NCBI GenBank assembly: GCA_964474825.1
Contig: CAYYWQ010000001.1
Span: 1,130,184-1,194,183, forward strand
Direction: 5' to 3'
DNA length: 64,000 nt
From: an uncultured Candidatus Saccharibacteria bacterium
GTDB lineage: Bacteria > Patescibacteriota > Doudnabacteria > UBA920
Positions 1 through 64,000 of this stretch are shown one piece after another (the stretch's first letter is position 1; each line of letters starts with the position of its first letter). The notes under the pieces are model-generated. The model saw only the letters and a list, made by a program, of their open reading frames with translations. It did no database searches and was not told where the DNA came from. The translations under genes were made by a program, and so were the position numbers.

Positions 1-1
1 C

Positions 2-91
2 CCACAACAAAGAAAGCGAAGACATTTAGATGAGGAATTAGCTAGAAAAGCAGCAATTAGGTCTAAGCTAGAAGAGTTAAAAGGGGAATAG
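2..91 (+). CDS. 3' end of an upstream ORF running off the window (…ELARKAAIRSKLEELKGE*)
   Basis: Open frame from the window edge to TAG at 89-91, just upstream of the next gene's RBS. No recognisable domain. Confidence 0.25.
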   Translation, partial: PQQRKRRHLDEELARKAAIRSKLEELKGE

Positions 92-100
92 TAAGATTAT

Positions 101-895
101 ATGAAAATAGCCAACCTAAAGAATTTAAAGCCTAAGAGTTTGATTGTTTTTGACTTGGACGGGACGCTTGCGCCTACTAAGGCTCAAATGGACAGTGAGA
201 TGGCAGGGTTAATTAAGCAATTGCTTAGTGTGAAAAAAGTTGCGTTAATTGGGGGCGGTAAATTACAGCTGTTTCAGCATCAATTTTTAAGCCAGTTAAA
301 AGTCCCAAAGGAGCTTTTAAAAAATTTGTCTTTGTTTCCAACTACAGGTACAACTTTTTTGCGCTATCAAAGTGGTTGGAAAAAAGTCTACGCGCACAAT
401 TTAACTAAAGCCGAGGTTAAGCAAATCACCGAAGCTGTTAAGCGGGTTTTAGAGGAAATTAAATACAAGCCCGCGGCTAAAACTTATGGAAAAATTCTGG
501 AAAACCGCGGCAGTCAAGTAAGTTGGTCTGCGTTAGGCCAGGATGTAGTTAAGGTTTTGGGGGAAAAGGGAATAGATTTAAAAAACAAATGGCGCGAGGA
601 AAACACTCCACTTAAATTAAAAATTGCCAAACATTTAAGAAAATATTTACCAAACCTGGAAGTCCATGCTGCCGGCCACACCACAATAGACGTTACTAAA
701 AAGGGTATAGACAAAGGCTATGGCCTGCGCCAAATGGAAAAGTATTTAAAGGTGAAAATAAAAGACATGCTGTTTGTTGGCGACGCTATTTTCCCTGGCG
801 GTAATGACTACGCGGTAGTAAGAACAGGTGTAGATTATTTCCCAGTTAAAGACCCGGAAGACACAAAGAAGATTATTAGAGAGGTTCTTAAATAA
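101..895 (+). CDS. HAD-superfamily hydrolase, subfamily IIB-like (phosphomannomutase/sugar-phosphatase type)
   Basis: N-terminal 'VFDLDGTL' HAD motif I. C-terminal 'VGDAIFPGGNDY' motif IV-like. Size is about 264 aa. Confidence 0.7.
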   Translation: MKIANLKNLKPKSLIVFDLDGTLAPTKAQMDSEMAGLIKQLLSVKKVALIGGGKLQLFQHQFLSQLKVPKELLKNLSLFPTTGTTFLRYQSGWKKVYAHNLTKAEVKQITEAVKRVLEEIKYKPAAKTYGKILENRGSQVSWSALGQDVVKVLGEKGIDLKNKWREENTPLKLKIAKHLRKYLPNLEVHAAGHTTIDVTKKGIDKGYGLRQMEKYLKVKIKDMLFVGDAIFPGGNDYAVVRTGVDYFPVKDPEDTKKIIREVLK

Positions 896-932
896 TTTCT
901 TCTACAAAATAAAAAACCTCGTAAGAGGTGAG

Positions 933-968
933 GAGGTCGGCGAGCTTGGCCGACCTCCGTTTTTGTTT
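933..968. terminator. Rho-independent terminator shared by convergent genes
   Basis: Perfect hairpin ggaggtcggc-gagctt-gccgacctcc followed by gtttttgttt, with an A-run upstream (bidirectional). Confidence 0.6.
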
Positions 969-970
969 CA

Positions 971-1255
971 TTAGGCAACTGCCTTTCTTGGCGGCATTTC
1001 TGCAGCTGTTTCTTCGACGATCCGCCAGTTGGCAAGCCCGTCGAATAAGAAGAAGCAGTCGCGTGGGAGTTCCTCGGCCTCTAGGTCGAGATGGAGGGTG
1101 GAGCCAACGGGGTCGGGTCGGCACCGAACCTTGGTTTTAGGGAGATTAGTTCCCCAAAGTATTCCGAAGTCCGGATCTGTCCGGTTCCAGAAGAATCCGC
1201 GAAGAGCGGCCCACATGAAAAGTTGAGATTCAAACTGAAGTCGCAGGTGAATCAT
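971..1255 (-). CDS. Hypothetical 94-aa protein in a GC-rich (~55%) islet
   Basis: Strong SD (AAGGAGGT, 5 nt before ATG) on the minus strand. The ORF fills the space between two terminators. Local GC is much higher than in flanking genes. No recognisable domain. Confidence 0.4.
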   Translation of the reverse strand: MIHLRLQFESQLFMWAALRGFFWNRTDPDFGILWGTNLPKTKVRCRPDPVGSTLHLDLEAEELPRDCFFLFDGLANWRIVEETAAEMPPRKAVA

Positions 1256-1311
1256 AGCGACCTCCTTTGCTTAAGAGTATATTCCTAAATTTATATTTAT
1301 ACAAATCAAAT

Positions 1312-1343
1312 AAAATACCCCCGCCAAGGCGGGGGTATTTTAC
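1312..1343. terminator. Bidirectional rho-independent terminator downstream of trpS
   Basis: aaaatacccccgcc-aa-ggcgggggtatttt hairpin flanked by A and T tracts. Confidence 0.6.
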
Positions 1344-1350
1344 AATAAAT

Positions 1351-2331
1351 TTATAGCAAGCCGATCTTTTGTTTTACTTCTACTAACGTTTCCTGCGCGA
1401 CTTTTTTTGCCTTGTGTGCGCCTTCTCCTAAGACTTCGGCCAAGTATTCGGGTTTAGATAGGAATTCTTTTTTCTTTTCCCTAAACTCTGCAAAGTAATC
1501 GGCTATGGATTTAGCCAGGGATTCTTTAAGTTCGCTGAATTTTAGGGTTTCTGCTCTTTGCGCGTCACGGAAATAACTTATTTGTTCCTGGTCTCCAAAA
1601 TGTTCTAAAAGTACAAATAAATTTTCTACTCCCTGGGACTGTTTACCGGCTTCGCTTGCAGTTACGGATTTTTTAAGTTTTTCCATTATTTCTTTTGGTT
1701 CATCATCAAGGAATAAGCAGCCGGCAGGGGAGGACTTGGACATTTTTTTGTCCGGCTGCTTAAGGTCCATAACTTTGGGGAACTTGGTCCACAGCGGTTC
1801 TATTTCTTTAAAGAATTGCCCAAAACGGTTGTTAAATTTTCTGGCAATAACATTGGTCAGTTCCAAATGCTGCTTTTGGTCAATGCCAACTGGGACAAAA
1901 TTGGCTTTGTAAACCAAAATGTCCGCGGCCATAAGTACTGGGTAGTCAAACAAACCCATGTTAATGTTCTTGGCCTGCTTTTGGGATTTGTCTTTAAACT
2001 GAGTCATGCGTTCCATTTCCGCAACAGGAGTAATGCAGTTAAAAATCCAGGCCAATTCTGTGTGTTCCGGAATTTGGGACTGCAAAAATATTGTAGATTT
2101 GTTTGGGTCTACTCCGGCTGCCAAAAAATTAGCAAGCAAATCCAAAGTCATTCCCTTTTTTTCTTTGGGCTCGTAGTCCTCGCTAATGGAATGGTAGTCT
2201 ACCAAAGTAAAAAAACAATTATACTTCTCAGTATTTTGCAGTGTTACAAAATTAGAAAGCGCCCCTAAATAATTGCCAATATGCAATTTGCCCGAAGGCT
2301 GTATACCCGAAACTATGGTTGGTTTAGTCAT
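1351..2331 (-). CDS. trpS: Tryptophan--tRNA ligase
   Basis: Class I aaRS 'HIGN' (…GKLHIGNYLGA…) and 'KMSKS' motifs. 326 aa, the typical TrpS size. Confidence 0.9.
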   Translation of the reverse strand: MTKPTIVSGIQPSGKLHIGNYLGALSNFVTLQNTEKYNCFFTLVDYHSISEDYEPKEKKGMTLDLLANFLAAGVDPNKSTIFLQSQIPEHTELAWIFNCITPVAEMERMTQFKDKSQKQAKNINMGLFDYPVLMAADILVYKANFVPVGIDQKQHLELTNVIARKFNNRFGQFFKEIEPLWTKFPKVMDLKQPDKKMSKSSPAGCLFLDDEPKEIMEKLKKSVTASEAGKQSQGVENLFVLLEHFGDQEQISYFRDAQRAETLKFSELKESLAKSIADYFAEFREKKKEFLSKPEYLAEVLGEGAHKAKKVAQETLVEVKQKIGLL

Positions 2332-2376
2332 ATAGTAGATTATATCAAAAAACTCCCCAAAAGGGGAGTTTTAAGT

Positions 2377-4206
2377 TTAGACTTCAATTACTACCGGTAA
2401 TACCATTGGTCGTCTCTCTGTTTTCTGGTAAAGGTATTCACCAATTTCATCTCGAATAACATTTCTCAAGTAAGCCCAGTTGGGTTCTAGTTTTTCTTTG
2501 CCTTTGCTTTCAACTAGTTTGCGGACTTCGTGTTTAACTTCTCTTATTAAATCGTCGTTGCCTTTCATATAAATAAAGCCGCGGGAAATAATGTCGGGTT
2601 GGTTAACGAGTTTTCCGCTTCGTCTGTCCAAAGTCATAATAATTACGAACATTCCGTCTTGCGCCATAACTTGGCGGTCGCGAATAACAACTTCGCCAAC
2701 ATCGCCCACACCAAGGCCGTCTATAAAGACATAGCCGCTGGCTATTTTAGGGTCTTCTACAATTTTGGCGTCGCGCGCGGTGTTAAGTTCCAGAATTTGG
2801 CCATTGTCCAAAGTAAAAATGTTGGTGTCAGGAATACCCATGGTTTTAGCGAGCTCAGCGTGAGCTACTATCATGTGGTGCTCACCGTGAATAGGCATAA
2901 AATATTTGGGTTTGACCAAAGCCATCATTAACTTTAATTCTTCCTGCTGGGCGTGTCCGGAAGTGTGGATGTCCAAAGTTTTGTTGTAAATTACGTGCGA
3001 GCCAAGACGTGTTAAGTTGGACAACATGGTTGAAATGGCGCGCTCGTTGCCAGGAATGGGGGAGGCAGAAACAATTGTGGTGTCGCCCTTTTTAATTTTA
3101 ACTGTTTTGTGGTCGCCGCGGGCAATGCGGGCAAGTCCTGCCGCGTCTTCACCCTGGGCGCCGGTGGTTAAAATAACTATTTGGTTGTCCGGCAGTTTTT
3201 TAGCTTGCTCAGACTTTAAAATAATTTTTGGCTGAATTTTAAGGTAACCCAAAGACAGCGCGATTTCAATATTGTTGACCATAGAGCGGCCGGTAACAAT
3301 AACTTTGCGGTTGTATTTGGCTGCGGCGTCAAACACTTGCTGAATACGGGAAATACTGGTACTAAAGTTGGCAAAAATAATTCTGCCTCTTATGTCGCCA
3401 AAGGTTCTGTCTATAGTAATGCCCAATTCGCGTTCGGAAATACAATAGCCGGGCTTGGTCGCATTCGTAGAGTCGGACATTAAAAGCAAAACGCCTTCAG
3501 CGCCGAATTTGGCAATTTTGTCGAATTCCGTAGGCTTTCCGTCTACAGGCGTGTGGTCAAATTTCCAGTCCGTGGCGTAAACAATTTGACCTACCGGAGT
3601 GGTAATGCATAAGCCCATACCGTCCGGGATGCTGTGGTTAGTGCGAAAAAAACGTACTTTAAAATTACCAAGTGACAAAACATCGTCTTTGGTTAATACG
3701 TTTATTTTGGAGCGTCCTAAAACACCGAATTCTTCCAAACGCTTTTTGGTAAAGGCTGCGGTTAAGGCCATGGTGTAAACGGGCGGGTCTCCAAGTTTAG
3801 GGAGAATGTAAGGCACGGCGCCAATGTGGTCTAAGTGACCGTGAGTTAAAATAACTCCGCGAATACGTTTGCGGTTTTCTTCCAGCCATTTGGTGTCCGG
3901 AATAATATAGTCAATGCCGGGCATAGTGTCGTCCGGAAAAGCCAGACCCATGTCTATTACAATTAGGTCGTTGCCGTATTCCAATACGGTCATGTTTTCT
4001 CCGACTTCTTCAATACCGCCCATCGGGATGATGCGCAGGTTCTGGCGGGAAGCCGTGTATGGGCTGGTGGCGGCCGCGGTTTGCGGGTTTAGGCCAGTAG
4101 CCTTGTTTATGAGCATATCCAAACGGTCAGTGCCGCCGTGGGGGTTATGCTGGTTGCTGCCCGGGGCGTTTTGTGGCCGCGGCACAGGCATGTTTTTTCT
4201 CATCAT
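2377..4206 (-). CDS. rnj: Ribonuclease J (metallo-beta-lactamase/beta-CASP RNase)
   Basis: 'ILTHGHLDHIGA' MBL motif and beta-CASP region. An N-terminal low-complexity extension of about 55 aa means the true start may be internal. Confidence 0.85.
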   Translation of the reverse strand: MMRKNMPVPRPQNAPGSNQHNPHGGTDRLDMLINKATGLNPQTAAATSPYTASRQNLRIIPMGGIEEVGENMTVLEYGNDLIVIDMGLAFPDDTMPGIDYIIPDTKWLEENRKRIRGVILTHGHLDHIGAVPYILPKLGDPPVYTMALTAAFTKKRLEEFGVLGRSKINVLTKDDVLSLGNFKVRFFRTNHSIPDGMGLCITTPVGQIVYATDWKFDHTPVDGKPTEFDKIAKFGAEGVLLLMSDSTNATKPGYCISERELGITIDRTFGDIRGRIIFANFSTSISRIQQVFDAAAKYNRKVIVTGRSMVNNIEIALSLGYLKIQPKIILKSEQAKKLPDNQIVILTTGAQGEDAAGLARIARGDHKTVKIKKGDTTIVSASPIPGNERAISTMLSNLTRLGSHVIYNKTLDIHTSGHAQQEELKLMMALVKPKYFMPIHGEHHMIVAHAELAKTMGIPDTNIFTLDNGQILELNTARDAKIVEDPKIASGYVFIDGLGVGDVGEVVIRDRQVMAQDGMFVIIMTLDRRSGKLVNQPDIISRGFIYMKGNDDLIREVKHEVRKLVESKGKEKLEPNWAYLRNVIRDEIGEYLYQKTERRPMVLPVVIEV

Positions 4207-4492
4207 GTCTAAAAATTGTTCTGCCTATTTGCGTTCTAGGCTAAATTAATATTAGTTTATCAATCAGTCTAAAGACCGTGATAAATCTTTTACAGTGGCT
4301 TACTGGGCCGACCATTAAAAGATTTGCTCGCAATTAGCAAATGCCAAATAAAAAAAGATTTTTTATGAGAAATTTGATAACTGATTTTTGCTTTATTTCA
4401 AGACGTTGCTAACCGTTTCTATAATTATACACTGTTAAGGGATTTTTGTCAATGTTGTAACTAGATGGCCGAAGGCCACGAGCGAAGCCTTA

Positions 4493-4579
4493 TGGTGCCG
4501 CGGGAGGGACTTGAACCCTCACGACCTTGCGGTCATACGCACCTGAAGCGTACGTGTATGCCAATTCCACCACCGCGGC
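4493..4579 (-). tRNA. tRNA-Leu (anticodon CAG), type II with long variable arm, CCA encoded
   Basis: Reverse complement folds as a cloverleaf: acceptor GCCGCGG/CCGCGGC, anticodon stem TACGC/GCGTA with loop TTCAGGT, long variable arm, T-loop GGTTCAAGTCC, 3' CCA. Confidence 0.85.
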
Positions 4580-4665
4580 GTGAATTCAGTATAAAGTAAA
4601 AAGTTGAAAGTTAAAAGTATTTTTTATATCTGCGCCATCTGTTTCTATCTGCGTATCTGTGGTTT

Positions 4666-6417
4666 TTATTTCCACTCCCTGCTCTGTTCCGTATACCAGT
4701 TGTTTATATCGTAAAAGCGCTGGCTTGGGTCGAATAGGGTTTTTATGCCAATGTTTTTTATGTTAGGTTCAAGCGCGTAAATATAGACGGCTTGGTCCAG
4801 TAAAATAACGGCGTTTTTAGAAGCAATTATGCCGTCCAGCTGTTGGTATTTTTCGTTGCGCGCTGCCTGGTCGGTTGTAGCGCGGGCGTCGTTAATAAGT
4901 TTGTCTAAGTTAGGGTCCGCAAGGCCGGTTAAATTAAAGCCAGGGTCTTTTATTTGGCTGCTGTGCCAAAAAGGGAAAGGGTCTGGGTCGGCGTTGAATT
5001 TTTCCGGGAACAATAAAACATCAAATTGGCGCGGACGGATAACCTGGTCAGTGAGCTGTTTGCTTGGGACTACGGTTAAGTTAATTTTTATGTTGAGTTT
5101 GCGCCATTGCTGGGCTAAGATGTCCGCGGCCTGGGAGTTTAGGGAGGAATCGTTGGTAATTAAGTTAAGTTCCAGGACCTGTTTGCTCTTTGTGCGAAGA
5201 TTGGTGACAGCGTCAATTTTCCATCCATCCTGGTCCAGTAGTTGGTTGGCTCCTGTTATGTCCGGCTGAGCCGACAGGGGGTTGGAAGACAGTCCCTGGC
5301 TTAAAAGTAGAGGGGAAGTGGGCAGCAGGGCCTGGCCGTTAAAAACAGTGTTAATAATTTCCCGGCGGTCCACGGCCTGGCTTAAAGCTTGTCTTACGTT
5401 ACCGTTGCTTAAAATTTTATTGCTTAAATTAAAAAATACAGCCTGGTACTGAGGGAGGGGAAGTTTGAGGATTTGCGAATCGCTGCGGTCTTTGTCAGGC
5501 TCTACAGTACCGCCCAAAGAAACAAAACCAAAGCCTTGGATTTGTCCGCTGTGCAGGGCGTTTTTTGCGTCCTGGTCAGAGTCATAAAATTTTATGGTCA
5601 GGGTGGAGATTTTGGGAGCGCCTCCGTAAAAATCACCAAACGCTTCCAGGGTAATTTGTCCAACTTTGCCGCTGGTGAGCTTGGTTATTTCCTTAATGGC
5701 GTAAGGGCCGCTGCCCACGGCTTTCAGGTTGGTTTCTGAGAGTAAAAAGTTTTGTCCGTTAACCTTTCCCCAAATAGCTTTAGGTAAAATGGGCAGAGTC
5801 AGGTTTTGAATAAAAGGTCCGGAGGCGTTTTTTAAGGTAAATTTTACGGTAAAGTCATCAACTTTTTCCACTGTGGTGGTTTGCCACATTACGCGCAGCG
5901 GACTTTTAAAATTGGGGTCCTGGAGGGTTTGGATGGTAAAGAGTATGTCGTCGGCGGTTACGGGTTTACCATTTTGCCACTTGGCATTTTTTTTCAAAGT
6001 TACGGTGTACTGTTTTAGGTCTTCGGAAATCTGGGGTTGGGCTTCGGCTAAGTCAGGCACCAGCTGGCCGTTGCCGTCGTATTTATAGAGTCCGGAAAAA
6101 ACCAGTTTGGTTAAAGACAGGTCGGGTTCCATACGGGCCAGTACCGGATTAATGTAGGTTGGTTGTCCTACTAATCCTTCACTGTATTCGCCGCCATTGG
6201 CCGGTACTGCAACGGAATGATTGTAATAAAAGTTTTTAACTGACAGGTACAAGTTGGCAAATGCCAAAAGCAGTAAGACTATTACGGCGATTTTTTCCCG
6301 TTTGCCCATTAAAGAAAAAACTTTCCGCAAGTGGGAAAGGCGAAGGTTTTTTATCTGTTTAGCGCCGGTGTAAACTTGCTTGCTAAAAGATATTAAGTTT
6401 TGGAACAAATCGGTCAT
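4666..6417 (-). CDS. ABC transporter substrate-binding protein, family 5 (oligopeptide/dipeptide-binding-like), N-terminal membrane anchor
   Basis: Length and composition typical of SBP_bac_5 proteins. One N-terminal TM helix. No cognate permease in the window. Confidence 0.7.
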   Translation of the reverse strand: MTDLFQNLISFSKQVYTGAKQIKNLRLSHLRKVFSLMGKREKIAVIVLLLLAFANLYLSVKNFYYNHSVAVPANGGEYSEGLVGQPTYINPVLARMEPDLSLTKLVFSGLYKYDGNGQLVPDLAEAQPQISEDLKQYTVTLKKNAKWQNGKPVTADDILFTIQTLQDPNFKSPLRVMWQTTTVEKVDDFTVKFTLKNASGPFIQNLTLPILPKAIWGKVNGQNFLLSETNLKAVGSGPYAIKEITKLTSGKVGQITLEAFGDFYGGAPKISTLTIKFYDSDQDAKNALHSGQIQGFGFVSLGGTVEPDKDRSDSQILKLPLPQYQAVFFNLSNKILSNGNVRQALSQAVDRREIINTVFNGQALLPTSPLLLSQGLSSNPLSAQPDITGANQLLDQDGWKIDAVTNLRTKSKQVLELNLITNDSSLNSQAADILAQQWRKLNIKINLTVVPSKQLTDQVIRPRQFDVLLFPEKFNADPDPFPFWHSSQIKDPGFNLTGLADPNLDKLINDARATTDQAARNEKYQQLDGIIASKNAVILLDQAVYIYALEPNIKNIGIKTLFDPSQRFYDINNWYTEQSREWK

Positions 6418-6420
6418 TGC

Positions 6421-6642
6421 TTACTTAAGGAGCAAGAGGGCGATGTTTATACCAACGAATAAAATTCCTAAAATAATGGTTGCGTAAAAGAGCCATTTTT
6501 CAAAACCCCGGCGTGTCTGGACTATGTTACCGGCTCCGCCGAAAACATTGGAAAGCCCGGCAGACTTGTTTTGCAGGCTAATGACAACTATGAGGACAAC
6601 CATAACCAGAATGTCCAAAAAGGTGAAAATTGGGTGTTTCAT
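6421..6642 (-). CDS. secG: Preprotein translocase subunit SecG
   Basis: 73 aa with two TM helices and the conserved 'LSNVFGGAG' glycine-rich loop typical of SecG. Confidence 0.75.
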   Translation of the reverse strand: MKHPIFTFLDILVMVVLIVVISLQNKSAGLSNVFGGAGNIVQTRRGFEKWLFYATIILGILFVGINIALLLLK

Positions 6643-6748
6643 ATGAGTTCAAAAAGATCTTGATTATTATACTAGAGTTGGGAGGTTGTGTCAAAAGTCC
6701 GTGGTCCTGCGAAAGGCGCGGTTTTTTAAGGATGTTCCGGGCATTGTG

Positions 6749-8599
6749 CTATAACTGTTGGGATATTAGTAATGCGATCCGCTCTCCAACTATTTCAGAT
6801 AAATCATCAAATTTAGTTTTGCGAATATTGGCCACTGTGCCGAATTTTTGTTTAAGGAGTTTTTTGGTTTTAGGGCCAATGCCTGGGATGTCGTCCAGCG
6901 CGGAGCGGACAGCTTGTTTGGACCGAAGCGAGCGGTGGTAAGTTATGCCAAACCTGTGAGCTTCGTCGCGCAGTCTTTGTAAAAGCTGGAGTGCGGGACT
7001 AGTGTGCGGGAGGATGATGGAGTCAGATTTTCCAGGCTGAAAAATTTCTTCTATTCTTTTTGCTAATCCAATAGTAGGGAGTAGGGGGTAGGGGGTAGCT
7101 TGTAGGATTTCCACTGCGGCTGAAAGTTGTCCTTTGCCCCCGTCTATTACTATTAGGTCTGGCACGGGCCACTGCAGTTTTGCTGATCCGCTGATCCGCT
7201 GATTAGCTGATTTACTGACTCTCGCCATGCGGCGAGAAAACATCTCACGCATCATTGCAAAATCGTCCGGCGTCTTCTTGGTTTTTATGCGAAATTTGCG
7301 GTATTCGCTCTTTTTGGGCAGACCCTTTTCAAACACCACCATGCTGCCCACAGCATTGGTGCCTTGTATGTTTGAAATGTCGTAGCATTCTATGCGGTCC
7401 GGAGTTTTTTCTAATTTTAAAACATCTTTTAGCTCTCCCAGCGCCTGGTTAATTTTGTCCAAATGTCCGGCTTGGCTTTGCAACCAGTTTTTTAAATATT
7501 CCTGCGCGTTGGTTTGTCCAAGTTTTGCTAATTCCCGAGCTTTGCCTTTTTGGGGCGTGGTGATGGTAACTTTTTTGTCGAACCTGGATTTAACAATATG
7601 CGCAACTAATTCAGAATCATCAGCATGGGTTTGGGTGTAAATTATTTTAGGGATACTGGAAGTTTCCAAATAATATTTTTCCAAAAACTTTTGTAATGTT
7701 TCCATTCTGTAGGCATCCGTAGTGTTTTTATTCTGTAGTTCCGTAGCCATTTCGTATATAAAATTTTCCTTGTCAAACAATTTCCCGTCACGCACCTTAA
7801 AAAGGTTCACGCAAGCATAGCCGCTGTCTTCGGCCACGGAAACAATGTCCCAGTCAACTTTTTTGGTTAAAATTACGGTTTGTTTTTCATCCAGTAGTTC
7901 CAGACTCCTTAGTTGGTCGCGCATTTTAGCGGCTTTTTCGAACAAACGCTGCGCAGACGCGGCTTTCATTTCCACTTTTACTTCTTGTTTAACCTTGGCG
8001 GTGCGGCCGGACAAGAAGTAGCAAATTTTTTCCAGTTGTTGTTTGTATTCATCCAGTGTTATTTTTCCAACACAAACACCCGGGCAGCGGTGTAAATAAT
8101 AGTAGAAGCACGGCCTGGTGCTTATTTTTTGCGCGCTGCAATAGGGAAATATACGCCTTACTAAATGAAGGGTACTGCGGATTTTGTAGGCTGCGGTGTA
8201 GGGGCCGAAGAGAGAGCTTTTAGCTTTGCTTATTGTAGAGTCAACTTTCCTCACAACTTCAATTTGGGGGATTTCGGTTTCGTAATTAATTTTTATGAAC
8301 GCATAGTTTTTATCGTCCCTCAGCATTATGTTGTAGCGCGGCAAATATTTTTTTATGAGCGTGTTTTCCAAATACAAACTTTCCAGTTCGCTATTTACAA
8401 CCGTGTATTCAAAGTCTGCCGCCTCTGCCATTAAATAGGGGATTTGTTCCCGCGTATCGTGCCCGGAAAAATATTGGTTAACCCTATTTTTTAAGTTTTT
8501 TGCCTTCCCAACATAAATAACCTCGCCATTTGAATTTTTAAACTCGTAAACGCCGGGTTGTTTGGGTAAGTCTTTAAGTTTTTCTTTTAGTTTGTCCAT
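6749..8599 (-). CDS. uvrC: Excinuclease ABC subunit C (UvrC)
   Basis: N-terminal GIY-YIG ('PGVYEFKNSNGEVIYVGKAKNLKNRVNQYF'), UvrBC-interaction region, C-terminal RNase H-like/HhH domains. 616 aa. Confidence 0.9.
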   Translation of the reverse strand: MDKLKEKLKDLPKQPGVYEFKNSNGEVIYVGKAKNLKNRVNQYFSGHDTREQIPYLMAEAADFEYTVVNSELESLYLENTLIKKYLPRYNIMLRDDKNYAFIKINYETEIPQIEVVRKVDSTISKAKSSLFGPYTAAYKIRSTLHLVRRIFPYCSAQKISTRPCFYYYLHRCPGVCVGKITLDEYKQQLEKICYFLSGRTAKVKQEVKVEMKAASAQRLFEKAAKMRDQLRSLELLDEKQTVILTKKVDWDIVSVAEDSGYACVNLFKVRDGKLFDKENFIYEMATELQNKNTTDAYRMETLQKFLEKYYLETSSIPKIIYTQTHADDSELVAHIVKSRFDKKVTITTPQKGKARELAKLGQTNAQEYLKNWLQSQAGHLDKINQALGELKDVLKLEKTPDRIECYDISNIQGTNAVGSMVVFEKGLPKKSEYRKFRIKTKKTPDDFAMMREMFSRRMARVSKSANQRISGSAKLQWPVPDLIVIDGGKGQLSAAVEILQATPYPLLPTIGLAKRIEEIFQPGKSDSIILPHTSPALQLLQRLRDEAHRFGITYHRSLRSKQAVRSALDDIPGIGPKTKKLLKQKFGTVANIRKTKFDDLSEIVGERIALLISQQL

Positions 8600-8658
8600 G
8601 TTCTTTAATTATAATTAAGGCTAGACAGAAAGTCTATAAAAATATAATCTTCCAGTAA

Positions 8659-8760
8659 TGAAAAAGTGGCTGTTGTTTTTTGCGGCAATTGTGGTGGCCG
8701 TTGTTGTGGTCCCCATAGGGATACCCCTAGGTACAGGGGTGATGAAGAAAAAGGAATAGG
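8659..8760 (+). CDS. Possible 33-aa hydrophobic peptide (MKKWLLFFAAIVVAVVVVPIGIPLGTGVMKKKE), absent from the ORF track because shorter than 60 aa
   Basis: ATG-initiated ORF with a signal-peptide/TM-like core in the GC-enriched region downstream of uvrC. Could be the remnant of a frameshifted gene (see findings). Confidence 0.2.
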
Positions 8761-8789
8761 AGGATAAGGCCATAGACGAAGACGCTGTT

Positions 8790-9092
8790 TTGAAGGGGTT
8801 GGTATTTGCGGTTGCCATATTCATGACCGGAATGGTTTTTTCCGACCATGAGAAGGTCCTGGCTTTCCGGCGGCGGCGTAAAGAAAAGGCTTACCGCAAG
8901 AAGTTCGTTATGCGGCGGCGGCGCATGGGTCAGGAATACCTGCGGTTCCTTGAGAGCTGCCGGCAACCCAAAAAGCCGTTTTTTATTCGCGTGTGGTGCA
9001 CTGCTGTCTATTTGGACCTGGTTTCATTCCGGGCTCGCATGTCAGCGGTTACTCCTCAGCGCGTGGTCATTGAGGATGAAGACGAAGACTAG
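8790..9092 (+). CDS. Hypothetical protein (TTG start; TM helix followed by Arg-rich segment and acidic tail) in a GC-rich islet
   Basis: 100-aa ORF in GC-rich DNA. It lies in a different frame from the preceding small hydrophobic ORF. No recognisable domain. GC-rich DNA inflates random ORFs, so confidence is low. Confidence 0.25.
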   Translation: MKGLVFAVAIFMTGMVFSDHEKVLAFRRRRKEKAYRKKFVMRRRRMGQEYLRFLESCRQPKKPFFIRVWCTAVYLDLVSFRARMSAVTPQRVVIEDEDED

Positions 9093-9130
9093 CTCAGACT
9101 GTCGTGAGACGGGCTGAGCTTTTTGCATAA

Positions 9131-9156
9131 AAAAACCCGCCTTTTTGGCGGTTTTA
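9131..9156 (+). terminator. Rho-independent terminator
   Basis: aaaaacccgcc-ttttt-ggcggtttta hairpin plus T-run. Confidence 0.5.
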
Positions 9157-9285
9157 TAATGAGCTGATATTTTTTACTTACCCTTTAATTTTAGCATAGG
9201 CAGGCTAATTCGTCGAGCCTGGCCTTTTTTACGACCATTGAATTTGAACAGTCTGTTTACTAATATGTATATGTAAGGAGGATCT

Positions 9286-9852
9286 ATGTTTAAGAGACTG
9301 TTTGCGAAGTCGCGCATTCGGAAACTCGACCTGTCTGTGGTTTGCCGCAAGCTGGTTGAAAAGGGATGGACAGAAGAGCGAGCAAAGGCAGCGGAAGCCG
9401 AGTACAAGAAGTTTTTGTACCTCGTGGCTACCGACCGCCTAACCTCCGTGGTACCGTGGCACGACGATGTGGACGAAGTCTGGCATATGCATATGCTGGA
9501 CAGCAGAAAGTACGTGGAAGATTGTGACCACATTTTTGGTTACTATCTCCATCACAACCCACATTTGAATGTTGGCACGGCAAAGCAACGCAAAGCGTTC
9601 GCTGAGACCAAGCGAGAGTATTGGCGAAATGAACGAGATGGCTCGTTTAATAGCCTGTACGACGACGGTGGTTTTACCGGCCTAGGCCATGGTTTGTCCC
9701 CGCCATGGGACCCTCCCCATTCTTCTGGTCACGACTGTGGTGGCCATTCGGATGGTGGTCATTCCGACAGCGGATCCAGTTGTGGTAGTAGTTGCGGATC
9801 TTCGTGCGGAAGTAGTTGTGGCTCGGGATGCGGCAGTGGTTGCAGTTCGTAA
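9286..9852 (+). CDS. DUF1399-like ('glycine-rich domain-containing protein'-like) protein with C-terminal His/Cys-rich (SSCG)n tail
   Basis: Strong SD (AAGGAGGA). The motifs 'EYKKFL', 'VPWHDDVDEVWHMHMLDSRKY', 'CDHIFGYYLHHNP' resemble the DUF1399 family (identified from memory, not searched). The tail is 'GHDCGGHSDGGHSDSGSSCGSSCGSSCGSSCGSGCGSGCSS'. GC-rich. Confidence 0.5.
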   Translation: MFKRLFAKSRIRKLDLSVVCRKLVEKGWTEERAKAAEAEYKKFLYLVATDRLTSVVPWHDDVDEVWHMHMLDSRKYVEDCDHIFGYYLHHNPHLNVGTAKQRKAFAETKREYWRNERDGSFNSLYDDGGFTGLGHGLSPPWDPPHSSGHDCGGHSDGGHSDSGSSCGSSCGSSCGSSCGSGCGSGCSS

Positions 9853-9890
9853 GCAGTATGCGGAATTGTATTTTCCGCAACAGTGGTATT

Positions 9891-9928
9891 CCACTTCTTC
9901 GTTGAAAGAAGTGGGTTTTTGCTTTTTT
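9891..9928 (+). terminator. Rho-independent terminator
   Basis: ccacttc-ttcgttgaaa-gaagtgg hairpin followed by gtttttgctttttt. Confidence 0.55.
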
Positions 9929-10034
9929 ATGAGCCTTATTTATAACTAGTATTTCTATTTTCGTGGTTCTCGTACCCTAGGCTCTTGCCACTTCTTGACA
10001 TAGGTGGTAGAATTGTTACTATGTTTGTCTAAAA

Positions 10035-10140
10035 TTTCTACTAAATACGAAAGTAACTAAAAATACTAAATCTATTAATTTAGCACAGTGTATATTACTT
10101 GGTTTCGTACTTTTAGTTTAATTTAGTATTTAGTAGAGGA
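10035..10140. promoter_or_regulatory. Long imperfect inverted repeat in the uvrA promoter region (candidate operator)
   Basis: 'CTACTAAATACGAAAGTA' (about 10037-10054) is mirrored by 'TTTCGTAC…TAGTATTTAGTAG' (about 10103-10136), immediately upstream of the uvrA SD/ATG. Confidence 0.35.
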
Positions 10141-10146
10141 GCTTTT

Positions 10147-13005
10147 ATGAATGACAAGATCTCTATAAGAGGCGCGCGTCAGCACAATTTAAAGAATATA
10201 GACGTAGATTTGCCGCGCAATAAATTGGTAGTTTTAACAGGCTTGTCCGGGAGCGGCAAGTCTTCTTTGGCGTTCGACACAATTTACGCAGAAGGCCAGC
10301 GCCGCTATGTTGAAAGTCTTTCTGCATACGCGAGGCAGTTTATTGGGTTAATGGATAAACCCGATGTAGATAAAATAGAGGGTTTAAGTCCCGCGATCTC
10401 AATTGATCAAAAATCTGCCTCCCATAACCCGCGTTCTACTGTTGGAACAGTTACGGAAATTTACGATTACCTCCGTTTGCTTTACGCGCGCATTGGCATA
10501 CCGCATTGTCCAGTTTGCGGTAAAAAAATTGCCGGCCAAACTTCCCAGGCCATGGTGGAACAGCTCCTTTCTTTGAAAAAAGACAGCCGCTTAATTTTGT
10601 TGGCGCCGTTTATTAAAGACCAAAAAGGCGAGCATCGAGTAATTTTTGAACAAATTAAAAAAGCCGGGTTTGCCCGCGTGCGCGTAGACGGCGTTTTAAT
10701 GGATTTAAACGAAGCCCAGAATTTAAATTTGGACAAACAGAAAAAGCATACTATAGACGTGGTGGTTGACCGCTTAACAGTATCTGCCGAAGACAAATCC
10801 CGCATTGCTGAAAGTTTAGAAAAGGCTTTGGATTTGGGCGACGGACTTGCAACTGCGTTTCAAATAACTGTGGACGGTAAAACCGAAAAACACGGACCCG
10901 ACATTTTGCTTTCCCAAAAATTCGCCTGTCCGGACGGACATATGTCGCTTTCGGAATTGGACCCGCGCGACTTTAGTTTTAACAGCCCGCACGGCGCTTG
11001 TCCTGAATGTAAAGGTTTGGGCACCAAGCTTACTGTGGAAGCGGATTTGGTAATGCCTAACCAAAAGTTAACTTTGGCTGAAGGCGCCATTCGCCCGTGG
11101 AGCAAGACCACGTCACGCCTTTCTTGGTATAGCAGAATTTTAGAAGCTGTGGCTAAGGAATATGGTTTTTCCGTGCACACGCCCATTAAAGATTTACCCA
11201 AGAAATTTTTGGAAATAATTTTACACGGCACAGGAGACAAAAAAGTCCGCGTGCGTGGGGAGTTTGCCAGCCGCGAAGGCGAGTTTGAAATGAACACGGC
11301 TTTTGAAGGCGTAATAGAAAACTTACAACGTCGCTATCGTGAGACGGACAGCGAATACATGCGCAGCGAAATAGAAAACTATATGCGCGTGCGCCAGTGT
11401 CCAACCTGTAAGGGTCAGCGTTTAAAACCCGAAGTTTTGGCTGTGACCGTGGGTAGTAAGGGGATTGTAGAGGTCGTAAACATGACCATAGACACTGCCG
11501 AAGAGTTTTTTAAAAATTTAAACAAAGAACTTTCCCAAAAAGATCAGGCTATTGCCAAGCAAATTTTAAAAGAAATTAATGCCCGCCTGTTGTTTTTGTT
11601 AAATGTAGGACTGGCCTATCTTTCCCTTGACCGTACCGCCGACACTCTTTCTGGCGGGGAAGCCCAGCGTATTCGTTTGGCCACACAAATTGGCAGCGGC
11701 CTTACCGGGGTCCTCTATATATTAGACGAACCTTCCATTGGGCTGCATCAGCGCGACAATCGTCGTTTATTACAGACCCTAAAAGATCTGAGGGATTTGG
11801 GCAATACCGTTATTATAGTAGAGCACGACGAAGAAACCATTCGCGAAGCAGACTGGGTTGTAGACATTGGCCCGGGTGCGGGCAAGCATGGTGGGGAATT
11901 GGTGGCAGAAGGCACGCCGGCCCAGGTGCAAAAAAATCCTAAAAGCATAACCGGACAGTATTTGTCCGGCAAGGAATTTATAGAAGTCCCCAAAAGGCGC
12001 CGCGCAGGCAACGGGCGCAAGCTTTCTATTGTGGGCGCTGAGGAATTTAATTTAAAGGACGTAAATGTAGACATTCCGTTGGCTAAATTTGTTTGCGTAA
12101 CCGGCGTGTCCGGCAGCGGCAAATCCACTTTAATGAACGACATTCTAGCCCGTGCTTTGTATAAATATTTTTATAACAGCAAAGACGAGCCGGGTAAACA
12201 TAAGAAAATTTTGGGACTTGAACATTTGGACAAAATTATAAACATAGACCAAAGCCCAATTGGCCGCACTCCGCGCAGTAACCCTGCCACATATACCGGT
12301 TTGTTTACTCCTATTCGCGACCTGTACGCAGACACCAAAGAATCCCGTATGCGTGGTTACAAAGCCGGCCGCTTTAGTTTTAATGTTAAGGGCGGTCGCT
12401 GTGAAAAGTGTTTGGGCGACGGTGTCTTACGAGTAGAAATGAATTTTTTGCCAGACGTCTATATTACTTGCGAGGAATGCCATGGTAAACGCTATAACCA
12501 ACAGGCTTTGGAAATTCACTACAAAGACAAAACAATTGCAGACGTATTAGAAATGACAGTAGACGAAGCAAAAATATTTTTTGCCAACTTGCCAATGTTG
12601 CACCGAAAATTGCAAACTCTGTCAGAGGTCGGGCTTGGTTATATGCGTCTAGGCCAAAACGCCACCACAGTTTCCGGCGGTGAAGCCCAGCGTATTAAAT
12701 TAGCCACCGAACTTTCCCGCGCTTCCACAGGCCGTACACTCTATCTTTTGGACGAGCCAACCACTGGTCTTCACTTTGCGGACATTAAACGCTTGGTTCA
12801 CGTGTTAAATAAATTAGTGGAAAAAGGAAACACTGTAGTTGTAATTGAGCATAACTTGGACATGATCAAGACAGCGGACTGGATAATAGACCTAGGCCCC
12901 GAAGGCGGCAACAAGGGCGGTCAGTTAGTCGCAGCCGGCACACCGGAAGACATTGCCAAGGTTAAGACGTCTTATACCGGACAATATCTTAAAAAGATTT
13001 TGTAA
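10147..13005 (+). CDS. uvrA: Excinuclease ABC subunit A (UvrA)
   Basis: Two ABC ATPase modules (Walker A 'GLSGSGKSS' and 'GVSGSGKST', signatures 'LSGGEAQRI' x2), zinc-finger CxxC pairs. 952 aa. Confidence 0.95.
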
Positions 13006-13122
13006 GGCAGCCTGCCCCGTACCTAAGTCTACGAGTGATGCGGGGTATTTGAAGAAGGCCCTATAAGATAGTAACAACTTTTTCCTTATAGCGTTGTATT
13101 TAGTACGGGAGGAATAAATCCA

Positions 13123-13230
13123 TGAAGACTCACGAATACAACATTAAAATTTTTTCTGCGCAAGATACTAGGGAAAATTTAAAAAAAGAGCTTGAGCGTC
13201 GCAGTCAAGCAATAAATTATCCTTGGTAGA
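13123..13230 (+). CDS. Possible 35-aa ORF (MKTHEYNIKIFSAQDTRENLKKELERRSQAINYPW)
   Basis: SD-like GGGAGGAATAAATCC before ATG. A strong terminator follows directly. Not in the ORF track (shorter than 60 aa). Speculative. Confidence 0.15.
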
Positions 13231-13233
13231 TTA

Positions 13234-13268
13234 AAAGGCCCACTTAAGTGGGCCTTTTACCTTTTTTG
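13234..13268 (+). terminator. Rho-independent terminator
   Basis: aaaggcccac-ttaa-gtgggccttt hairpin plus T-run. Confidence 0.55.
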
Positions 13269-13291
13269 CTTAAGATAAGGCTCCTATTTTG

Positions 13292-13315
13292 ATCCCGCCA
13301 CGGCGGGATTTTTTA
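13292..13315 (+). terminator. Second hairpin terminator
   Basis: atcccgcc-ac-ggcgggat followed by ttttt. Confidence 0.45.
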
Positions 13316-13426
13316 GTGTTATGTGTTTCCAACACTTCTTCATGAGAACAATAAATATAAATATAAAATGCTGTTAAATATTGACAACAATCGTATTGGG
13401 ATTATTTTTAATAAAATAATCCAAAG

Positions 13427-14671
13427 TTGGGCAAAAGCCACACGATGACAGCTCAATTAAAAGAAAAAATCCAAACTGAAATAGGTAAGGCCGATAACCT
13501 TTCTATTATTAGTTTGGTTAATGACTTAGTAATTTATGCCCATAGCCTGCGGGCTTCAGATATTCATATGGACCCAACGGAAAAGTTTTTTAGAATCCGT
13601 ATGCGGGTAGACGGCGTTTTGCACGAGTCTTTTTTATTTCCAAAAAATATTTATTCGGAAATTATTTCCAGAATTAAAATTCTGTCCGGCCTGCGCATAG
13701 ACGAACACCAGGCCGCTCAAGACGGCAGGTTTAGGCTGCCTTTAGAAGAGGGGAAAGCCATAGACGTACGCGTTTCCGTAGTGCCAACTTTTTTTGGTGA
13801 GAACGCTGTATTGCGTCTGCTTTCTGACAAAGAAGAAAATTATACATTGGAGGCTTTAGGTTTTAGTAAAGCGAATGCTGAAAAAATTATGCATGCTGTG
13901 AAAAGGCCCTTTGGCATGATTCTCGCAACCGGTCCCACAGGCTCTGGCAAAACCACAACAATGTATACAATTTTAAAAATGCTTAACCGGCCGGAAATAT
14001 CGATTATTACAATTGAAGACCCAATTGAATACGCTGTAGCCGGCATTGAACAAATTCAGGTTAACTCTAGAAGCGGCTTAACTTTTGCCCAAGGCCTGCG
14101 CAGTATTTTGCGGCAAGACCCAAACGTAATTATGGTTGGTGAAATTCGTGACAGTGAAACTGCTGGTATTGCCGTAAATGTTTCTTTAACCGGTCATTTA
14201 TTACTTTCTACTTTGCACACCAATGACCCGGCTACAACTTTGCCAAGGCTGCTAGATATGGGAGTGGAATCTTATTTAGTTGCCTCTACTGTTAACCTCG
14301 CAATTGGCCAGCGCTTGGTGCGGCGGATTTGTGAGAAATGCCGAACTGTTAAAACACTTACAACTACAGCAGTAGAAAGTTTAGCAGGTGTGGTGCCGGC
14401 TGAAAGTTTAAAACAAGACGCGAGTTTTTATGTCGGCACTGGGTGCGAAAATTGCGGAGGCAGCGGCTACAAAGGCCGCGTTGGTGTGCATGAAGTTATG
14501 GTAATTAACGAACCACTACGCGAGGCAATTCTGCAAAAAGCCCCGGCTTCCCGACTACGTTCCATTGCCCTAGGGCAGGGAATGGTTTCTATGGCAGAAG
14601 ACGGTTTGTTTAAGGCAGGGAGTGGACTTACAACTATAGAAGAGATAGTAAGGGTAATAACAGAAGCATGA
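13427..14671 (+). CDS. Type II/IV secretion-system ATPase (PilB/GspE family) lacking the N-terminal T2SSE_N domain
   Basis: Walker A 'GPTGSGKTT'. Asp and His boxes are present. A tetracysteine motif (CEKC…CENC) is typical of PilB/GspE and absent from PilT. Only 414 aa. Stop overlaps the next start (ATGA). Confidence 0.85.
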   Translation: MGKSHTMTAQLKEKIQTEIGKADNLSIISLVNDLVIYAHSLRASDIHMDPTEKFFRIRMRVDGVLHESFLFPKNIYSEIISRIKILSGLRIDEHQAAQDGRFRLPLEEGKAIDVRVSVVPTFFGENAVLRLLSDKEENYTLEALGFSKANAEKIMHAVKRPFGMILATGPTGSGKTTTMYTILKMLNRPEISIITIEDPIEYAVAGIEQIQVNSRSGLTFAQGLRSILRQDPNVIMVGEIRDSETAGIAVNVSLTGHLLLSTLHTNDPATTLPRLLDMGVESYLVASTVNLAIGQRLVRRICEKCRTVKTLTTTAVESLAGVVPAESLKQDASFYVGTGCENCGGSGYKGRVGVHEVMVINEPLREAILQKAPASRLRSIALGQGMVSMAEDGLFKAGSGLTTIEEIVRVITEA

Positions 14672-15726
14672 AATTATTTGCTTACAAACTTTCCACCAAA
14701 GAACAAACGTTATTTGCCAAGCGCTTAGCTTATTTAATGCGCGCCGGAGTTCCTATATTAGACAGTTTAAATTTACTTAAGGAACAAATTCAGGCTAAGG
14801 CCGGCAAGGAGCTTTTGAGAAAAATTGTGGCCGACGTTGCCAACGGCCAGTATTTGTCTACGGCACTTTCTAAGTTTAAGAATTCTTTTTCCGGATTTTT
14901 TATAAACATAATCCGCATTGGGGAGAGTAGCGGAATTTTAAGCGACAACTTGGAATATTTGGCTGAGGAGCTTAAGAAAAAAGATTTACTGCGCAGGAAA
15001 ATTTTAAGCGCCATGTTTTACCCCGTGTTTATTGTTGTGGCAACTCTAGGGTTAGTTACACTTTTAACCGTAATAGTTTTTCCAAAAGTTTTGCCAATTT
15101 TTACGAGTATTAACGTGCCTTTGCCGCTTTCTACCAGAATTTTAATTGTGGTAAGCAAAATTTTTATTAATTACGGTTGGTTGCTTTTGCTGAGCCTTGT
15201 AATTTTTATTATCACTTTTGTTATTTTGCTCCGAAGGCCCAGCTATAAATTTGCATTCCAAGTTTTTTTATTAAAACTTCCTTTAGCCGGCAGTATTGCA
15301 AAAAGCTACCAGCTGTCTAATTTTTGCAGAACCCTGGGACTACTGCTAAAAGGGGACAGCAGGCTTCAGGAAGCTGTGGCCATTACAGCCACGACTATGG
15401 AAAATTTGGTTTACCGGAGACAGTTGGAACTTTTAGCTGTTTCGGTTAGCCGCGGAGAAAAAATTTCTACAATGCTTTCTGGCAAAAAAGATTTATTCCC
15501 GGACCTTGTAACGCACATGGTTGCCGTGGGGGAGACTACTGGCAATTTAAGCGACACCTTTTTGTACCTTGCCCAAATTTACGAAGAAGACTTGGACGAC
15601 ATAACTAAAAACTTGTCTAGCCTGCTCGAGCCCGTACTTATGATTTTTATGGGACTAATGGTTGGCTTTGTGGCTATTTCCATAATTACTCCTATTTATT
15701 CTATTACTCAAAAACTACACCCTTAA
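14668..15726 (+). CDS. pilC: Type IV pilus/T2SS platform protein PilC/GspF family
   Basis: Two T2SSF-like repeats and three TM segments. 352 aa. Translationally coupled to the upstream ATPase. Confidence 0.8.
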   Translation: MKLFAYKLSTKEQTLFAKRLAYLMRAGVPILDSLNLLKEQIQAKAGKELLRKIVADVANGQYLSTALSKFKNSFSGFFINIIRIGESSGILSDNLEYLAEELKKKDLLRRKILSAMFYPVFIVVATLGLVTLLTVIVFPKVLPIFTSINVPLPLSTRILIVVSKIFINYGWLLLLSLVIFIITFVILLRRPSYKFAFQVFLLKLPLAGSIAKSYQLSNFCRTLGLLLKGDSRLQEAVAITATTMENLVYRRQLELLAVSVSRGEKISTMLSGKKDLFPDLVTHMVAVGETTGNLSDTFLYLAQIYEEDLDDITKNLSSLLEPVLMIFMGLMVGFVAISIITPIYSITQKLHP

Positions 15727-15727
15727 T

Positions 15728-16162
15728 ATGAAATCAGCCGGCTTTACTATAATAGAACTTTTAGTAGTTATGGGAATTTTAGGAATGTTGGCTTCCCTGG
15801 GGCTTTTGGTCTCCTTAGATTTTTACCGGTCTTACGCTTTTAATTCTGAACGAGACACAGTTATAGTGCTGTTGCAAAAAGCCCGTAGCCAAAGCTTGGC
15901 AAATATAAATCAGCTGCCTCATGGCGTGCATTTTGAACCATCTGGGTACACCTTATTTCAAGGTGCTGTTTATAAAGCCGGGGATGTTACTAATACAGTT
16001 TTTCCCGCAGACTCACACATTGCTAATACTGGAATTACAAATATTATTTTTGAGCAGCTCTCGGGTAATATCATCAGCGGTGTTGGAACTTTAACGCTGG
16101 ATGATAATTCCCACCGCCAAACACAAATTAGCATTAACTCTTTGGGCAGGGTGGAGTGGTAA
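15728..16162 (+). CDS. Prepilin-type N-terminal cleavage/methylation domain protein (minor pilin/pseudopilin)
   Basis: 'GFTIIELLVVMGILGMLAS' class III signal. Confidence 0.7.
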   Translation: MKSAGFTIIELLVVMGILGMLASLGLLVSLDFYRSYAFNSERDTVIVLLQKARSQSLANINQLPHGVHFEPSGYTLFQGAVYKAGDVTNTVFPADSHIANTGITNIIFEQLSGNIISGVGTLTLDDNSHRQTQISINSLGRVEW

Positions 16163-16166
16163 TTTT

Positions 16167-16631
16167 ATGAGTAAAGGTTTTACTCTTTTAGAAACTTTAA
16201 TATATATTTTATTTTTTACTTTGCTAATTGGCGTTTTGCTGGGAATAACTTTCCAAGTTATTGCTTCCACAGACCAGGTAAATAAAAAAAGTATTGTTCA
16301 GCAAGAAGCGAATTTTGTTTTGCGTAAATTAAATTGGGTTTTAAGCGGGGCAGATAGTGTGACTAGTCCATCTCTTGCTGATGGAAGCGGTTCGGTTTTA
16401 ACAGTTGTAAACTCAGGCGCAGGCGTAACAGCGGCCACTTTTGATTTAAACGCCGGAGTTATAAGACTTGAGTTGCCACCAAACCCTCCCATGCCTTTAA
16501 CTACATCAAATATTACTGTTGCGAATTTAAATTTTACTCATTCACAAATTGTGGGACAACCGGAAAAAATTACAGCTTCTTTTCAAATAGGAGCAGAGCA
16601 GTTTAGTCTAACTAAATATTTGTATGACTAA
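16167..16631 (+). CDS. Prepilin-type protein (minor pilin). The start was moved to the ATG preceded by GGAGTGG rather than the ORF-track start at 16101
   Basis: 'MSKGFTLLETLIYILFFTLLIGVLLG' prepilin-like N-terminus. The upstream extension would overlap the previous gene. Confidence 0.6.
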   Translation: MSKGFTLLETLIYILFFTLLIGVLLGITFQVIASTDQVNKKSIVQQEANFVLRKLNWVLSGADSVTSPSLADGSGSVLTVVNSGAGVTAATFDLNAGVIRLELPPNPPMPLTTSNITVANLNFTHSQIVGQPEKITASFQIGAEQFSLTKYLYD

Positions 16632-17028
16632 ATATCAGGCCGGCTATATTGCTTTAAGTTCTGTAATTATTATCTCCCTTTTACTTGTTACCATTACCGC
16701 AGCTTTGAGCTTGGTGAGTTATTATAGCCGCTTTAACATTTTGGAAAGCGAGTACAAACAGCGGTCAGTGGCTTTAGCACAAAGCTGTGTAGATTACGCT
16801 TTTAGTCAGCTTGTTGTTAACCCAAATTATTCCGGAAATGAATGTTTAAATTTTAGTTCAAATAACTGCAAGGTCGTCAGCGTTACTGCTGGCAGTTATC
16901 CTAAAACTATTCAGTCGCAGGCACAATATGAAAAAAGTTATACCAATCTTTCCATTGTTACAAACAGTAGTTTCCAAATTCAGTCCTGGCAGGAATTGCC
17001 GCAAATTATTACGGCCGCCTGCCCTTAA
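16624..17028 (+). CDS. Hypothetical pilus-associated membrane protein (PilX-like minor component?)
   Basis: N-terminal hydrophobic helix without the canonical G-F-T-L-I-E motif. Embedded in the pilin operon. Confidence 0.4.
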   Translation: MTKYQAGYIALSSVIIISLLLVTITAALSLVSYYSRFNILESEYKQRSVALAQSCVDYAFSQLVVNPNYSGNECLNFSSNNCKVVSVTAGSYPKTIQSQAQYEKSYTNLSIVTNSSFQIQSWQELPQIITAACP

Positions 17029-17045
17029 ATTATTAATCATCAAAC

Positions 17046-17546
17046 ATGAAAAAATTTAAAAAGCAAAAAGGATTCACGTTAATTGAAATCCTTGTAGTCA
17101 TTGGCATTATTGCCATTTTGGCAGTTATTGTTTTAATAGCTATTAACCCGGCAAAACAATTTGCGCAGGCAAGAAATACCCAAAGAACCGCCAATGTGAA
17201 TACTATATTAAACGCAGTTGGCCAAAGGCTGGCCGACAACAAAGGCGTTTTTTCCGGCACCTTTACCCTAAACGCTACCAACTATACTTGCGGTACATTG
17301 CCAACTGCGGCCGCAAACATTACTACAGGCCAGCCCGCAACACCAGCTACTGTGAGCCCGGCACTTGGTTGTTTGGTGCCAACATATTTAGCATCTTTGC
17401 CGCTAGACCCAACAGCGGCTGGCGGGGCTGCTGACACTCTATACCAAATTTCCGTAGACGCAATCCAAAGAGTTACTGTTTGCGCCCCCTTAGCAGCAAA
17501 CGAAACCAGCATTCCTGGAGCTGCCGCGATTTGTGTAACACGCTAA
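17046..17546 (+). CDS. Type IV pilin (major pilin candidate)
   Basis: 'KQKGFTLIEILVVIGIIAILAVIVLIAINP' class III leader with cleavage after Gly. Thr/Ala/Pro-rich C-terminus ending in a Cys pair region. A strong terminator follows. Confidence 0.75.
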   Translation: MKKFKKQKGFTLIEILVVIGIIAILAVIVLIAINPAKQFAQARNTQRTANVNTILNAVGQRLADNKGVFSGTFTLNATNYTCGTLPTAAANITTGQPATPATVSPALGCLVPTYLASLPLDPTAAGGAADTLYQISVDAIQRVTVCAPLAANETSIPGAAAICVTR

Positions 17547-17559
17547 TTTTTTATTTAAA

Positions 17560-17590
17560 AACCTCCTGCAAAGGTGGGAGGTTTTTAAAT
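17560..17590 (+). terminator. Rho-independent terminator after pilin gene
   Basis: acctcc-tgcaaaggtg-ggaggt followed by ttttaaatt. Confidence 0.55.
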
Positions 17591-17667
17591 TGAGCCTATT
17601 GCAAAATTTACTTCAATCTGTTATAAACTCATATAAGTTATGTTCGTGAAAATGGAGGATTAGCAGT

Positions 17668-18309
17668 ATGCAAGAGTTGTATGTTGCAACGCTTGGAGCC
17701 GTCTGGTTCGCGCACCGTGCGGGAAACCAGGTTGTTCTCGATAAGGTTACCGGAAAGGAGCGGAGTTTCGTTGGGGGTTGCCTTGGGCTAACCGACGACT
17801 TCGGAGCCGTAGTTTATCAAGACGCCATTCCCCGCGAGCTTCCGGAGAAAGTGTTCCGTCCGGACGAGCCAGGTTTTGGCGCAACCTGGAAAGGTAACAC
17901 AACGCCAATCGTCGGGTTGTTCTCGTCATTTCAGACGGCATCATCGTATGTTGATTCCAAAGCGTGGAATCTCAGCGTCCCGATGCCGGAAACCGAGACG
18001 ATCATCCAGGTGCTAACCGACCGGCACGAATGGGTGATCTTTGGCCACTCTGCGGCCAAAAGACTTTTCAAACCAGGAGTCATGATTCAGCGCGTTGGTC
18101 AGGTTAAGGATGTTGAGCCTGATCTGCCGAAAGTCGAAGTGAATAGTTCCGGTTGGACTGTGTGCCCCGATTGCAGTAAGTATCAATACTGGGGCGGCGT
18201 GGGAACCAAGAAAAACTGTGAAAGATGCGGCGTCCGGTATCAGGTCGCCCCGGCTACGGCCCCGTCGCGGTCTGGATCTATCGCAGCTTGGAGTCGCTCC
18301 AACTTTTGA
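17668..18309 (+). CDS. Hypothetical 213-aa protein with C-terminal zinc-ribbon (CPDC…CERC), GC-rich
   Basis: SD GGAGGA before ATG. Codon usage is GC3-rich, unlike neighbouring genes. C-terminal 'WTVCPDCSKYQYWGGVGTKKNCERCGVRY'. No recognisable family. Confidence 0.45.
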   Translation: MQELYVATLGAVWFAHRAGNQVVLDKVTGKERSFVGGCLGLTDDFGAVVYQDAIPRELPEKVFRPDEPGFGATWKGNTTPIVGLFSSFQTASSYVDSKAWNLSVPMPETETIIQVLTDRHEWVIFGHSAAKRLFKPGVMIQRVGQVKDVEPDLPKVEVNSSGWTVCPDCSKYQYWGGVGTKKNCERCGVRYQVAPATAPSRSGSIAAWSRSNF

Positions 18310-18765
18310 AAACGTTTTACTCAGCCGGCCAAGGAGGTCTGGCGAAAAAGATGCAGAAACAACATCAACATGGAGCCGGCGATCACCCCACCGCCGGCTT
18401 CCACATTCAATTAACTTTCATGCTTGACACTATATTTTAAAAGGTTTATAATAGCTAAGGATTTAAGAGTATTAAATCTTCCGCCGTCGCTTAAAGCTAT
18501 GGCGAGACACAAGTAACACTTAAAAACGGCATAAACCACAGGTTCAATTTTGCTCTAGTGTAAGCCAAGTTTGGCTGATTGCTAGGGACCCCACAAGTCG
18601 GGGGATTAGAACACTATTCCTGAAATTTGGAATGTGTTTTTTGTTCGCTAAATTTGACCTCCTTCTCCACTTATTTTCCCCAGGTAATACACATCGTGAT
18701 CGCAGCAAAGCATCTTAAAGTAAGAGACTTTGCTCCGCTCAAGATACGAAAAGCGGAGAGTTCTT

Positions 18766-18791
18766 TAACAGCTGAATAGTGATTAGAAAAC
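18766..18791 (+). promoter_or_regulatory. 16S rRNA leader half of the leader/trailer processing stem (RNase III-type)
   Basis: Leader 'TTAACAGCTGAATAGTGATTAGAAAA' is complementary over 15 contiguous nt, extendable to about 27 nt with mismatches, to trailer 20629-20657 'TTTCTAATCACTATTTAGCCGTTAA'. Confidence 0.55.
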
Positions 18792-19043
18792 ATTAGTTAC
18801 CGCCCGGTAACTAGTGTGTACAAAACCATCGTGTCTTGATTGATTTAAACCCAATCGAGATGCAATGTTTGCGTCAATTCAATTTGAGTTCAATGATATT
18901 CTGTGAATAACAGAAAAATGTTTTGATAATTTACATTTTACAAAAATAAATTATCGCCAAGGTTTGTCTTTTAGACAGATCGAACCACTGGATTTAATTC
19001 TCCGAAATTTAATTTGGATTACGGGTTAAGTTTAGTTTTAATA

Positions 19044-20503
<1,460 letters not shown>

Positions 20504-20628
20504 AAGGAATAAAATATATGGCCTGGTAGAATTTCGATTTTACCTGTTGTCATACATTCCATAGGTCGTCGTTAATTTTTTCGAAAATTAGCGCTACTCT
20601 ATTACGAAGAGACGCAAACGGTTCTGTA

Positions 20629-20657
20629 CTTTCTAATCACTATTTAGCCGTTAAAGG
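20629..20657 (+). promoter_or_regulatory. 16S rRNA trailer half of the processing stem
   Basis: Complementary to leader 18766-18791 (see above). Confidence 0.55.
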
Positions 20658-20661
20658 TTAA

Positions 20662-20700
20662 ACTGCATGAAAAAAATCGCCCACAAGGCGATTTTTTGTT
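20662..20700 (+). terminator. Terminator-like element, copy A of a roughly 40-bp direct repeat
   Basis: ACTGCATGAAAAAAA + hairpin tcgccc-acaa-ggcga + TTTTTTGT. The same architecture recurs at 23128-23168. Confidence 0.55.
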
Positions 20701-20770
20701 TGGTAATTTACTCTTGATTTTTCAAGAGTTTTATGGTATTTTATAGAGTCCCGAAGGAGGGATAATACAA

Positions 20771-23014
20771 ATGCTACTTTACCAGATTGCACCTCTGGTT
20801 GATTTTTTGAGCGGGAACAAACCATCTCGCTCCGCTTTGGATTCCTTCCTTCAGGGAAAGCTGAAGGCTGGGGCACATCCATTTTTCCTGATGCAACTCA
20901 TGATCTTCGTGTCTGCGTCTTGCCCGGATCGGGCGGACTATCTGACAGATGCGGGTATTAGGGCTTTGAAACGAGTGAAGGACCGTTTGCAACAAGTTCC
21001 TGATGTTCCAGGAACCGAAGTCCAGGATCCGTTGCAACGCATATACGATGCGCCCGATGTCCCTCGTAAGACTGACGAGGGTATTATCCACGGCGTCGTA
21101 ATTGAGTCCTGCATGAACCTCATCCAGTCAAAAGTCGGCGGATCAATCCCAACTAGCGGATGGAAGAATTGGATGGGGACCGTTAGTTTAATTTGTAAGC
21201 ATCCTCAATCGACAGTTGCCGTTTTGGACAACATCGTCCAATTGACCTCTGGAATGGTAGAGCAGGATAGTCGTTTCCCAAAAGGAATGGCAGAGATGTT
21301 TGAGGCTATCCAACAAGAATTCTTCCAGAGGAGAGCTCAGCAGATTGGACTGAAGCGCTTGGTTGGGGAATTGGTTGAAACATGGAGCTTGGATTCAGCT
21401 TATCGATTCTTCGCTCTGCTCGTTCATCTTTTCCTTGCGGCAACCGATCCCGCTCAACCGTTGGGTGCGGATGTTCCTGGGACCACGATCTTGCGGACAA
21501 TTTTGGAAATCAAGGACAAGTCTTTGACTCAAGCAAAAAAGGAAATCCTTGACTATCCTTTGTTTTCCGCTTCCGAAGCCGACACTGACTATGACACTTC
21601 CATGATTGTGTCGAGGGCGGCACAGGTACTTGTGGAGATGCTCAAGGCAGAGTTGCCGGCTGTCGAAACCGTCCATGCCATCGCTAAACTTCTGAAAACG
21701 GTTAATCGTACCAACCGTGAGCAGTGGGTGGCTTATCTCGCGTTTCAAGCCAAACCGACTCTTGGCATCGACCCGCGCAGCGCCGACCTTTTAGAGAGTC
21801 TGCTGGGAGCAGAAGCTTGGAAGGCTTTGTGTGAACTTTCCAACCCAAAACATTGGGGTACTAACGTCCAGGTCACTACCGGTTTTAGACTTTATACCGG
21901 CTTGGATACCACATCGGAGGAGTACCGAGTTTTTTTTGGGAAGCTCCGCGCCATCGACTTCGATCATCACAACACCAGATTGGCTGAACTGTTGGACCGT
22001 CAGGTTCACGCCTCGGACCATACGCCTAAAGAAGCCAAGGACGCTTGCGACCGAGTTGTAAATCTCCTCGCCGGTGACACCGTTTTCAACTCCACCCATC
22101 TCCGCTTGGAATGGATGCGAGTCAAGCGCCGCGCTGACGAATTTCTCGGCGCTCACATTCCGCGCATTGATGTTGCCGTTCATCCGAAGTTCGGAGAGAG
22201 CGGTACCGCTTGCAAGTTCCGGATTTTCTTTACGGAATTGCCTGACGACCAGATTAGCGGCCTTATGGGACCGGAAGGGGAGATTGAGTTCAATAATATT
22301 GTTCTCCTTACTCTTTTCGGTCGAGACGGGCTGCGCGCTGCAGTGCTTGAATCCCTCGGCGCTATCCTGATTCCGCGTTATCTTGAACGGATACCAAGTC
22401 CGTTGCGCGGCGGCTTTGGCGGCAACTTTACTGGCGAGGTTTGGGCAGCGCGTCCTGCCTACCATACGCTGATACAAGTCCAGGAGAATCCCGATCCTGT
22501 CGGGCCTTCCTTCGGCAACCGTATTAACCCGGAAATCGCCAGGCTCGTGTTCCTATGGCTAACAGGCGAGGCCGCGGACTGTCCTTTCCGTCTGTATCGT
22601 AAGGTCAAGGAGAAACCCGAAGGGGAACAAACCGAGGACACTTACTACGTCGGTTGGGATTCGGCGAAACACTACCTTCTCTCCGAGAAGGTGACGCTAT
22701 CGCAGGTTTACCTGCGCACTGTTCGGGCACATACCAAGCCGGTCGGTGTCAAAGTCGAAAACGACGGTACGGTTGTGGTGCGGCAAGTCAGCGACAGGGC
22801 CAAACGCAACTACCGGCGATTTTTGTCCGACACCGGGCGACAGCTCGACATGACTCCAGTTCGCAAGACCTGCGAGTTACCCGGCGGTGTGCGGATTGTT
22901 CTCACTCTGGAGCGTACCTTCAACCAAGGGACTTTCAACTCCCTGGACGAAGTCTGGGTAATGATCCCGGACTTAACCTTGAAGGCCGACGCGAAACGTA
23001 GCTTTAAATTCTGA
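20771..23014 (+). CDS. Hypothetical 747-aa protein, GC-rich, no recognisable domains
   Basis: SD AAGGAGGG 8 nt before ATG. A 2.2-kb ORF without stops in 53-55% GC DNA. A palindrome (ctcttga-tttt-tcaagag) lies in its promoter region. Codon usage differs from the host. Confidence 0.55.
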   Translation: MLLYQIAPLVDFLSGNKPSRSALDSFLQGKLKAGAHPFFLMQLMIFVSASCPDRADYLTDAGIRALKRVKDRLQQVPDVPGTEVQDPLQRIYDAPDVPRKTDEGIIHGVVIESCMNLIQSKVGGSIPTSGWKNWMGTVSLICKHPQSTVAVLDNIVQLTSGMVEQDSRFPKGMAEMFEAIQQEFFQRRAQQIGLKRLVGELVETWSLDSAYRFFALLVHLFLAATDPAQPLGADVPGTTILRTILEIKDKSLTQAKKEILDYPLFSASEADTDYDTSMIVSRAAQVLVEMLKAELPAVETVHAIAKLLKTVNRTNREQWVAYLAFQAKPTLGIDPRSADLLESLLGAEAWKALCELSNPKHWGTNVQVTTGFRLYTGLDTTSEEYRVFFGKLRAIDFDHHNTRLAELLDRQVHASDHTPKEAKDACDRVVNLLAGDTVFNSTHLRLEWMRVKRRADEFLGAHIPRIDVAVHPKFGESGTACKFRIFFTELPDDQISGLMGPEGEIEFNNIVLLTLFGRDGLRAAVLESLGAILIPRYLERIPSPLRGGFGGNFTGEVWAARPAYHTLIQVQENPDPVGPSFGNRINPEIARLVFLWLTGEAADCPFRLYRKVKEKPEGEQTEDTYYVGWDSAKHYLLSEKVTLSQVYLRTVRAHTKPVGVKVENDGTVVVRQVSDRAKRNYRRFLSDTGRQLDMTPVRKTCELPGGVRIVLTLERTFNQGTFNSLDEVWVMIPDLTLKADAKRSFKF

Positions 23015-23127
23015 TCCCACACATGGGGTTGGGGGCAAGTTCTTCGTGGACTTGCCTGACCTTTTAAGTTCGTAAATTTATTTGTGAATTTGAAAGGTAA
23101 AAAATTTTAACTTTGTATTAAGAACGG

Positions 23128-23168
23128 ACTGCATGAAAAAAACTACCCGCAAGGGTAGTTTTTTGTAT
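23128..23168. terminator. Terminator-like element, copy B of the direct repeat (bidirectional terminator for convergent genes)
   Basis: ACTGCATGAAAAAAA + hairpin ctaccc-gcaa-gggtag + TTTTTTGT. Compensatory stem changes relative to copy A. Confidence 0.55.
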
Positions 23169-23186
23169 ATCAAACTTTATTTAATT

Positions 23187-24395
23187 TTACATTTGGTCGG
23201 GAGCGGAGGGGTAGTTTTGAAGTTCTTGGTCGGTTACGATTTGTATGTTGGCAACGCTTAGGCCTAAGCGGTAAAATACAGTCATGGAAGGGATGCCGCT
23301 TTTTTGTCCGTTTATTATTAGGTAGACAGTTGGGTTAGTTGCAGTTTTTATTGCCGCTCCATTTTGTGCCATGACAGGCATGCTGCTGAGTAGGGAGGAG
23401 TCAAACTGGGTAGGGGAAATTGTTTGGACTTGCGACCACTGGTATCCGCGGTTTAAGAATGAGTCGGCGGAGTTAAATGGCGCGTACTGCCCGTTTGTTA
23501 CAAGGTAAATTGTGGGAGTGCCACTCACCTGGATTAATGAGCCATTGGCAAAAGATGAGTTTGGCATTTGGATGCTGCCGGAAGGTGAGGTGGAAGCCTG
23601 AGTAACAGTGAAAGGGATGGTGTAAGTATTTCCGTTTGAGGAAACCGTAATGTTGTAGGTTCCGGGAGTTATAACATTGGAGGTAGTAGGGCAGGTGCCC
23701 GCCGCGGTGGTGGTTGTAGCATTATTGGTTATTGTGGCGGGGTAGAGCGACGAAGAACATGGCTGCGTGTAAGTCGGTACTGTAAACTGTAAAGCACTGC
23801 CGTTTGAATTTCCGGTTGCGGAAATGTAAGATCCGTTACCAAACTGGATGCTGGGGTTTGGGTAAGTCGGAAAACCGGATCCGTTTAGGGTAACTACGCT
23901 GCCCGGTGCTCCGGAGTTGGAACTCAAGGAAAAATTCGATGGCGCGTTAGAGGTTGGGGTAAAGGAGGGGACAGTAATAATTTGTGAGCTTGTGCCGGTT
24001 GCCGCAAAAGCCTGGTTACCGTTTCCGGAAATATTTAATAAATATTGTCCAGAAGGAATTATCCTGCCGGTAACATCCGTGGCAACATTCCCATTGTAGT
24101 AGCCGTTGTTGGGAACACCTGCGGCAATTTGGTAAGGAGAAGTCCCGTAACAAGTTACTGTTGTGCCATTCATGGGGCACGAAGTTGAAGAGTACGGCAC
24201 TAAAGAAATATTTGCGTTGGTGGAGGTTGAAGAGTACGGCACTGTCCAGTTAATGCTTTGGCTGTTTCCGCTATACCAAGTTTGGCCGCCATTGGTGCTC
24301 GGGGCCGGGAGTATAATCGGGCCGGTATCGGCGGAAGCTTTTAGTGTAAAGCTTAAAGCCAAAACCGCGGCTACTAAAAGATATTTTATTTTCAT
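23187..24395 (-). CDS. Secreted Ser/Thr/Asn-rich surface protein (signal peptide, low complexity)
   Basis: N-terminal 'MKIKYLLVAAVLALSFTLKASA' signal peptide. The remaining ~380 aa are S/T/N/G-rich, with repeated 'SxNGN/Y' patterns. No catalytic motif. Confidence 0.55.
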   Translation of the reverse strand: MKIKYLLVAAVLALSFTLKASADTGPIILPAPSTNGGQTWYSGNSQSINWTVPYSSTSTNANISLVPYSSTSCPMNGTTVTCYGTSPYQIAAGVPNNGYYNGNVATDVTGRIIPSGQYLLNISGNGNQAFAATGTSSQIITVPSFTPTSNAPSNFSLSSNSGAPGSVVTLNGSGFPTYPNPSIQFGNGSYISATGNSNGSALQFTVPTYTQPCSSSLYPATITNNATTTTAAGTCPTTSNVITPGTYNITVSSNGNTYTIPFTVTQASTSPSGSIQMPNSSFANGSLIQVSGTPTIYLVTNGQYAPFNSADSFLNRGYQWSQVQTISPTQFDSSLLSSMPVMAQNGAAIKTATNPTVYLIINGQKSGIPSMTVFYRLGLSVANIQIVTDQELQNYPSAPDQM

Positions 24396-24755
24396 ATCTT
24401 TTTTCCTTTCGCGACTTGTGCGTGCTAATTTAATTTAACGCTGTACAAGTCCAGATTAATATTTTTACAAAAAAACAAAACCGCACAATTAAATAAGATT
24501 GTCCGGTTTCGCCACTAGCCCTGCCCGCCATAATTTTTTAAATTTAGGCGGGCTATCTGTGATTATAAGGCGGCCAAATAATAAATCGCAGGTTACGGGC
24601 TTACAGTTTTATTAAATTTTAACAATTCTGCACCTTGTTTTAATATAACGCAAAGCATGTTTTATTGTTTCGTCCTGAGTTAAGAATAATTTTGAGGTCA
24701 TTTTTTCTTTAACACATTTTGTGAAAATTTAAGGACATGATATAAGGCCAAATTA

Positions 24756-24784
24756 TTGACATAAGGGCTAAAATTTGCTATACT
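24756..24784 (+). promoter_or_regulatory. Near-consensus sigma70-type promoter (TTGACA-17-TATACT) upstream of the HTH/giant-protein operon
   Basis: TTGACA at 24756-61, a 17-nt spacer, TATACT at 24779-84, in a 530-bp AT-rich intergenic region. Confidence 0.45.
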
Positions 24785-24933
24785 TATGAGGTATAAAGTA
24801 TCGGCTAGCCTATAGTGTATCGTAAAAGCAAAGCAGGCGTGCTGATAAACAACAGTGAAACAAAAAAACAATTAAATATCTACTCTGTTGCCTCCAAAAT
24901 TTTGAGGCGCGGAAGAGTGTCTAGAACGCCTGT

Positions 24934-25188
24934 ATGTCACCGCTGCAAAAACAGCTAATGGCGGCGTCGGACCAGCTTATTGGCGTAAGCCAAGCAGCGC
25001 GTCTGACTCCTTACTCGGCTGAATATTTAAGTTTACTTGCCCGCAAAGGCAAACTCAATGCTGTAAAAATTAACCGCGACTGGGTTACTACTCCCCAGGC
25101 GGTTTTAAGTTATGTAAAAAAACAGGAACGCAAACACTCAAAAATCTTAAAGGGGCTACAAGAAGCGGAAAGGACAATAGCTCCGTGA
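24934..25188 (+). CDS. Small helix-turn-helix DNA-binding protein (excisionase/MerR-type HTH_17-like)
   Basis: 'IGVSQAARLTPYSAEYLSLLARKGKLNAVKINRDWVTTPQAVLSYV' matches the excisionase-family HTH pattern (…G.LPA.KIGRRWRI…). Its TGA stop overlaps the GTG start of the giant ORF (GTGA). Confidence 0.6.
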   Translation: MSPLQKQLMAASDQLIGVSQAARLTPYSAEYLSLLARKGKLNAVKINRDWVTTPQAVLSYVKKQERKHSKILKGLQEAERTIAP

Positions 25189-28100
25189 AAATAAAACTTG
25201 AAAAAAATAAAATCCCCAGAACAGCAAGCCATTTCAAAAAACGGAAGGTTTTGGCTGGAAAAGCTAAAAACTCAGCGGACACTATGGAGCAAAAGATTAA
25301 ACAAATATTTAAAGTTCCGGGTGAGGTTTCCAAGAAAAAGATTGCCAAGCGGAAAATTATAACAAAAGACATACTGCCGGTTATAGACGTTGAGTCTCCG
25401 GAGTTTGCAAAGATGGTGGAAATTTTTCCGGCATCGCGTTTGAAGGACGCGGTTATTCAGGGCAGTAAAATTTTGCTTAAGCCAATTAAGGTTCCAACCT
25501 TTGCCAAAGCAGGAGCCTTGCTTTTGCTTTTAAGTTTTGGAGTTTACGGCGCGACTTTAAGCAAAAATTATTTGGAGCAGGGTTTGCTTAAACAGTTGGC
25601 CAGTAAGCAGCAGGCCGCTAAACCTGTTGCGCAAAATAAAATAAATCCAAAAATTAAAGATGGCGCAATAGCCAAGTTAAGCCGGGCTGTGCCAAGAGTT
25701 TTGGGGGAGTCCACAACCTCTCAATCAAATTCAAATCTGCCTGCGCAAATTAGAAATATTTTAGACCAGTATATTAAAGAAGGAAAAATTACAGGACAAA
25801 AAGGCGAGCCGGGGGAACCTGGACGAGCAGGAGGTTCTGTTGTTGGTTCAGCCCCTATAATTTATTATCCGCCAAATCCTTCCCAAAATTTTACCGGCGG
25901 TACTTATTTGGGTGTTACAAATCTTTCTTCCCAAAATCATACGGTTACCAATAATTTAACCGTAAGCGGCAATACGACCATTGCCGGCGCTTTGAATGTT
26001 TCAAATTTTTCCATAAATGGAATAACCGTGGCCGGAAGCGCGCAGTGGGCCGCGGACGGAAATAATATTTCTTACAGCCGAGGAAATGTGAGTGTTGGTA
26101 CGGCCAGTTCTTCCGGACAACTTACGGTGTTAGACAGCGCCGCGGGAAGTTACTACGGCAGCGAGCTGGTGAACAACGGTAATTTTTCCGGAAGCACTGA
26201 AGGCTGGACTTTAGGAGATTCCTGGGGTTATTCAACTAATGGCGTAGGTTTTGTTGCCCCGGTTTTTTCCGGTGCTGTAACTCGGTTTAGCGCTACAGAG
26301 TCGGCCGGAAGCGGGTATAGTGTGGGTGATGTTTTAACTTTACTCCCCGGCACGTCTGACCCTGCGGGCACAGGTGGGACAATTACTGTAACCGCTGTGG
26401 CAACAAACGGACAAATAGAAAGCATGAGGGGAATGGAAGCCATCGGTCGGGATTATAACGTAAATCAGATTGTAGATGTTGTGGGTGGCAGCGGCAGCGG
26501 CGCGCAACTTTTAATTACCAATATGGACGGTGAAGGAGGTGTAGAAGATTTTGTAATTCAAAATCCAGGCAGCGGTTATTCTTCGGGTTGTGATACTTAC
26601 GAAGTAGAGGGCACCAGCGGGCATGATTTCCGGCCAATACTTTGCGCAGGCAGCAGTGGCGGCGTGGTTAGTTTTACTTTGAGAAGCGGGGGAAGCGGGT
26701 ATTTGGAAGAAGAGCATAATACCAGCGGCGGCCATGGCAGCGGGTTTGTTGCCAACATTCGTGAGGTTTCCGCTTTGGGAACCATTGATTTAATCCCGGG
26801 GTTTGACGACGGCCATTACGGCACTGGCTACCATGTAGGTGACGTGTTAACTGTTTTGCCAGGCATAGGTGACAACGAAGCCAGCGGCGGCACGTTGACC
26901 GTAACCGAAGTTTCCAACGGAGAAATATTTGCCTCTTCCATTCAGAACGACGGCATTGGTTACCAAGTAGGCGACGTGCTTACTATTCCTGGTGGCACCG
27001 GCGGGGAATATACTGTTAGCGGAATAGACGAAGCCGGTGACGGACATATTGAAAGCATTGCCGGCATAAATGGCGCTGACCAAATGGGCAGCGGTTATGA
27101 GCGAGGGGACATTTTAAATGTAGCGGCCGGCACCGGTGGGCAAATTACTATTGACGCGGTTTTAGACGGCCAGGTTTTCTTTGCTTTTCCGGAAACAGTT
27201 GCCAATGCCGGTAGCGGCTACGCGGCAGATGACATAATTACAGTAAACGGTGGTGACGGACCTGTAGATTTAATTATTGTAGAAGTTGCAAACGACAGTT
27301 TAGGATTATGGGAACCCAATACCGCAGACGGCAACAACGGAGTTACTGCTTCGGGTACTGGTTATAGTGTAGGTGATATTGTAAATGTTGATGGCGGCAG
27401 TGGAGGACAATTATATGTACAAGTCGTAGACGAAAATGGTGGTGTGCAAAGCTATAGTGTTTATGAAAATGGAAGCGGCTACACGCTGGGATATAACGCC
27501 TATGCTACTTCTTATGGCGGCAGCGGCACGGGTTTTGTGGCAAATGTAGGTGTGCTCCCCGAAGGTGGGGTTCTGTTTGCGGAAAGTAACAGCAGTCATA
27601 ACGGCACCGGTTACACTTCCGGAAATTACAGCGTAACAGGCGGCAGCGGCAGTGGTTTCTCGCCAATGGTACTGGCTGGAGATATAAGTTTTGGTTTTTT
27701 CACAGAGGCGAATATTCATAATCCGGGCAGCGGGTATGTGCCGGGGGATATAATTACTATTTCCGGCGGCAGTGGCGCTAAAATAATCATAGCCGGTACC
27801 AATAGCAGTGGCGGCGTAACAGACTGGAATCTTTATAAACCTGGCACAGGCTATACCGCGGGCTACGCTACTCATTCTACAACGGGTGGGTCGGGAACAG
27901 GTTTTAGTATGGATTTAGGTTTTCCAGATTTTGGCGGAATTGTGGATTCTGAGCTTACAGAAGCCGGCAGCGGCTATGCTTATGGAGTCCACCTGGCTCT
28001 CGGCGGCCATGGCAGCGGTTATATGCCTTTGCTAAATACTGAAAGTGAGTTGGGCGAACTGCAGTATAATGACTATCAACCTGTAAACGGCGGCAGTGGG

Positions 28101-31100
28101 TACCAAGTTGGGGATTTAGTAGATGTTTCCGGCGGCACCGGCGGTAAAGTTTTTGTCACTAGTGTTTCCCCAAGTGGTGCTGTAAGGACTATCTACATTG
28201 CCAGAAACGGCACAGGGTATGCTTCTGACTGGGCTTATAGGTCAACAACCGGCGGTTCAGGTACGGGCTTGTTAATTAACGCTTTTGCCAGGAATTATCA
28301 CAACAATGCAATAACCGCAGGTTCTATTACTTCAGCTGGCAGTGGCTATACCAGCGGGACTAATTTAACTTTAAGCGGCGGCTCAGGCAGCGGCGCCACA
28401 ATAAATATTACTGCTACTGGTTTAGGCGGAGCAATAAGTGAGGTAGATGTTACAACCGGGGGCTCTAATTATATTGCCGGGAATCATGCAGTTTCCGGCG
28501 GCCACGGTGCCGGCGCAGTGCCATTCCTGGCAGTTGAATCTGCCGCAGGCGGTAACCTCGTCCAGGATTTATCAATAGAATCCGGCCGTCGTTACCGAGT
28601 AAAATTCACTCTTTCAGGCGAAGAAGAGGGTTGTGTAAGCGTATTTTTAGGGGGAGCGCTTGTCTCAGGTGACAGTTTCTGCGGCGACACAATTGCTGAG
28701 GTAATAGTTGAGGCAGTTAACAGTAACGGTTTAATTTTTTCTCCTTCTTCCGATTTTATTGGCAACATTAGTCATGTTTCTGTTACCCAGCTTAAGCCTG
28801 GCGCGACCGCCGTTTCTATTGTAAACAGTAACAGCGGAAAAGTTTTGGGAATTTCAACAGGAATTTCCGGTGACAACATTTTCTTTGGCCAGGAGTCCGG
28901 AGGGTTTAATACTGACGGTTTAGGTAATGCGACTTTGGGTTATCAAACTTTATACAACAACGCAGAGGGCAGCAACAATTTGGCTCTTGGCTACCAGGCT
29001 GGTTTTAGTAATGCTAACGGCAGCAATAATATTTTTATTGGCAACCAGGCCGGTTACTCGGAAACCGGTTCCAATAAATTATATATTTCAAATAGTTCCA
29101 GTTCGCCACTAATATATGGCGATCTCACTGCCGGTCTTTTAGGTATTAACACCATAAATCCCAATGCCACTTTGGACGTTTTGGGTAACCCGGCCCAAAC
29201 AGGAACCGGCACTATTTCCGACGACGGCGACGGGAATATTACAGGCACCGGCACAGCTTTTACCACAGAGCTGCATAGAGGCGACATTGTAAGAGACAGT
29301 AATGGTGAAGAGGCAATTGTTATATATATAGAGAGCGATACCGTTATGCAGGTATCTAAAAATCTAAATGGTGACACAGACCAAACCTTTACATATAAAC
29401 ATCCCGTACTAAATGTTACTAATTACGGTGCGGATTTCCCCGCGCTTTCTGTTTCCGCAAGAGGGGGTTTGTCCAGCCTTAATAGTTATTCCTATGCCGG
29501 AGGCGTGAGCAGTATTGCCTGGGGAGACGACAACCTGGCCAGCGGTGACTATGCCGCGGCTTTTGGCTCCACCAATGCGGCTGGTGGTAATTTTTCTTTT
29601 ACTGCTGGTCTTGGCAATATTGTAGAAGGAGATGCGTCCGCGGCTTTTGGGTGGGGTAACAGTGTTTTTGGTCCTAATTCTTTGGCTCTTGGCAAATTTA
29701 ACTCAGTCCATGGTAATACTTCCATGGTGTTTGGTGAGAATATGCAGGTGGACGGCAGTAATTCTGTGGGTATTAACTTAAACTACTATGAGTATCCAAA
29801 CCTTACCCGTGACAATACCATGGCTATTATGGGAGGCAATGTGGGGATTGGTACAACAACGCCCGATGTGGCTCTTTCTGTGCAGGGGGACATAAACCTC
29901 ACGGGCAACATTTACAAAAACGGCAGCCTGTTTGGTGGCGGCGACAGTGCCTGGTCAACAACCTTAGGCAGTGACCTATATTTTGATGCCGGGAATGTTG
30001 GAATTGGCACGAGCAATCCAGCGGCTAATTTACATGTTTATGGGGAAGGCTCCGGTGAATTTACAGGAGGTTATGAGTCAGTTTTGGCTATTGAGTCCGC
30101 GGATGCTAACCCTTGGGCGCTTTCTATAAGAAGGCAAGATATAGGCGCTAGTTCCGACATTTCCTTATACAACAACGGTGACGAAACCACTGGCGACTGG
30201 CGCTTTGCCGTTGGCGACGGTGCCGATTCTTATTACACCCCGGTAGACATAAATAAGTATGGGCTAACTATTGGTGAGCAAGGTTTGGTTGGCGGCAATG
30301 CTTTAGCTATTTCTCCGGACGTTGGTGGCGGGATGCTTTATGGAACTATATCGGCTCCTGTGCCGTTTGCCTGGTCTTTGGGTTATACAAGCGATGTTAC
30401 GGTAACTTCAACCCCTGTTATAACTTGGAATGGTTTAGGGAAGGTTGGTATTGGTACTACTACTCCGGCTGCCCTGTTTGATATTCGTGGTTCAGATGGT
30501 TCTATTGGTAGCGGCCTTATTGCTGACGACGGTGACGGAAATATTACGGGAACTGATACAGCTTTTCTTGCTGAATTACAAGTAGGCGACTCTATTGAAT
30601 TCTATGGGGCTAACGCTCCCGGAATAATTACGGAAATAATTGATGATACTCATATGATAGTAAGCCATGTCCATACAGACCCGTTTATAGACTCAGGATT
30701 TAATTATCAAAGCCCTTTGCTGAGTGTAAGTAATGCTTATGAGGGCCTGCTTAATGTATATGGTTTAACCAACAGCGCAAGCTTAGGTGTAGGTAGTTTA
30801 GTTTCCGGTGGTTACTCTTATGCCCTGGGTGCATATAATACAGTTACTTCTCCATATACCGAAGGACCGGGCGGAGTTGCTATTGGCGGCGGTAATACAA
30901 TTTCTTCAGTGCTCGCTTCCGCAATTGGCGTGAACAACACAGTTACTGGAGACAGCTCAAATGCCTATGGTCTTTATAATACAGTTTCCGGACAAGATGC
31001 TTTTGCGATTGGCCGTTATTTGAACGCTACAAGCACGGGCGGATTTGTTTTAGGGTCAGGATATTCTTACGACCATTTATTAACCAACACCATAGACAGC

Positions 31101-33866
31101 TCTTTAATGATTGGCTTTAACAGCGACATTGCCACTTTGTTTGTAGGTCCCGGAAATGGCACCAGCACAGTGGGCAATGTTGGTATTGGCACTACCACTC
31201 CGGGTTCTGCTTTAACTGTTGCTGGAGATATTAATTTTACAGGGAATTTGCTTTACAATGGTTCACCAATAACTTTTAATATTTCCAGCGGTCTTACATT
31301 AACCGGTTCGGATTTTGTAGATTCTGTGGACATTAATAGTGAAGTTATTGAGCCAATCCATGTTTCCTTTAGCAGCGACGGAACCCATATGTTTGTTATT
31401 GACGACGATACCGGCAATATATTCCAATACGACTTAGGCTTAGCGTGGGACATAACGACTGCCAGTTACAGCAGTAATTCTTTTGACCCAGGTTCAGAAT
31501 TTGCCTTCGGTGTGTGGTATGCCTCTTGGAAAACAGACGGAACCAAATTGTATGTAGAGGGGAACGCTGATGGCGACACAAAAGTAGTTGAATATTATCT
31601 TTCTTCCCCATGGGATATTTCTACGGCTTCTTCCACCGGAAATTCTATAGATATTTCAACTGACATTAGTAACGGAGGGGATTGGGTTTGGAACAGCGAC
31701 GGCAGTGAGGCTTTTGTAACTGCATGGGAGGGAGGGCTTATACATAGGTATTCACTACTAACTCCTTGGGACCTTACTACAGCAACGTATACAGGCCCGG
31801 TGCTTGAAGTCAGTATCGGCAGCGGTTTTCCAATTGGCATGAGTTTTTTTAACAGCGGCTTAAATATGGGAGTAGTTATGTTTAATCCTGGAAGCGGTAG
31901 TATAGTTTTGTATAGTTATACGCTCGATTCCGCCTACGATGTTTCCAGCGCTTCCCCGGACGGTTCCAGTTTTGACCTTACCGTTTATGGTAATATTACT
32001 GTTCCTTTCTTTAGCCCAGAAGGCGACCAGTTCTATTTTCCTGTTGAGGGTTACTCTGCTGTAAATGGTGGAGACGGAAGTATTATTCAATTTGAACTAG
32101 GCGCTAGCAGTAGTGGATTGCAATGGACAACTTCAGGCAGTGATATTTATTTTTCAAGAGGCAATGTTGGTATAGGCACCCACGAAGCGTCCGCCCTGTT
32201 AGACGTGCAGGGGTCGGGTATGCTGCCGGGGACAGGCACAATTAGCGACGACGGTTATGGTATTATTACCGGCATAGGTACCAGGTTTGAGGAAGAATTA
32301 AGCGAAGGGGATACCATTTTAATCGGCAGTTTTCCTTTTGGTCTTCCTGCTACAATCTATGAAATTTCTGACAATGAACATATGAGAGTCCAGCACGACT
32401 TAAGTGAGACCTATGTAGACACAACTTTTGCTTATCAAAAACCCCTTGTAGTTATGGGAGAGCCAAGCGGTCCGGAAACTATTTTTAGCGCCAGCGGTTA
32501 TACGGCCAGCCTTTCTTTGGGTTACCAAAATACAGTTAGCGGTTATTTTGGTACCGCAATTGGAACGGGAAATACGGTTATGTCTGCTGTTGGGCCCGAC
32601 GGCCTTATGGGAACGGCGGCCTTAGCTCTGGGCAGTGCAAATACTGTAAGGGGTCAGGGGAGTATTGCCATAGGAAGCTATTTAACAGCCGGCGCCGACG
32701 GGGCAATAGTTATAGGTAGTGGGGATTTTGAAGACGAAGGTTCTCTGACAAATAACATAGAAAACTCATTAATGGTTGGCTTTAACAGCGATGTACCAAC
32801 ATTGTTTGTTGGCGCCGGTTCCGGCTTAGGAACTTTTGGTAAGGTTGGTATTGGCACCACCACTCCTGACTTTTTAATTACTTTAAGCGGGGGGGCGTAC
32901 AGTGATGGTTCTTCCTGGTCCAATGCTTCGGACAAAAACTTAAAAGAAAATTTTGCCACTGTCACCCCGGCAGACATTTTGCAAAAAATTGTAAGTCTGC
33001 CTATTAGCCAGTGGAATTATAAAACGGATACAGCCACAACTACCCACATGGGCCCAACGGCCCAGGATTTTTACGCTGCTTTTGGCCTAGGTGGTAAAGG
33101 AGGCGCCAAATCTATTTCTACCATTGATGAGCCGGCAATTGCTTTGCTTGGCATCCAAGCACTAAACCAAAAAATTATTGACTTGCAAGGCGCGCTTGTA
33201 AATAACGCCAGCTCTACAATTGCTTTAACTGTTACCCAAGCCGTTGTGTACGAAAAAACTTTAACAGTTTTGGGACAGGTTTACTTTAGCGGAGACAATG
33301 TCGGACAGGCGCAAATTTTGGCCGGTGAAAATTCCGTGCGAATAAATTTCAGCCAGGCTTATTTGTATCAGCCGATTATTACTATTTCACCAATAGACTT
33401 TGACGGCAAATGGAAATTAAAAAACGTAGATTCCCAAGGATTCACAATTAAGCTGACTGAAAAGCAAAACTTAGACGTCACTTTTAATTGGCACTCTTTT
33501 GCATCTGAGCAGGCTAAGCTTACTGTTAGCAGCGGCACAACTTCGCCTATTACTTTGGTTGTCGTTAGCGGGGAAGTTTTGGGAGAAGCTATCTCCACTC
33601 CAAATACAGGCCCTGTAATCAGCAACAGCCCTCAGCAACCAGCTGAAGCTCCTTCGCCAACTCCGGAAGTTTTGGGGGAGTTTACAACATCCCCTGAGGC
33701 TGTTGTTGATCAACCTGCTTTCCCGTCCCCGGACCCTACGCCGGTAGTTGACGCACCAGCAGATGTGCCGGATTCGCCCAGCCCTAAAGCCCCGGACGAA
33801 GCCCCAACAGTTACGGCTCCTGAACCACCGCCAGCGTCCGCTGCGCCAAGCGAGCCGACTCCTTAA
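25185..33866 (+). CDS. Giant (2893 aa) membrane-anchored surface protein with a phage-tail-fibre-like intramolecular-chaperone (S74-type) domain; putative adhesin
   Basis: Basic N-terminus then TM 'AGALLLLLSFGVYGA'. Collagen-like 'GQKGEPGEPGRAGG' (about 25791-25838). About 20 Gly-rich 'GSGY..GD..T..GG.GG…V' repeats (about 26290-28560). Three modules marked by 'VGIGTTTP' and 'ISDDGDGNITGTGT.F..EL..GD' with YadA/Hep_Hag-like heptads and 'SLMIGFNSD.[AP]TLFVG'. 'WDIT[TS]AS' beta-propeller-like blades (about 31310-32100). 'SDKNLKENF…ILQKIVSLPISQWNYKTD…GPTAQDFYAAFG…IDEPAIALLGIQALNQKIIDLQ' chaperone domain (about 32928-33190). PT-rich tail. A start at the downstream ATG (25284) is possible. Confidence 0.85.
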   Translation: MKIKLEKNKIPRTASHFKKRKVLAGKAKNSADTMEQKIKQIFKVPGEVSKKKIAKRKIITKDILPVIDVESPEFAKMVEIFPASRLKDAVIQGSKILLKPIKVPTFAKAGALLLLLSFGVYGATLSKNYLEQGLLKQLASKQQAAKPVAQNKINPKIKDGAIAKLSRAVPRVLGESTTSQSNSNLPAQIRNILDQYIKEGKITGQKGEPGEPGRAGGSVVGSAPIIYYPPNPSQNFTGGTYLGVTNLSSQNHTVTNNLTVSGNTTIAGALNVSNFSINGITVAGSAQWAADGNNISYSRGNVSVGTASSSGQLTVLDSAAGSYYGSELVNNGNFSGSTEGWTLGDSWGYSTNGVGFVAPVFSGAVTRFSATESAGSGYSVGDVLTLLPGTSDPAGTGGTITVTAVATNGQIESMRGMEAIGRDYNVNQIVDVVGGSGSGAQLLITNMDGEGGVEDFVIQNPGSGYSSGCDTYEVEGTSGHDFRPILCAGSSGGVVSFTLRSGGSGYLEEEHNTSGGHGSGFVANIREVSALGTIDLIPGFDDGHYGTGYHVGDVLTVLPGIGDNEASGGTLTVTEVSNGEIFASSIQNDGIGYQVGDVLTIPGGTGGEYTVSGIDEAGDGHIESIAGINGADQMGSGYERGDILNVAAGTGGQITIDAVLDGQVFFAFPETVANAGSGYAADDIITVNGGDGPVDLIIVEVANDSLGLWEPNTADGNNGVTASGTGYSVGDIVNVDGGSGGQLYVQVVDENGGVQSYSVYENGSGYTLGYNAYATSYGGSGTGFVANVGVLPEGGVLFAESNSSHNGTGYTSGNYSVTGGSGSGFSPMVLAGDISFGFFTEANIHNPGSGYVPGDIITISGGSGAKIIIAGTNSSGGVTDWNLYKPGTGYTAGYATHSTTGGSGTGFSMDLGFPDFGGIVDSELTEAGSGYAYGVHLALGGHGSGYMPLLNTESELGELQYNDYQPVNGGSGYQVGDLVDVSGGTGGKVFVTSVSPSGAVRTIYIARNGTGYASDWAYRSTTGGSGTGLLINAFARNYHNNAITAGSITSAGSGYTSGTNLTLSGGSGSGATINITATGLGGAISEVDVTTGGSNYIAGNHAVSGGHGAGAVPFLAVESAAGGNLVQDLSIESGRRYRVKFTLSGEEEGCVSVFLGGALVSGDSFCGDTIAEVIVEAVNSNGLIFSPSSDFIGNISHVSVTQLKPGATAVSIVNSNSGKVLGISTGISGDNIFFGQESGGFNTDGLGNATLGYQTLYNNAEGSNNLALGYQAGFSNANGSNNIFIGNQAGYSETGSNKLYISNSSSSPLIYGDLTAGLLGINTINPNATLDVLGNPAQTGTGTISDDGDGNITGTGTAFTTELHRGDIVRDSNGEEAIVIYIESDTVMQVSKNLNGDTDQTFTYKHPVLNVTNYGADFPALSVSARGGLSSLNSYSYAGGVSSIAWGDDNLASGDYAAAFGSTNAAGGNFSFTAGLGNIVEGDASAAFGWGNSVFGPNSLALGKFNSVHGNTSMVFGENMQVDGSNSVGINLNYYEYPNLTRDNTMAIMGGNVGIGTTTPDVALSVQGDINLTGNIYKNGSLFGGGDSAWSTTLGSDLYFDAGNVGIGTSNPAANLHVYGEGSGEFTGGYESVLAIESADANPWALSIRRQDIGASSDISLYNNGDETTGDWRFAVGDGADSYYTPVDINKYGLTIGEQGLVGGNALAISPDVGGGMLYGTISAPVPFAWSLGYTSDVTVTSTPVITWNGLGKVGIGTTTPAALFDIRGSDGSIGSGLIADDGDGNITGTDTAFLAELQVGDSIEFYGANAPGIITEIIDDTHMIVSHVHTDPFIDSGFNYQSPLLSVSNAYEGLLNVYGLTNSASLGVGSLVSGGYSYALGAYNTVTSPYTEGPGGVAIGGGNTISSVLASAIGVNNTVTGDSSNAYGLYNTVSGQDAFAIGRYLNATSTGGFVLGSGYSYDHLLTNTIDSSLMIGFNSDIATLFVGPGNGTSTVGNVGIGTTTPGSALTVAGDINFTGNLLYNGSPITFNISSGLTLTGSDFVDSVDINSEVIEPIHVSFSSDGTHMFVIDDDTGNIFQYDLGLAWDITTASYSSNSFDPGSEFAFGVWYASWKTDGTKLYVEGNADGDTKVVEYYLSSPWDISTASSTGNSIDISTDISNGGDWVWNSDGSEAFVTAWEGGLIHRYSLLTPWDLTTATYTGPVLEVSIGSGFPIGMSFFNSGLNMGVVMFNPGSGSIVLYSYTLDSAYDVSSASPDGSSFDLTVYGNITVPFFSPEGDQFYFPVEGYSAVNGGDGSIIQFELGASSSGLQWTTSGSDIYFSRGNVGIGTHEASALLDVQGSGMLPGTGTISDDGYGIITGIGTRFEEELSEGDTILIGSFPFGLPATIYEISDNEHMRVQHDLSETYVDTTFAYQKPLVVMGEPSGPETIFSASGYTASLSLGYQNTVSGYFGTAIGTGNTVMSAVGPDGLMGTAALALGSANTVRGQGSIAIGSYLTAGADGAIVIGSGDFEDEGSLTNNIENSLMVGFNSDVPTLFVGAGSGLGTFGKVGIGTTTPDFLITLSGGAYSDGSSWSNASDKNLKENFATVTPADILQKIVSLPISQWNYKTDTATTTHMGPTAQDFYAAFGLGGKGGAKSISTIDEPAIALLGIQALNQKIIDLQGALVNNASSTIALTVTQAVVYEKTLTVLGQVYFSGDNVGQAQILAGENSVRINFSQAYLYQPIITISPIDFDGKWKLKNVDSQGFTIKLTEKQNLDVTFNWHSFASEQAKLTVSSGTTSPITLVVVSGEVLGEAISTPNTGPVISNSPQQPAEAPSPTPEVLGEFTTSPEAVVDQPAFPSPDPTPVVDAPADVPDSPSPKAPDEAPTVTAPEPPPASAAPSEPTP

Positions 33867-33962
33867 AAACCTTTCCAAACAAAATGGAAAGGTTTTTAAA
33901 TTTGACTTAGGAAATTGAATAAATGATAATTACAAATATAGCAGTACGCGGGTATAAAAATT

Positions 33963-34673
33963 TTGAAAATAATGAACGAAGTTAGCCAAAACCTAAAATT
34001 AAGCGTGGTCCTGCCTTGCCGGGACGAAGAAGCGGCTGTGGGGGAGTGCATTTTAAAAATAAAACAGGTGCTGGAGCAGAATAATATAGATGGGGAAATA
34101 ATAGTATCAGATTCCTCGGCCGACAGTTCAGCCAAAATAGCTCAAAATCTTGGTGCGGTTTTAATTCAGCACGGACGGGAAGGTTATGGTACTGCCTGCC
34201 TGGAAGGGTTTAAAGCGGCAAAAGGAAAATATATATTTTTGGCAGACGCTGACGGAAGTTATGATTTTGCGGAAATACCTAATTTTTTGGCACACCTGGA
34301 ATTGGGTAATGATTTTGTAATCGGCAACAGGTTTAAAGGAAAAATTGCCCCCGGGGCAATGCCTTTGCTTCACCGCTTTGTGGGAAACCCACTGTTTCCG
34401 TTTATGTTTAGAATATTTTTCCGCGCAAAAATTCAGGACGTGCACTGCGGAATGAGGGCCGTGGCTAAAGAGTCGCTCGCTCCGCTGGCGCTTAATTCCA
34501 CTGGTATGGAATTTGCGTCGGAAATGCTAATTAAGGCCGTGCAAAATAAACTTAAAATACACGAGCTATCTATAAATTATTACAAAAGGAAAGGCGTTTC
34601 AAAACTGCGTCCTTTTGCGGATGGCTTTAGGCACCTTAGGTTAATAGTGCTCGCAGGAGCTTTTAAAAAATGA
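33963..34673 (+). CDS. Glycosyltransferase family 2 (Dpm1/ArnC-like polyprenol-phosphate sugar transferase type)
   Basis: 'LSVVLPCRDEE', 'IIVSDSSAD', 'YIFLADADGSYD' (DxD) motifs. 236 aa. Confidence 0.75.
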   Translation: MKIMNEVSQNLKLSVVLPCRDEEAAVGECILKIKQVLEQNNIDGEIIVSDSSADSSAKIAQNLGAVLIQHGREGYGTACLEGFKAAKGKYIFLADADGSYDFAEIPNFLAHLELGNDFVIGNRFKGKIAPGAMPLLHRFVGNPLFPFMFRIFFRAKIQDVHCGMRAVAKESLAPLALNSTGMEFASEMLIKAVQNKLKIHELSINYYKRKGVSKLRPFADGFRHLRLIVLAGAFKK

Positions 34674-35770
34674 AGATAGCGGTTTTCCATAATTTTATGG
34701 ACAACATAGGCGGCGCGGAAATTGTGGCGCTGGCTTTAACTAAAGGCCTTTCCGCGGACCTTTATACCACCAACATAGACCGCGACAAAATAGAAAAAAT
34801 GGGTTACGGAAACATTTTGCCCAATATATATTCCATTGGCACAGTTCCAAAAAACGCTCCGTTTAGGCAGCAGCTGACTTTTTGGAAATTTAGTCAGCTT
34901 AATTTAAAAAAGAAATACGACTTCTACATTATTGCCGGGGACTGGGCCATGTCCGGCTGTGTTAATAACAAGCCAAATTTATGGTATGCCCACTCTCCCT
35001 TAAATGAGCTTTGGGCCTTTAAAGACTATGTAAGAAACCAGGTTATAGAAGGTTGGAAAAAACCTTTTTTTGATGTATGGGTTTGGTTTAACCGAAGGCT
35101 TAATAAAAAATATGTAAATCATGCCCAAATAATTATTTGCAATTCCAAGAATACGCAACAAAGAGTAAAAAATATTTATAACCGTAAAGCTGGGGTTTTG
35201 AATCCTCCGGTAGATACGGCAAAATATTTTAGCAATCCCCACAAAGGTTATTGGCTTTCAGTTAATCGGCTAACAAAGGCCAAAAGAATAGAACTGCAAA
35301 TGCATGCCTTTGCCCAAATACCGGAAGAGAATTTAATTATAGTGGGCAGTTACGAAAAAGGCTCTAAGCCTTTTGAAAAATACAAAAAATTTATTGGAGA
35401 AATAAAACCTCCAAATGTTAAAATTATAAACTGGGCAACAGACGAGGAATTAAAAGAGCTGTATGCCAACTGCATTGGCCTAATAACTACTTCCATAGAC
35501 GAGGATTTTGGCATGGCGCCGGTTGAAGCCATGGCCGCGGGCAAGCCGGTAATAGCGCCAAACGAAGGCGGCTACAAAGAAACACTGGTCGATGATGTTA
35601 CTGGAAAACTTATTTCAGACATCAGCTTTGAGAAATTGATTAAATCAATCCGGGAAGTCGGTAAAAATCCGGAAAGTTACAAGCAGGCATGTTTACTGCA
35701 AGCCGCAAAGTTTGACACGCAAATTTTTATAAATAAAATTCAGCAGCTATTAGAAAAGCCCTATGCCTAA
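34670..35770 (+). CDS. Glycosyltransferase (GT-B fold, GT4-like)
   Basis: C-terminal Glycos_transf_1-like region: 'EDFGMAPVEAMAAGKPVIAPNEGGYKETL' (EX7E-type). ATGA start/stop overlap with the upstream gene. Confidence 0.7.
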   Translation: MKIAVFHNFMDNIGGAEIVALALTKGLSADLYTTNIDRDKIEKMGYGNILPNIYSIGTVPKNAPFRQQLTFWKFSQLNLKKKYDFYIIAGDWAMSGCVNNKPNLWYAHSPLNELWAFKDYVRNQVIEGWKKPFFDVWVWFNRRLNKKYVNHAQIIICNSKNTQQRVKNIYNRKAGVLNPPVDTAKYFSNPHKGYWLSVNRLTKAKRIELQMHAFAQIPEENLIIVGSYEKGSKPFEKYKKFIGEIKPPNVKIINWATDEELKELYANCIGLITTSIDEDFGMAPVEAMAAGKPVIAPNEGGYKETLVDDVTGKLISDISFEKLIKSIREVGKNPESYKQACLLQAAKFDTQIFINKIQQLLEKPYA

Positions 35771-36605
35771 AGCATTGTTCATTACCGGAAATAAGCGCTC
35801 CGGCACTTCCCAGCTCGTTAGGCTCCTAAATTTACACCCGGAAATATTTGTTTCGCATGAGTCAGACGCTGTGCTCATAATTTCGCGTTTTTTAAAGGGA
35901 GAACCTTTCTTAAGCCATGCCGCAGATTCTTCTGTTGGAATGGAATATACTTTAAAAATTTGTGGCCAACTTTTGAGCAAACAAAAAAGCGCTGCAGAAA
36001 ACTTTTTTGCAATTCAAAAAAAGCTTATGGAAACGGGCAGCCCGTGGCTTCCATCAGAACCTAAAAAAGACCCGCAATGGGTGGGGGACAAAAAGCCTTT
36101 TCAGTATTCGGATCCCTCTATAACAGATTTTATCCGTTCCAGTTTTCCGCAGGCTGTTTTTATTCATTTAGTCAGGCATCCTTTTGCCGTAGCCCAAAGC
36201 GCGCAAAAATTTAACAAAACCGTTAATGGGGATTTTTGGAGAGGTTTAAGTTTAGAGGAAATGGTGGAAGAGTGGGCTAAAAATGAAAATAATGTTTTAG
36301 AGCTAAAAAAATCCGGTTGGGCCAAAGTGATGGACGTGCGCTATGAAGATTTATGTAAGGAAACAGACAAAGAACTTACGCGAATTTTTAATTTTTTGGG
36401 GCTCAAAGTAAACGCAAATATTTTAAAAACAGCAGCCAAAACCACTCGTTACACACTAAAAAAAATACCAATAATTCCTTGCAGTCAGAACACGCTTTCT
36501 ATTATGGGCCAGTATGGATACACACCGGGGCAGGCAGAAAAGGGAAGGGCGCAAATTTTACTTTCCAATTTATATTGGAAAGTGCACAAAAAAATATATG
36601 CATAA
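35763..36605 (+). CDS. Sulfotransferase-family protein (PAPS-dependent)
   Basis: N-terminal 5'-PSB-like P-loop 'FITGNKRSGTSQLVRLLNLHPEIFVSHE'. Mid-region 'FIHLVRHPFAVAQS' (3'-PB-like). About 280 aa, typical of bacterial sulfotransferases. Confidence 0.65.
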   Translation: MPKALFITGNKRSGTSQLVRLLNLHPEIFVSHESDAVLIISRFLKGEPFLSHAADSSVGMEYTLKICGQLLSKQKSAAENFFAIQKKLMETGSPWLPSEPKKDPQWVGDKKPFQYSDPSITDFIRSSFPQAVFIHLVRHPFAVAQSAQKFNKTVNGDFWRGLSLEEMVEEWAKNENNVLELKKSGWAKVMDVRYEDLCKETDKELTRIFNFLGLKVNANILKTAAKTTRYTLKKIPIIPCSQNTLSIMGQYGYTPGQAEKGRAQILLSNLYWKVHKKIYA

Positions 36606-37179
36606 AAAAGTTTTTCAGGAGTTTGAAAAAATCTGTTCTAAAAGAAGTTTAAGAGGTTCGGTTCTGGAGGTTGGCGCCAAACCGGATTTTTCCAGCCTTT
36701 TGAATATGGAAGCGCTAAAGGCCATGGACGAAAAAATAGGCATTAACCTGGAAGGGGCATCTGAGTATAAAGATTTTAAAATACTTAAAGGCAATGCCAA
36801 TAATATGGATTGTTTTGCCAGCAATAGTTTTGATTTAGTTTTATGCAACGCGGTTTTTGAACACGACAAATTTTTTTGGAAGACACTTTCGGAAATAAAA
36901 AGGGTTGCCAAACCTGGCGCGCTTATTGTTATTGGCGCTCCGGGTTTTGGTATTACTGCCGCCGAAGGCCGCTTACGCGCCATCTTAAATCACATTCCCT
37001 TCTTGCCTAGTTTTTTTACCAGTTCTACTTTAACACTTCTGGAACACAACTTCCCGGGCGATTATTACCGTTTTAACAAACAGGCTTTTGAGCAAGTTTT
37101 TTTTGAAGGAATGAAAGAAGTCAGTATTAAAACTATAATGTCCCCCCCAAGAATAATAGGCGCAGGCATAAAATCATGA
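36598..37179 (+). CDS. Class I SAM-dependent methyltransferase. Start moved to ATG 36598, overlapping the upstream stop, rather than the ORF-track start at 36514
   Basis: Motif I 'VLEVGAKPD', 'DLVLCNAVFEH', 'KPGALIVIGAP' (Methyltransf_11/23-like). Confidence 0.65.
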   Translation: MHKKVFQEFEKICSKRSLRGSVLEVGAKPDFSSLLNMEALKAMDEKIGINLEGASEYKDFKILKGNANNMDCFASNSFDLVLCNAVFEHDKFFWKTLSEIKRVAKPGALIVIGAPGFGITAAEGRLRAILNHIPFLPSFFTSSTLTLLEHNFPGDYYRFNKQAFEQVFFEGMKEVSIKTIMSPPRIIGAGIKS

Positions 37180-38336
37180 AAATATTGCACGTGGTCGGCA
37201 GTTTAGACCCTAAAGACGGAGGCGTGGTCCAGGTTGTTTTGGGCATGACAAAGGCTTTGGTAAAAAATAATATAGATGTTACTTTGTTCGCGCCTGAGCC
37301 GGGAAACGTAGAGGATATAAAAGATTATGGGGGAGTGAAAATAAAATTTTTTAAAAAAGCTTTTTTCTCGGTGTTTTTGGCTGGGCATTCGCTTAGGTCT
37401 GGCTACAGCCCTGCATTAGCAAAAGCTTTGGCAAAAGAGGCTGGTAATTTTGATCTGGTGAATACCCACAGTATTTGGCACTACCCGCACTATGCGGCTT
37501 TTTTGGCATCTTCTGCGGCTAATGTTCCTTTTATGTCCACGGTCCAAGGTGAGTTAACTCCTTGGGCTTTAAAACAGCAAAGCGCTTGGGGCTTACATAC
37601 TCAGAAAAAAATATTAGCTAAAGCCTCAGCCATTCAGGCTGTTTCCAAACAGGAAGCCCAAAATATTAAAAACTTTACCAGTAACCCTAATATTTTTGTT
37701 GTGCCCAACGGCATAACGCCCGAGGACTTTTCGGGGGAGAATGGTAATGATTGGTTATTTACAAAGTATCCGGAGCTAAAAGGCAAAAAGATTGTTTTAT
37801 TTTTAGGCCGCGTTAATGCGGGCAAGGGTTTGGAAGTTTTGGCTCATGCGTTTGCTAAGGTGTCCGCTCGCGAGCCTGACAGCAGGCTCCTTATAGTCGG
37901 ACCGGACGAATGGGGCTACGGCAGGAAAATAAAAGAAATTTTAAAAAGAGAAAATGTTTTAGATAAGACTGTTTTTACAGGTATGCTGGTTGGTAAAGAA
38001 AAACTTTCTGTTTTAAAATCTTCAAGTGTTTTTGTTTTGCTCTCTGAGTCTGAAGCCTTTAGTGTTACAATTTTAGAAGCCCTTTACTGCGGCTTGCCTG
38101 TAATTATTAGTCCGGAATGTAATTTTCCGGAAGTAGAAAGTTTTGGAGCAGGCAAGATTATTGAAAGAGATAGTGAGCAGCTGGCTGTCAGTCTTTTGGA
38201 AATGTTTGCAGATCTTCCACGTCTCGCCCAAATGTCTGAAAATTCCAAGAAACTTTCGAGTTCAGGAGAATATTTTTATGACAACATTGCCAAAAAAATT
38301 ATAGGGATTTACGAAAAAATTAAATTCAATGTTTAA
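37176..38336 (+). CDS. Glycosyltransferase family 4 (GT-B)
   Basis: N-terminal 'MKILHVVGSLDPKDGGV' (GT4 N-domain). C-terminal 'SESEAFSVTILEALYCGLPVIISPE' EX7E motif. Confidence 0.8.
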   Translation: MKILHVVGSLDPKDGGVVQVVLGMTKALVKNNIDVTLFAPEPGNVEDIKDYGGVKIKFFKKAFFSVFLAGHSLRSGYSPALAKALAKEAGNFDLVNTHSIWHYPHYAAFLASSAANVPFMSTVQGELTPWALKQQSAWGLHTQKKILAKASAIQAVSKQEAQNIKNFTSNPNIFVVPNGITPEDFSGENGNDWLFTKYPELKGKKIVLFLGRVNAGKGLEVLAHAFAKVSAREPDSRLLIVGPDEWGYGRKIKEILKRENVLDKTVFTGMLVGKEKLSVLKSSSVFVLLSESEAFSVTILEALYCGLPVIISPECNFPEVESFGAGKIIERDSEQLAVSLLEMFADLPRLAQMSENSKKLSSSGEYFYDNIAKKIIGIYEKIKFNV

Positions 38337-39441
38337 GCGGGTAAAAAAAATTATAAAAATTAACGCTCAGAGGGCAGTACTTTGTGTTATTCATAGGCGT
38401 TTGCCGTTCCGCTCTTTTTTTGGTGTAGGCTTGGTTAATAAGAAATGGGCAAGAGAACTAAATCAAAGACTCCTGGATAGCAATAAAGTTAAAGTAGGGT
38501 TTGGTCCTGTAATTAGCGGGGAAGACGATTTAGGCGTTAGAAAATGGCGCATAGACCCAATTGTTAATTACATTAACCAAAGCAGCAAAAAATATTGTGC
38601 CGGAATTTTTTTAAATGTCCAACAAGCGGAAAAATTCGACATTCTTGTTATTGTAAAAGACTTATCTGTTTTAAGTTTTACGGATATTACACAATTAAAG
38701 AAAAATAATAAAAAAATTATTTACGATGTTATTGACCAGCCGTATGGGGAGAATGCAGCTCATTACCCGCAAATAAAAGAAATCTTTAAAGTCGTAGACG
38801 CCATAATTGTTTCCAGTCCGCTTCAGGAGCAGGATTTATTAGGCCTTAATAAAATTGTAACTTTAATAGAGCATCCGGTCATAAACACGCTGGCAAAAGA
38901 TTACAGCAGGGGAGGCAATGGGCCAATAAAAATTATTTGGCAGGGCTACAGCGAACACCATAAGCGCATGGAATTTTTGCATCCTATGATAGAAAGAATT
39001 GCAAAAGAGTTAGGGAAAAAAATTACCCTAACTTACCATACTAATTTATTGCCAAAGCGAAATGGCTTTGTAAATTTTAAAACCTGGACTGTCAATAACT
39101 GGGAAAAGGCCTTGGTTAAGGCGGATATTGCCGTGGAAGTTAAAACTTTAGACGACCCGTTGCTGCAGCGTAAACCTTCCACTAAAGCGGTTTTGTATGG
39201 AGCGGTTGCGCTACCGGTTGTTTTAACCCCGTCAGCCGCAGACAAACTAGTCGTTACCCATGGGCAGACCGGCTATTTTGCTTACAGCCGGGAAGACTGG
39301 TATATATATTTAAAAAAATTGGCGGAAAATGTAAGTCTTCGTCAAAGCATGGGTTTGTTGGCTAAACAGCGCGCTCTGGAAAATTTTAATATTGCAAAAA
39401 TTGGGGAAAAATATATTAGCCTGTTGGATAAAATGGTTTAG
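38329..39441 (+). CDS. Putative glycosyltransferase / polysaccharide-biosynthesis protein (GT-B-like C-terminal half)
   Basis: C-terminal 'KPSTKAVLYGAVALPVVLTPSAADKLVVTHGQTGYF' resembles the GT1-family nucleotide-sugar-binding half. The N-terminal half is unassigned. Confidence 0.35.
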   Translation: MFKRVKKIIKINAQRAVLCVIHRRLPFRSFFGVGLVNKKWARELNQRLLDSNKVKVGFGPVISGEDDLGVRKWRIDPIVNYINQSSKKYCAGIFLNVQQAEKFDILVIVKDLSVLSFTDITQLKKNNKKIIYDVIDQPYGENAAHYPQIKEIFKVVDAIIVSSPLQEQDLLGLNKIVTLIEHPVINTLAKDYSRGGNGPIKIIWQGYSEHHKRMEFLHPMIERIAKELGKKITLTYHTNLLPKRNGFVNFKTWTVNNWEKALVKADIAVEVKTLDDPLLQRKPSTKAVLYGAVALPVVLTPSAADKLVVTHGQTGYFAYSREDWYIYLKKLAENVSLRQSMGLLAKQRALENFNIAKIGEKYISLLDKMV

Positions 39442-40181
39442 CTGTTTATATAACTTTCAACAATTTCTTGCGAATTGCCTTGTTCAACAATCTCGCCCTT
39501 CTCCATCCACATAACTTTACTGCAATATTTTTTTACAGCAGACAAATCATGGGTAACTAAAACAACGCTAAGTCCTTGGCTTACTGCTTCCTGAATTTTT
39601 TTAGCGCTTTTGTTTTTAAAGTTTTCGTCGCCAATTTCAAAAACTTCGTCCAGCAAAAGTATTTCCGGCCGCGAGAAAATGGCCAGGGAAAAAGCCAGAC
39701 GCTGCTTCATGCCTTCGGAGAATTGGTAGATTTTTGTTTCCATGTATTCGGCAAGGCCTGAAAATTCCGCAATGGAATTTAGTTTGTCTTTTATTTCCTG
39801 CCTGCCTAAGCCAAACAGAGAACAGCACAGGAAAATGTTGTCTTTCATGCTTAGCCTGTCCTGCAGGGCCGCGCCTAAATTTATTAAAGAAATTATTTTT
39901 CCGTGCGTCAAAACCTGTCCCATATCCGGCTGGTAAATACCCGCAACTATTCTCAGCAGGGTGCTTTTTCCGCTGCCGTTTTTACCCAAAATACCTAAAA
40001 TTTCTCCCTCTTTAAGTTCAAAAGAAATATTATTTAACGCCCAAATGTCTTTTTTTGGCTCCCTTCCCGAAAATATAGACAAGAAATACCACAAAACACT
40101 CTGCTTTTTTTTAAAGCCAATCCTGAATTTTTTTGAAATATTTTTTACACTCACTCTTTGCATTTTAAATCCTTTCCGCAA
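39438..40181 (-). CDS. ABC transporter ATP-binding protein, polysaccharide/teichoic-acid export type (Wzt/TagH/KpsT-like), no C-terminal carbohydrate-binding domain
   Basis: Walker A 'GKNGSGKST', signature 'FSEGMKQRLAFS', Walker B 'ILLLDEV'. 247 aa. Confidence 0.85.
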   Translation of the reverse strand: MRKGFKMQRVSVKNISKKFRIGFKKKQSVLWYFLSIFSGREPKKDIWALNNISFELKEGEILGILGKNGSGKSTLLRIVAGIYQPDMGQVLTHGKIISLINLGAALQDRLSMKDNIFLCCSLFGLGRQEIKDKLNSIAEFSGLAEYMETKIYQFSEGMKQRLAFSLAIFSRPEILLLDEVFEIGDENFKNKSAKKIQEAVSQGLSVVLVTHDLSAVKKYCSKVMWMEKGEIVEQGNSQEIVESYINS

Positions 40182-40959
40182 ATTTCCGTTTTAAGCAGCT
40201 AAAAATAAAAATGCCCACCAGCAAAAAAAGCAGGGTGTAAAGTATTACCCCTAAAATTATATACAGTTCGGGTGTTCTGCCATAAAGCAAAAGGTCCCGG
40301 GAAGCGGTTAAGAAGTAGTATAGGGGATTAAATAAATTAAAAATAAACAGCCGGTTCTGCCCGCCTATGGTGTAAAAAATCGGTGTGGCAAACCATAACA
40401 GTCTCGCAATAAAAGCCCAAATATTTTCTAAGTCCGTAAAGTAAACAGTCAGGGAAGAAAGTATTAGGGAGGCTCCAAAAGTAAACAGGAAAAAAAATAA
40501 AAAAATCACCACATAAAAAAACAACCCTTTTAAAGGCAAGCCAGAAAAAATCATAAAGCCTGCAAAAACAATAATTTCAAAAAAATGGGAAAAGGAAGCT
40601 TTGAAAGCAGAGGAGCTTACAATGGCCTCTAAAGGAAATCTAATAGATTTAATTACTCCCCGGTGTATGTGTATTGCTTTGGTGGACTCTGTAGTTACGT
40701 ACTGGAAGAAGTTAAACATTATTAAACCCAAAAGCAGGTAAAGAGGGTAGTGCTTTATACCTTCTCCAAGCCTTGCTGAAAAAACCGCCAAAAGAAGGCC
40801 AAAGGTCAGTAGAGGAGCGAGTAAATACCAAAATACTCCCAAAAAACTGCCTTCATTCCGCTCTTTAAATCCGGCCTTGGCCAGTTCAAAGCTTAGGCGG
40901 AGAAAACCTTTCATTTTGTGGGCAGATCCCATATCCGCGGGTTTTAATAAACTCTCCAT
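40165..40959 (-). CDS. ABC-2 type transporter permease (Wzm/TagG-like)
   Basis: Six predicted TM helices. About 264 aa. Overlaps the downstream ATPase gene (operon). Confidence 0.7.
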   Translation of the reverse strand: MESLLKPADMGSAHKMKGFLRLSFELAKAGFKERNEGSFLGVFWYLLAPLLTFGLLLAVFSARLGEGIKHYPLYLLLGLIMFNFFQYVTTESTKAIHIHRGVIKSIRFPLEAIVSSSAFKASFSHFFEIIVFAGFMIFSGLPLKGLFFYVVIFLFFFLFTFGASLILSSLTVYFTDLENIWAFIARLLWFATPIFYTIGGQNRLFIFNLFNPLYYFLTASRDLLLYGRTPELYIILGVILYTLLFLLVGIFIFSCLKRKFAERI

Positions 40960-41007
40960 GATACAATAAAGTATATTGTATTTAACACCTAAAGTGAAAT
41001 TACATAA

Positions 41008-42816
41008 ATGCTCCAGGTTATAGTTGGTGCTATTTTACTTCTTTTCCCATTTTTACTTTTAATAAAATATAAAGACAAAAGCTTGGCTTTTGTTTATATT
41101 TTTTCTTTGTGGCTGGCATTCCATTTGTTTGTTGCTCTGGTAACTCAGCTGCTGCATATTTTTACTTACCCTGTTTTGCTTGGCGCTAATTTAGTTTTAG
41201 CCGGGGCGGTTTTAGGGGTAATGCGGTCTTCTTGGGTCAAGCCAAAGCTTTTTCCCGCTGAGTTCCTAAAAAATAATTGGGCGCCGCTTTTTGCCCTGGC
41301 CCTGGCTTTTATTTGTCTTTATTCTGTCCACTATAATTATTCTGGAAAATACAGTGTGGTTGGTACATCTGAATATAAGGAAGTTAAAAATATGAAGTAT
41401 GAGTATCCTTATTTTGCAGACGAGTGGTATTCCGCAGCCTTTATAAAAGATTCAATAAGCTCCCGTTCATTGCCAGTTAGAAATCCGCTGACAAAACTTA
41501 AGTTGCCTTTTGTAAATTTTGAAATTGCTTTCCATTCATTTTTGTCCGGTTTGTTTTTGCTTTTAGGTGTAGAGCCGCTTACGACTTACCCGGTCATAAG
41601 TTTAATTTTTAATTTGGTTATTTGCGGTTTAATTTATCTATTCCTCAGAAGGAATAACATTGGGAAAAAGGCCGCGGCAATTTGTGGTCTTCTTGCTCTG
41701 TATATTACAAACGGCAGCAACCTCCCCGGACTGTGGACACTTATTCCTTTCACCTTAGGAATTATTTCAATTTTACTTGGGTTTATTTTTTTAAGTTCCG
41801 GCAAAAAAATGGAGGCTTTGCTTACAGCGGTCTTGGTCCTTTTATTTTACCCGCCGTTTTTCCCTTTTTATACTTTAATGATTATTTTATTTTTGTTGTT
41901 TTCTAAAAATTTGAGCACCAAAGAAAAAATTAATGACGCTGCCTATTATTTTTCCATCTGCCTTGTTATCGGCTTTCTTGTCTCACTTGCTCACTTTGCG
42001 GCGGGCAAGGGAACCACAGGCGCCCTCAACGAAATATTTTCCAAAATATTTTACCAAACTCTAACAGTGCCTTATAATCCTAATTTTCCTATATTATCAG
42101 TCGTGCCCTACTTGGCTTTGCTTTTACTGCCCTTTGGAATTTACTCCGCGACAAAAAAGCATATTTGGCTGGCCGCCAGTGTTTTTTTAGGGCTGGCTTT
42201 TTGGATATTTTATTCCCTTTCTACCTTCCGGGTATTTATAGAATATGAACGCGTAGTAATTTTAACTTCAATATTAATAGTTATAGTAGCGGGATTTGGG
42301 CTGGAGTATTTGGCCGGACTGCTTAAAAGAGTTAGATTTTTTAGGGGAAATAGCTACGTTGAATATTTGCTTTCGGCAGTACTGATTTGTTTTTTATTTT
42401 TTACTTTTAATTATACCAACAGAGATTCCTGGAAGAATTTTACTACAGACGCGGCAGCAGACGGCGAGTTTTTAATTCCTTTGGCCGTGGCTAATAATTA
42501 TTTGGTTCTAGATGACTTAGAAGTTTTTAAAAATATTCATAATAAAATTTTCTTAAGCTTGCCTTGGAAGGGAACAGTCTTGGGAGTTGCTACTAACAAT
42601 TACCCGGCCAGCATAAAAACCGGCACCATTGGGATTTATCCATATTTAGGGAAGCAGTTTATGGCCGTAAGTTGCCGTGAAAAAAGCCTGCTGGCCAAAG
42701 CCTACAGGCTGGATTATGTGTACCTACCAAAATTTACCTGCCCGGAATTTGAATTTGTAAGTAGTAGCGGGGAAGGCTTTTATTTGTACCAATTTAAAAA
42801 GCCCCAGGCCTCTTAA
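41008..42816 (+). CDS. Polytopic membrane protein (about 13-14 TM + about 140-aa C-terminal extracytoplasmic domain); GT-C-like glycosyltransferase/oligosaccharyltransferase candidate
   Basis: Topology only: many TM helices, a roughly 70-aa loop after TM4, a soluble C-terminal domain. No sequence motif confidently recognised. Confidence 0.4.
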   Translation: MLQVIVGAILLLFPFLLLIKYKDKSLAFVYIFSLWLAFHLFVALVTQLLHIFTYPVLLGANLVLAGAVLGVMRSSWVKPKLFPAEFLKNNWAPLFALALAFICLYSVHYNYSGKYSVVGTSEYKEVKNMKYEYPYFADEWYSAAFIKDSISSRSLPVRNPLTKLKLPFVNFEIAFHSFLSGLFLLLGVEPLTTYPVISLIFNLVICGLIYLFLRRNNIGKKAAAICGLLALYITNGSNLPGLWTLIPFTLGIISILLGFIFLSSGKKMEALLTAVLVLLFYPPFFPFYTLMIILFLLFSKNLSTKEKINDAAYYFSICLVIGFLVSLAHFAAGKGTTGALNEIFSKIFYQTLTVPYNPNFPILSVVPYLALLLLPFGIYSATKKHIWLAASVFLGLAFWIFYSLSTFRVFIEYERVVILTSILIVIVAGFGLEYLAGLLKRVRFFRGNSYVEYLLSAVLICFLFFTFNYTNRDSWKNFTTDAAADGEFLIPLAVANNYLVLDDLEVFKNIHNKIFLSLPWKGTVLGVATNNYPASIKTGTIGIYPYLGKQFMAVSCREKSLLAKAYRLDYVYLPKFTCPEFEFVSSSGEGFYLYQFKKPQAS

Positions 42817-43592
42817 CTTTTCGCCAAAGTTTTTATATATTTTAAAACAATTTCCGCCTGCTCCTTAGGATTTTGCTTGTCGGAATTTAAAGTAACGTGC
42901 GGGTTTTTCGGCGCTTCATAAGGTTTATTTTGGTCTTTAGGGAGTTTGCGCGCAATATATATCCACACCGGTTTTATTAGCCGGTCAATTTTTTGGCGGA
43001 CATTCTTAAATGGGGCAATTACAGAAACAATAACAGGGGACTGTTTGGAAAGAGCCAGCGCGAGTCTGGCAACACGCAGGTTGTGTTCAGTCCTGTCTTG
43101 TTTGGAAAACCCGGCATCTAAAGAAATAGACTGGCGCATCTCATCTCCATCTAAAACCACGCCGCCTATTTTTTCTTTTAGCAGTGAAGCCAGTGTTGTC
43201 TTCCCCGCGCCGCTTTGTCCGGTTATCCAGTAAATAGGGAAGCGCTTTAAATTTTTCTCCCTGGTTTTTGTTCCTGAAATATTTTCTACTTCCGAAGAGA
43301 GTTCTATTTTTCTAATGGCATAACCTACGTCCCTGCCGTAGCAAATTTCGTCTATGTCCGGTATGGTAATAATTTTTACCAGCTCCCCGTATTTTTTTAA
43401 GCTCCGTGAAATAATATTCCAGCGTTCAGCGGTACTGTAAGGGTTGGTGGGGCTAATTTCCGTGTCCCTAATGGCAATGACAACGGGTTTGCCTTTTTTT
43501 AGTACAGTCTCTATTAAGGTAAGGTGGCCTTTATGAAAAGGTTGCCACCTGCCCACGAACAAGCTGGCCGGTTGGATTTGGGGTTTCTTCAT
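42813..43592 (-). CDS. Fusion of an HxGH nucleotidyltransferase-like domain with adenylyl-sulfate (APS) kinase
   Basis: N-terminal 'FVGRWQPFHKGHLTLIE' (cytidylyltransferase/NMNAT-type HxGH). C-terminal 'ITGQSGAGKTTLASLLKEKIGGVVLDGDEMR' (CysC Walker A plus LDGD). The linker region is present. Confidence 0.65.
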   Translation of the reverse strand: MKKPQIQPASLFVGRWQPFHKGHLTLIETVLKKGKPVVIAIRDTEISPTNPYSTAERWNIISRSLKKYGELVKIITIPDIDEICYGRDVGYAIRKIELSSEVENISGTKTREKNLKRFPIYWITGQSGAGKTTLASLLKEKIGGVVLDGDEMRQSISLDAGFSKQDRTEHNLRVARLALALSKQSPVIVSVIAPFKNVRQKIDRLIKPVWIYIARKLPKDQNKPYEAPKNPHVTLNSDKQNPKEQAEIVLKYIKTLAKS

Positions 43593-43719
43593 ATCAAAAA
43601 GTATATCATCTTTATTTTGGATTGTCTTAGCTTAAAAAAATACATTTACAAGGCTGGGATTTTAATTTTAATGGATTATGTGTATAATACTTTAGTATTA
43701 TTAAAATTAATTTTTAACT

Positions 43720-44364
43720 ATGGATATGAACAACAAGTTTCAAAGAGTTTTTATGAAGTGGCTGCCTTTGGCGATTGTCACAATAGTTCTAGCAGGAACA
43801 GTTTATGTGGCGATACAACAGAATTACAGGATGTCTGCCAATGACCCGCAAATTCAGGTGGCGGAAGACGTAGCAGAGGCCATTACCAGTGGTACAGCGG
43901 CTCCGGACAGCATTGTCCCGGCTGCTCCCACCGCGGACATGACCAAAAGCCTTTCCACTTTTTTAATTATTTACAGTGCCAGCGGCACCCCGGTTGGGGG
44001 CTCTGTTGCGCTCGACGGAAAAATCCCAACTCCGCCCGCCGGAGTGTTTGACAACGTAAAAAAACATGGACAGGAACGCTTAACCTGGCAGCCCAAGGCC
44101 GGAGTTAGAATGGCTACGGTTATTGTAAGTTTTGCGGGTCCGGAATCCGGTTATGTGTTAGTGGGTCGTTCTTTGGAAGAAGTGGAAGCCAGAATAATGC
44201 AGCTTGGTTTGTTGGTTGGCCTGGGCACTTTAGTTGCTTTAATTTTAAGTTTTTTGGCTATGTTTTTTATGGCAGGTGCCGGACATGGCCACGCGCATGA
44301 GCATCACCATGACCACGAGGTACCGGGCTTGTCCGGGCATAACCATAATGACTCCGCAGTTTAA
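43720..44364 (+). CDS. Membrane-anchored hypothetical protein with His-rich C-terminus
   Basis: TM 'WLPLAIVTIVLAGTVYVAI'. A second TM lies near the C-terminus. Tail 'GAGHGHAHEHHHDHEVPGLSGHNHND' (metal-binding-like). Confidence 0.45.
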   Translation: MDMNNKFQRVFMKWLPLAIVTIVLAGTVYVAIQQNYRMSANDPQIQVAEDVAEAITSGTAAPDSIVPAAPTADMTKSLSTFLIIYSASGTPVGGSVALDGKIPTPPAGVFDNVKKHGQERLTWQPKAGVRMATVIVSFAGPESGYVLVGRSLEEVEARIMQLGLLVGLGTLVALILSFLAMFFMAGAGHGHAHEHHHDHEVPGLSGHNHNDSAV

Positions 44365-44382
44365 GAGCTTTTTGAGCTAGTC

Positions 44383-44411
44383 TTGCCAGGGAAAGCAAAT
44401 TACGCTATAAT
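44383..44411 (+). promoter_or_regulatory. sigma70-type promoter (TTGCCA-17-TATAAT) for the RRM gene, with about 115-nt structured 5'UTR
   Basis: TTGCCA 44383-88, a 17-nt spacer, TATAAT 44406-11. Confidence 0.4.
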
Positions 44412-44525
44412 CCTCTCATCATCTTAATTTAAGTGTCTGCGGCCTAAGAGCCTAGTGTCAGTTAAATTGCAATTTATTTTAAGTAAGAGTGTAAGATGAG
44501 CTCTTAAGTAGAAAGGCCAGATTTC

Positions 44526-44888
44526 ATGGCCAAGAAGTTATTTGTCGGCGGAATTCCGTGGGCAACCACATCCGACGATTTGCAGCAGTTGTTCAGTGCC
44601 CATGGCACAGTTAGCTCTGCGACAGTTATTACGGACAAAATGTCCGGACGCAGCAGAGGTTTTGGATTCGTTGAATTTGAAAACGACGCCGAAGCCGATG
44701 CGGCAACAGCAGCTTTAAACAACAGCCAGTACGGCGGCAGGACTTTGGTAGTCAAAGAAGCCCGTCCTCTGGAAGACCGACCAAAAAGAAGCTTTGGCGG
44801 CGGTGATCGCGGCGGTTACGGTGGTGGACGCGGCGGCAGCGGCGGTTACGGTGGTGGCCATGGCGGCGGTCACAGAGACCAATACTAA
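44526..44888 (+). CDS. Glycine-rich RNA-binding protein (single RRM domain)
   Basis: RNP2 'KLFVGGI', RNP1 'RGFGFVEF'. C-terminal GGYGGG repeats. Confidence 0.8.
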   Translation: MAKKLFVGGIPWATTSDDLQQLFSAHGTVSSATVITDKMSGRSRGFGFVEFENDAEADAATAALNNSQYGGRTLVVKEARPLEDRPKRSFGGGDRGGYGGGRGGSGGYGGGHGGGHRDQY

Positions 44889-44958
44889 TTTTGAGTTTCG
44901 AAAAGCTCTTCCTTCTGGGAGAGCTTTTTTGTTTTAGCAGATATGTTATAATTTCTTT

Positions 44959-45375
44959 ATGCACAGAAGACATAAGCACGACATAATAGTTATATTGGCC
45001 ATGCTTGGTTTTGCGGACACGATTTATTTAACTGTCTACAAGGCTTTGGGAATTGCGGTTCCTTGCGGCCTAACAGGAGGTTGTGAGGCAGTGCTTTCCA
45101 GTAAGTACTCTTCCTTCCTGGGGGTGACTTTGGCAGAGTGGGGGATTGTGTTTTTTGGGGGAATCATTATTGCCGCGCTTTTGGCCAACCATTACGACAA
45201 ATGGCGCAAACTTTTAACAGTGGGTTTGGCTTTGGGCAGCGTTGGTGCCCTGGTTTTTTTGTCCCTGCAATTTTTTGTCATTAAACAAATTTGTGAGTAT
45301 TGCCTGCTAAGTGATTTATTGGTTATTGCCTTACTGATTTTTGATATTAATATAGAACACCGCAGGGAAGTTTAG
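44959..45375 (+). CDS. Vitamin K epoxide reductase (VKOR)-family membrane thiol oxidoreductase
   Basis: Loop cysteine pair 'CGLTGGC', a conserved downstream Ser/Tyr-rich segment, and active-site 'CEYC' at the start of the last TM. Four TM helices. Confidence 0.6.
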   Translation: MHRRHKHDIIVILAMLGFADTIYLTVYKALGIAVPCGLTGGCEAVLSSKYSSFLGVTLAEWGIVFFGGIIIAALLANHYDKWRKLLTVGLALGSVGALVFLSLQFFVIKQICEYCLLSDLLVIALLIFDINIEHRREV

Positions 45376-45443
45376 AAGTTTTCGCCAAAATTCCAAATTC
45401 GTGCTATACTGTTTGAAAGTTTAAAACACCTGAAACAAAAAAA

Positions 45444-45761
45444 ATGTTGACTAATCTTATAACCTATTTTTGGATTGCCTTAGCCTTACTCGCCGTTGGG
45501 AGTATTTATTTAATTGCCGAAGGTTACAAGGTCCATAAATTGTTCGCCGACTCCATTGTCGGCAAACTTGTCAAAGCCCTGGTGGTTGTATTTTTAATTG
45601 AGCTCTACAGTTTGGGAATAGTTTGTTTTGCCTTCCTGACCTTTTATAAAAAAGGCATATGGGTTTTGTTTCCTATAGTTTTGCTTTGGATGGTTTGCCT
45701 TTTGTTCGCAATTTTTGCAATTCGTTCCGCAAAAAAACAAGTTACAAGTTTGGTTAAATAA
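45444..45761 (+). CDS. Small integral membrane protein (3 TM), hypothetical
   Basis: Hydrophobic profile only. Confidence 0.4.
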   Translation: MLTNLITYFWIALALLAVGSIYLIAEGYKVHKLFADSIVGKLVKALVVVFLIELYSLGIVCFAFLTFYKKGIWVLFPIVLLWMVCLLFAIFAIRSAKKQVTSLVK

Positions 45762-45785
45762 TTTTTATAATTAAATTTTTTTACT

Positions 45786-45971
45786 ATGGCAAATATGCAG
45801 TCAGCGCAGTTCTCTAAACCAGAGGCCTATGACCCTCGCTGGTTCATTTGGACAATTGTCTTCTTGATTGTTACGGGCATTTCCTTGGTCAGCTATATTA
45901 TGCTCAGCGATACAAGCTCGGCAGACGATGGCTCCACACCAACTCACCGTACCACAACACAACAAAAATAG
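45786..45971 (+). CDS. Small single-TM protein, hypothetical
   Basis: 'WFIWTIVFLIVTGISLVSYIML' TM. A terminator follows. Confidence 0.3.
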   Translation: MANMQSAQFSKPEAYDPRWFIWTIVFLIVTGISLVSYIMLSDTSSADDGSTPTHRTTTQQK

Positions 45972-45980
45972 TTTTTTAGA

Positions 45981-46020
45981 AATAAATCAAGCCGACATAA
46001 AGTCGGCTTGATTTATTTTT
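45981..46020 (+). terminator. Rho-independent terminator
   Basis: aaataaatcaagccgac-ataaa-gtcggcttgatttattttt, a perfect 17-bp stem. Confidence 0.55.
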
Positions 46021-46204
46021 GTAGATGTGCTATAATACATATAGTGAAATTCATAAATCAGTGCCAAAATAGCATTGGTTTTGCAGAAACAAAAAAATTT
46101 ACCCACCTGAAATTTTGAGTGTTTGAGTGAAAGTAGACAAAGGGCTTTTTATATATAGCAAAATGTGGAATTAAATCCTTTTTGTTGTATACATTCTCAA
46201 AATC

Positions 46205-47479
46205 TTGGTGGGCAAGAACAAAAACACAATGGAATATTTGTTAAGAGCAATACAGCTTCCCAATATTAGCTTGCGTCGCGCCGGCGATTTTTGTTTTGCA
46301 GGGCTGCTTCATGTTAAGGATCATGTCATTCCGCACGCGCGGAATAATTATCATCCACATATTTTGGGCGACAGAGCTTTGGGACTTATGTCTATGGTTT
46401 TGGTTGGGGTCAAAATTCTCACTATCGCCCTCTTAACTGCAGGACCAATTCTTCCCGCCTTTTCTTCCGCCATTACCCAAGGCAACATTATTGTTTTAAC
46501 TAATCAATCAAGGCAGGACTTTGGACTTAACAGCCTGTCAGAAAACTCAGTGCTGGATAAAGCAGCGCAGGCCAAAGCAGACGACATGCTGGCCAAGGGT
46601 TACTTTGCCCACGTAACACCAGACGGAAAAACCCCGTGGGATTTTATAAGTTCCGCCGGCTACAATTATTTAATGGCCGGGGAAAATTTGGCAGTTAATT
46701 TTGCGGAAGCAGAAAGCGTGGAAACTGCCTGGATGAACAGCCCGGGACACAAAGCAAATATTTTAAATAAAAATTTTGAACAAATCGGCATTGGCATTTC
46801 ACAAGGAGAGTTTCAGGGGCACTCCGCCATTTTTGTGGTGCAAATGTTCGGCGTGCCGGCGGATCAAAAAATTGCCATTACCAACCAACCCACCAAGGTA
46901 TTAACTGAATCAGTACCTGTCCCGACAAGTCCTACGGCACTTTCCGACATTAAAGGCGCGGCCGTGCAAGTTTCTCCGGAGAAATTAATTATCAGCAATG
47001 CAAGCACCGAGGTTAAGGACGGTCAGTTGCAAATTAGCGCTCATGTTGCCGGCGACCCGGTTAAGGTTTTGGCATACTTTGGCGACAAAGCTGTTATGAT
47101 GTCGCCCCAAACCAGCGGCGCGTGGACGGCACAGGCGGACTTGCAGCAGTTGGCTGCCGGAAATTTAACAGTGCACATTAAAGCTTTTGACATTAAGGAG
47201 CAGACTGCTGACATTCAATTGGCAGATTTCAGCAACGGCACAGTTAGCAATTACAATGTAGTTGCGCCAGTTGACTCTTCTTCAGTAAAAGTCTCCTGGA
47301 TGGGAAAAATTTTCCAGCCAAAGAGCGTGGCCGAGAAATTCTATTTATATTTTATTGCCGGAATTTTAAGCAGTATGATTTTAGCAATTGTCATTAAGCG
47401 CCATATTCAGCACGTTAACCTAATAGCCAATGGGTCCTTCGTTGTAATTTTGGCCAGCTTATTACTAATGGCAAGATAA
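46205..47479 (+). CDS. CAP/SCP (PR-1-like) domain protein with C-terminal TM anchor. The start is uncertain (TTG 46205 or ATG 46229; a long 5'UTR from the TGcTATAAT promoter at 46028-36)
   Basis: 'GYFAHVTPDGKTPWDFI…GENLA…WMNSPGHKANILNKNFEQIGIGI' CAP-domain signature. C-terminal hydrophobic helices. Confidence 0.65.
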   Translation: MVGKNKNTMEYLLRAIQLPNISLRRAGDFCFAGLLHVKDHVIPHARNNYHPHILGDRALGLMSMVLVGVKILTIALLTAGPILPAFSSAITQGNIIVLTNQSRQDFGLNSLSENSVLDKAAQAKADDMLAKGYFAHVTPDGKTPWDFISSAGYNYLMAGENLAVNFAEAESVETAWMNSPGHKANILNKNFEQIGIGISQGEFQGHSAIFVVQMFGVPADQKIAITNQPTKVLTESVPVPTSPTALSDIKGAAVQVSPEKLIISNASTEVKDGQLQISAHVAGDPVKVLAYFGDKAVMMSPQTSGAWTAQADLQQLAAGNLTVHIKAFDIKEQTADIQLADFSNGTVSNYNVVAPVDSSSVKVSWMGKIFQPKSVAEKFYLYFIAGILSSMILAIVIKRHIQHVNLIANGSFVVILASLLLMAR

Positions 47480-47560
47480 AGGCTTGGCAAAATAGAAAAT
47501 TAATACCTAGCCGCCAAAAGTTTGGCGGTTTTTTTGTGGGTGTGGTATATTAAATAGGTA

Positions 47561-49018
47561 ATGAACAACCAGACCCAAACATTGCCCGAAATTTTAAAGG
47601 CCCACCAGAGCTTGGTGGTAGTTGGGGCTAACTGGGGGGACGAAGGCAAGGGCAAGGTTATAGACAAAGTTTTGGGTTTCTACGATGTTGCGGCCCGCTT
47701 TAGCGGCGGAGCCAACGCCGGACATACGGTATTTACCCCGGACGGCAAAAAAATAGTCAGTCATTTAATTCCTTGTGGCCTGGCGCAAAACAAAATTTGC
47801 GTTATGGGCCGCGGGGAATTTTTTAATTTGGATTTGTTTTTAAAGGAACTGGAAGAATCCAAACAAATATTGGGTGGCCAAATTCCGCCTATATTTATAG
47901 ACCAACAGGCACCCCTTTGGACTCCGTATCACCGTTTGTTTGAGGCATATATAGAGCATAGGCGTGGCGCTAAAAAAATTGGCACAACTAACAAAGGCAT
48001 TGGCCCTCTGGAAGGGATTTATAAATTACGCCTTGCTCCGGTTGTTGGGCAGTTATTTGAAAAAGATTTACTTTTAGCTTCCCTTCAGGCTTTGTATAAC
48101 GTACTGCAGCCGTGTTTTGAAAATCCGGATTTTGTAAAAAGCCTTGGCGAGGAAATTCCTTTGCCGGAAAAAGTTTTGGCGGATTTGTCTGAATCATCAG
48201 CGCAAATAAAAGAATTGGTAGCAGATACTTCGTTTTTATTACATCAGCATTTACAAAATGGTAAGAGGGTTCTGTTCGAAGGCGCGCAGGCTACCGGGCT
48301 GGACGCCTGGTGGGGGACTTATCCATTTGTGTCTTCCGGAAATTCTGTAGCGGCTGGAGCTGCTTTAGGTACGGGACTGCCCATGCAAGCTTTTTCAGCC
48401 ACAATTTTAGTGGCGAAAACTTTGCCCACCCGTGTTGGCTTTGGGCCTTTTGTTTCCGAAATGTGGAACCGTGATGAAGCCATGAAGTTTGCCAAAGAAA
48501 ATGGCCAGCTATTTGCAAAAGGAAAAGAGCGCGACGAATATTTATTATCATCTTTGGTAAAAATAAACGGTGGTGGGGCCAGTAACGCCGAACTGTCGCA
48601 ATATTTCCAAGTCCTTGGTGACGAACGGGGGGCTACTACCGGCCGCGGCAGGAGCGTTGGGTTTTTAGACATTCCTTGGTTGCAATACGCCGTTAGAATT
48701 AACCAGCCAAAATGGCTGGCTTTAACGCGGTTTGATATGCTCTCGGGAGTAAAAAGTATTCCGGTTGTTGTGGCTTACAAATACAAGGGCCAAACTTTGC
48801 CGGCCAGCCAATTGCCGCCAACCTGGGAAATGGAAAAAGTTGAACCGGTGTTTGAGCAGTGGGAATGCTTTACCGAAGACATTTCCGGAATGAATGACCA
48901 GGACAAATTACCACAAGGAGCCAAAAAGTTTTTAGAAAAATTAGAATCTCATATCAAGATCCCGGTTTTATTAGTCGGTACCGGTCCGGGCAGGGAAGCA
49001 ATTGTTGTCCGCTCTTGA
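47561..49018 (+). CDS. purA: Adenylosuccinate synthetase
   Basis: 'GANWGDEGKGKVID', 'GGANAGHTV', 'GTTNKGIGP' motifs. 485 aa, with inserted segments relative to typical PurA. Confidence 0.9.
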   Translation: MNNQTQTLPEILKAHQSLVVVGANWGDEGKGKVIDKVLGFYDVAARFSGGANAGHTVFTPDGKKIVSHLIPCGLAQNKICVMGRGEFFNLDLFLKELEESKQILGGQIPPIFIDQQAPLWTPYHRLFEAYIEHRRGAKKIGTTNKGIGPLEGIYKLRLAPVVGQLFEKDLLLASLQALYNVLQPCFENPDFVKSLGEEIPLPEKVLADLSESSAQIKELVADTSFLLHQHLQNGKRVLFEGAQATGLDAWWGTYPFVSSGNSVAAGAALGTGLPMQAFSATILVAKTLPTRVGFGPFVSEMWNRDEAMKFAKENGQLFAKGKERDEYLLSSLVKINGGGASNAELSQYFQVLGDERGATTGRGRSVGFLDIPWLQYAVRINQPKWLALTRFDMLSGVKSIPVVVAYKYKGQTLPASQLPPTWEMEKVEPVFEQWECFTEDISGMNDQDKLPQGAKKFLEKLESHIKIPVLLVGTGPGREAIVVRS

Positions 49019-49177
49019 CCCAGTAGAGCTACATGGCAATTAGATATCAAAATAGCTTTGTTGGAATTGGGCCGTTTGTAGTAGAAATAGTCTTTGATAA
49101 GGAACAAATTTGCCATGGGATTGGATTCTACTGGGTTGACAAAATCATAAAAAAAGACTAACATTTATGAAATATCT

Positions 49178-50638
49178 ATGGACAAACACATTCCAGAAGC
49201 CTTAACGTTCGACGACGTATTGCTGGAGCCGCAATACAGCGATGTGCTGCCCACTGAAGTTGATACCAAAACATTTTTTTCAAAAAACATCCAGCTAAAT
49301 ATTCCTATTGTTAGCGCCGCCATGGACACTGTTACCGAGGCGGCGCTTGCTGTTGCTTTGGCCCAGCAGGGCGGTATTGGTGTTATCCATAAAAATTTAT
49401 CCATAGAACGACAAAAGGAAGAAGTGGACAAAGTTAAGCGCAGTGAGTCTGGAATGATAGTAGATCCTTTTACCATGAGGCCGGACAAAACCATCCGTGA
49501 GGCCATTAGTTTAATGGACAAGTACGGTATTTCCGGCGTGCCTGTTGTTTCCGCTGACGACAAATTAGTCGGCATTTTAACTCACCGTGATTTGCGTTTT
49601 GAAACCAGAATGGATGTGCCAATCTCCGAAGTTATGACCAAGGAAAAATTAGTTACCGTTCCCGTTGGAACTACCATGGAGCAGGCAAAGGAGCTACTGC
49701 ATAAACACCGCATTGAAAAAGTTTTGGTGGTAGACGAGCAGGGCAAGCTTAAAGGTTTAATTACTGTTAAAGACATTCAAAAGCAAATTAAGTATCCCAA
49801 TGCGGCTAAAGATAAAATGGGCAGACTTCGCGTGGCTGCGGGAATTGGTGCAGGCGGGGACTTTATGGAAAGGGCCGCGGAATTGGTTAAGGCGGGTGTG
49901 GATGCGTTAGTTATAGACAGCGCGCATGGCTTTAGTAAAAGAGTTGTTGAGGGGATAAAGAAAATAAAAGCCCAATTTCCGGAAGTAGATTTAGTGGCAG
50001 GCAATGTTGCTTCTGAAGACGGCGCCAAAGCTTTAATAGACGCAGGTGTGGATGCTGTTAAAATCGGTATGGGTCCGGGCAGTATTTGCACAACAAGAAT
50101 TGTTAGCGGTTGCGGCGTGCCGCAAATTTATGCCATAACAGAAGCAGCCAAGGCCTGCAAAAAAGCAGGTGTGCCACTTATTGCCGACGGCGGCATAAAG
50201 TTTTCCGGTGACATTACCAAAGCTATTGCCGCGGGAGCGCAGACCGTTATGGTCGGCAGTTTGTTTGCCGGAACCGAAGAATCTCCGGGAGAAACTATTT
50301 TATACCAGGGCAGGACTTTTAAATCTTACCGGGGTATGGGCAGCATTGGCGCTATGAAAGAAGGCAGCAAGGACCGCTACGGCCAGGACCAGATTGCGGT
50401 TGGTAAATTAGTACCAGAAGGCATTGAAGGCCGTGTGGCTTACAAGGGCAGTTTGGAAAAAATGGTAGAGCAGTTAATTGGGGGACTGCGCTCGGGCTTA
50501 GGATACTGCGGCGCGCATAATTTAAAAGAACTTCAGGAAAAAGGAAAATTTATTCGCATTACAACTGCCGGACTAACAGAGAGCCATGTGCACGACGTTA
50601 CCATAACTAAAGAAGCGCCGAATTATCACTTAGACTAA
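49178..50638 (+). CDS. guaB: Inosine-5'-monophosphate dehydrogenase
   Basis: TIM-barrel IMPDH with a tandem CBS pair. Catalytic '[11 protein letters not shown]' loop. Confidence 0.95.
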
Positions 50639-50682
50639 ACCGCTGATGGACGCAGATAGTAACGCGGATTTAACGATAATAA

Positions 50683-50712
50683 AAAATACCCCGACTTGGG
50701 GTATTTTTTATT
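50683..50712. terminator. Bidirectional rho-independent terminator between guaB and the response-regulator gene
   Basis: aaaaaatacccc-gactt-ggggtattttttatt. Confidence 0.55.
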
Positions 50713-50721
50713 ATCCAACAA

Positions 50722-51096
50722 TTAATTTTGGTTTAATATTTCGTCTATCCGTAAACACAAATCGTCAATTTTGGTTTGGGCTTTTACATAGTAATCGGTA
50801 ACCTGTAGCTCCTTGGCTTGGTTTACAGATTCCGGTTTGTTTAAATTGCTGTAAATAATTACCGGAGTTTTGCTTAAGCCGGCCTCTTGGCGCAGCTGGC
50901 CCAAAACTTCGAAGCCGTTAAGTTTTGGCAAAAGTAAATCTAAAATTACTAAATCTGGCCTGTGAGTTTTAAATTTTGCCACTGCCTGCTCACCGTCTTC
51001 AGCCTGAATAATTTCATGGTGCTGAAGCATTAACTTATCTGTTAAAACTTTACGTAGCTCTCCGTCATCTTCTACTACCAAGATTTTGCCGAACAT
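50722..51096 (-). CDS. Stand-alone response-regulator receiver domain (CheY-like)
   Basis: 'KILVVEDD', phospho-acceptor 'LVILDLLLP', conserved T/S and K residues. 124 aa. No histidine kinase adjacent. Confidence 0.8.
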   Translation of the reverse strand: MFGKILVVEDDGELRKVLTDKLMLQHHEIIQAEDGEQAVAKFKTHRPDLVILDLLLPKLNGFEVLGQLRQEAGLSKTPVIIYSNLNKPESVNQAKELQVTDYYVKAQTKIDDLCLRIDEILNQN

Positions 51097-51290
51097 AAGG
51101 GTAAAAATAATTATTAGCGACGTAGAGCGAGTCCGACCATTTATGGTCGAGCGAGCCGAGGAGCTAATACAGGTTCAATAGCCTGCTAGCTCTGTCGCGA
51201 GGAACCTTAATTTGCTTAAGTATAACAAATATTTTCAAACAGTCCAAAATTATTAAGTGTATTAAATTTAAGAATTGGGCGAGATTTTTC

Positions 51291-51319
51291 TTGCATTTTT
51301 GGCTTAGGTATGCTATAAT
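51291..51319 (+). promoter_or_regulatory. Extended -10 sigma70-type promoter (TTGCAT-17-TGcTATAAT) upstream of the 1664-aa gene
   Basis: TTGCAT 51291-96, a 17-nt spacer ending in TGc, TATAAT 51314-19. Confidence 0.45.
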
Positions 51320-51425
51320 ATAAGTACAAAATTTTTTAAAAGCTTTAAAAAATGGTTCACCCATTAAATCAAAATTAATTTAACGGGTAAAAATAGCTAT
51401 TTTTGAAGCGTGAAACAAAAACAAA

Positions 51426-54400
51426 ATGAAATCTTATTTTAAAGCCTTTTTAGGCTTTAGTAGTGTTTTTGCACTATCAATTGTGTTGGCTGCCCAAACA
51501 GCCTCGACTTTGTCTTACGTAGACGCCAGTGTCACTTCCAGTGAGCTGACATTTTTAAATACCCGGCATTTTACAGCCGGAAAAGTTTTGGGGGTCGTTT
51601 TTGCGGCAACCCCAACTCCTGCTCCGGCTGCTTACCAGTCTTCTTTACCCGCTCCTACAAAACTTTCCATAACCTGTTCGGCTGATGGAAAAACCGTAAC
51701 TTCTAAATGGGTAGCGCCCAGCGGTTATAATACTTTTTATTTCAGGGCGCAAATAGGAGCCACCAGCAGCAATTGGGCCCCGGAAGTTGTGCAGGATGAT
51801 GTTGTGGGAACCACCACCACTTTTTCTTCCCAGTCGGGTAAAGATTATAATATTTGGGTACACACCAAAAATCCTGTTAACGGCAATTGGAGCGACCTTA
51901 TACAAGGAACTGTGGTTTGTAAAGTAGCTCCGACTCCGACACCTACTCCTACTGTCATAGGCACGCCTACGCCAACTCCGACGCCTGAGACTATTAATAC
52001 TTTAGATTTTTTTCTTACAAACCATCCGGAAAAAAGTTTGACCGGCAGTCATCCTATTAGCCAAACTATAGCCGGACAAAACGCCTACTATGTAAAATGG
52101 GACAACGTGTCTTATGAAATTTATTCTTGGGATGACAGTTATATTTATTTAAACGAGGACCATAGCGGGACGCCTAACCCGCAGGATTATACTTTTACCC
52201 CGGGCAAATGGTTAAAGCGCCAAATGAAAGTAGGGGAGACAATAGATGTTTCCGACAACCGTTTGCAGTGGTATGATCATCAAACTTGCGCCGTGGGTAA
52301 TAACCAAGCGTTCCCTTATAAAATAGTCTTAGAACAGCATATACCCAATTACAATATGGGGGGAAGTTTAGGTACTCAAGACGTAATTGTAGTTAAATAT
52401 GATTATTCCAATGCTACATTAAAAGATTTTGAAAGATCTTATTACAGCAAGGAATGGGGTTGGGTCAAATGGGAATTCTATAAAAATGGCGTGCTCAGTC
52501 AAACCTCAACTTTTAATAATTTTACCAGCCAGCCGCCCATTGCCCCGAATTTAGGATTAGCCTGTTCCAAAAAAACTACTCCTCCTTCAGGCGGATCCAC
52601 AGAGTACTTAAAAAAACAAACTTTGGTTTTTTCCATTGACCAAGGTTTTAGTAATGGGATGTTGGCGCTAGGGGATACGGTTGGCTTGGAGAGAATGATA
52701 AGCAATTTAAAACAATTGCAAACCAAGTATGAAGTTTATGTTAGTGTTGAGCCTAAACTACGGGACAAAACTAAGATAGATAAAATTTTAGACGTACTTG
52801 TAAAAAACAATATTCCTTTTGTTTTTGACGTTTACGCTTCGGACAATATGTCCGTGGGGAATGACGAGCTGAATTTGGCATTCGATGTCCCGCACGGCAG
52901 GGCAATGTCCATTGAACAGATCGGGGCATATAAAACCAAGTACGGTAATTCGTTCGCGGGACTTCGTTCCCATGAAGTATTTGCTTCAAACTTTACCATT
53001 TTAGCTTGCCAAAAACTTGGTGTGGATTGGTGCGATAGTTTTAAAAATAACTTACCAAAAGATAATTTTTACCAAAAAGCTTTTCTGGAAGAATATATAA
53101 AGTTTGCAAATGAAAAGGGGATGTTCTTTATGTTCCAGGATTTTTATTGGTCTGCTTACCACCCGTGGGATTTTGACAAAAATGTAGTTAAGCAGGAGCA
53201 GAATGAACAGGAATTAAAAGATTTAATAAACAAATACCCAAACACGGTTGTGATAATGTTTGCCAATAACGAACCTGCTTATTTATCACGAAGCAAAAAA
53301 GATACCTGGACAGATGCCTTACAACCGGTAATAAATTCTTCCATAAAAGGTTTTGGCCTTTCCGACCAAAGCTGGATGTGTGAAAGCGAATTAAGTCCGG
53401 AGGGAGGCAAGCTTTCCGGTGTTGATTCAGGCAAACTCTGTCCGCCATCTGAAATTGCCTCTTGGGCTAGTACTGCTTTTGCCAAAGGCGCGAAGATTGT
53501 GCAGTTTGAACCAAGCTGGTACTTGTGGAATTTTCCTAAAGCTACCATTGGTGGTTTGGTAGATTATACAAAAGACGCTGCCTGGAAAGACCGCGGCGCC
53601 CCTTCTTCCGCGCTTGTGGAATTGGGAAAGGTTTTGGGAGTAACTATATCTAGCCCTGTCGTTACGTTGCCTCCTATTGCCACAACGACTCCTCCATCAA
53701 TTTTCAAAACCTCAGTGATTATTCGTGCTAATGGCACTCCAGTTGACACTGTTTACCCCAATATGGAGTTAAGGGCGGGGGACAAGCTGCTGAAAAGTTG
53801 GACAGTAACTGCCACTTCGGCTAACTATGTTTATCAAACTAATGATGACTATTCCTCTTCCAAATTAAGAGTTACCTTTACCAATGACGCCTATAAGGAA
53901 CCCCAAGACAGGAATTTAATTGTAGACTATTTAGATGTAAACGGAAAAAAATATTTAACCACCGACCCTTCTATTTATTCTGTTGGCTCTTGGACTCCGG
54001 CCAATGGCTGCGAAGGCGGGTATAAAAAATTAAATATTTTAGCCTGCAACGGATACTTTGAATTCCAAATTCAATCGTCAGTCACCCCCACGCCTACTCC
54101 TATTGCATCGGCCACTCCATCCCCAACCTCAACTCCAAATCCAACTCCGACACCCACGCCTATTCCTACTCCCGACCCGTCATTAAAAAGTGAAAAACCT
54201 ATTGGGTATTTTGATTTAATACAAAACGGTGTGGCAATAGGTTGGGCGGCTGATCCTGATGTGCCGGCGCAATCCATAGATGTTCATTTTTATTTGGACA
54301 AACCGGCGGGAAGCGGGGGAATGATTGGTTATGCAGGAGCAAATGTTTTGCGGTCAGACGTAAACAAGGCAGTAAAGGTTACGGGTAATCATGGTTTTGA

Positions 54401-56420
54401 ATTTTCTATTCCGGCAAAGTATCGTGATGGAAAAACTCATACACTATACGTCTATGGCATAGACGCAGGCAAAGGCGAAAATCCTTTGTTAACCGGATCC
54501 CCAAAAACTTTTAATTTATTATCAGGTGTAATTCCTACTCCTACGCCAACACCAAATCCGGTAAAGCCGGTTTTACAGACGCCTGTGCCGAATTCTACTT
54601 TGAGCGGGCCGAGCCAGACTTTTAGCTGGGGTGCAGTGGCCGGTGCAACTAAGTATTGGTTAGATGTCGGCAACAGCCAAGGCCAGGGAGATATCTCAGC
54701 GGGGGAGTTAACGGCAACTTCTAAAACTATTTCTAATCTTCCAACAGAAGGTGGTACGCTTTATATCCGCTTGTGGTCTTTTGTGAATGGGGCCTACTCA
54801 GATAATTTTAATGACTACAAAGTTACCGCCGCTTCCACGGACAATACTCCCGTGGCCTTTGGCGCCACTGCTACAAGTAAGCTTGGAAATTACCCCAGAC
54901 CAAAAAACGGTATTCAAACAATGTTTTACACCATACTTGGCCGTTCCAGTTTGGACCAGTATATGAATTTTTTGAGTAAAGAAATAGATTATTTGTGGTT
55001 TGACCAGTCCAGCTTGGCATATCCTGCCGCAGCCAATACTTATGACTTCAGCGATTTTTATAAAGGTGTGGGACAACTCACCGCTTTGAACCCAAATATG
55101 AAAATCGGCACCCATGCCGGCTCGGTCGCGGAATTTGGCTCTTACCATTTGCCTTATAGCTATTTAAGCGACAGCGATTTTTTGCATGACACAAGCGGCA
55201 ATTTAATTAAAGATCCCGCGGAAGACACTTTCCGTTTTTTGAATGTCTCCAGTCCCGCGGCGCGCCAAAAATTAGTCAGCGCCTGGAAAGATATTTTTGC
55301 TAAAAACCCTTCCTTGTCCGGGATAAATATGGACGGCTATGAATTATATTATACGCGCCCGCCTTTGCAGAATGGCTGTAAGGAAGGCGCCTGTAATACC
55401 GCGGGTTTTTGGTTTAACGGAATTACGTCGTTGAGCCAGGAATTACGGGCCGCTTTGCCCGGCAAGGACGTAACCTATAACGGTTTATTCTTTTTTGCCA
55501 ACTATTCCATAACCCAGGGGCCAATGAATTCCGGGTTCGTAGATTATAATGACGGTGTATTAAGCGAATGGCCGCACGAAATGTACAACAACCCCCAGGT
55601 GTTTGCCCAATACTTAACCGTTATTAATTCCATTACCGCCAAAAATAAAAAAGTATTCTTTTGGGTCCAGCCCAAAATTAGCAACGCTTATACCCCGGAC
55701 TTAAATTTGGAAAGGTTTTTTCTCAGTAGTTATTTGTTAATCCAAAATAATCCTTTAACTTATTTTGGTTATCACCCCGGCGATATTTACAGTCCAACTC
55801 CCGGTATTTTCTTTTATCCTGACTGGAACAAAGATTACGGCTTGCCTCAGGGTACGTATACTTCCAGTTCGGGATTGTATACCCGGGTTTACCAAAACGG
55901 CATTGCTGTAGTCAACCCAAACGGCTATAGCCAAACTTTTAACTTCCCCGACTCCCGCAAATATAAACTTTGGGATGCAGCCAATGGCGCGGAAGTTTCC
56001 GGTTCAATAACAATTCCTGCTAACACAGGTAATTTTTACTTTGTCTCCACTTCCCCGGAAGTACAAAATTTACAGCCGCTTGTTAGCCAAACAACAGCTG
56101 GCGTGTGCCAAAATCCCACTAATATAACCCCTACATCAACCATTACCGGAAACACCACGAGTTTGTCATGGAGTCCGGTGCCGGGAGCCGTGAGTTATAA
56201 CATTAGGTTGGACGACGGTACTACTGACAGGTATTTAGATACAAGATTTGCAAACTGCCTTAGTAGTCCCCACTATTATTGTGTCAACGGGATTACTTCC
56301 ACATCTGTTGCCAATGTTCCGGTTAAACCGGGTAGAAGTTATAATTTTTGGATAGACCCTGTATATTCGCCTGAACGAAATTACTGTAATGGTGTTGTAA
56401 ATTTTAGTACCAAACCTTAA
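51426..56420 (+). CDS. Giant (1664 aa) secreted/surface protein with signal peptide and Pro-Thr-rich linkers; function unknown
   Basis: N-terminal 'MKSYFKAFLGFSSVFALSIVLAAQTAS' signal. Three PT linkers ('PTPTPTPTVIGTPTPTPTPE', 'TPTPTPIASATPSPTSTPNPTPTPTPIPTPDP', 'IPTPTPTPNPV') separate beta-rich domains. Trp/Tyr/Asn-rich; carbohydrate-binding or hydrolase-like flavour, but no motif confidently assigned. Confidence 0.8.
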   Translation: MKSYFKAFLGFSSVFALSIVLAAQTASTLSYVDASVTSSELTFLNTRHFTAGKVLGVVFAATPTPAPAAYQSSLPAPTKLSITCSADGKTVTSKWVAPSGYNTFYFRAQIGATSSNWAPEVVQDDVVGTTTTFSSQSGKDYNIWVHTKNPVNGNWSDLIQGTVVCKVAPTPTPTPTVIGTPTPTPTPETINTLDFFLTNHPEKSLTGSHPISQTIAGQNAYYVKWDNVSYEIYSWDDSYIYLNEDHSGTPNPQDYTFTPGKWLKRQMKVGETIDVSDNRLQWYDHQTCAVGNNQAFPYKIVLEQHIPNYNMGGSLGTQDVIVVKYDYSNATLKDFERSYYSKEWGWVKWEFYKNGVLSQTSTFNNFTSQPPIAPNLGLACSKKTTPPSGGSTEYLKKQTLVFSIDQGFSNGMLALGDTVGLERMISNLKQLQTKYEVYVSVEPKLRDKTKIDKILDVLVKNNIPFVFDVYASDNMSVGNDELNLAFDVPHGRAMSIEQIGAYKTKYGNSFAGLRSHEVFASNFTILACQKLGVDWCDSFKNNLPKDNFYQKAFLEEYIKFANEKGMFFMFQDFYWSAYHPWDFDKNVVKQEQNEQELKDLINKYPNTVVIMFANNEPAYLSRSKKDTWTDALQPVINSSIKGFGLSDQSWMCESELSPEGGKLSGVDSGKLCPPSEIASWASTAFAKGAKIVQFEPSWYLWNFPKATIGGLVDYTKDAAWKDRGAPSSALVELGKVLGVTISSPVVTLPPIATTTPPSIFKTSVIIRANGTPVDTVYPNMELRAGDKLLKSWTVTATSANYVYQTNDDYSSSKLRVTFTNDAYKEPQDRNLIVDYLDVNGKKYLTTDPSIYSVGSWTPANGCEGGYKKLNILACNGYFEFQIQSSVTPTPTPIASATPSPTSTPNPTPTPTPIPTPDPSLKSEKPIGYFDLIQNGVAIGWAADPDVPAQSIDVHFYLDKPAGSGGMIGYAGANVLRSDVNKAVKVTGNHGFEFSIPAKYRDGKTHTLYVYGIDAGKGENPLLTGSPKTFNLLSGVIPTPTPTPNPVKPVLQTPVPNSTLSGPSQTFSWGAVAGATKYWLDVGNSQGQGDISAGELTATSKTISNLPTEGGTLYIRLWSFVNGAYSDNFNDYKVTAASTDNTPVAFGATATSKLGNYPRPKNGIQTMFYTILGRSSLDQYMNFLSKEIDYLWFDQSSLAYPAAANTYDFSDFYKGVGQLTALNPNMKIGTHAGSVAEFGSYHLPYSYLSDSDFLHDTSGNLIKDPAEDTFRFLNVSSPAARQKLVSAWKDIFAKNPSLSGINMDGYELYYTRPPLQNGCKEGACNTAGFWFNGITSLSQELRAALPGKDVTYNGLFFFANYSITQGPMNSGFVDYNDGVLSEWPHEMYNNPQVFAQYLTVINSITAKNKKVFFWVQPKISNAYTPDLNLERFFLSSYLLIQNNPLTYFGYHPGDIYSPTPGIFFYPDWNKDYGLPQGTYTSSSGLYTRVYQNGIAVVNPNGYSQTFNFPDSRKYKLWDAANGAEVSGSITIPANTGNFYFVSTSPEVQNLQPLVSQTTAGVCQNPTNITPTSTITGNTTSLSWSPVPGAVSYNIRLDDGTTDRYLDTRFANCLSSPHYYCVNGITSTSVANVPVKPGRSYNFWIDPVYSPERNYCNGVVNFSTKP

Positions 56421-56423
56421 ATT

Positions 56424-56464
56424 AAAAAATCCGCCCCGAGTTATATCGGGGCGGATTTTTTAAT
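56424..56464. terminator. Bidirectional rho-independent terminator (convergent with guaA)
   Basis: aaaaaatccgccccga-gttata-tcggggcggattttttaa. Confidence 0.55.
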
Positions 56465-56474
56465 TATGTTGGTA

Positions 56475-58073
56475 TTATCCCCATTCAATCGTTACGGGGG
56501 GCTTGTCTGATATTCTATAAACTACCGCGCCTACTTCCCTTATTTCATTGGTCAGCCTGCGGGAAACGTGTTTTAAAAAGTCGTAGGGGAGTTCTGCGGC
56601 GCGGGCGGTAAAGCCGTTTACACTCCAGACGGCCCAAAGAGCTATAACGTGCCCTTCTGCCGCGTCGTCGCCTTTAGTGCAGGTGGTCATGGAATTTGTA
56701 ACCACGCCTCCGGCCTGCCAAATGTCGTTGTAAAGTTCCCACTTCCGCAGCTCTTCAATGTAAATGCCGTCAATTTTTCTGGCAATGGCCAGTTTTTCGG
56801 CAGTAACTTCTCCCTCGATTCTAACAACCAAGCCGGGCCCTGGGAAAGGGTGGCGGATTAGTAGTTCTTCCGGAACACCAATAGAGCGGCCAATGTTTCT
56901 GCCTGTGTCTTTTACGCTGTCTATTAACGGTTGGATTTCAGGCAAAGAAAATTTTAGCCCTACGTTGTGGTGAATTTTTATCTGTGCTTTCTTGGCTCCT
57001 GAGTCGTAACCGCCGCCGCTTTCGGAAACGTCTGTATAAAGTGTCCCTTGGGCAATAAATTCCGCGCCAAAGTTTTTAGCTTCAGTTTCCAGAATTTCTT
57101 TATAAACGTCCCGCATGGAAAGGCGTTTTTCCTTCATGGAAACTTTGCCTTTTAATTCTTTTAAAAATTTGTCCGTGGCATCTACAATTTTTACTTGTAT
57201 CCAGGGTTCGCTACCAAAATATTTTACAACGTTAGCTTCGTCATCCGGCCGGTCTATGCCTTTAATATAGACACCCAGGATTTGGTTGGGTTTTTCGTTT
57301 ACCCCATGTTTAAGGAGAAACGCCACAGTCGCGGAATCGCTACCGCCGGAAAGAGCCAGTAAAACTTTTTTGTCTCCAACCTGTTTTTTTAATTCATCGA
57401 TCTTTCTTTTTGCTGTCTCTTGGGCCGGGAATTTGTCTTTGGCGCCGCAAATATTAAAGCAAAAGTTTTCGTAAATCTTGTCGCCGTTTTCCGTTTCCGT
57501 AACTTCAGGGTGGAACTGCACGCCCCACAAATGTTTGTAGTGGCCGGCGGAAGTTGGGGCGTCATCTGTTACTCCGACTATGGTTAATTTATCATCCGGC
57601 TCAATAATATCGCCATGACTTTCAAGGACATTAAAATGTTCGGGGAGATTATCGAGCAGCGGCGATTTCCCGGTTAGCTTGAATTCATGTGTGCCAAATT
57701 CCCGCTTTTCCGAAAGCCTGACTTTTACGCCAATATGGTGTGCCCACATTTGAAACCCTAAGCAAATTCCTAAAACCGGAATACCTAAATCAAAAATTTT
57801 CCCGTCAAAAGGAGGTTGTTCGTAAGCTGAGGCCGGTCCGCCGGAGAGTATTATCCCTGTTGGCTTTATAGCTACTACATCATCAGACGTAACCGTTGCC
57901 GGGTCTGCCACTAAACAAAAAACGCCCAAGGCGTCTAATTTTTGTTTGATCAGGTGATCAAACTGGCTGCCCATGGAAAACAAGAGAAATAATTCGTCAG
58001 TCTTCCTGATTTTTTTCTCTTCCGATATTTCCTTTAGGGCTTCAGAGGTGGCTTTTTTAAATGTTTGGAGCAT
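56475..58073 (-). CDS. guaA: GMP synthase (glutamine-hydrolysing). The start was moved to an internal Met because the longest ORF would overlap tRNA-Cys
   Basis: GATase1 domain (catalytic 'GICLGFQ'), ATP-PPase 'LSGGSDSA' P-loop, C-terminal dimerisation domain ending '…PVTIEWG'. Confidence 0.85.
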   Translation of the reverse strand: MLQTFKKATSEALKEISEEKKIRKTDELFLLFSMGSQFDHLIKQKLDALGVFCLVADPATVTSDDVVAIKPTGIILSGGPASAYEQPPFDGKIFDLGIPVLGICLGFQMWAHHIGVKVRLSEKREFGTHEFKLTGKSPLLDNLPEHFNVLESHGDIIEPDDKLTIVGVTDDAPTSAGHYKHLWGVQFHPEVTETENGDKIYENFCFNICGAKDKFPAQETAKRKIDELKKQVGDKKVLLALSGGSDSATVAFLLKHGVNEKPNQILGVYIKGIDRPDDEANVVKYFGSEPWIQVKIVDATDKFLKELKGKVSMKEKRLSMRDVYKEILETEAKNFGAEFIAQGTLYTDVSESGGGYDSGAKKAQIKIHHNVGLKFSLPEIQPLIDSVKDTGRNIGRSIGVPEELLIRHPFPGPGLVVRIEGEVTAEKLAIARKIDGIYIEELRKWELYNDIWQAGGVVTNSMTTCTKGDDAAEGHVIALWAVWSVNGFTARAAELPYDFLKHVSRRLTNEIREVGAVVYRISDKPPVTIEWG

Positions 58074-58110
58074 ATACCACATTATACAGAAAACAAATAA
58101 GATTATCAAA

Positions 58111-58127
58111 AACCGCCCGCAGGCGGA
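58111..58127 (-). terminator. Short hairpin terminator downstream of tRNA-Cys
   Basis: ccgcc-cgca-ggcgg followed, on the minus strand, by TTTTTG. Confidence 0.4.
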
Positions 58128-58134
58128 TATTCTT

Positions 58135-58208
58135 TGGTGGACCATGGGAGAATCGAACTCCCGCCTATCGGATGCAAACCGATTGCACTACCACTATGCT
58201 AATGGCCC
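58135..58208 (-). tRNA. tRNA-Cys (anticodon GCA), CCA encoded
   Basis: Reverse complement GGGCCATTAGCATAGTGGTAGTGCAATCGGTTTGCATCCGATAGGCGGGAGTTCGATTCTCCCATGGTCCACCA gives a clean cloverleaf. Anticodon loop TTTGCAT. Confidence 0.85.
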
Positions 58209-58288
58209 TTATTATAAAACCTTTGACATTTAACCTTTGACAATTGACATCAGCGATTGAAAATCCCGAGGAGCGACCCTCGGAATAA

Positions 58289-58564
58289 TTATATTATCAT
58301 TTGAATTATCATCGAAGTTTGGCCGCCTAACTCAGGGCCAACGCTGCCACTCCCAGGTAGTTTATTAAACAGCCACAGTACACTCATTATGCACATAGCC
58401 AAGCCAAACAGCTTCCACCAGGTGTAGGTGCCGGCGCCTATGCCAACTCCTAAATATTTTTCTGCTAAATCTATTTTACCGGAAAACTGGTCGGTAATAA
58501 CAACGGAATATTTCATAACAAGTACACCGGCAATAAAAAGGAGAGGGGAGAGGAAGAAGCGCAT
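58289..58564 (-). CDS. Small membrane protein, hypothetical (start placed at internal Met 'MRFFLSPLLF…' to avoid overlap with the GIY-YIG gene)
   Basis: Three hydrophobic helices. No recognisable family. Confidence 0.35.
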   Translation of the reverse strand: MRFFLSPLLFIAGVLVMKYSVVITDQFSGKIDLAEKYLGVGIGAGTYTWWKLFGLAMCIMSVLWLFNKLPGSGSVGPELGGQTSMIIQMII

Positions 58565-58584
58565 AAATTTTGTTTTTATAAATA

Positions 58585-58833
58585 TTATGGTTTTAAACCC
58601 AGGATCAGCTTTTCTCTTTTGATCCGTGACCATTTTTTAACCTGAATTTCTCTTTGTATTGCTTCGTTCAATGTTGGGTATGTTTCTGTGTAAACTATTT
58701 TCCCGCCTCCATGTTGCTTGGTCCACTGTGCGCCAATGCCGGGATTATGCCTTTTTTCTCTTTGAGGAGGATAATTGGTGTTTCCCGCGTACAAAGTATT
58801 ATCTTCGCACCGAAACAAGTAAAAATAAAACAT
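58585..58833 (-). CDS. GIY-YIG nuclease-family small protein (UPF0213/YhbQ-like)
   Basis: 'FYFYLFRCEDNTLYAGNTNYPPQREKRHN…WTKQHGGGKIVYTETYPTLNEAIQREIQVKKWSR' matches the single-domain GIY-YIG pattern (Y..Y.L.C.DG.LY.G.T….R..EHN). Confidence 0.7.
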   Translation of the reverse strand: MFYFYLFRCEDNTLYAGNTNYPPQREKRHNPGIGAQWTKQHGGGKIVYTETYPTLNEAIQREIQVKKWSRIKREKLILGLKP

Positions 58834-58952
58834 ATATTTTGCCCCTCGGCTGCGCTCGGGACACTCGACTCGCTGTAAAAATCGTGGTTGGTTGAGGCCT
58901 CACAAAGGCCGAAACCACGAGCGAGCTTTGGCGCTAGCCAAAGCGAGTCGAG

Positions 58953-59027
58953 TGGTGGGTGCGGCAGGGATCGGACCTGCGACCCCGTCATTATCAGTGA
59001 CGTGCTCTACCACTGAGCTACGCACCC
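58953..59027 (-). tRNA. tRNA-Ile (anticodon GAT), CCA encoded
   Basis: Reverse complement GGGTGCGTAGCTCAGTGGTAGAGCACGTCACTGATAATGACGGGGTCGCAGGTCCGATCCCTGCCGCACCCACCA. Anticodon loop CTGATAA. Canonical D- and T-loops. Confidence 0.85.
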
Positions 59028-59244
59028 GTAAAACGGTTTTGCTTAGAAATCTCTCCTTCTATTAGGGAGGCAGGTGGCTGATAAACACCTTAACTTCTTG
59101 GTATTTTACCAGAAAGGAACTTTTTTGACAACTGGCAGAGAATATATTATGATAAATGAGTAATTACCGTCTGTTTCTTGCTGAAATCAAAAAATTTTGT
59201 AGCACATTTGGAACCCAAATTCAGGTTCTTCAAAAACCATAAAA

Positions 59245-60273
59245 ATGCTTTTTTCCAAACTGTTTGCCAAAAAAAAATCAATGTTAGGCGTAGATATTGG
59301 CACGGCTAACATTAAGGTGGTCCAAATAGACCAAGCTGAAACTCCTGTTTTGCAGACTTATGGGATTGTAAATACGCCCTATCAACTGGGAGGCAAGAAT
59401 GACGAACAGGCTTTGCCTGAAATGGCCAAACTGCTTAAGACGTTACTGGAAAAAGCAGGGGTAACCACGCGGCGCTGTGTTATTAGTTTTCCCAATATTT
59501 CAGTATTTAGCTCTGTTATAGAGCTGCCCAGCATGTCAGATTCTGAACTGGCCCTTGCCGTTGAGCATGAAGCAAAAAAATATATACCGCTTTCTTTAAC
59601 CGACGTAGATATGGACTGGGTCATGATTTCCAAAGACCCATTGGGCAAGGGGACAATAAAAGTCCTGTTGACAGCTGTGCCTAAGCAAGTGACTAAAAAT
59701 TACCGCCGCTTGTTTGAAATGGCCGGTTTAGAGCATGAAGTAGGGGAAATTGAGGGACTGGCCCTTATTCGCTCTTTAGTCGGGAATGCGCCTACCAACT
59801 GTGTTATAATAGATATAGGAGCAAAGAGTACCGGTTTAAATATTATTGAAAATGGTTATTTAAGGTTAAGCCGTAACCTTAACATTGGCGGCGAAACTAT
59901 TACTGCCAAAATAGCACAAACTCTTAATATTAGCGAAGCTCGAGCTGAACAATTCAAACGGGATTTTGGAGTTAGTGGCAGTACTTTTATCCCAGAAGCA
60001 ATTAGGCCGGTCCTAAATGTGATTAAGACTGAAACCAAACAGTTAGTTACCCTTTACCAGTCCCAAAACAATAAAAAATTAGAAAAAATTATTTTAGTTG
60101 GCGGCGGCGCGAATTTACCGGCAATAACGAGTTTTTTTAGCGACCTGCCGGCTCCTGTGGAATTGGGTAACCCTCTGAGAATTATTAGTTACAGCAAAAA
60201 TTTGTCCGCCGTACTGCAGCGCCATGCCTTAAGTTTGCCTATTGCCATTGGTTTAGCTTTAAGAAACGAATAA
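59245..60273 (+). CDS. pilM: Type IV pilus assembly protein PilM (actin-like ATPase fold)
   Basis: 'LGVDIGTANIKVVQI' phosphate-1 motif. About 340 aa. 'GGGANLPA' in the C-terminal half. Confidence 0.8.
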   Translation: MLFSKLFAKKKSMLGVDIGTANIKVVQIDQAETPVLQTYGIVNTPYQLGGKNDEQALPEMAKLLKTLLEKAGVTTRRCVISFPNISVFSSVIELPSMSDSELALAVEHEAKKYIPLSLTDVDMDWVMISKDPLGKGTIKVLLTAVPKQVTKNYRRLFEMAGLEHEVGEIEGLALIRSLVGNAPTNCVIIDIGAKSTGLNIIENGYLRLSRNLNIGGETITAKIAQTLNISEARAEQFKRDFGVSGSTFIPEAIRPVLNVIKTETKQLVTLYQSQNNKKLEKIILVGGGANLPAITSFFSDLPAPVELGNPLRIISYSKNLSAVLQRHALSLPIAIGLALRNE

Positions 60274-60361
60274 CAACATAAACATTTAACAATTAACCTT
60301 TGACATTTGACTGCCAAAAAAGTCATATGTTACATGTCAAAGGTCAAATGTCCCAAAACAC

Positions 60362-60946
60362 GTGGCACAAATAAACCTTTTAAAACAAAAAACCTCAATT
60401 GACAGCGTCTGGCAGATGACTACTTCTGTCTTGGTTAAGCTATTGGCTGTTGCTTTTTTGGCAATGCTCGGATTTTATGGCTGGCAGTTTTATAAAATAA
60501 ATAAAATTGCTGCCCAGGAAATTTCGGACCAGCAGGAAATCAGCACCGCCCAACAGTCGGCCGGTGCGATTACTAACCGTGAAGAGCTTTACACCAGACA
60601 GGCGCAATTATCGGAGCAAAGCGGCTTAATACAGAAACACTTATACTGGTCCCAGTTGTTTCCGGCCTTAGCTAAGGTTACTTTTAAAAAAGCCAGTTAT
60701 ACCGCAATACAACTGACTAAAGAGGGGCAGCTGACACTAAAAGTGACTGTTCCCGATCTATATTCCATAGATAAATTTTTTGACGTTTACAACCAACCGG
60801 AATTCAATGAAAATTTTTATAATTTGCGTATAGGTTCTTTTCAAAAATCCGAGGGGGACGAAAAGGAAGGCTATAGCTTTGACGCCCGGTTTGATTTTAA
60901 CACTGGGTTGTTGCGATATGAGACCAAAGCAGACAAAACCAAATAA
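60362..60946 (+). CDS. pilN: PilN-like pilus assembly protein
   Basis: N-terminal 'QINLLKQK' (the INLLP-type motif of PilN) followed by a single TM and a coiled-coil. Position after pilM. Confidence 0.6.
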   Translation: MAQINLLKQKTSIDSVWQMTTSVLVKLLAVAFLAMLGFYGWQFYKINKIAAQEISDQQEISTAQQSAGAITNREELYTRQAQLSEQSGLIQKHLYWSQLFPALAKVTFKKASYTAIQLTKEGQLTLKVTVPDLYSIDKFFDVYNQPEFNENFYNLRIGSFQKSEGDEKEGYSFDARFDFNTGLLRYETKADKTK

Positions 60947-60949
60947 CTT

Positions 60950-61579
60950 ATGGACATAAATTTTCAAAATAAACTGCCTAAATTTGAGGCTCCTGTTTCC
61001 ATTAAGGCTTCACGGAACGCCATTACGGAAATAGTTTTGCTATTGATTGTAGCCGGTTTATTTTATTGGTTTTTATTGTCTCCTAAAATGGCGGAAGTTA
61101 AACTCAAACAGGCTGAGGCAGACAAATTTACCGAGCAAAAGCAAAGCATTCAGCAAGACGTGGCTACTTTAAAAAAATTATCTGAAGATCTTAAGGAATC
61201 CGGGGACGACCTTGTCCATTTAGACCAGGCGCTGCCTTTGGAAGAAAGACAGGTTAGGACTCAGCTGCTTTTGGACCAGCTTATTAGGTCGTCGGGTTTG
61301 TTTGTTGGGGACATAAGCGTTAATGACCCCCAGGAAACCGTTGTTGCCGGCAATAAAGCCTTGCTAAAAAATCCCTTTGGCGTGCCCCGTTCCCTGGGCA
61401 TGCTAACTGTTAATGCCAGCGTAAGCGGTAACTTTGACCAGCTTTTGGACTTAATAAAAAAATTGGAAAATTACGGAAGGTTAATGGATATCTCAACGCT
61501 CAATCTGAGCGCTGGTAGCGGCGGTGTTTTGAATATGAAATTAACTTTTACCATGTATTACTTCGGTACTTCAAGCTGA
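60950..61579 (+). CDS. pilO: PilO-like pilus assembly protein
   Basis: Single N-terminal TM, coiled-coil, then a periplasmic domain. Position between pilN and pilB. Confidence 0.5.
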   Translation: MDINFQNKLPKFEAPVSIKASRNAITEIVLLLIVAGLFYWFLLSPKMAEVKLKQAEADKFTEQKQSIQQDVATLKKLSEDLKESGDDLVHLDQALPLEERQVRTQLLLDQLIRSSGLFVGDISVNDPQETVVAGNKALLKNPFGVPRSLGMLTVNASVSGNFDQLLDLIKKLENYGRLMDISTLNLSAGSGGVLNMKLTFTMYYFGTSS

Positions 61580-61614
61580 TTTCTTTCGCAGCAGCCTGTT
61601 TATTTTAAATAAAC

Positions 61615-61977
61615 TTGTACGGTATGGACAAAAAAAAGATTATTCAAATAATTGTAATAATTGCGGCCTTCGGAGGCAGCGGCTTTGTTCTTTATAACGG
61701 CTTGTACAGTTCCAACTCCGGGGGAGCGCCTTTGCCAACCGCCGTGGGTGGAGCACCGCTGGCCGCTTCTCCGGTTGCGGGCGGGTCTGCCAACGCGTTG
61801 TTGCCGTTTGGTAAGACTTTGGATTTTAAGGGGACATTGGATTACAACAGGTTCCAATATGACGCAATTTCTTTCCCTAAGTTAAGCACCAGCACGGAAG
61901 TCGGTATTTATGACCAAGCAAGCCAAACCTACACCCAGCCTTTAATTTATACGCCGGATAGCATACCCGCCCCGTAA
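61615..61977 (+). CDS. Small membrane-anchored protein in pilus operon (PilP-like?)
   Basis: TM 'IIQIIVIIAAFGGSGFVLY' then a Gly/Ala/Pro-rich linker and a short beta-rich domain. Confidence 0.35.
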   Translation: MYGMDKKKIIQIIVIIAAFGGSGFVLYNGLYSSNSGGAPLPTAVGGAPLAASPVAGGSANALLPFGKTLDFKGTLDYNRFQYDAISFPKLSTSTEVGIYDQASQTYTQPLIYTPDSIPAP

Positions 61978-61992
61978 CTCAAAACTTTAAAT

Positions 61993-63747
61993 ATGGAACC
62001 ACAGCAAAAGACCAATACCACCGAAGGTTTTGAACAGTTCTTAGTTTCCAACGGTTTTATAAAACCGCAGACTTTGGCTGAGGTAAAATCCACTCAAAAA
62101 CCGGGCGACAAGAATTTAGACCAGCAGCTCATAGCTCGCAAGGTCTTGGAAGAAGAAGAATTGGCTAAGGCAAAAGCCGCTTTTTTTAATATTCCCTACG
62201 TTGATTTGCGCCAGACTCAGGTGCCGGTATCAGTACTGACTTTGATACCACAGGAGTCCATGAATTTTTATAAATTCGCGCCGTTTGACCTCCAGGGTCA
62301 GGTTTTAAGGGTAGCGGTTAGCGACCCGGGAAATCTTTCAGGTTTGGAAGCGCTGGAATTTTTGGGTCAAAAACAAAACCTCCAGGTTCAGCTTTATTTG
62401 GCTTCCGAAACTTCCATAGACGTAGTTATTGGTAAAAAACGCAACTTAAAAAAAGTTGTAGGTGAAGCTTTAAAAGATTTCCAGAGCAAGGAAACTTTAG
62501 GGGACAAGAAACCGAATGCCGCGGGGACCTTGGGAGCCAAGCCCGAAGTTTTGGAAGAGGCCCCAATTATTAAAATTGTGGACGTTATAATGTCCAACGC
62601 AATAGAAGGCAATGCTTCCGATATCCATGTGGAGCCCTCGGAAAAAGACGTCCGTGTCCGCTACCGTATTGACGGTATTCTCCATACTTCCCTTATGTTG
62701 CCCAAAAGCATCCATTCTGCCATTATCAGCAGGATTAAAATTTTGTCCAACCTTAAAATTGACGAGTCCCGCTTACCTCAGGACGGCCGTTTCCATATGG
62801 AAGCCGGGAAAAAATCGGTTGACTTGCGCGTGTCAATTTTGCCTTTAATTTACGGCGAAAAAATCGTCATGCGTATTTTGGACAAAACTACTAACGCCCC
62901 GACTTTGGAGCAATTGGGTATTCGCGGCAGGGCGCTTAACTGGATTAAGGAAAATATAAAAAAAACCCACGGTATTTTTTTAATTACCGGACCTACAGGA
63001 AGCGGAAAATCCACCACCCTGTATTCAATTTTGTCTATTTTAAATACGCCGACCGTAAATATTATTACCCTGGAAGACCCGGTGGAATATTTTATTGAAG
63101 GTGTTAACCAGAGTCAAATTAACAGCGATATTGGTTTGACTTTTGCTTCCGGCTTGCGCAGTATTTTGCGCCAAGACCCTAATATTGTCATGGTCGGTGA
63201 AATCCGCGACAAGGAAACAGCGGAAATTGCGGTGCACGCGGCCCTTACCGGACACTTGCTGTTTAGTACTTTACATACTAACAATGCGGTTGGTGCTATG
63301 CCCCGTATGATAGACATGGGCATTGAACCTTTTTTACTTACTGCTTCCGTTAACCTGGTTATGGCCCAACGTTTAGTGAGAAAGGTGTGTCCCGATTGTA
63401 AAAAAGAAACTGAGCTTGCCAAACCGGTAGAAGAAGAGCTAAGAAAAGGCCTAGAAAATATTCCGGAAGATTACTTTGAAGGCTTTGACAAAAATGACTT
63501 AAAGGTTTTTAAGGGCGAAGGTTGTGAAAAGTGTGGGCATACGGGTTATGTGGGTCGTTTTGGTATTTATGAAACCTTGCCCGTAACGCCGGAGATCCAA
63601 GAAATGATTTTAAGTAAATTGTCTACCAAAAAAGTTTACGAAGCCGGTCTTAAGATCGGAATGATTACTATGAAGCAGGACGGAATTATTAAAGTCCTTA
63701 GGGGAGAAACCACCATGGAAGAGGTTATTAGGGTAACAACGGAGTAA
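61993..63747 (+). CDS. pilB: Type IV pilus assembly ATPase PilB (full length with N-terminal T2SSE_N domain)
   Basis: N-terminal GspII_E_N-like region. Walker A 'GPTGSGKST', Asp/His boxes, tetracysteine 'CPDC…CEKCGHTG'. Core closely similar to the 414-aa paralog at 13427. Confidence 0.9.
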   Translation: MEPQQKTNTTEGFEQFLVSNGFIKPQTLAEVKSTQKPGDKNLDQQLIARKVLEEEELAKAKAAFFNIPYVDLRQTQVPVSVLTLIPQESMNFYKFAPFDLQGQVLRVAVSDPGNLSGLEALEFLGQKQNLQVQLYLASETSIDVVIGKKRNLKKVVGEALKDFQSKETLGDKKPNAAGTLGAKPEVLEEAPIIKIVDVIMSNAIEGNASDIHVEPSEKDVRVRYRIDGILHTSLMLPKSIHSAIISRIKILSNLKIDESRLPQDGRFHMEAGKKSVDLRVSILPLIYGEKIVMRILDKTTNAPTLEQLGIRGRALNWIKENIKKTHGIFLITGPTGSGKSTTLYSILSILNTPTVNIITLEDPVEYFIEGVNQSQINSDIGLTFASGLRSILRQDPNIVMVGEIRDKETAEIAVHAALTGHLLFSTLHTNNAVGAMPRMIDMGIEPFLLTASVNLVMAQRLVRKVCPDCKKETELAKPVEEELRKGLENIPEDYFEGFDKNDLKVFKGEGCEKCGHTGYVGRFGIYETLPVTPEIQEMILSKLSTKKVYEAGLKIGMITMKQDGIIKVLRGETTMEEVIRVTTE

Positions 63748-63785
63748 GGGAATTGCACAAGATTGCACAAAATTGAACAAAATCA

Positions 63786-64000
63786 TGGCTTATATTTTTA
63801 AACAAAAATTTGATATCCGGGAACTTACAGGACAGCCAAAAGCTGTTAAAAGGGTTATGGTATTTGAACCGGAAATCGACCTTTGCGGGTTGTACGCTTA
63901 CCATATAAGCGCCGCGGATTATTTTGTTAAGTCTTGCAGTAACAGTGGTGTGTTCATCAATCATTTGCAAGAATTTTTACCCCACTTACTTTTAGTTAAC
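63786..64000 (+). CDS. 5' part of a hypothetical ORF running off the window (MAYIFKQKFDIRELTGQPKAV…)
   Basis: Open frame from ATG 63786 to the window end. No recognisable domain in the 71 aa visible. Confidence 0.2.

Follow-up and report, generated by a model that had tools for sequence, protein, structure and literature searches.

Introduction

The closest described systems to the locus examined here are the N-glycosylation (Agl) pathways of haloarchaea. In Haloferax volcanii (AglJ/G/I/E/P/R/B) and Halobacterium salinarum (Agl25-31 with AglB), a GT2 starts the glycan on a polyprenyl (dolichyl) monophosphate, soluble glycosyltransferases (GTs) extend it to four or five sugars, methylation and sulfation happen at the lipid-linked stage, and the glycan is flipped and then transferred en bloc by a GT-C oligosaccharyltransferase (OST), all genes being clustered. 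Halobacterium builds a sulfated tetrasaccharide on Dol-P, flips it and transfers it with AglB (PMC11980604). In the bacterial Pgl system of Campylobacter jejuni, a phosphoglycosyltransferase starts the chain on Und-PP, the ABC transporter PglK, a fused type-IV ABC exporter, moves the lipid-linked oligosaccharide, and the GT-C OST PglB, which has the WWDYG motif and recognises D/E-X-N-X-S/T, transfers it to protein. ABC-transporter-dependent pathways (E. coli O9a with WbdD and a Wzt carrying a carbohydrate-binding module (CBM), Klebsiella O2a, TagGH for teichoic acids) instead export glycans through a Wzm/Wzt-type ABC-2 exporter. A further arrangement is the pairing of a polyprenyl-P-sugar synthase with a GT-C enzyme, as in GtrB-GtrC, ArnC-ArnT, CsbB-YfhO and Ppm1-Pmt. 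Finally, PAPS synthases and Sat-CysC fusions (human PAPSS1/2, Aquifex aeolicus 2gks, Thiobacillus 3cr8) join an adenylyltransferase-fold domain to an APS kinase, in either order in different lineages.

We analysed a window of 64,000 nucleotides from an uncultured Candidatus Saccharibacteria bacterium (CPR), in which a first-pass annotation had noted a sulfated-glycan cluster at positions 33963-43592. Our favoured reading is that of a lipid-linked oligosaccharide pathway of the archaeal Agl type. Compared to the haloarchaeal pathways, the host is a bacterium, the candidate transferase has no sequence similarity to AglB and no WWDYG motif, the proposed flippase is a Wzm/Wzt ABC-2 transporter and not an AglR/Agl29-type protein, the sulfotransferase has the PAPS-type Sulfotransfer_3 fold whereas Agl30/Agl31 are sulfatase-fold proteins, and a dedicated candidate PAPS-supply gene is attached. 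Compared to Pgl, the initiator looks like a monophosphate hexosyltransferase, the ABC transporter is of Wzm/Wzt type, and the candidate transferase has neither motif signature of PglB, although PglB is its top structural hit. As in the O-antigen pathways, the exporter sits next to cytoplasmic GT4 enzymes, and the methyltransferase recalls the WbdD cap; however, there is no CBM on Wzt, no WbdD-like kinase/methyltransferase ruler, no WecA/TagO initiator and no WaaL or LCP among the window ORFs of 150 aa or more scanned against Pfam, and the module also occurs in archaea.

Results

Gene content and organization of the cluster

We first examined each open reading frame by profile searches against Pfam and NCBIfam, as had been suggested beforehand. 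The observation of the first-pass annotation held: the ORFs lie where it had placed them and every domain call was verified, although there are ten genes and not nine. The first gene (33963..34673, +; likely start ATG 33972) encodes a GT2 resembling polyprenyl-phosphate hexosyltransferases of the Dpm1/AglJ type: it matches Glycos_transf_2 (PF00535, 2.8e-21), its best NCBIfam matches are AglJ (TIGR04182, 1.6e-38) and Dol-P-hexose transferase, and its best PDB relative is the Pyrococcus Dol-P-Man synthase 5mlz (1.2e-13 over residues 7-226). The AglJ score of 132.8 bits lies below the curated cutoff of 325, the lipid acceptor was not tested, and its membership in the DPMS/AglJ/GtrB group is left undecided. 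It is followed by a first GT4 (GT4a, 34670..35770, +; PF00534, 5.2e-27) and, after the two genes described below, by a second (GT4b, 37176..38336, +; PF00534, 1.4e-27; PF13439, 3.6e-18; HpsP-like, 9.6e-45). The protein encoded at 38329..39441 (+) gave no Pfam match itself, but most of its 70 homologues (34-55% identity) carry PF00534/PF13524/PF13692, so it is a divergent GT-B-like (GT4-like) glycosyltransferase.

Failure of the ORF at 35763..36605 (+) to match sulfotransferase profiles had been named as grounds for rejecting the first-pass reading. On the contrary, it scored 86.7 bits with Sulfotransfer_3 (3.5e-24; cutoff 27) and 38.4 bits with Sulfotransfer_1 (1.2e-9; cutoff 22). The sequence shows an N-terminal GNKRSGTS loop at residues 9-16 and an HLVRHP...S motif, corresponding to the expected 5'-PSB and 3'-PB loops, and no TM segment, and its nearest solved relatives are the CurM/OLS sulfotransferases, to which it aligns, and TPST. 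It is thus a soluble PAPS-type sulfotransferase. The next gene encodes a class I SAM methyltransferase (36598..37179, +; Methyltransf_11, 1.6e-10) of 193 aa by the gene call, the longest ORF starting at 36514.

On the opposite strand, a Wzt/TagH-like ABC ATPase (39438..40181, -; ABC_tran, 1.7e-26; TagH, 3.8e-50; Wzt/RfbE, 2.9e-47) and a Wzm ABC-2 permease (40165..40959, -; ABC2_membrane, 2.1e-10; Wzm/RfbD, 1.8e-12) form the exporter. Whether Wzt lacks a CBM was among the points proposed for examination: the protein is 241-247 aa long (the gene call starts at 40163, giving 241 aa) and ABC_tran covers residues 49-180, hence it consists of the nucleotide-binding domain only, with no room for a CBM. 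The last two genes encode a polytopic membrane protein without Pfam match but with a predicted GT-C fold (41008..42816, +; hereafter ORF9) and a nucleotidyltransferase-APS kinase fusion (42813..43592, -; hereafter ORF10).

Only the six plus-strand genes at the start of the cluster are translationally coupled, two junctions being ATGA overlaps (34670-34673 between GT2 and the first GT4, and 37176-37179) and three being 8-nt overlaps, including that between sulfotransferase and methyltransferase. The cluster therefore comprises four transcription units (six genes on +, Wzm-Wzt on -, ORF9 on + and ORF10 on -) and not the single operon proposed initially. An independent gene call on a second assembly of the same cluster gave the methyltransferase, GT2 and Wzt starts at 36598, 33972 and 40163. 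Upstream, a hairpin terminator-like element with a 15-bp stem (33863..33899, +) lies just after the stop codon of a giant ORF, followed by a promoter-like site (TTGACT-17-GATAAT, 33902..33930, +) ahead of the six-gene operon; the latter is a consensus match only (10 of 12 positions) and its function is not shown. No initiating phosphoglycosyltransferase, polymerising multidomain GT, Wzy, WaaL or other ligase, or LCP appeared among the window ORFs of 150 aa or more scanned against Pfam.

ORF9 belongs to an orphan family with a predicted oligosaccharyltransferase-like fold

ORF9 belongs to a family comprising 608 clusters at 50% identity. It gave no Pfam hit at E<=0.01, including the STT3 model, a profile built from 38 members found no PDB chain at E<=10, and only 5 of 72 members weakly hit DUF6541. 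By contrast, its confident structural model best matches PglB/STT3/AglB in Foldseek searches, OSTs being placed well ahead of PMT (3e-7 against 0.17), and combines the GT-C transmembrane fold with a C-terminal mixed alpha/beta globular domain that matches the OST-specific globular domain of AglB. A conserved Cys pair in this C-terminal domain implies that it is extracytoplasmic. However, none of the 72 members has a W[WYF][DE][YWF]G or WWD pattern, the WWDYG motif being the one that reads the +2 Ser/Thr of the sequon; the family has its own PWKG motif. Canonical N-X-S/T recognition is therefore not expected, and the acceptor could be something other than protein. In the first large loop lies an acidic DEW motif, in which D138 is invariant, E139 nearly so and W140 invariant, and R415 is also invariant; the acidic positions were not superposed residue by residue on PglB D56/D154/E319, so that their correspondence to the catalytic residues of OSTs is left undecided.

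We then examined the genomic context of the family. Among 19 ORF9-anchored loci with at least 5 kb on both sides, GT2 lies within 10 kb in 17, GT4 in 16 and Wzm/Wzt in 15, and GT2 is the commonest divergent neighbour, in 11 loci. The same module occurs in DPANN archaea: one archaeal locus (L034) also carries a methyltransferase, a sulfotransferase and an ORF10 homologue, and a second (L036) provides another archaeal example. The closest relative (L039) has the same layout. The sulfation module is accessory, since none of the 19 well-flanked loci has a detectable sulfotransferase and 1 has ORF10.

Conservation of the adjacency between giant ORF and glycan cluster in related genomes had also been put forward as a test of the first-pass reading. 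This link is not conserved: the closest relative keeps the cluster layout without a giant ORF, and ORFs of 1200 aa or more occur in only 5 of 80 related ORF9 loci, 0.53 per 100 kb against 0.37 per 100 kb in control loci, which is the background rate. In a few related loci a large ORF lies directly next to ORF9 (L055, L067 and L083) or two small ORFs away (L035). The giant ORF itself is a Gly-rich, tail-fibre-like protein with a Peptidase_S74 chaperone domain, and does not support the 'S-layer-like' label. It carries 43 N-X-S/T sequons, but their density of 1.5 per 100 aa is near what the composition predicts, about 1.1 by our estimate.

ORF10, a candidate compact PAPS synthase

ORF10 combines an NMNAT-derived nucleotidyltransferase domain (aa 1-115; CTP_transf_like, 2.9e-7) with an APS kinase domain (aa 116-259; APS_kinase, 2.3e-19; TIGR00455, 8.2e-25). 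Its family has more than 1,900 members. In an alignment of 40 members, the P-loop (GQSGAGKT), LDGDEMR153, DR167, N171 and SVIAPF, which include the Arg/Arg/Asn set binding the phosphosulfate of APS, are invariant or nearly so, and the domain aligns to archaeal APS kinases at 2e-17. Nevertheless, TIGR00455 scores 87.5 bits, below the curated cutoff of 138.7, and about 20 residues of the mobile lid are missing relative to 7yq0/8a8h; this lid is deleted in the CPR versions but present in the Omnitrophota and Planctomycetota versions.

The best profile hits of the N-terminal domain are NMNATs (PRK01153, 8e-14; TIGR01527, 1.1e-11), and the GRxQPxHxGH and SGTxxR motifs of archaeal NMN adenylyltransferase (NadM) are present. 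Alignment with Methanothermococcus NMNATs showed, however, that the nicotinamide-binding helix (...FNxIWV...) carrying the nicotinamide-stacking Trp and the C-terminal helical subdomain are deleted in the whole family, that GSAQ is replaced by RDTE and that a new invariant G-R-x-V-G-Y motif is present. ORF10 matched no ATP-sulfurylase (Sat, PF01747) or PAPS_reduct profile. GRWQPFHKGH and CYGRDVGY resemble the Q-x-R-N-P-x-H-x-x-H and GRDHAG loops of Sat but are not these motifs, hence we propose that the domain works like an ATP sulfurylase and not that it is a member of that family. The top Foldseek hits of ORF10 are bifunctional ATP sulfurylase-APS kinases, with both domains aligned collinearly and an HxxH-type nucleotidyltransferase motif in common, but its N-terminal domain has about 115 aa against about 350-400 aa for ATP sulfurylase and lacks the RNP loop. 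Residues 81-110 are modelled at low confidence, with 85-90 below pLDDT 50.

The association of this family with sulfation is not a chance adjacency. Of 145 neighbours of family members in 18 loci, 6 match Sulfotransfer_3, 5 match Sulfotransfer_1 and 3 match Sulfatase. A sulfotransferase overlaps the start of the fusion gene in two loci (L006 and L032), FGE-sulfatase, sulfatases and PAPS reductase lie beside it in others, and the association recurs in many phyla. The two domains occur in swapped order in a Planctomycetota genome and as adjacent separate genes in a deltaproteobacterium, which is the pattern known for Sat and CysC. No RNPxHxxH, GRDHAG or SGGKDS (CysD) motif occurs in 485 kb of window plus loci, and no canonical ATP sulfurylase was found nearby; the whole genome was not searched for canonical sat/cysDN.

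Discussion

With moderate confidence, we explain the cluster as a self-contained lipid-linked oligosaccharide pathway of the archaeal Agl type. In this view, the AglJ/Dpm1-like GT2 would put the first hexose on a polyprenyl phosphate at the cytoplasmic face, and the two GT4 enzymes and the divergent GT-B would extend it to a short oligosaccharide; three single-domain GT-B enzymes plus one GT2 fit a tetrasaccharide-sized glycan. The soluble methyltransferase and PAPS-dependent sulfotransferase would decorate it while it is still cytoplasmic, the CBM-less Wzm/Wzt transporter would move it across the membrane, and ORF9 would transfer it en bloc to an extracytoplasmic acceptor, most likely surface protein(s), which is not identified. 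ORF10 would supply PAPS, its N-terminal domain being proposed to make APS from ATP and sulfate. An AglJ-like initiator plus an OST-like enzyme would make a phosphoglycosyltransferase, Wzy, WaaL or LCP unnecessary. Our analysis establishes the domain identities, the predicted fold of ORF9, the gene coupling, the conserved GT2/GT4/Wzm-Wzt/ORF9 module and the recurrent association of the ORF10 family with sulfation genes, whereas the order of the steps, the lipid carrier, en bloc transfer, the acceptor and the sulfurylase activity, which rests on context and motif logic only, are inferred. Against this scheme, no Wzm/Wzt transporter is known to us as a flippase for N-glycosylation donors, bacterial PglB uses a diphosphate carrier, and ORF9 lacks WWDYG and any sequence match to OSTs.

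A less likely but surviving alternative is an ordinary ABC-transporter-dependent polysaccharide pathway (O-antigen, capsule or teichoic-acid-like), in which GT4 and GT-B enzymes build a polymer on a carrier primed by an enzyme encoded elsewhere, Wzm/Wzt exports it, and GT2 and ORF9 only add single side-branch sugars outside the membrane from polyprenyl-P-hexose, as GtrB/GtrC, ArnC/ArnT or CsbB/YfhO do, sulfate and methyl groups being ordinary polymer decorations. In its favour, the best matches of Wzt are TagH and Wzt/RfbE, Wzm matches the galactan exporter permease, GT2 is nearest to Dol-P-Man synthase and ArnC, its frequent divergent position beside ORF9 is the classic donor-synthase/GT-C pairing, and ORF9 lacks WWDYG. 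However, the initiating, polymerising and ligating enzymes and LCP listed above were not detected among the window ORFs of 150 aa or more scanned against Pfam, the best structural matches of ORF9 are en bloc OSTs rather than single-sugar transferases, with an AglB-like C-terminal domain, and the module also occurs in DPANN archaea, which have no LPS or teichoic acids.

The interpretation of the first-pass annotation is only partly supported. A glycan-assembly cluster with a Wzm/Wzt exporter, a real PAPS-type sulfotransferase, a methyltransferase, a GT-C membrane enzyme and a candidate PAPS-supply gene is supported, and the protein-glycosylation idea gains support from the ORF9 model. The specific model of a terminal sulfate/methyl cap setting chain length, in a system dedicated to the adjacent giant surface protein, is very unlikely: although sulfotransferase and methyltransferase sit inside the GT operon and the giant ORF with its sequons lies immediately upstream, the cap loses its reader since Wzt has no CBM, no WbdD-like coiled-coil terminator is present (the methyltransferase is a single class I domain of 193-221 aa, with no kinase domain in the operon), a terminator-like element and a promoter-like site separate giant ORF and operon, and their association is at background rate. 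Least likely, ORF10 could be a housekeeping enzyme unrelated to the cluster (for example a PPAT + dephospho-CoA-kinase-like or an NMNAT + kinase fusion) placed there by chance, PAPS or APS coming from elsewhere or from the host, given that the family is very conserved (60-75% identity) and widespread in Patescibacteria, that one member is named dephospho-CoA kinase by NCBI, that its N-terminal domain best hits NMNATs and that synteny around the gene is not conserved, but this is countered by the recurrent sulfation neighbours, the embedding in ORF9 glycan modules in at least four further loci, the conserved phosphosulfate-binding residues, the NMNAT deletions and the absence of CoaE or NadR kinase profiles as best hit.

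More tentatively, the cassette may hold two unannotated enzyme families of new function. The NMNAT-derived domain of ORF10 would be a third, previously unrecognised kind of ATP sulfurylase, making the 259-aa protein the smallest known PAPS synthase and the way CPR bacteria (and some DPANN archaea, Omnitrophota and Planctomycetota) activate sulfate for surface sulfation. ORF9 would found a new OST family without WWDYG, performing en bloc protein glycosylation from a polyprenyl-monophosphate donor in CPR bacteria, on a cassette exchanged with DPANN archaea.

CPR bacteria and DPANN archaea live attached to host cells, so their surface chemistry is central to their biology, yet their glycosylation machinery is essentially uncharacterised. 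This cassette points to an archaeal-style lipid-linked glycosylation route in bacteria, with a transferase invisible to sequence annotation, and the occurrence of the same module in both domains suggests transfer between them. The sulfation add-on would give these cells strongly anionic, glycosaminoglycan-like surface glycans. The ORF10 family offers a testable answer to how organisms with minimal metabolism make PAPS: if the small domain is an ATP sulfurylase, it is a new enzyme family for a textbook reaction, and a compact PAPS synthase that could be useful for enzymatic sulfation.

Gene content and organization of the cluster

The window looks like part of a CPR/Patescibacteria genome: it carries RNase J, UvrA and UvrC, type IV pilus genes, an RRM protein, a VKOR homologue, purine-salvage genes and three tRNAs. 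The pilus genes form two separate sets, at 13427-18309 and 59245-63747. The first has a T2SSE ATPase, a T2SSF platform protein and a pilin with an N_methyl motif, the second PilM, a PilO-like protein and a second PilB-type ATPase with an MshEN domain. Relatives are named Patescibacteria, Daviesbacteria, Woesebacteria and similar.

We first examined whether the genes proposed by the first-pass annotation are present. The ORFs were found at the proposed positions and profile searches of each, the check suggested in advance, confirmed every domain call, so that the observation itself holds, although there are ten genes and not nine. The GT2 matches PF00535 (2.8e-21), with AglJ and Dol-P-hexose transferase as best NCBIfam hits and Pyrococcus Dol-P-Man synthase as best solved relative. 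Two GT4 enzymes and a class I methyltransferase were recovered. A failure of the sulfotransferase ORF to match sulfotransferase profiles had been named as grounds for abandoning the proposal; it is instead a real PAPS-type enzyme (Sulfotransfer_3, 3.5e-24) whose nearest solved relatives are the CurM/OLS sulfotransferases and TPST. Wzm and Wzt form an ABC-2 pair, and the question raised beforehand of whether Wzt lacks a CBM was answered by its length (241-247 aa), which corresponds to a nucleotide-binding domain only. ORF10 is a CTP_transf_like + APS_kinase fusion. The 370-aa ORF gave no Pfam hit, but homologues at 34-55% identity carry GT-B C-terminal domains.

The tight overlaps had been taken to indicate one operon. 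We observed that only the six + strand genes are translationally coupled, through two ATGA overlaps and three 8-nt overlaps. Wzm-Wzt converge on them, ORF9 (the polytopic membrane protein) diverges from Wzm across 48 bp, and ORF10 converges on ORF9 with a 4-nt overlap, which makes four transcription units. A second assembly of the same cluster gives slightly shorter gene starts for GT2, the methyltransferase and Wzt.

Beyond ORF10, and divergent from it, lies a 214-aa protein (43720-44364, +) with N- and C-terminal TM segments and a His-rich tail (GHGHAHEHHHDHE...HNH), which has no family match and could be a metal-binding membrane protein. At 44526-45375 (+), an RRM-domain RNA-binding protein with a Gly-rich tail (PF00076, 6.5e-22) is followed by the VKOR homologue (PF07884, 2.3e-23). 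VKOR implies extracytoplasmic disulfide formation, which fits a conserved Cys pair in the C-terminal domain of ORF9.

Linkage to the giant ORF

The cluster had been proposed to serve the adjacent giant, S-layer-like surface protein, and conservation of this adjacency in related genomes had been singled out as a way to examine the idea. The evidence is against a dedicated link. A 15-bp hairpin and a TTGACT-17-GATAAT site lie between the stop codon of the giant ORF and GT2. The giant protein (25185-33866, +; 2893 aa) is Gly-rich (15%) with collagen-like GxxGxPG stretches, and carries a Peptidase_S74 intramolecular-chaperone domain at aa 2582-2633, near its C terminus, followed by a Pro/Ala/Ser-rich tail. 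It therefore looks like a self-cleaving, tail-fibre or endosialidase-type fibre rather than an S-layer protein. In 80 metagenomic loci anchored on ORF9 relatives, ORFs of 1200 aa or more occur in 5, i.e. 0.53 per 100 kb against 0.37 per 100 kb in loci anchored on ORF10. The closest relative (locus L039, 51% identity) keeps the GT2-GT4-...-Wzt/Wzm|ORF9 layout without a giant neighbour and without the sulfation genes. The dedicated link is thus not supported, and was rejected on frequency.

In a minority of loci, however, a very large ORF (1290 to more than 3329 aa) lies directly beside the ORF9 homologue (L055 6023-9961, L067 10104-13976 and L083 3713-13699) or two small ORFs away (L035 13296-18116). 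Although the overall frequency is not above background, the tight adjacency in these cases might mark acceptor proteins. In the window itself, a 402-aa secreted protein without family match, just upstream of the giant ORF (23187-24395, -), has the highest Ser/Thr content (27%) and sequon density (3.0 per 100 aa) in the neighbourhood. The nearest match we found to the S/T-rich surface proteins mentioned in the first-pass annotation is a 1664-aa secreted protein (51426-56420, +; S+T 18%) with a CBM60 xylan-binding module and a GHL15 putative glycoside hydrolase domain.

ORF9 is predicted to be an oligosaccharyltransferase-like GT-C

We then analyzed the ORF9 family. It had 43 word-sharing relatives, and a full profile search found 608 clusters at 50% identity, 298 of them at E<=1e-30. 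That search, against 1.84 billion representatives, returned only full-length family members in its top 150 and so did not bridge to a named family. None has a Pfam domain: a Pfam search of 72 diverse relatives at E<=1 gave only 5 weak DUF6541 hits. Similarly, the family profile gave no hit against all PDB chains at E<=10.

The AlphaFold model is confident (pLDDT 90.9, pTM 0.92). In a Foldseek search with this model, PglB, yeast Stt3, human STT3A/B and AglB take 15 of the first 18 places with full-length alignments, while PMT falls to E 0.17. On this structural evidence ORF9 is therefore an OST-like GT-C, not merely ‘GT-C-like’. It is not a canonical member of that family, since no WWDYG-like motif exists in 72 members. 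The family has its own invariant set instead: YPYF(S/A)DEW in the first loop, R415, and PWKG plus the Cys pair in the C-terminal domain.

A module shared by CPR and DPANN

Among 19 ORF9 loci with at least 5 kb on each side, GT2 lies within 10 kb in 17, a GT4 in 16 and Wzm/Wzt in 15, and all 19 have GT2 or the transporter. GT2 is the commonest divergent neighbour (11 loci). The same module occurs in archaea. Locus L034, which carries Hjc and Pus10, has GT2|ORF9, a methyltransferase, a GT4, an ORF10 homologue, a Stf0-type sulfotransferase and Wzm/Wzt. L036, a Pacearchaeota contig with archaeal ribosomal proteins, has GT2|ORF9, two GT4, a GT8, a radical SAM enzyme and Wzm/Wzt.

The core is thus GT2 + GT4(s) + Wzm/Wzt + ORF9, shared by CPR and DPANN. 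Sulfation is an accessory add-on: a sulfotransferase or ORF10 homologue appears in about 8 of 80 loci, plus L034 and L038. In ORF9 modules carrying an ORF10 homologue but no recognisable Sulfotransfer domain, the gene next to the fusion is a 345-aa orphan (L059 345-1382, -) or a WcbI-like protein (L082 9887-10849, -), which are candidates for unrecognised sulfotransferases or other PAPS-using enzymes.

ORF10, a candidate enzyme for PAPS supply

More than 1,900 ORF10 homologues share 60-75% identity across Patescibacteria, and BLASTP synteny of their neighbours with window genes is largely absent. We first took this as the sign of a housekeeping gene, but rejected that reading once the Pfam content of the neighbours was examined. 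Of 145 genes within 5 kb in 18 genomes, 6 match Sulfotransfer_3, 5 match Sulfotransfer_1 and 3 match Sulfatase. In loci L006 and L032, a sulfotransferase overlaps the start of the fusion gene. An iterative sulfotransferase HMM drifted in later rounds (its hit in locus L005 lies antisense to a longer ORF), hence we rely on the Pfam counts and on the early rounds. Other loci hold FGE-sulfatase, three sulfatase-fold genes plus PAPS reductase, or two sulfatase-fold genes plus a TauE permease. Sulfatase-fold proteins flank the ORF10 homologues of L033 (6478-7983 and 12170-13672) and L022 (8109-9530 and 11144-12559), and in L022 the Sulfatase match starts at residue 2. Since the Halobacterium N-glycan sulfotransferases Agl30/31 are sulfatase-fold (PMC11980604), these may be sulfotransferases rather than sulfatases.

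The kinase domain keeps the P-loop, LDGD, the Arg/Arg/Asn set and SVIAPF. In CPR it has lost about 20 lid residues, while the lid is intact in the Omnitrophota and Planctomycetota versions. The N-terminal 115 residues are a trimmed archaeal-type NMNAT: HxGH and ISGTxxR are kept, the nicotinamide-binding helix and the C-terminal subdomain are deleted, and new invariant residues appear (R42, G86-R87-x-V-G-Y).

This small domain occurs in several arrangements. It lies C-terminal to a full APS kinase in a Planctomycetota MAG (L022 10070-11071), forms a separate gene next to the APS kinase gene cysC in a deltaproteobacterium (L021 1473-2403), and stands alone as a 120-aa protein in Kaiserbacteria (L018 10001-10363). 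In an Acidobacteriota MAG (L017 10001-11395) it is directly followed by sulfotransferase reading frames, which may be a frameshifted fusion. Fusion in both orders plus adjacency is the pattern known for Sat and CysC. The best Foldseek hits for the whole ORF10 model are the bifunctional ATP sulfurylase-APS kinases, with both domains aligned in order. A crude six-frame motif scan for canonical ATP sulfurylase or CysD found none in 485 kb of window and loci with ORF10 homologues, which cannot prove absence from the genomes; whole-genome absence of sat/cysDN could not be tested. We therefore propose that the small domain makes APS. This is an inference, and residues 81-110 are modelled poorly, with 85-90 below pLDDT 50. 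Literature searches for this fusion, for sulfotransferases or for OSTs in CPR/Patescibacteria returned nothing relevant.

A presumed assembly scheme

The domain assignments, gene arrangement and neighbourhood counts are observations, whereas the order of events that follows is a reading of them. The most economical scheme follows the haloarchaeal Agl pathway. In this view, the GT2 initiates on polyprenyl phosphate, three GT-B enzymes extend the chain, the soluble methyltransferase and sulfotransferase decorate it in the cytoplasm, Wzm/Wzt translocates it and the OST-like ORF9 transfers it. In Hbt. salinarum, a tetrasaccharide whose third and fourth sugars are sulfated is assembled on Dol-P, flipped and transferred by AglB, and there the sulfotransferases are sulfatase-fold proteins (PMC11980604). 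Such a scheme explains why no initiating phosphoglycosyltransferase, polymerase or ligase is found in the cluster or the window, among the window ORFs of 150 aa or more scanned against Pfam.

The main rival is an ordinary ABC-dependent polymer in which GT2 + ORF9 add side-branch sugars. It is favoured by the classic GT2/GT-C pairing and by the missing WWDYG, but disfavoured by the OST-specific C-terminal domain and by the presence of the module in archaea. The sulfate/methyl cap model of the first-pass annotation is unlikely without a CBM on Wzt.

The earlier interpretation is partly supported. The cluster is a new variation on lipid-linked glycosylation systems already known, with an OST-like enzyme devoid of a WWDYG-like motif and a PAPS-type sulfotransferase where Hbt. 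salinarum has sulfatase-fold ones, and it contains two unannotated enzyme families that deserve attention.

Follow-up and report, generated by a model that had tools for sequence, protein, structure and literature searches.

A 259-residue nucleotidyltransferase-kinase fusion is a candidate compact PAPS synthase

One important question raised by the gene at positions 42813..43592 (minus strand) of the 64-kb window, i.e. the whole stretch of DNA analysed here, is whether its product makes PAPS from sulfate on its own, or whether its two halves couple some other nucleotidyl transfer to the phosphorylation of APS. A sequence-only reading of the window had favoured the former, describing the product as a possible minimal two-step PAPS synthase that feeds a nearby sulfotransferase. 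To our knowledge, the only classes of sulfate-activating enzymes are Sat and CysDN, and the architecture encoded here, a small nucleotidyltransferase (NT) domain fused to a kinase (K) domain, was not found described in the literature, including papers on CPR metabolism.

Organisation of the gene

The NT-kinase open reading frame detected in the ORF scan starts with ATG, ends with TAA and encodes 259 amino acids. These limits coincide with those given in the sequence-only reading, to which the minus-strand orientation is added here, and the two-domain layout proposed there (an HxGH nucleotidyltransferase followed by an APS-kinase-type half) was confirmed by Pfam matches. The gene is monocistronic and shares 4 nt at its 3' end with a convergent gene encoding a 602-aa polytopic membrane protein (41008-42816), and a divergent, AT-rich intergenic region of 127 nt lies upstream. 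Searches for promoters and terminators nearby gave matches at chance level only.

The C-terminal domain belongs to the APS kinase family and lacks the lid

Residues 116-259 (42813..43247, minus strand) were assigned to the APS-kinase family by Pfam, NCBIfam and fold matches. Pfam APS_kinase (PF01583) gave 70.4 bits (cutoff 21.1) and matched over model positions 5-97 of 152, and the NCBIfam apsK equivalog TIGR00455 gave 87.5 bits, below its cutoff of 138.7. The P-loop GQSGAGKTT (residues 125-133; 43194..43220, minus strand) contains the invariant residues G125, G130 and K131, and the motif LDGDEMR (residues 147-153; 43134..43154, minus strand), which consists of the APS-kinase LDGD motif plus an Arg, contains the invariant L147 and R153. 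Conservation extends to G161-F162, D166-R167 and N171-x-R173, which align with the canonical GFS, DR and NxR; the Phe of GFS, the Arg of DR and the Asn and Arg of NxR are presumably the residues that bind APS or the phosphosulfate. At the family level, the P-loop and the LDGDxMR, DR and HNxR motifs are likewise conserved. Foldseek retrieved kinase-fold structures, among them 5cb8, 7yq1, 8i1n and 3cr7, with rmsd values of 2.1-3 Å and E ~1e-8.

Alignment of this domain to solved APS kinases was obtained in two pieces, the lid being skipped. A stretch of about 22 residues, equivalent to 'TPLEVCERRDPKGLYKK...IKNFTG', is missing from the query kinase and also from all its lid-less relatives, and the position of the ~30-residue lid of canonical APS kinases is occupied in the alignment by a short connector, ARKLPKDQNK (residues 214-223; 42924..42953, minus strand). 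In Mtb CysC the lid (552-581) supplies Arg559, Lys562 and Phe576, and its closure has been reported to be essential for activity (PMC4373884). Compared with CysC (Mtb 4bzp, A. fulgidus 7yq0), the query kinase has the same fold (2.1-3 Å), P-loop, LDGDxxR, GFSxxDR, NxR and C-terminal PYExP segment, but it lacks the lid of ~22-30 residues with the Arg, Lys and Phe that contact ATP/APS and carries IAP in place of the canonical ISP motif. The description of this half as a canonical CysC is incorrect: the APS_kinase match, the P-loop and LDGDEMR were all found, but the domain has no lid and scores below the apsK cutoff.

The N-terminal domain resembles archaeal NMNATs

Residues 1-115 (43248..43592, minus strand) form, according to Pfam, profile and fold matches, a compact HIGH-type NT domain of the NMNAT/NadM clade, which is a putative sulfate adenylyltransferase. 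The motif GRWQPFHKGH and the superfamily membership noted in the sequence-only reading were both verified, since the motif occupies residues 14-23 (43524..43553, minus strand) and Pfam CTP_transf_like matches residues 11-66 with 31.2 bits, above its cutoff of 21. An HxGH motif (H20-K-G-H23) is present, as is SxTxxR (S106-G-T108-K-T-R111) within ISGTKTR, the second nucleotidyltransferase motif (residues 105-111; 43260..43280, minus strand). In the profile alignment R15, H20 and H23 correspond to R11, H16 and H19 of the NMNAT of M. thermautotrophicum, and R111 corresponds to its R136. The family alignment revealed that R15, H20, H23, S106 and R111 are invariant in all architectures of the family.

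These five comprise every residue known to be required for nucleotidyl transfer in the parent family. Such invariance is not expected of a mere binding module, and it argues against a reading in which the NT domain has no catalytic activity and serves to bind nucleotides or to regulate the kinase, perhaps as a sensor of ATP, APS or PAPS, while APS is supplied by another enzyme or by uptake. A degenerate domain has a precedent in this pathway, as in fungal ATP sulfurylase an APS-kinase-like domain has become an allosteric PAPS sensor; 3cr8 and 1i2d are among the fold matches, and the NT domain is severely trimmed in comparison with active NMNATs. However, stand-alone NT proteins of 105-135 aa are abundant and no other source of APS was seen near the genes in the fetched flanks, so that a purely regulatory role seems quite improbable.

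By sequence, profile and Foldseek comparison the NT domain is closest to archaeal NMNAT/NadM and to PPAT, not to Sat. The best match at all three levels (sequence, profile and fold) was NMNAT, over the first ~80 residues, with 30-37% identity and 2.2-2.4 Å, and the GRxQPFHxGH, NPxT..ER and SGTxxR motifs of archaeal NMNAT/NadM (TIGR01527, PRK01153; MJ0541 1f9a, Mt NMNAT 1ej2) are nearly identical in the query. This similarity would suit a NadR-like enzyme of NAD salvage, composed of an NMN adenylyltransferase and a nucleoside/nucleotide kinase, and NadR is indeed a known fusion of NMNAT with a P-loop kinase (1lw7 and 6gye appeared in the profile search). Nevertheless, the curated NMNAT cutoffs were failed (51.6 against 127 for PRK01153 and 44.6 against 181.2 for TIGR01527), the NadR structures match only the HxGH region of the query (E 1e-4 to 9e-3), the kinase half belongs with the APS kinases and not with the ribosylnicotinamide kinases of NadR type, and the gene contexts described below point to sulfation. 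In addition, with the Methanothermococcus NMNATs L034 and L036 as references, a segment of ~25-32 residues after beta-4, FNAIWVSYVEALTPPF...TGNPLVRELFME, is deleted in the query together with the C-terminal helical subdomain; the profile alignment passes directly from residue 76 of NMNAT to residue 109. We take the deleted segment to be the nicotinamide/NMN-binding helix of the 1ej2/1hyb structures. A role in NAD salvage is, on these grounds, hardly credible.

The place of the NMN-binding segment is occupied by a (C/N)YGR motif that is invariant in the NT family and sets it apart from archaeal NMNAT/NadM. In the query it forms part of YGRDVGY (residues 85-91; 43320..43340, minus strand), a family-specific stretch with invariant G86, R87 and G90. 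From its position we propose that this stretch may be the acceptor (sulfate) site, and, as a conjecture, that G86-R87 together with R42 could bind the sulfate. The sequence-only reading had named as evidence against its own proposal a clear alignment of the N-terminal domain to a non-sulfurylase family such as NMNAT, with the NMN-binding residues intact, plus a separate sat gene elsewhere in the genome. The outcome is mixed and does not refute that proposal: NMNAT, not a sulfurylase, is the best match, but its NMN-binding segment, far from being intact, is missing from the query.

The presence of PPAT structures among the best fold matches of the NT model raises another alternative, an analogue of CoA synthase in which the NT domain would be a phosphopantetheine adenylyltransferase and the kinase would phosphorylate the 3'-OH of dephospho-CoA. 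Phosphorylation of a 3'-OH is a chemistry common to dephospho-CoA kinase and APS kinase, and one family member (P0077) carries the NCBI name 'dephospho-CoA kinase'. The matches to CoaD and CoaE were weak and both below threshold (20.1 against 103.3 for CoaD TIGR01510; 14.6 against 27 for Pfam CoaE), the profile similarity to PPAT (E 4e-6 at best) is far weaker than that to NMNAT (E 4e-14), and the kinase motifs align with the LDGDxxR, DR and NxR of APS kinases. The fusions of the lid-less kinase to CysD and to sulfotransferases, and a neighbourhood signal consisting of sulfotransferases and not of CoA/pantothenate genes (see below), also argue against this analogue, which we consider very unlikely.

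Comparison with known sulfate-activating enzymes

The Sat-CysC enzymes or PAPS synthases (Aquifex aeolicus 2gks; human PAPSS1/2) carry, like the query, an adenylyltransferase of alpha/beta nucleotidyltransferase fold and a P-loop domain of APS-kinase fold on one polypeptide, and they catalyse the conversion of sulfate into APS and PAPS that is proposed for the query. A Foldseek search with the whole query model also ranked them first. These matches extend over both domains but were discarded as evidence that the NT domain resembles Sat, since with rmsd values of 12-15 Å and TM ~0.5 they indicate superposition of the kinase only. In the profile search with the NT domain, the best 60 of the 89 matches include no Sat chain, and the NT model alone retrieved PPAT and NMNAT only in Foldseek, Sat not being among the matches. 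The query differs from the Sat-CysC enzymes in that the Sat motifs QxRNPxHxxH and GRDHAG are absent, sequence similarity to Sat was undetected and the kinase has no lid. Its adenylyltransferase would be a domain of ~110 aa, apparently derived from NMNAT, whereas the Sat type comprises ~350-400 aa with PUA-like and catalytic domains, and the whole protein has 259 aa against 546-630 aa.

CysD/CysN, with the same function as that proposed for the NT domain, belongs to an unrelated fold, that of the PP-loop ATPases, and depends on the CysN GTPase. Neither the CysD PP-loop SGGKDS nor CysD homology was found in the query or in the 64-kb window. A six-frame motif scan of the window likewise revealed no Sat motif (QxRNPxHxxH, GRDHAG), CysD PP-loop or CysQ motif, in agreement with the earlier statement that no separate sat or cysDN gene is visible there.

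Domain architectures and distribution of the family

Members of the NT family occur widely among CPR bacteria, in other uncultured phyla and in phages. The NT profile matches >5,000 proteins, all of them with generic annotation ('cytidyltransferase-like', 'kinase'); a metagenome scan with member P0155 alone gave zero matches. Architectures were counted in 150 representatives at 50% identity, and the order K-NT was found in 64 of them, NT-K in ~46 and NT without kinase in only 9. Across hundreds of clusters an APS-kinase-type domain is the near-exclusive partner of NT, fused in either order or encoded by an adjacent gene, in contrast to the Nudix/NAD genes of NMNAT/NadM. Where the lid-less kinase stands alone, a stand-alone NT gene is located within 0-562 nt in 9/17 loci, and most of the other loci are contigs of 1-3 kb. 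In some members NT is partnered with a true CysC, as the kinase domains of P0171, P0157 and P0135 scored 257, 205 and 148 bits, respectively, against the apsK equivalog, whose cutoff is 138.7.

The lid-less kinase was also found fused to other proteins. In P0183 its partner is CysD (NF003587, 278 bits, cutoff 195), which fills here the slot taken by NT elsewhere; this gene belongs to an operon with the order sulfotransferase, TauE permease and K-CysD, within a glycosyltransferase cluster. In P0205 and P0245 the lid-less kinase is fused to sulfotransferases. These fusions suggest a place for the lid-less kinase in sulfate activation. The NT domain, in turn, is fused in P0244 to DHH/DHHA1, a family that includes pAp phosphatases.

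Among phage proteins, PHROG 10255 (e.g. Xylella phage Salvo gp32) contains the same two domains and matches the query with E 4e-27; it differs from the query in its reversed order (K-NT), in being phage-encoded and in having no sulfotransferase nearby, and it is annotated only as 'kinase' or 'adenylylsulfate kinase'. In the cultured-phage members in general no sulfotransferase was found nearby, and phage copies of NT-kinase occur without glycan genes.

Gene neighbourhoods

A set of 117 non-redundant loci was used for the analysis of gene neighbourhoods, of which 76 have at least 4 kb of flank. A sulfotransferase is present in 29 of these 76. Sulfotransferases are strongly enriched close to the gene: within 1 kb of it their density reaches 9.8 per 100 kb, and 18/18 are co-directional with it, whereas the density falls to ~2 per 100 kb at 2-8 kb and to 0 at 8-10 kb. 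Pfam analysis of ten candidates of the first screen identified 7 sulfotransferases, 1 GT9, 1 Sulfatase-PAPS_reduct fusion and 1 TauE; later calls were mostly made with the custom HMM alone. The 'sulfotransferase' of locus L015 was dropped because Pfam shows a GT9 glycosyltransferase. In about 57% of the loci with adequate flank a sulfur-related neighbour is missing. Neither a Sat motif nor an unambiguous stand-alone CysD was found in the fetched flanks of the 117 loci. Loci L001 and L014 contain PAPS_reduct-family genes that could be either CysH or CysD, and these might provide the adenylyltransferase step there instead of NT.

In the window itself, the nearby sulfotransferase (Sulfotransfer_3/1) mentioned in the sequence-only reading was confirmed at 35763..36605 on the plus strand (Sulfotransfer_3 E 3.5e-24). 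This presumed PAPS consumer lies 6.2 kb from the NT-kinase gene and on the opposite strand, inside a glycan-assembly cluster (33963..42816) that also comprises a GT2 (33963-34673), two GT4 genes (34670-35770 and 37176-38336), an unknown gene (38329-39441), the ATPase and permease of an ABC-2 exporter (39438-40959, minus strand) and the gene for the 602-aa membrane protein.

The location of the NT-kinase gene at the edge of this glycosyltransferase/ABC-2 exporter cluster could also be explained if the kinase were an APS kinase or a relative, and the NT domain adenylylated or cytidylylated another small phosphorylated acceptor of the glycan pathway, with APS coming from an unlinked Sat/CysDN or from the host. 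Glycerol-3-phosphate (TagD) and sugar-1-phosphate (HldE domain II) are examples of such acceptors. P0157 and P0161 are likewise located in glycan clusters, the NT domain falls within the cytidylyltransferase superfamily and has weak profile matches to TagD (E 0.004-0.015) and PPAT, and the search for sat covered the window and the fetched flanks. Several results do not fit well with this explanation: the partner of NT is near-exclusively of APS-kinase type and not a glycosyltransferase, the phage copies lack any glycan genes, the 117 loci yielded no Sat or unambiguous CysD, and the removal of the acceptor-binding subdomain would let only a very small acceptor fit. A different acceptor is, in our opinion, unlikely. 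The TagD-like reading, as well as the NMNAT/NadR and CoA-synthase readings, was rejected on the grounds set out above for each of them.

Discussion

The NT-kinase gene probably encodes a compact bifunctional PAPS synthase, judging from its sequence and those of its relatives. The two-step PAPS synthase feeding the nearby sulfotransferase that was initially proposed finds comparative support in the Rosetta-stone fusions, in the operon-like association with sulfotransferases in the set of 117 loci and in the finding of no Sat motif or unambiguous stand-alone CysD in any of these loci. The points counted against it include the missing lid, the failed apsK cutoff, the similarity of NT to NMNAT/PPAT, the monocistronic gene and the distant, opposite-strand position of the sulfotransferase in the window, the ~57% of loci with adequate flank that lack a sulfur-related neighbour, the cultured-phage members with no sulfotransferase nearby and the PAPS_reduct genes of L001 and L014. 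What the data show is how the sequence is built, which fold it has, to what its domains are fused and how the gene neighbourhoods are composed; the two catalytic activities and the nature of the acceptor are inferred from these. In the first step the NMNAT-derived NT domain would transfer AMP from ATP to sulfate, yielding APS and pyrophosphate; it keeps the presumed ATP-binding and catalytic residues R15, H20, H23, S106, T108 and R111, and would have lost the NMN-binding helix and gained the invariant Gly-Arg loop (G86-R87). In the second step, by homology, the C-terminal kinase would phosphorylate the 3'-OH of APS to give PAPS; it keeps the P-loop and the LDGDxxR and DR/HNxR elements that align with canonical ones, though not the mobile lid. 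Fusion of both steps could pull the unfavourable first reaction forward. Here the PAPS would be consumed by the sulfotransferase encoded in the neighbouring glycan cluster, and a sulfated cell-surface glycan would be exported by the ABC-2 transporter.

A broader proposal, for and against which we see the balance as even, is that the NT module represents an ATP sulfurylase of a third class, independent in its evolution and the smallest known, that would have arisen when an archaeal-type NMNAT lost its NMN pocket through a deletion. It would be paired with a previously unrecognised class of lid-less APS kinases, fused in either order or encoded by an adjacent gene, and CPR bacteria, along with several other uncultured phyla and many phages, would obtain their PAPS mainly by this route.

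If this is true, a third and very small sulfate-activating class would change how the capacity for sulfur assimilation and sulfation is read from genomes and metagenomes, and the source of PAPS for the sulfotransferases of reduced-genome CPR bacteria and phages would be explained. Sulfated cell-surface glycans would be implied in CPR bacteria, which is relevant to attachment to host cells, and it would become clear that an APS kinase can function although it lacks a lid regarded as essential. A single chain of 259 residues could also serve as a PAPS generator for biocatalytic sulfation. Homologs are present in cultured phages, the gp32 of Xylella phage Salvo being one example.

The nucleotidyltransferase-kinase gene and its surroundings

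The gene at 42813-43592 on the minus strand is a 259-codon ORF (ATG start, TAA stop) whose two halves match separate families, Pfam CTP_transf_like at residues 11-66 (31.2 bits) and APS_kinase at residues 121-207 (70.4 bits). The motifs GRWQPFHKGH (residues 14-23) and ISGTKTR (residues 105-111) were located in the N-terminal nucleotidyltransferase (NT) domain, and the P-loop GQSGAGKTT (residues 125-133) and LDGDEMR (residues 147-153) in the kinase domain. This confirmed the fusion of a nucleotidyltransferase with an APS kinase proposed by the sequence-only reading. The gene is monocistronic, convergent with a 602-aa membrane-protein gene (4-nt overlap) and preceded by an AT-rich divergent spacer of 127 nt, in which promoter-like matches occurred at chance level only. 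The product of its divergent neighbour (43720-44364, plus strand) is a membrane protein of 214 aa that ends in a His-rich tail (GHGHAHEHHHDHE) and gave no Pfam hit. The fusion gene lies at the margin of a glycan-assembly cluster (GT2, GT4, sulfotransferase, GT4, an unknown gene and an ABC-2 exporter), and the sulfotransferase gene (35763-36605; Sulfotransfer_3, E 3.5e-24) is encoded on the opposite strand at a distance of 6.2 kb. A motif scan of the 64-kb window detected no Sat, CysD or CysQ signature, in agreement with the initial remark that no separate sat or cysDN gene is visible there.

The N-domain is a trimmed NMNAT

The best NCBIfam matches of the NT domain were archaeal NMNAT models (51.6 and 44.6 bits vs cutoffs of 127 and 181). 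A profile built from 38 diverse NT domains retrieved the NMNAT MJ0541 first (E 3.8e-14), followed by NadM and then by PPATs, with no ATP sulfurylase among the best 60 of 89 matches. The model of the NT domain alone (pLDDT 93) resembled PPAT and NMNAT/NadM across just ~75-80 residues. Residues R15, H20, H23, S106, T108 and R111 correspond to R11, H16, H19, S131, T133 and R136 of NMNAT; T108 is kept in at least 90% of the family and the other five are invariant in all architectures. The segments 'FNAIWVSYVEALTPPF' and 'TGNPLVRELFME' of true archaeal NMNATs (loci L034 and L036) are absent from the NT family, and the query also lacks their C-terminal helical subdomain. At the place of the deleted segments the family carries an invariant (C/N)YGR, with G86, R87 and G90 in the query. 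We take the deleted helix to be the one bearing the nicotinamide-contacting residues in the 1ej2 and 1hyb structures. Alignment of the N-domain to NMNAT, with the NMN-binding residues preserved, had been named as evidence against a sulfurylase role; the alignment was found, but the NMN site is deleted, so this objection stands only by half. Rather than a Sat, the N-domain is a shortened NMNAT, and the query protein falls outside the Sat, CysD and NMNAT families. As judged from the alignments, the catalytic residues for nucleotidyl transfer appear intact, and the acceptor pocket is predicted to be reduced and to hold a new invariant Arg.

The kinase domain lacks the lid

The kinase domain had been described as a canonical CysC, which did not hold: it scored 87.5 bits on NCBIfam apsK vs an equivalog cutoff of 138.7, and the lid, a mobile segment of canonical APS kinases, is missing. 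Its alignment with solved APS kinases broke into two segments (residues 120-206 and 224-255), ~40 reference residues being skipped, and alignment with canonical kinases from the same fusion superfamily revealed the absence of ~22 residues ('TPLEVCERRDPKGLYKK...IKNFTG'). In M. tuberculosis CysC the lid comprises residues 552-581, of which Arg559 is stacked on the ATP adenine, Lys562 touches the gamma-phosphate and the APS 2'-OH, and Phe576 is stacked on the APS adenine; activity is said to require lid closure (PMC4373884). All else is retained in the query (P-loop, LDGDxMR, GFSxxDR and HNxR), although IAP is present where canonical enzymes have ISP, and the AlphaFold model (pLDDT 91.4) was superposed on APS kinases at 2.1-3 Å. 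Within the CysC family the query protein counts only as an atypical member.

Fusions and neighbourhoods of the homologs

Searching 1.84 billion representative proteins exhaustively yielded 79 clusters at E < 1e-30, and architectures were classified in the best 150 clusters. The kinase-NT order was found in 64 (35 with lid, 29 without) and the NT-kinase order in ~46 (15 with lid, 31 without); 31 contained a lid-less kinase without NT, and nine an NT without kinase. Bona fide CysC can also partner NT, as in cluster representatives P0171, P0157 and P0135 (apsK equivalog scores of 257, 205 and 148 bits). The lid-less kinase is joined to CysD in P0183 (CysD 278 bits vs a cutoff of 195) and to sulfotransferase domains in P0205 and P0245. 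The P0183 fusion and the NT-kinase fusions therefore place NT and CysD in the same slot beside the same kinase. In P0244 (432 aa, metagenomic) NT is joined to a DHH/DHHA1 domain, a family that presumably includes NrnA-type pAp phosphatases; this fusion would tie APS synthesis to the removal of pAp, the by-product of sulfotransferases.

Homologous loci were drawn from assemblies, reference genomes, viral contigs and metagenomes (117 once duplicates were removed). Among the 76 flanked by 4 kb or more, 29 contained a sulfotransferase (assigned, after the first screen, mostly by a custom HMM alone) and 33 any sulfur-pathway gene (sulfotransferase, TauE permease or PAPS_reduct family), leaving ~57% with no visible sulfur-related partner. 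A Pfam scan of 10 first-screen candidates returned seven sulfotransferases, one GT9, one Sulfatase-PAPS_reduct fusion and one TauE. Sulfotransferase density dropped with growing distance from the fusion gene, from 9.8 per 100 kb at <1 kb (18/18 on the same strand) to 6.2 at 1-2 kb, ~2 at 2-8 kb and 0 at 8-10 kb, and in two loci (L002 and L016) a sulfotransferase gene and the start of the fusion gene overlap. The operon of P0183 runs sulfotransferase, TauE, kinase-CysD within a glycosyltransferase cluster. Stand-alone NT genes were found 0-562 nt from a stand-alone lid-less kinase in 9 of 17 such loci, the remainder being mostly contigs of just 1-3 kb. No Sat motif was present in any of the 117 loci, and the only clear CysD was the fused one of P0183; PAPS_reduct genes of L001 and L014 are ambiguous between CysH and CysD.

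The fusions and the sulfotransferase neighbourhoods lend support to the minimal two-step PAPS synthase suggested at the outset. With some reserve, we regard the query as probably working like a PAPS synthase, a two-step enzyme being the most economical reading: the NT domain would adenylylate sulfate to APS, the lid-less kinase would convert APS into PAPS, and their fusion would drive the unfavourable adenylylation forward. The NT domain might instead act on another small acceptor or be regulatory, or the whole protein might be a CoA-synthase analogue or a NadR-like enzyme; all four are less consistent with the data, fitting both fusions and neighbourhoods more poorly. The PAPS-synthase reading is itself weakened because NT has no detectable similarity to Sat, because the missing lid is reported as essential in canonical enzymes, because the sulfotransferase of the window is distant and oppositely oriented, and because of the loci without a visible sulfur-related partner.

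Several loci showed further arrangements. The P0183 gene (L011, 8712-10771) is preceded by a permease gene of the TauE family, a possible importer of sulfate; the Pfam annotations of this 18-kb contig included no CysN GTPase, which suggests that CysD acts there without its usual partner. Sulfatase/PAPS_reduct is a recurrent partner of NT-kinase genes: L014 encodes one 676-aa protein (5637-7667; PF00884 and PF01507) 2.3 kb from the NT-kinase gene, and in L001 the two families occur as separate genes around it (6478-7983, 10787-11458 and 12170-13672). In an Acidobacteriota MAG (L027, 10001-11084), an NT ORF (10001-10549) and a Sulfotransfer_3 ORF (10344-11084) overlap by 205 nt in different frames and may represent an NT-sulfotransferase fusion split by a frameshift; no kinase was seen nearby. 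In a Kaiserbacteria MAG (L028), a gap of 92 nt separates a stand-alone 120-aa NT gene (10001-10363, plus strand) from a divergently oriented arylsulfotransferase (ASST) family gene (8593-9909, minus strand), a PAPS-independent family, with no kinase visible within 10 kb.

Distribution and annotation

The query architecture was found at 62-75% identity in many CPR lineages (Woese-, Davies-, Nealson-, Roizman-, Wildermuth-, Kaiser- and Jacksonbacteria, Saccharibacteria, WWE3 and Paceibacterota), with relatives in MAGs of Omnitrophota, Planctomycetota, Deltaproteobacteria and Acidobacteriota. At E <= 1e-10 the NT profile matched 5,090 proteins, including many stand-alone ones of 105-135 aa. Source annotations were all generic ('cytidyltransferase-like protein', 'adenylyltransferase/cytidyltransferase family protein', 'kinase', 'adenylylsulfate kinase' and, once, 'dephospho-CoA kinase'), and a full-text literature search found no description of the NT-kinase architecture or of a third ATP sulfurylase type.

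The family is often carried by viral contigs, a few of these being 219-276 kb long. PHROG 10255 ('kinase') has the kinase-NT architecture and occurs in the cultured Xylella phages Salvo, Sano and Bacata, Xanthomonas phages AhaSv and Seregon, and Stenotrophomonas phage DLP_6. In Salvo (L062, NC_042345.1) this fusion is gp32 (6989-7735, annotated 'kinase'), with gp24, annotated as cysteine dioxygenase, 3.5 kb upstream and no sulfotransferase in the locus. A 75-aa DUF2061 gene (L039, 11034-11261; L040, 1832-2059) overlaps the 3' end of a canonical-APS-kinase-NT fusion gene on a phage-like contig in which T4 gp13-like, NUMOD3 and SNF2 genes were found as well.

Other features of the window

Behind a complete bacterial 16S rRNA gene (19037-20501, plus strand; 1390 bits) lies a 747-aa protein-coding ORF (20771-23014) instead of a 23S gene, so the rRNA genes are unlinked. 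Such separation is frequent among CPR bacteria and agrees with the CPR affiliation of the homologs. Two giant ORFs are located on the plus strand at 25185-33866 (2893 aa) and 51426-56420 (1664 aa). Three small ORFs at 16101-17546 (plus strand) have translations with type-IV-pilin-like N-termini (e.g. 'KGFTLIEILVVIGIIAILA'), and the larger ORFs on either side (13427-15726 and 59245-63747) resemble pilus-assembly genes in their translations.
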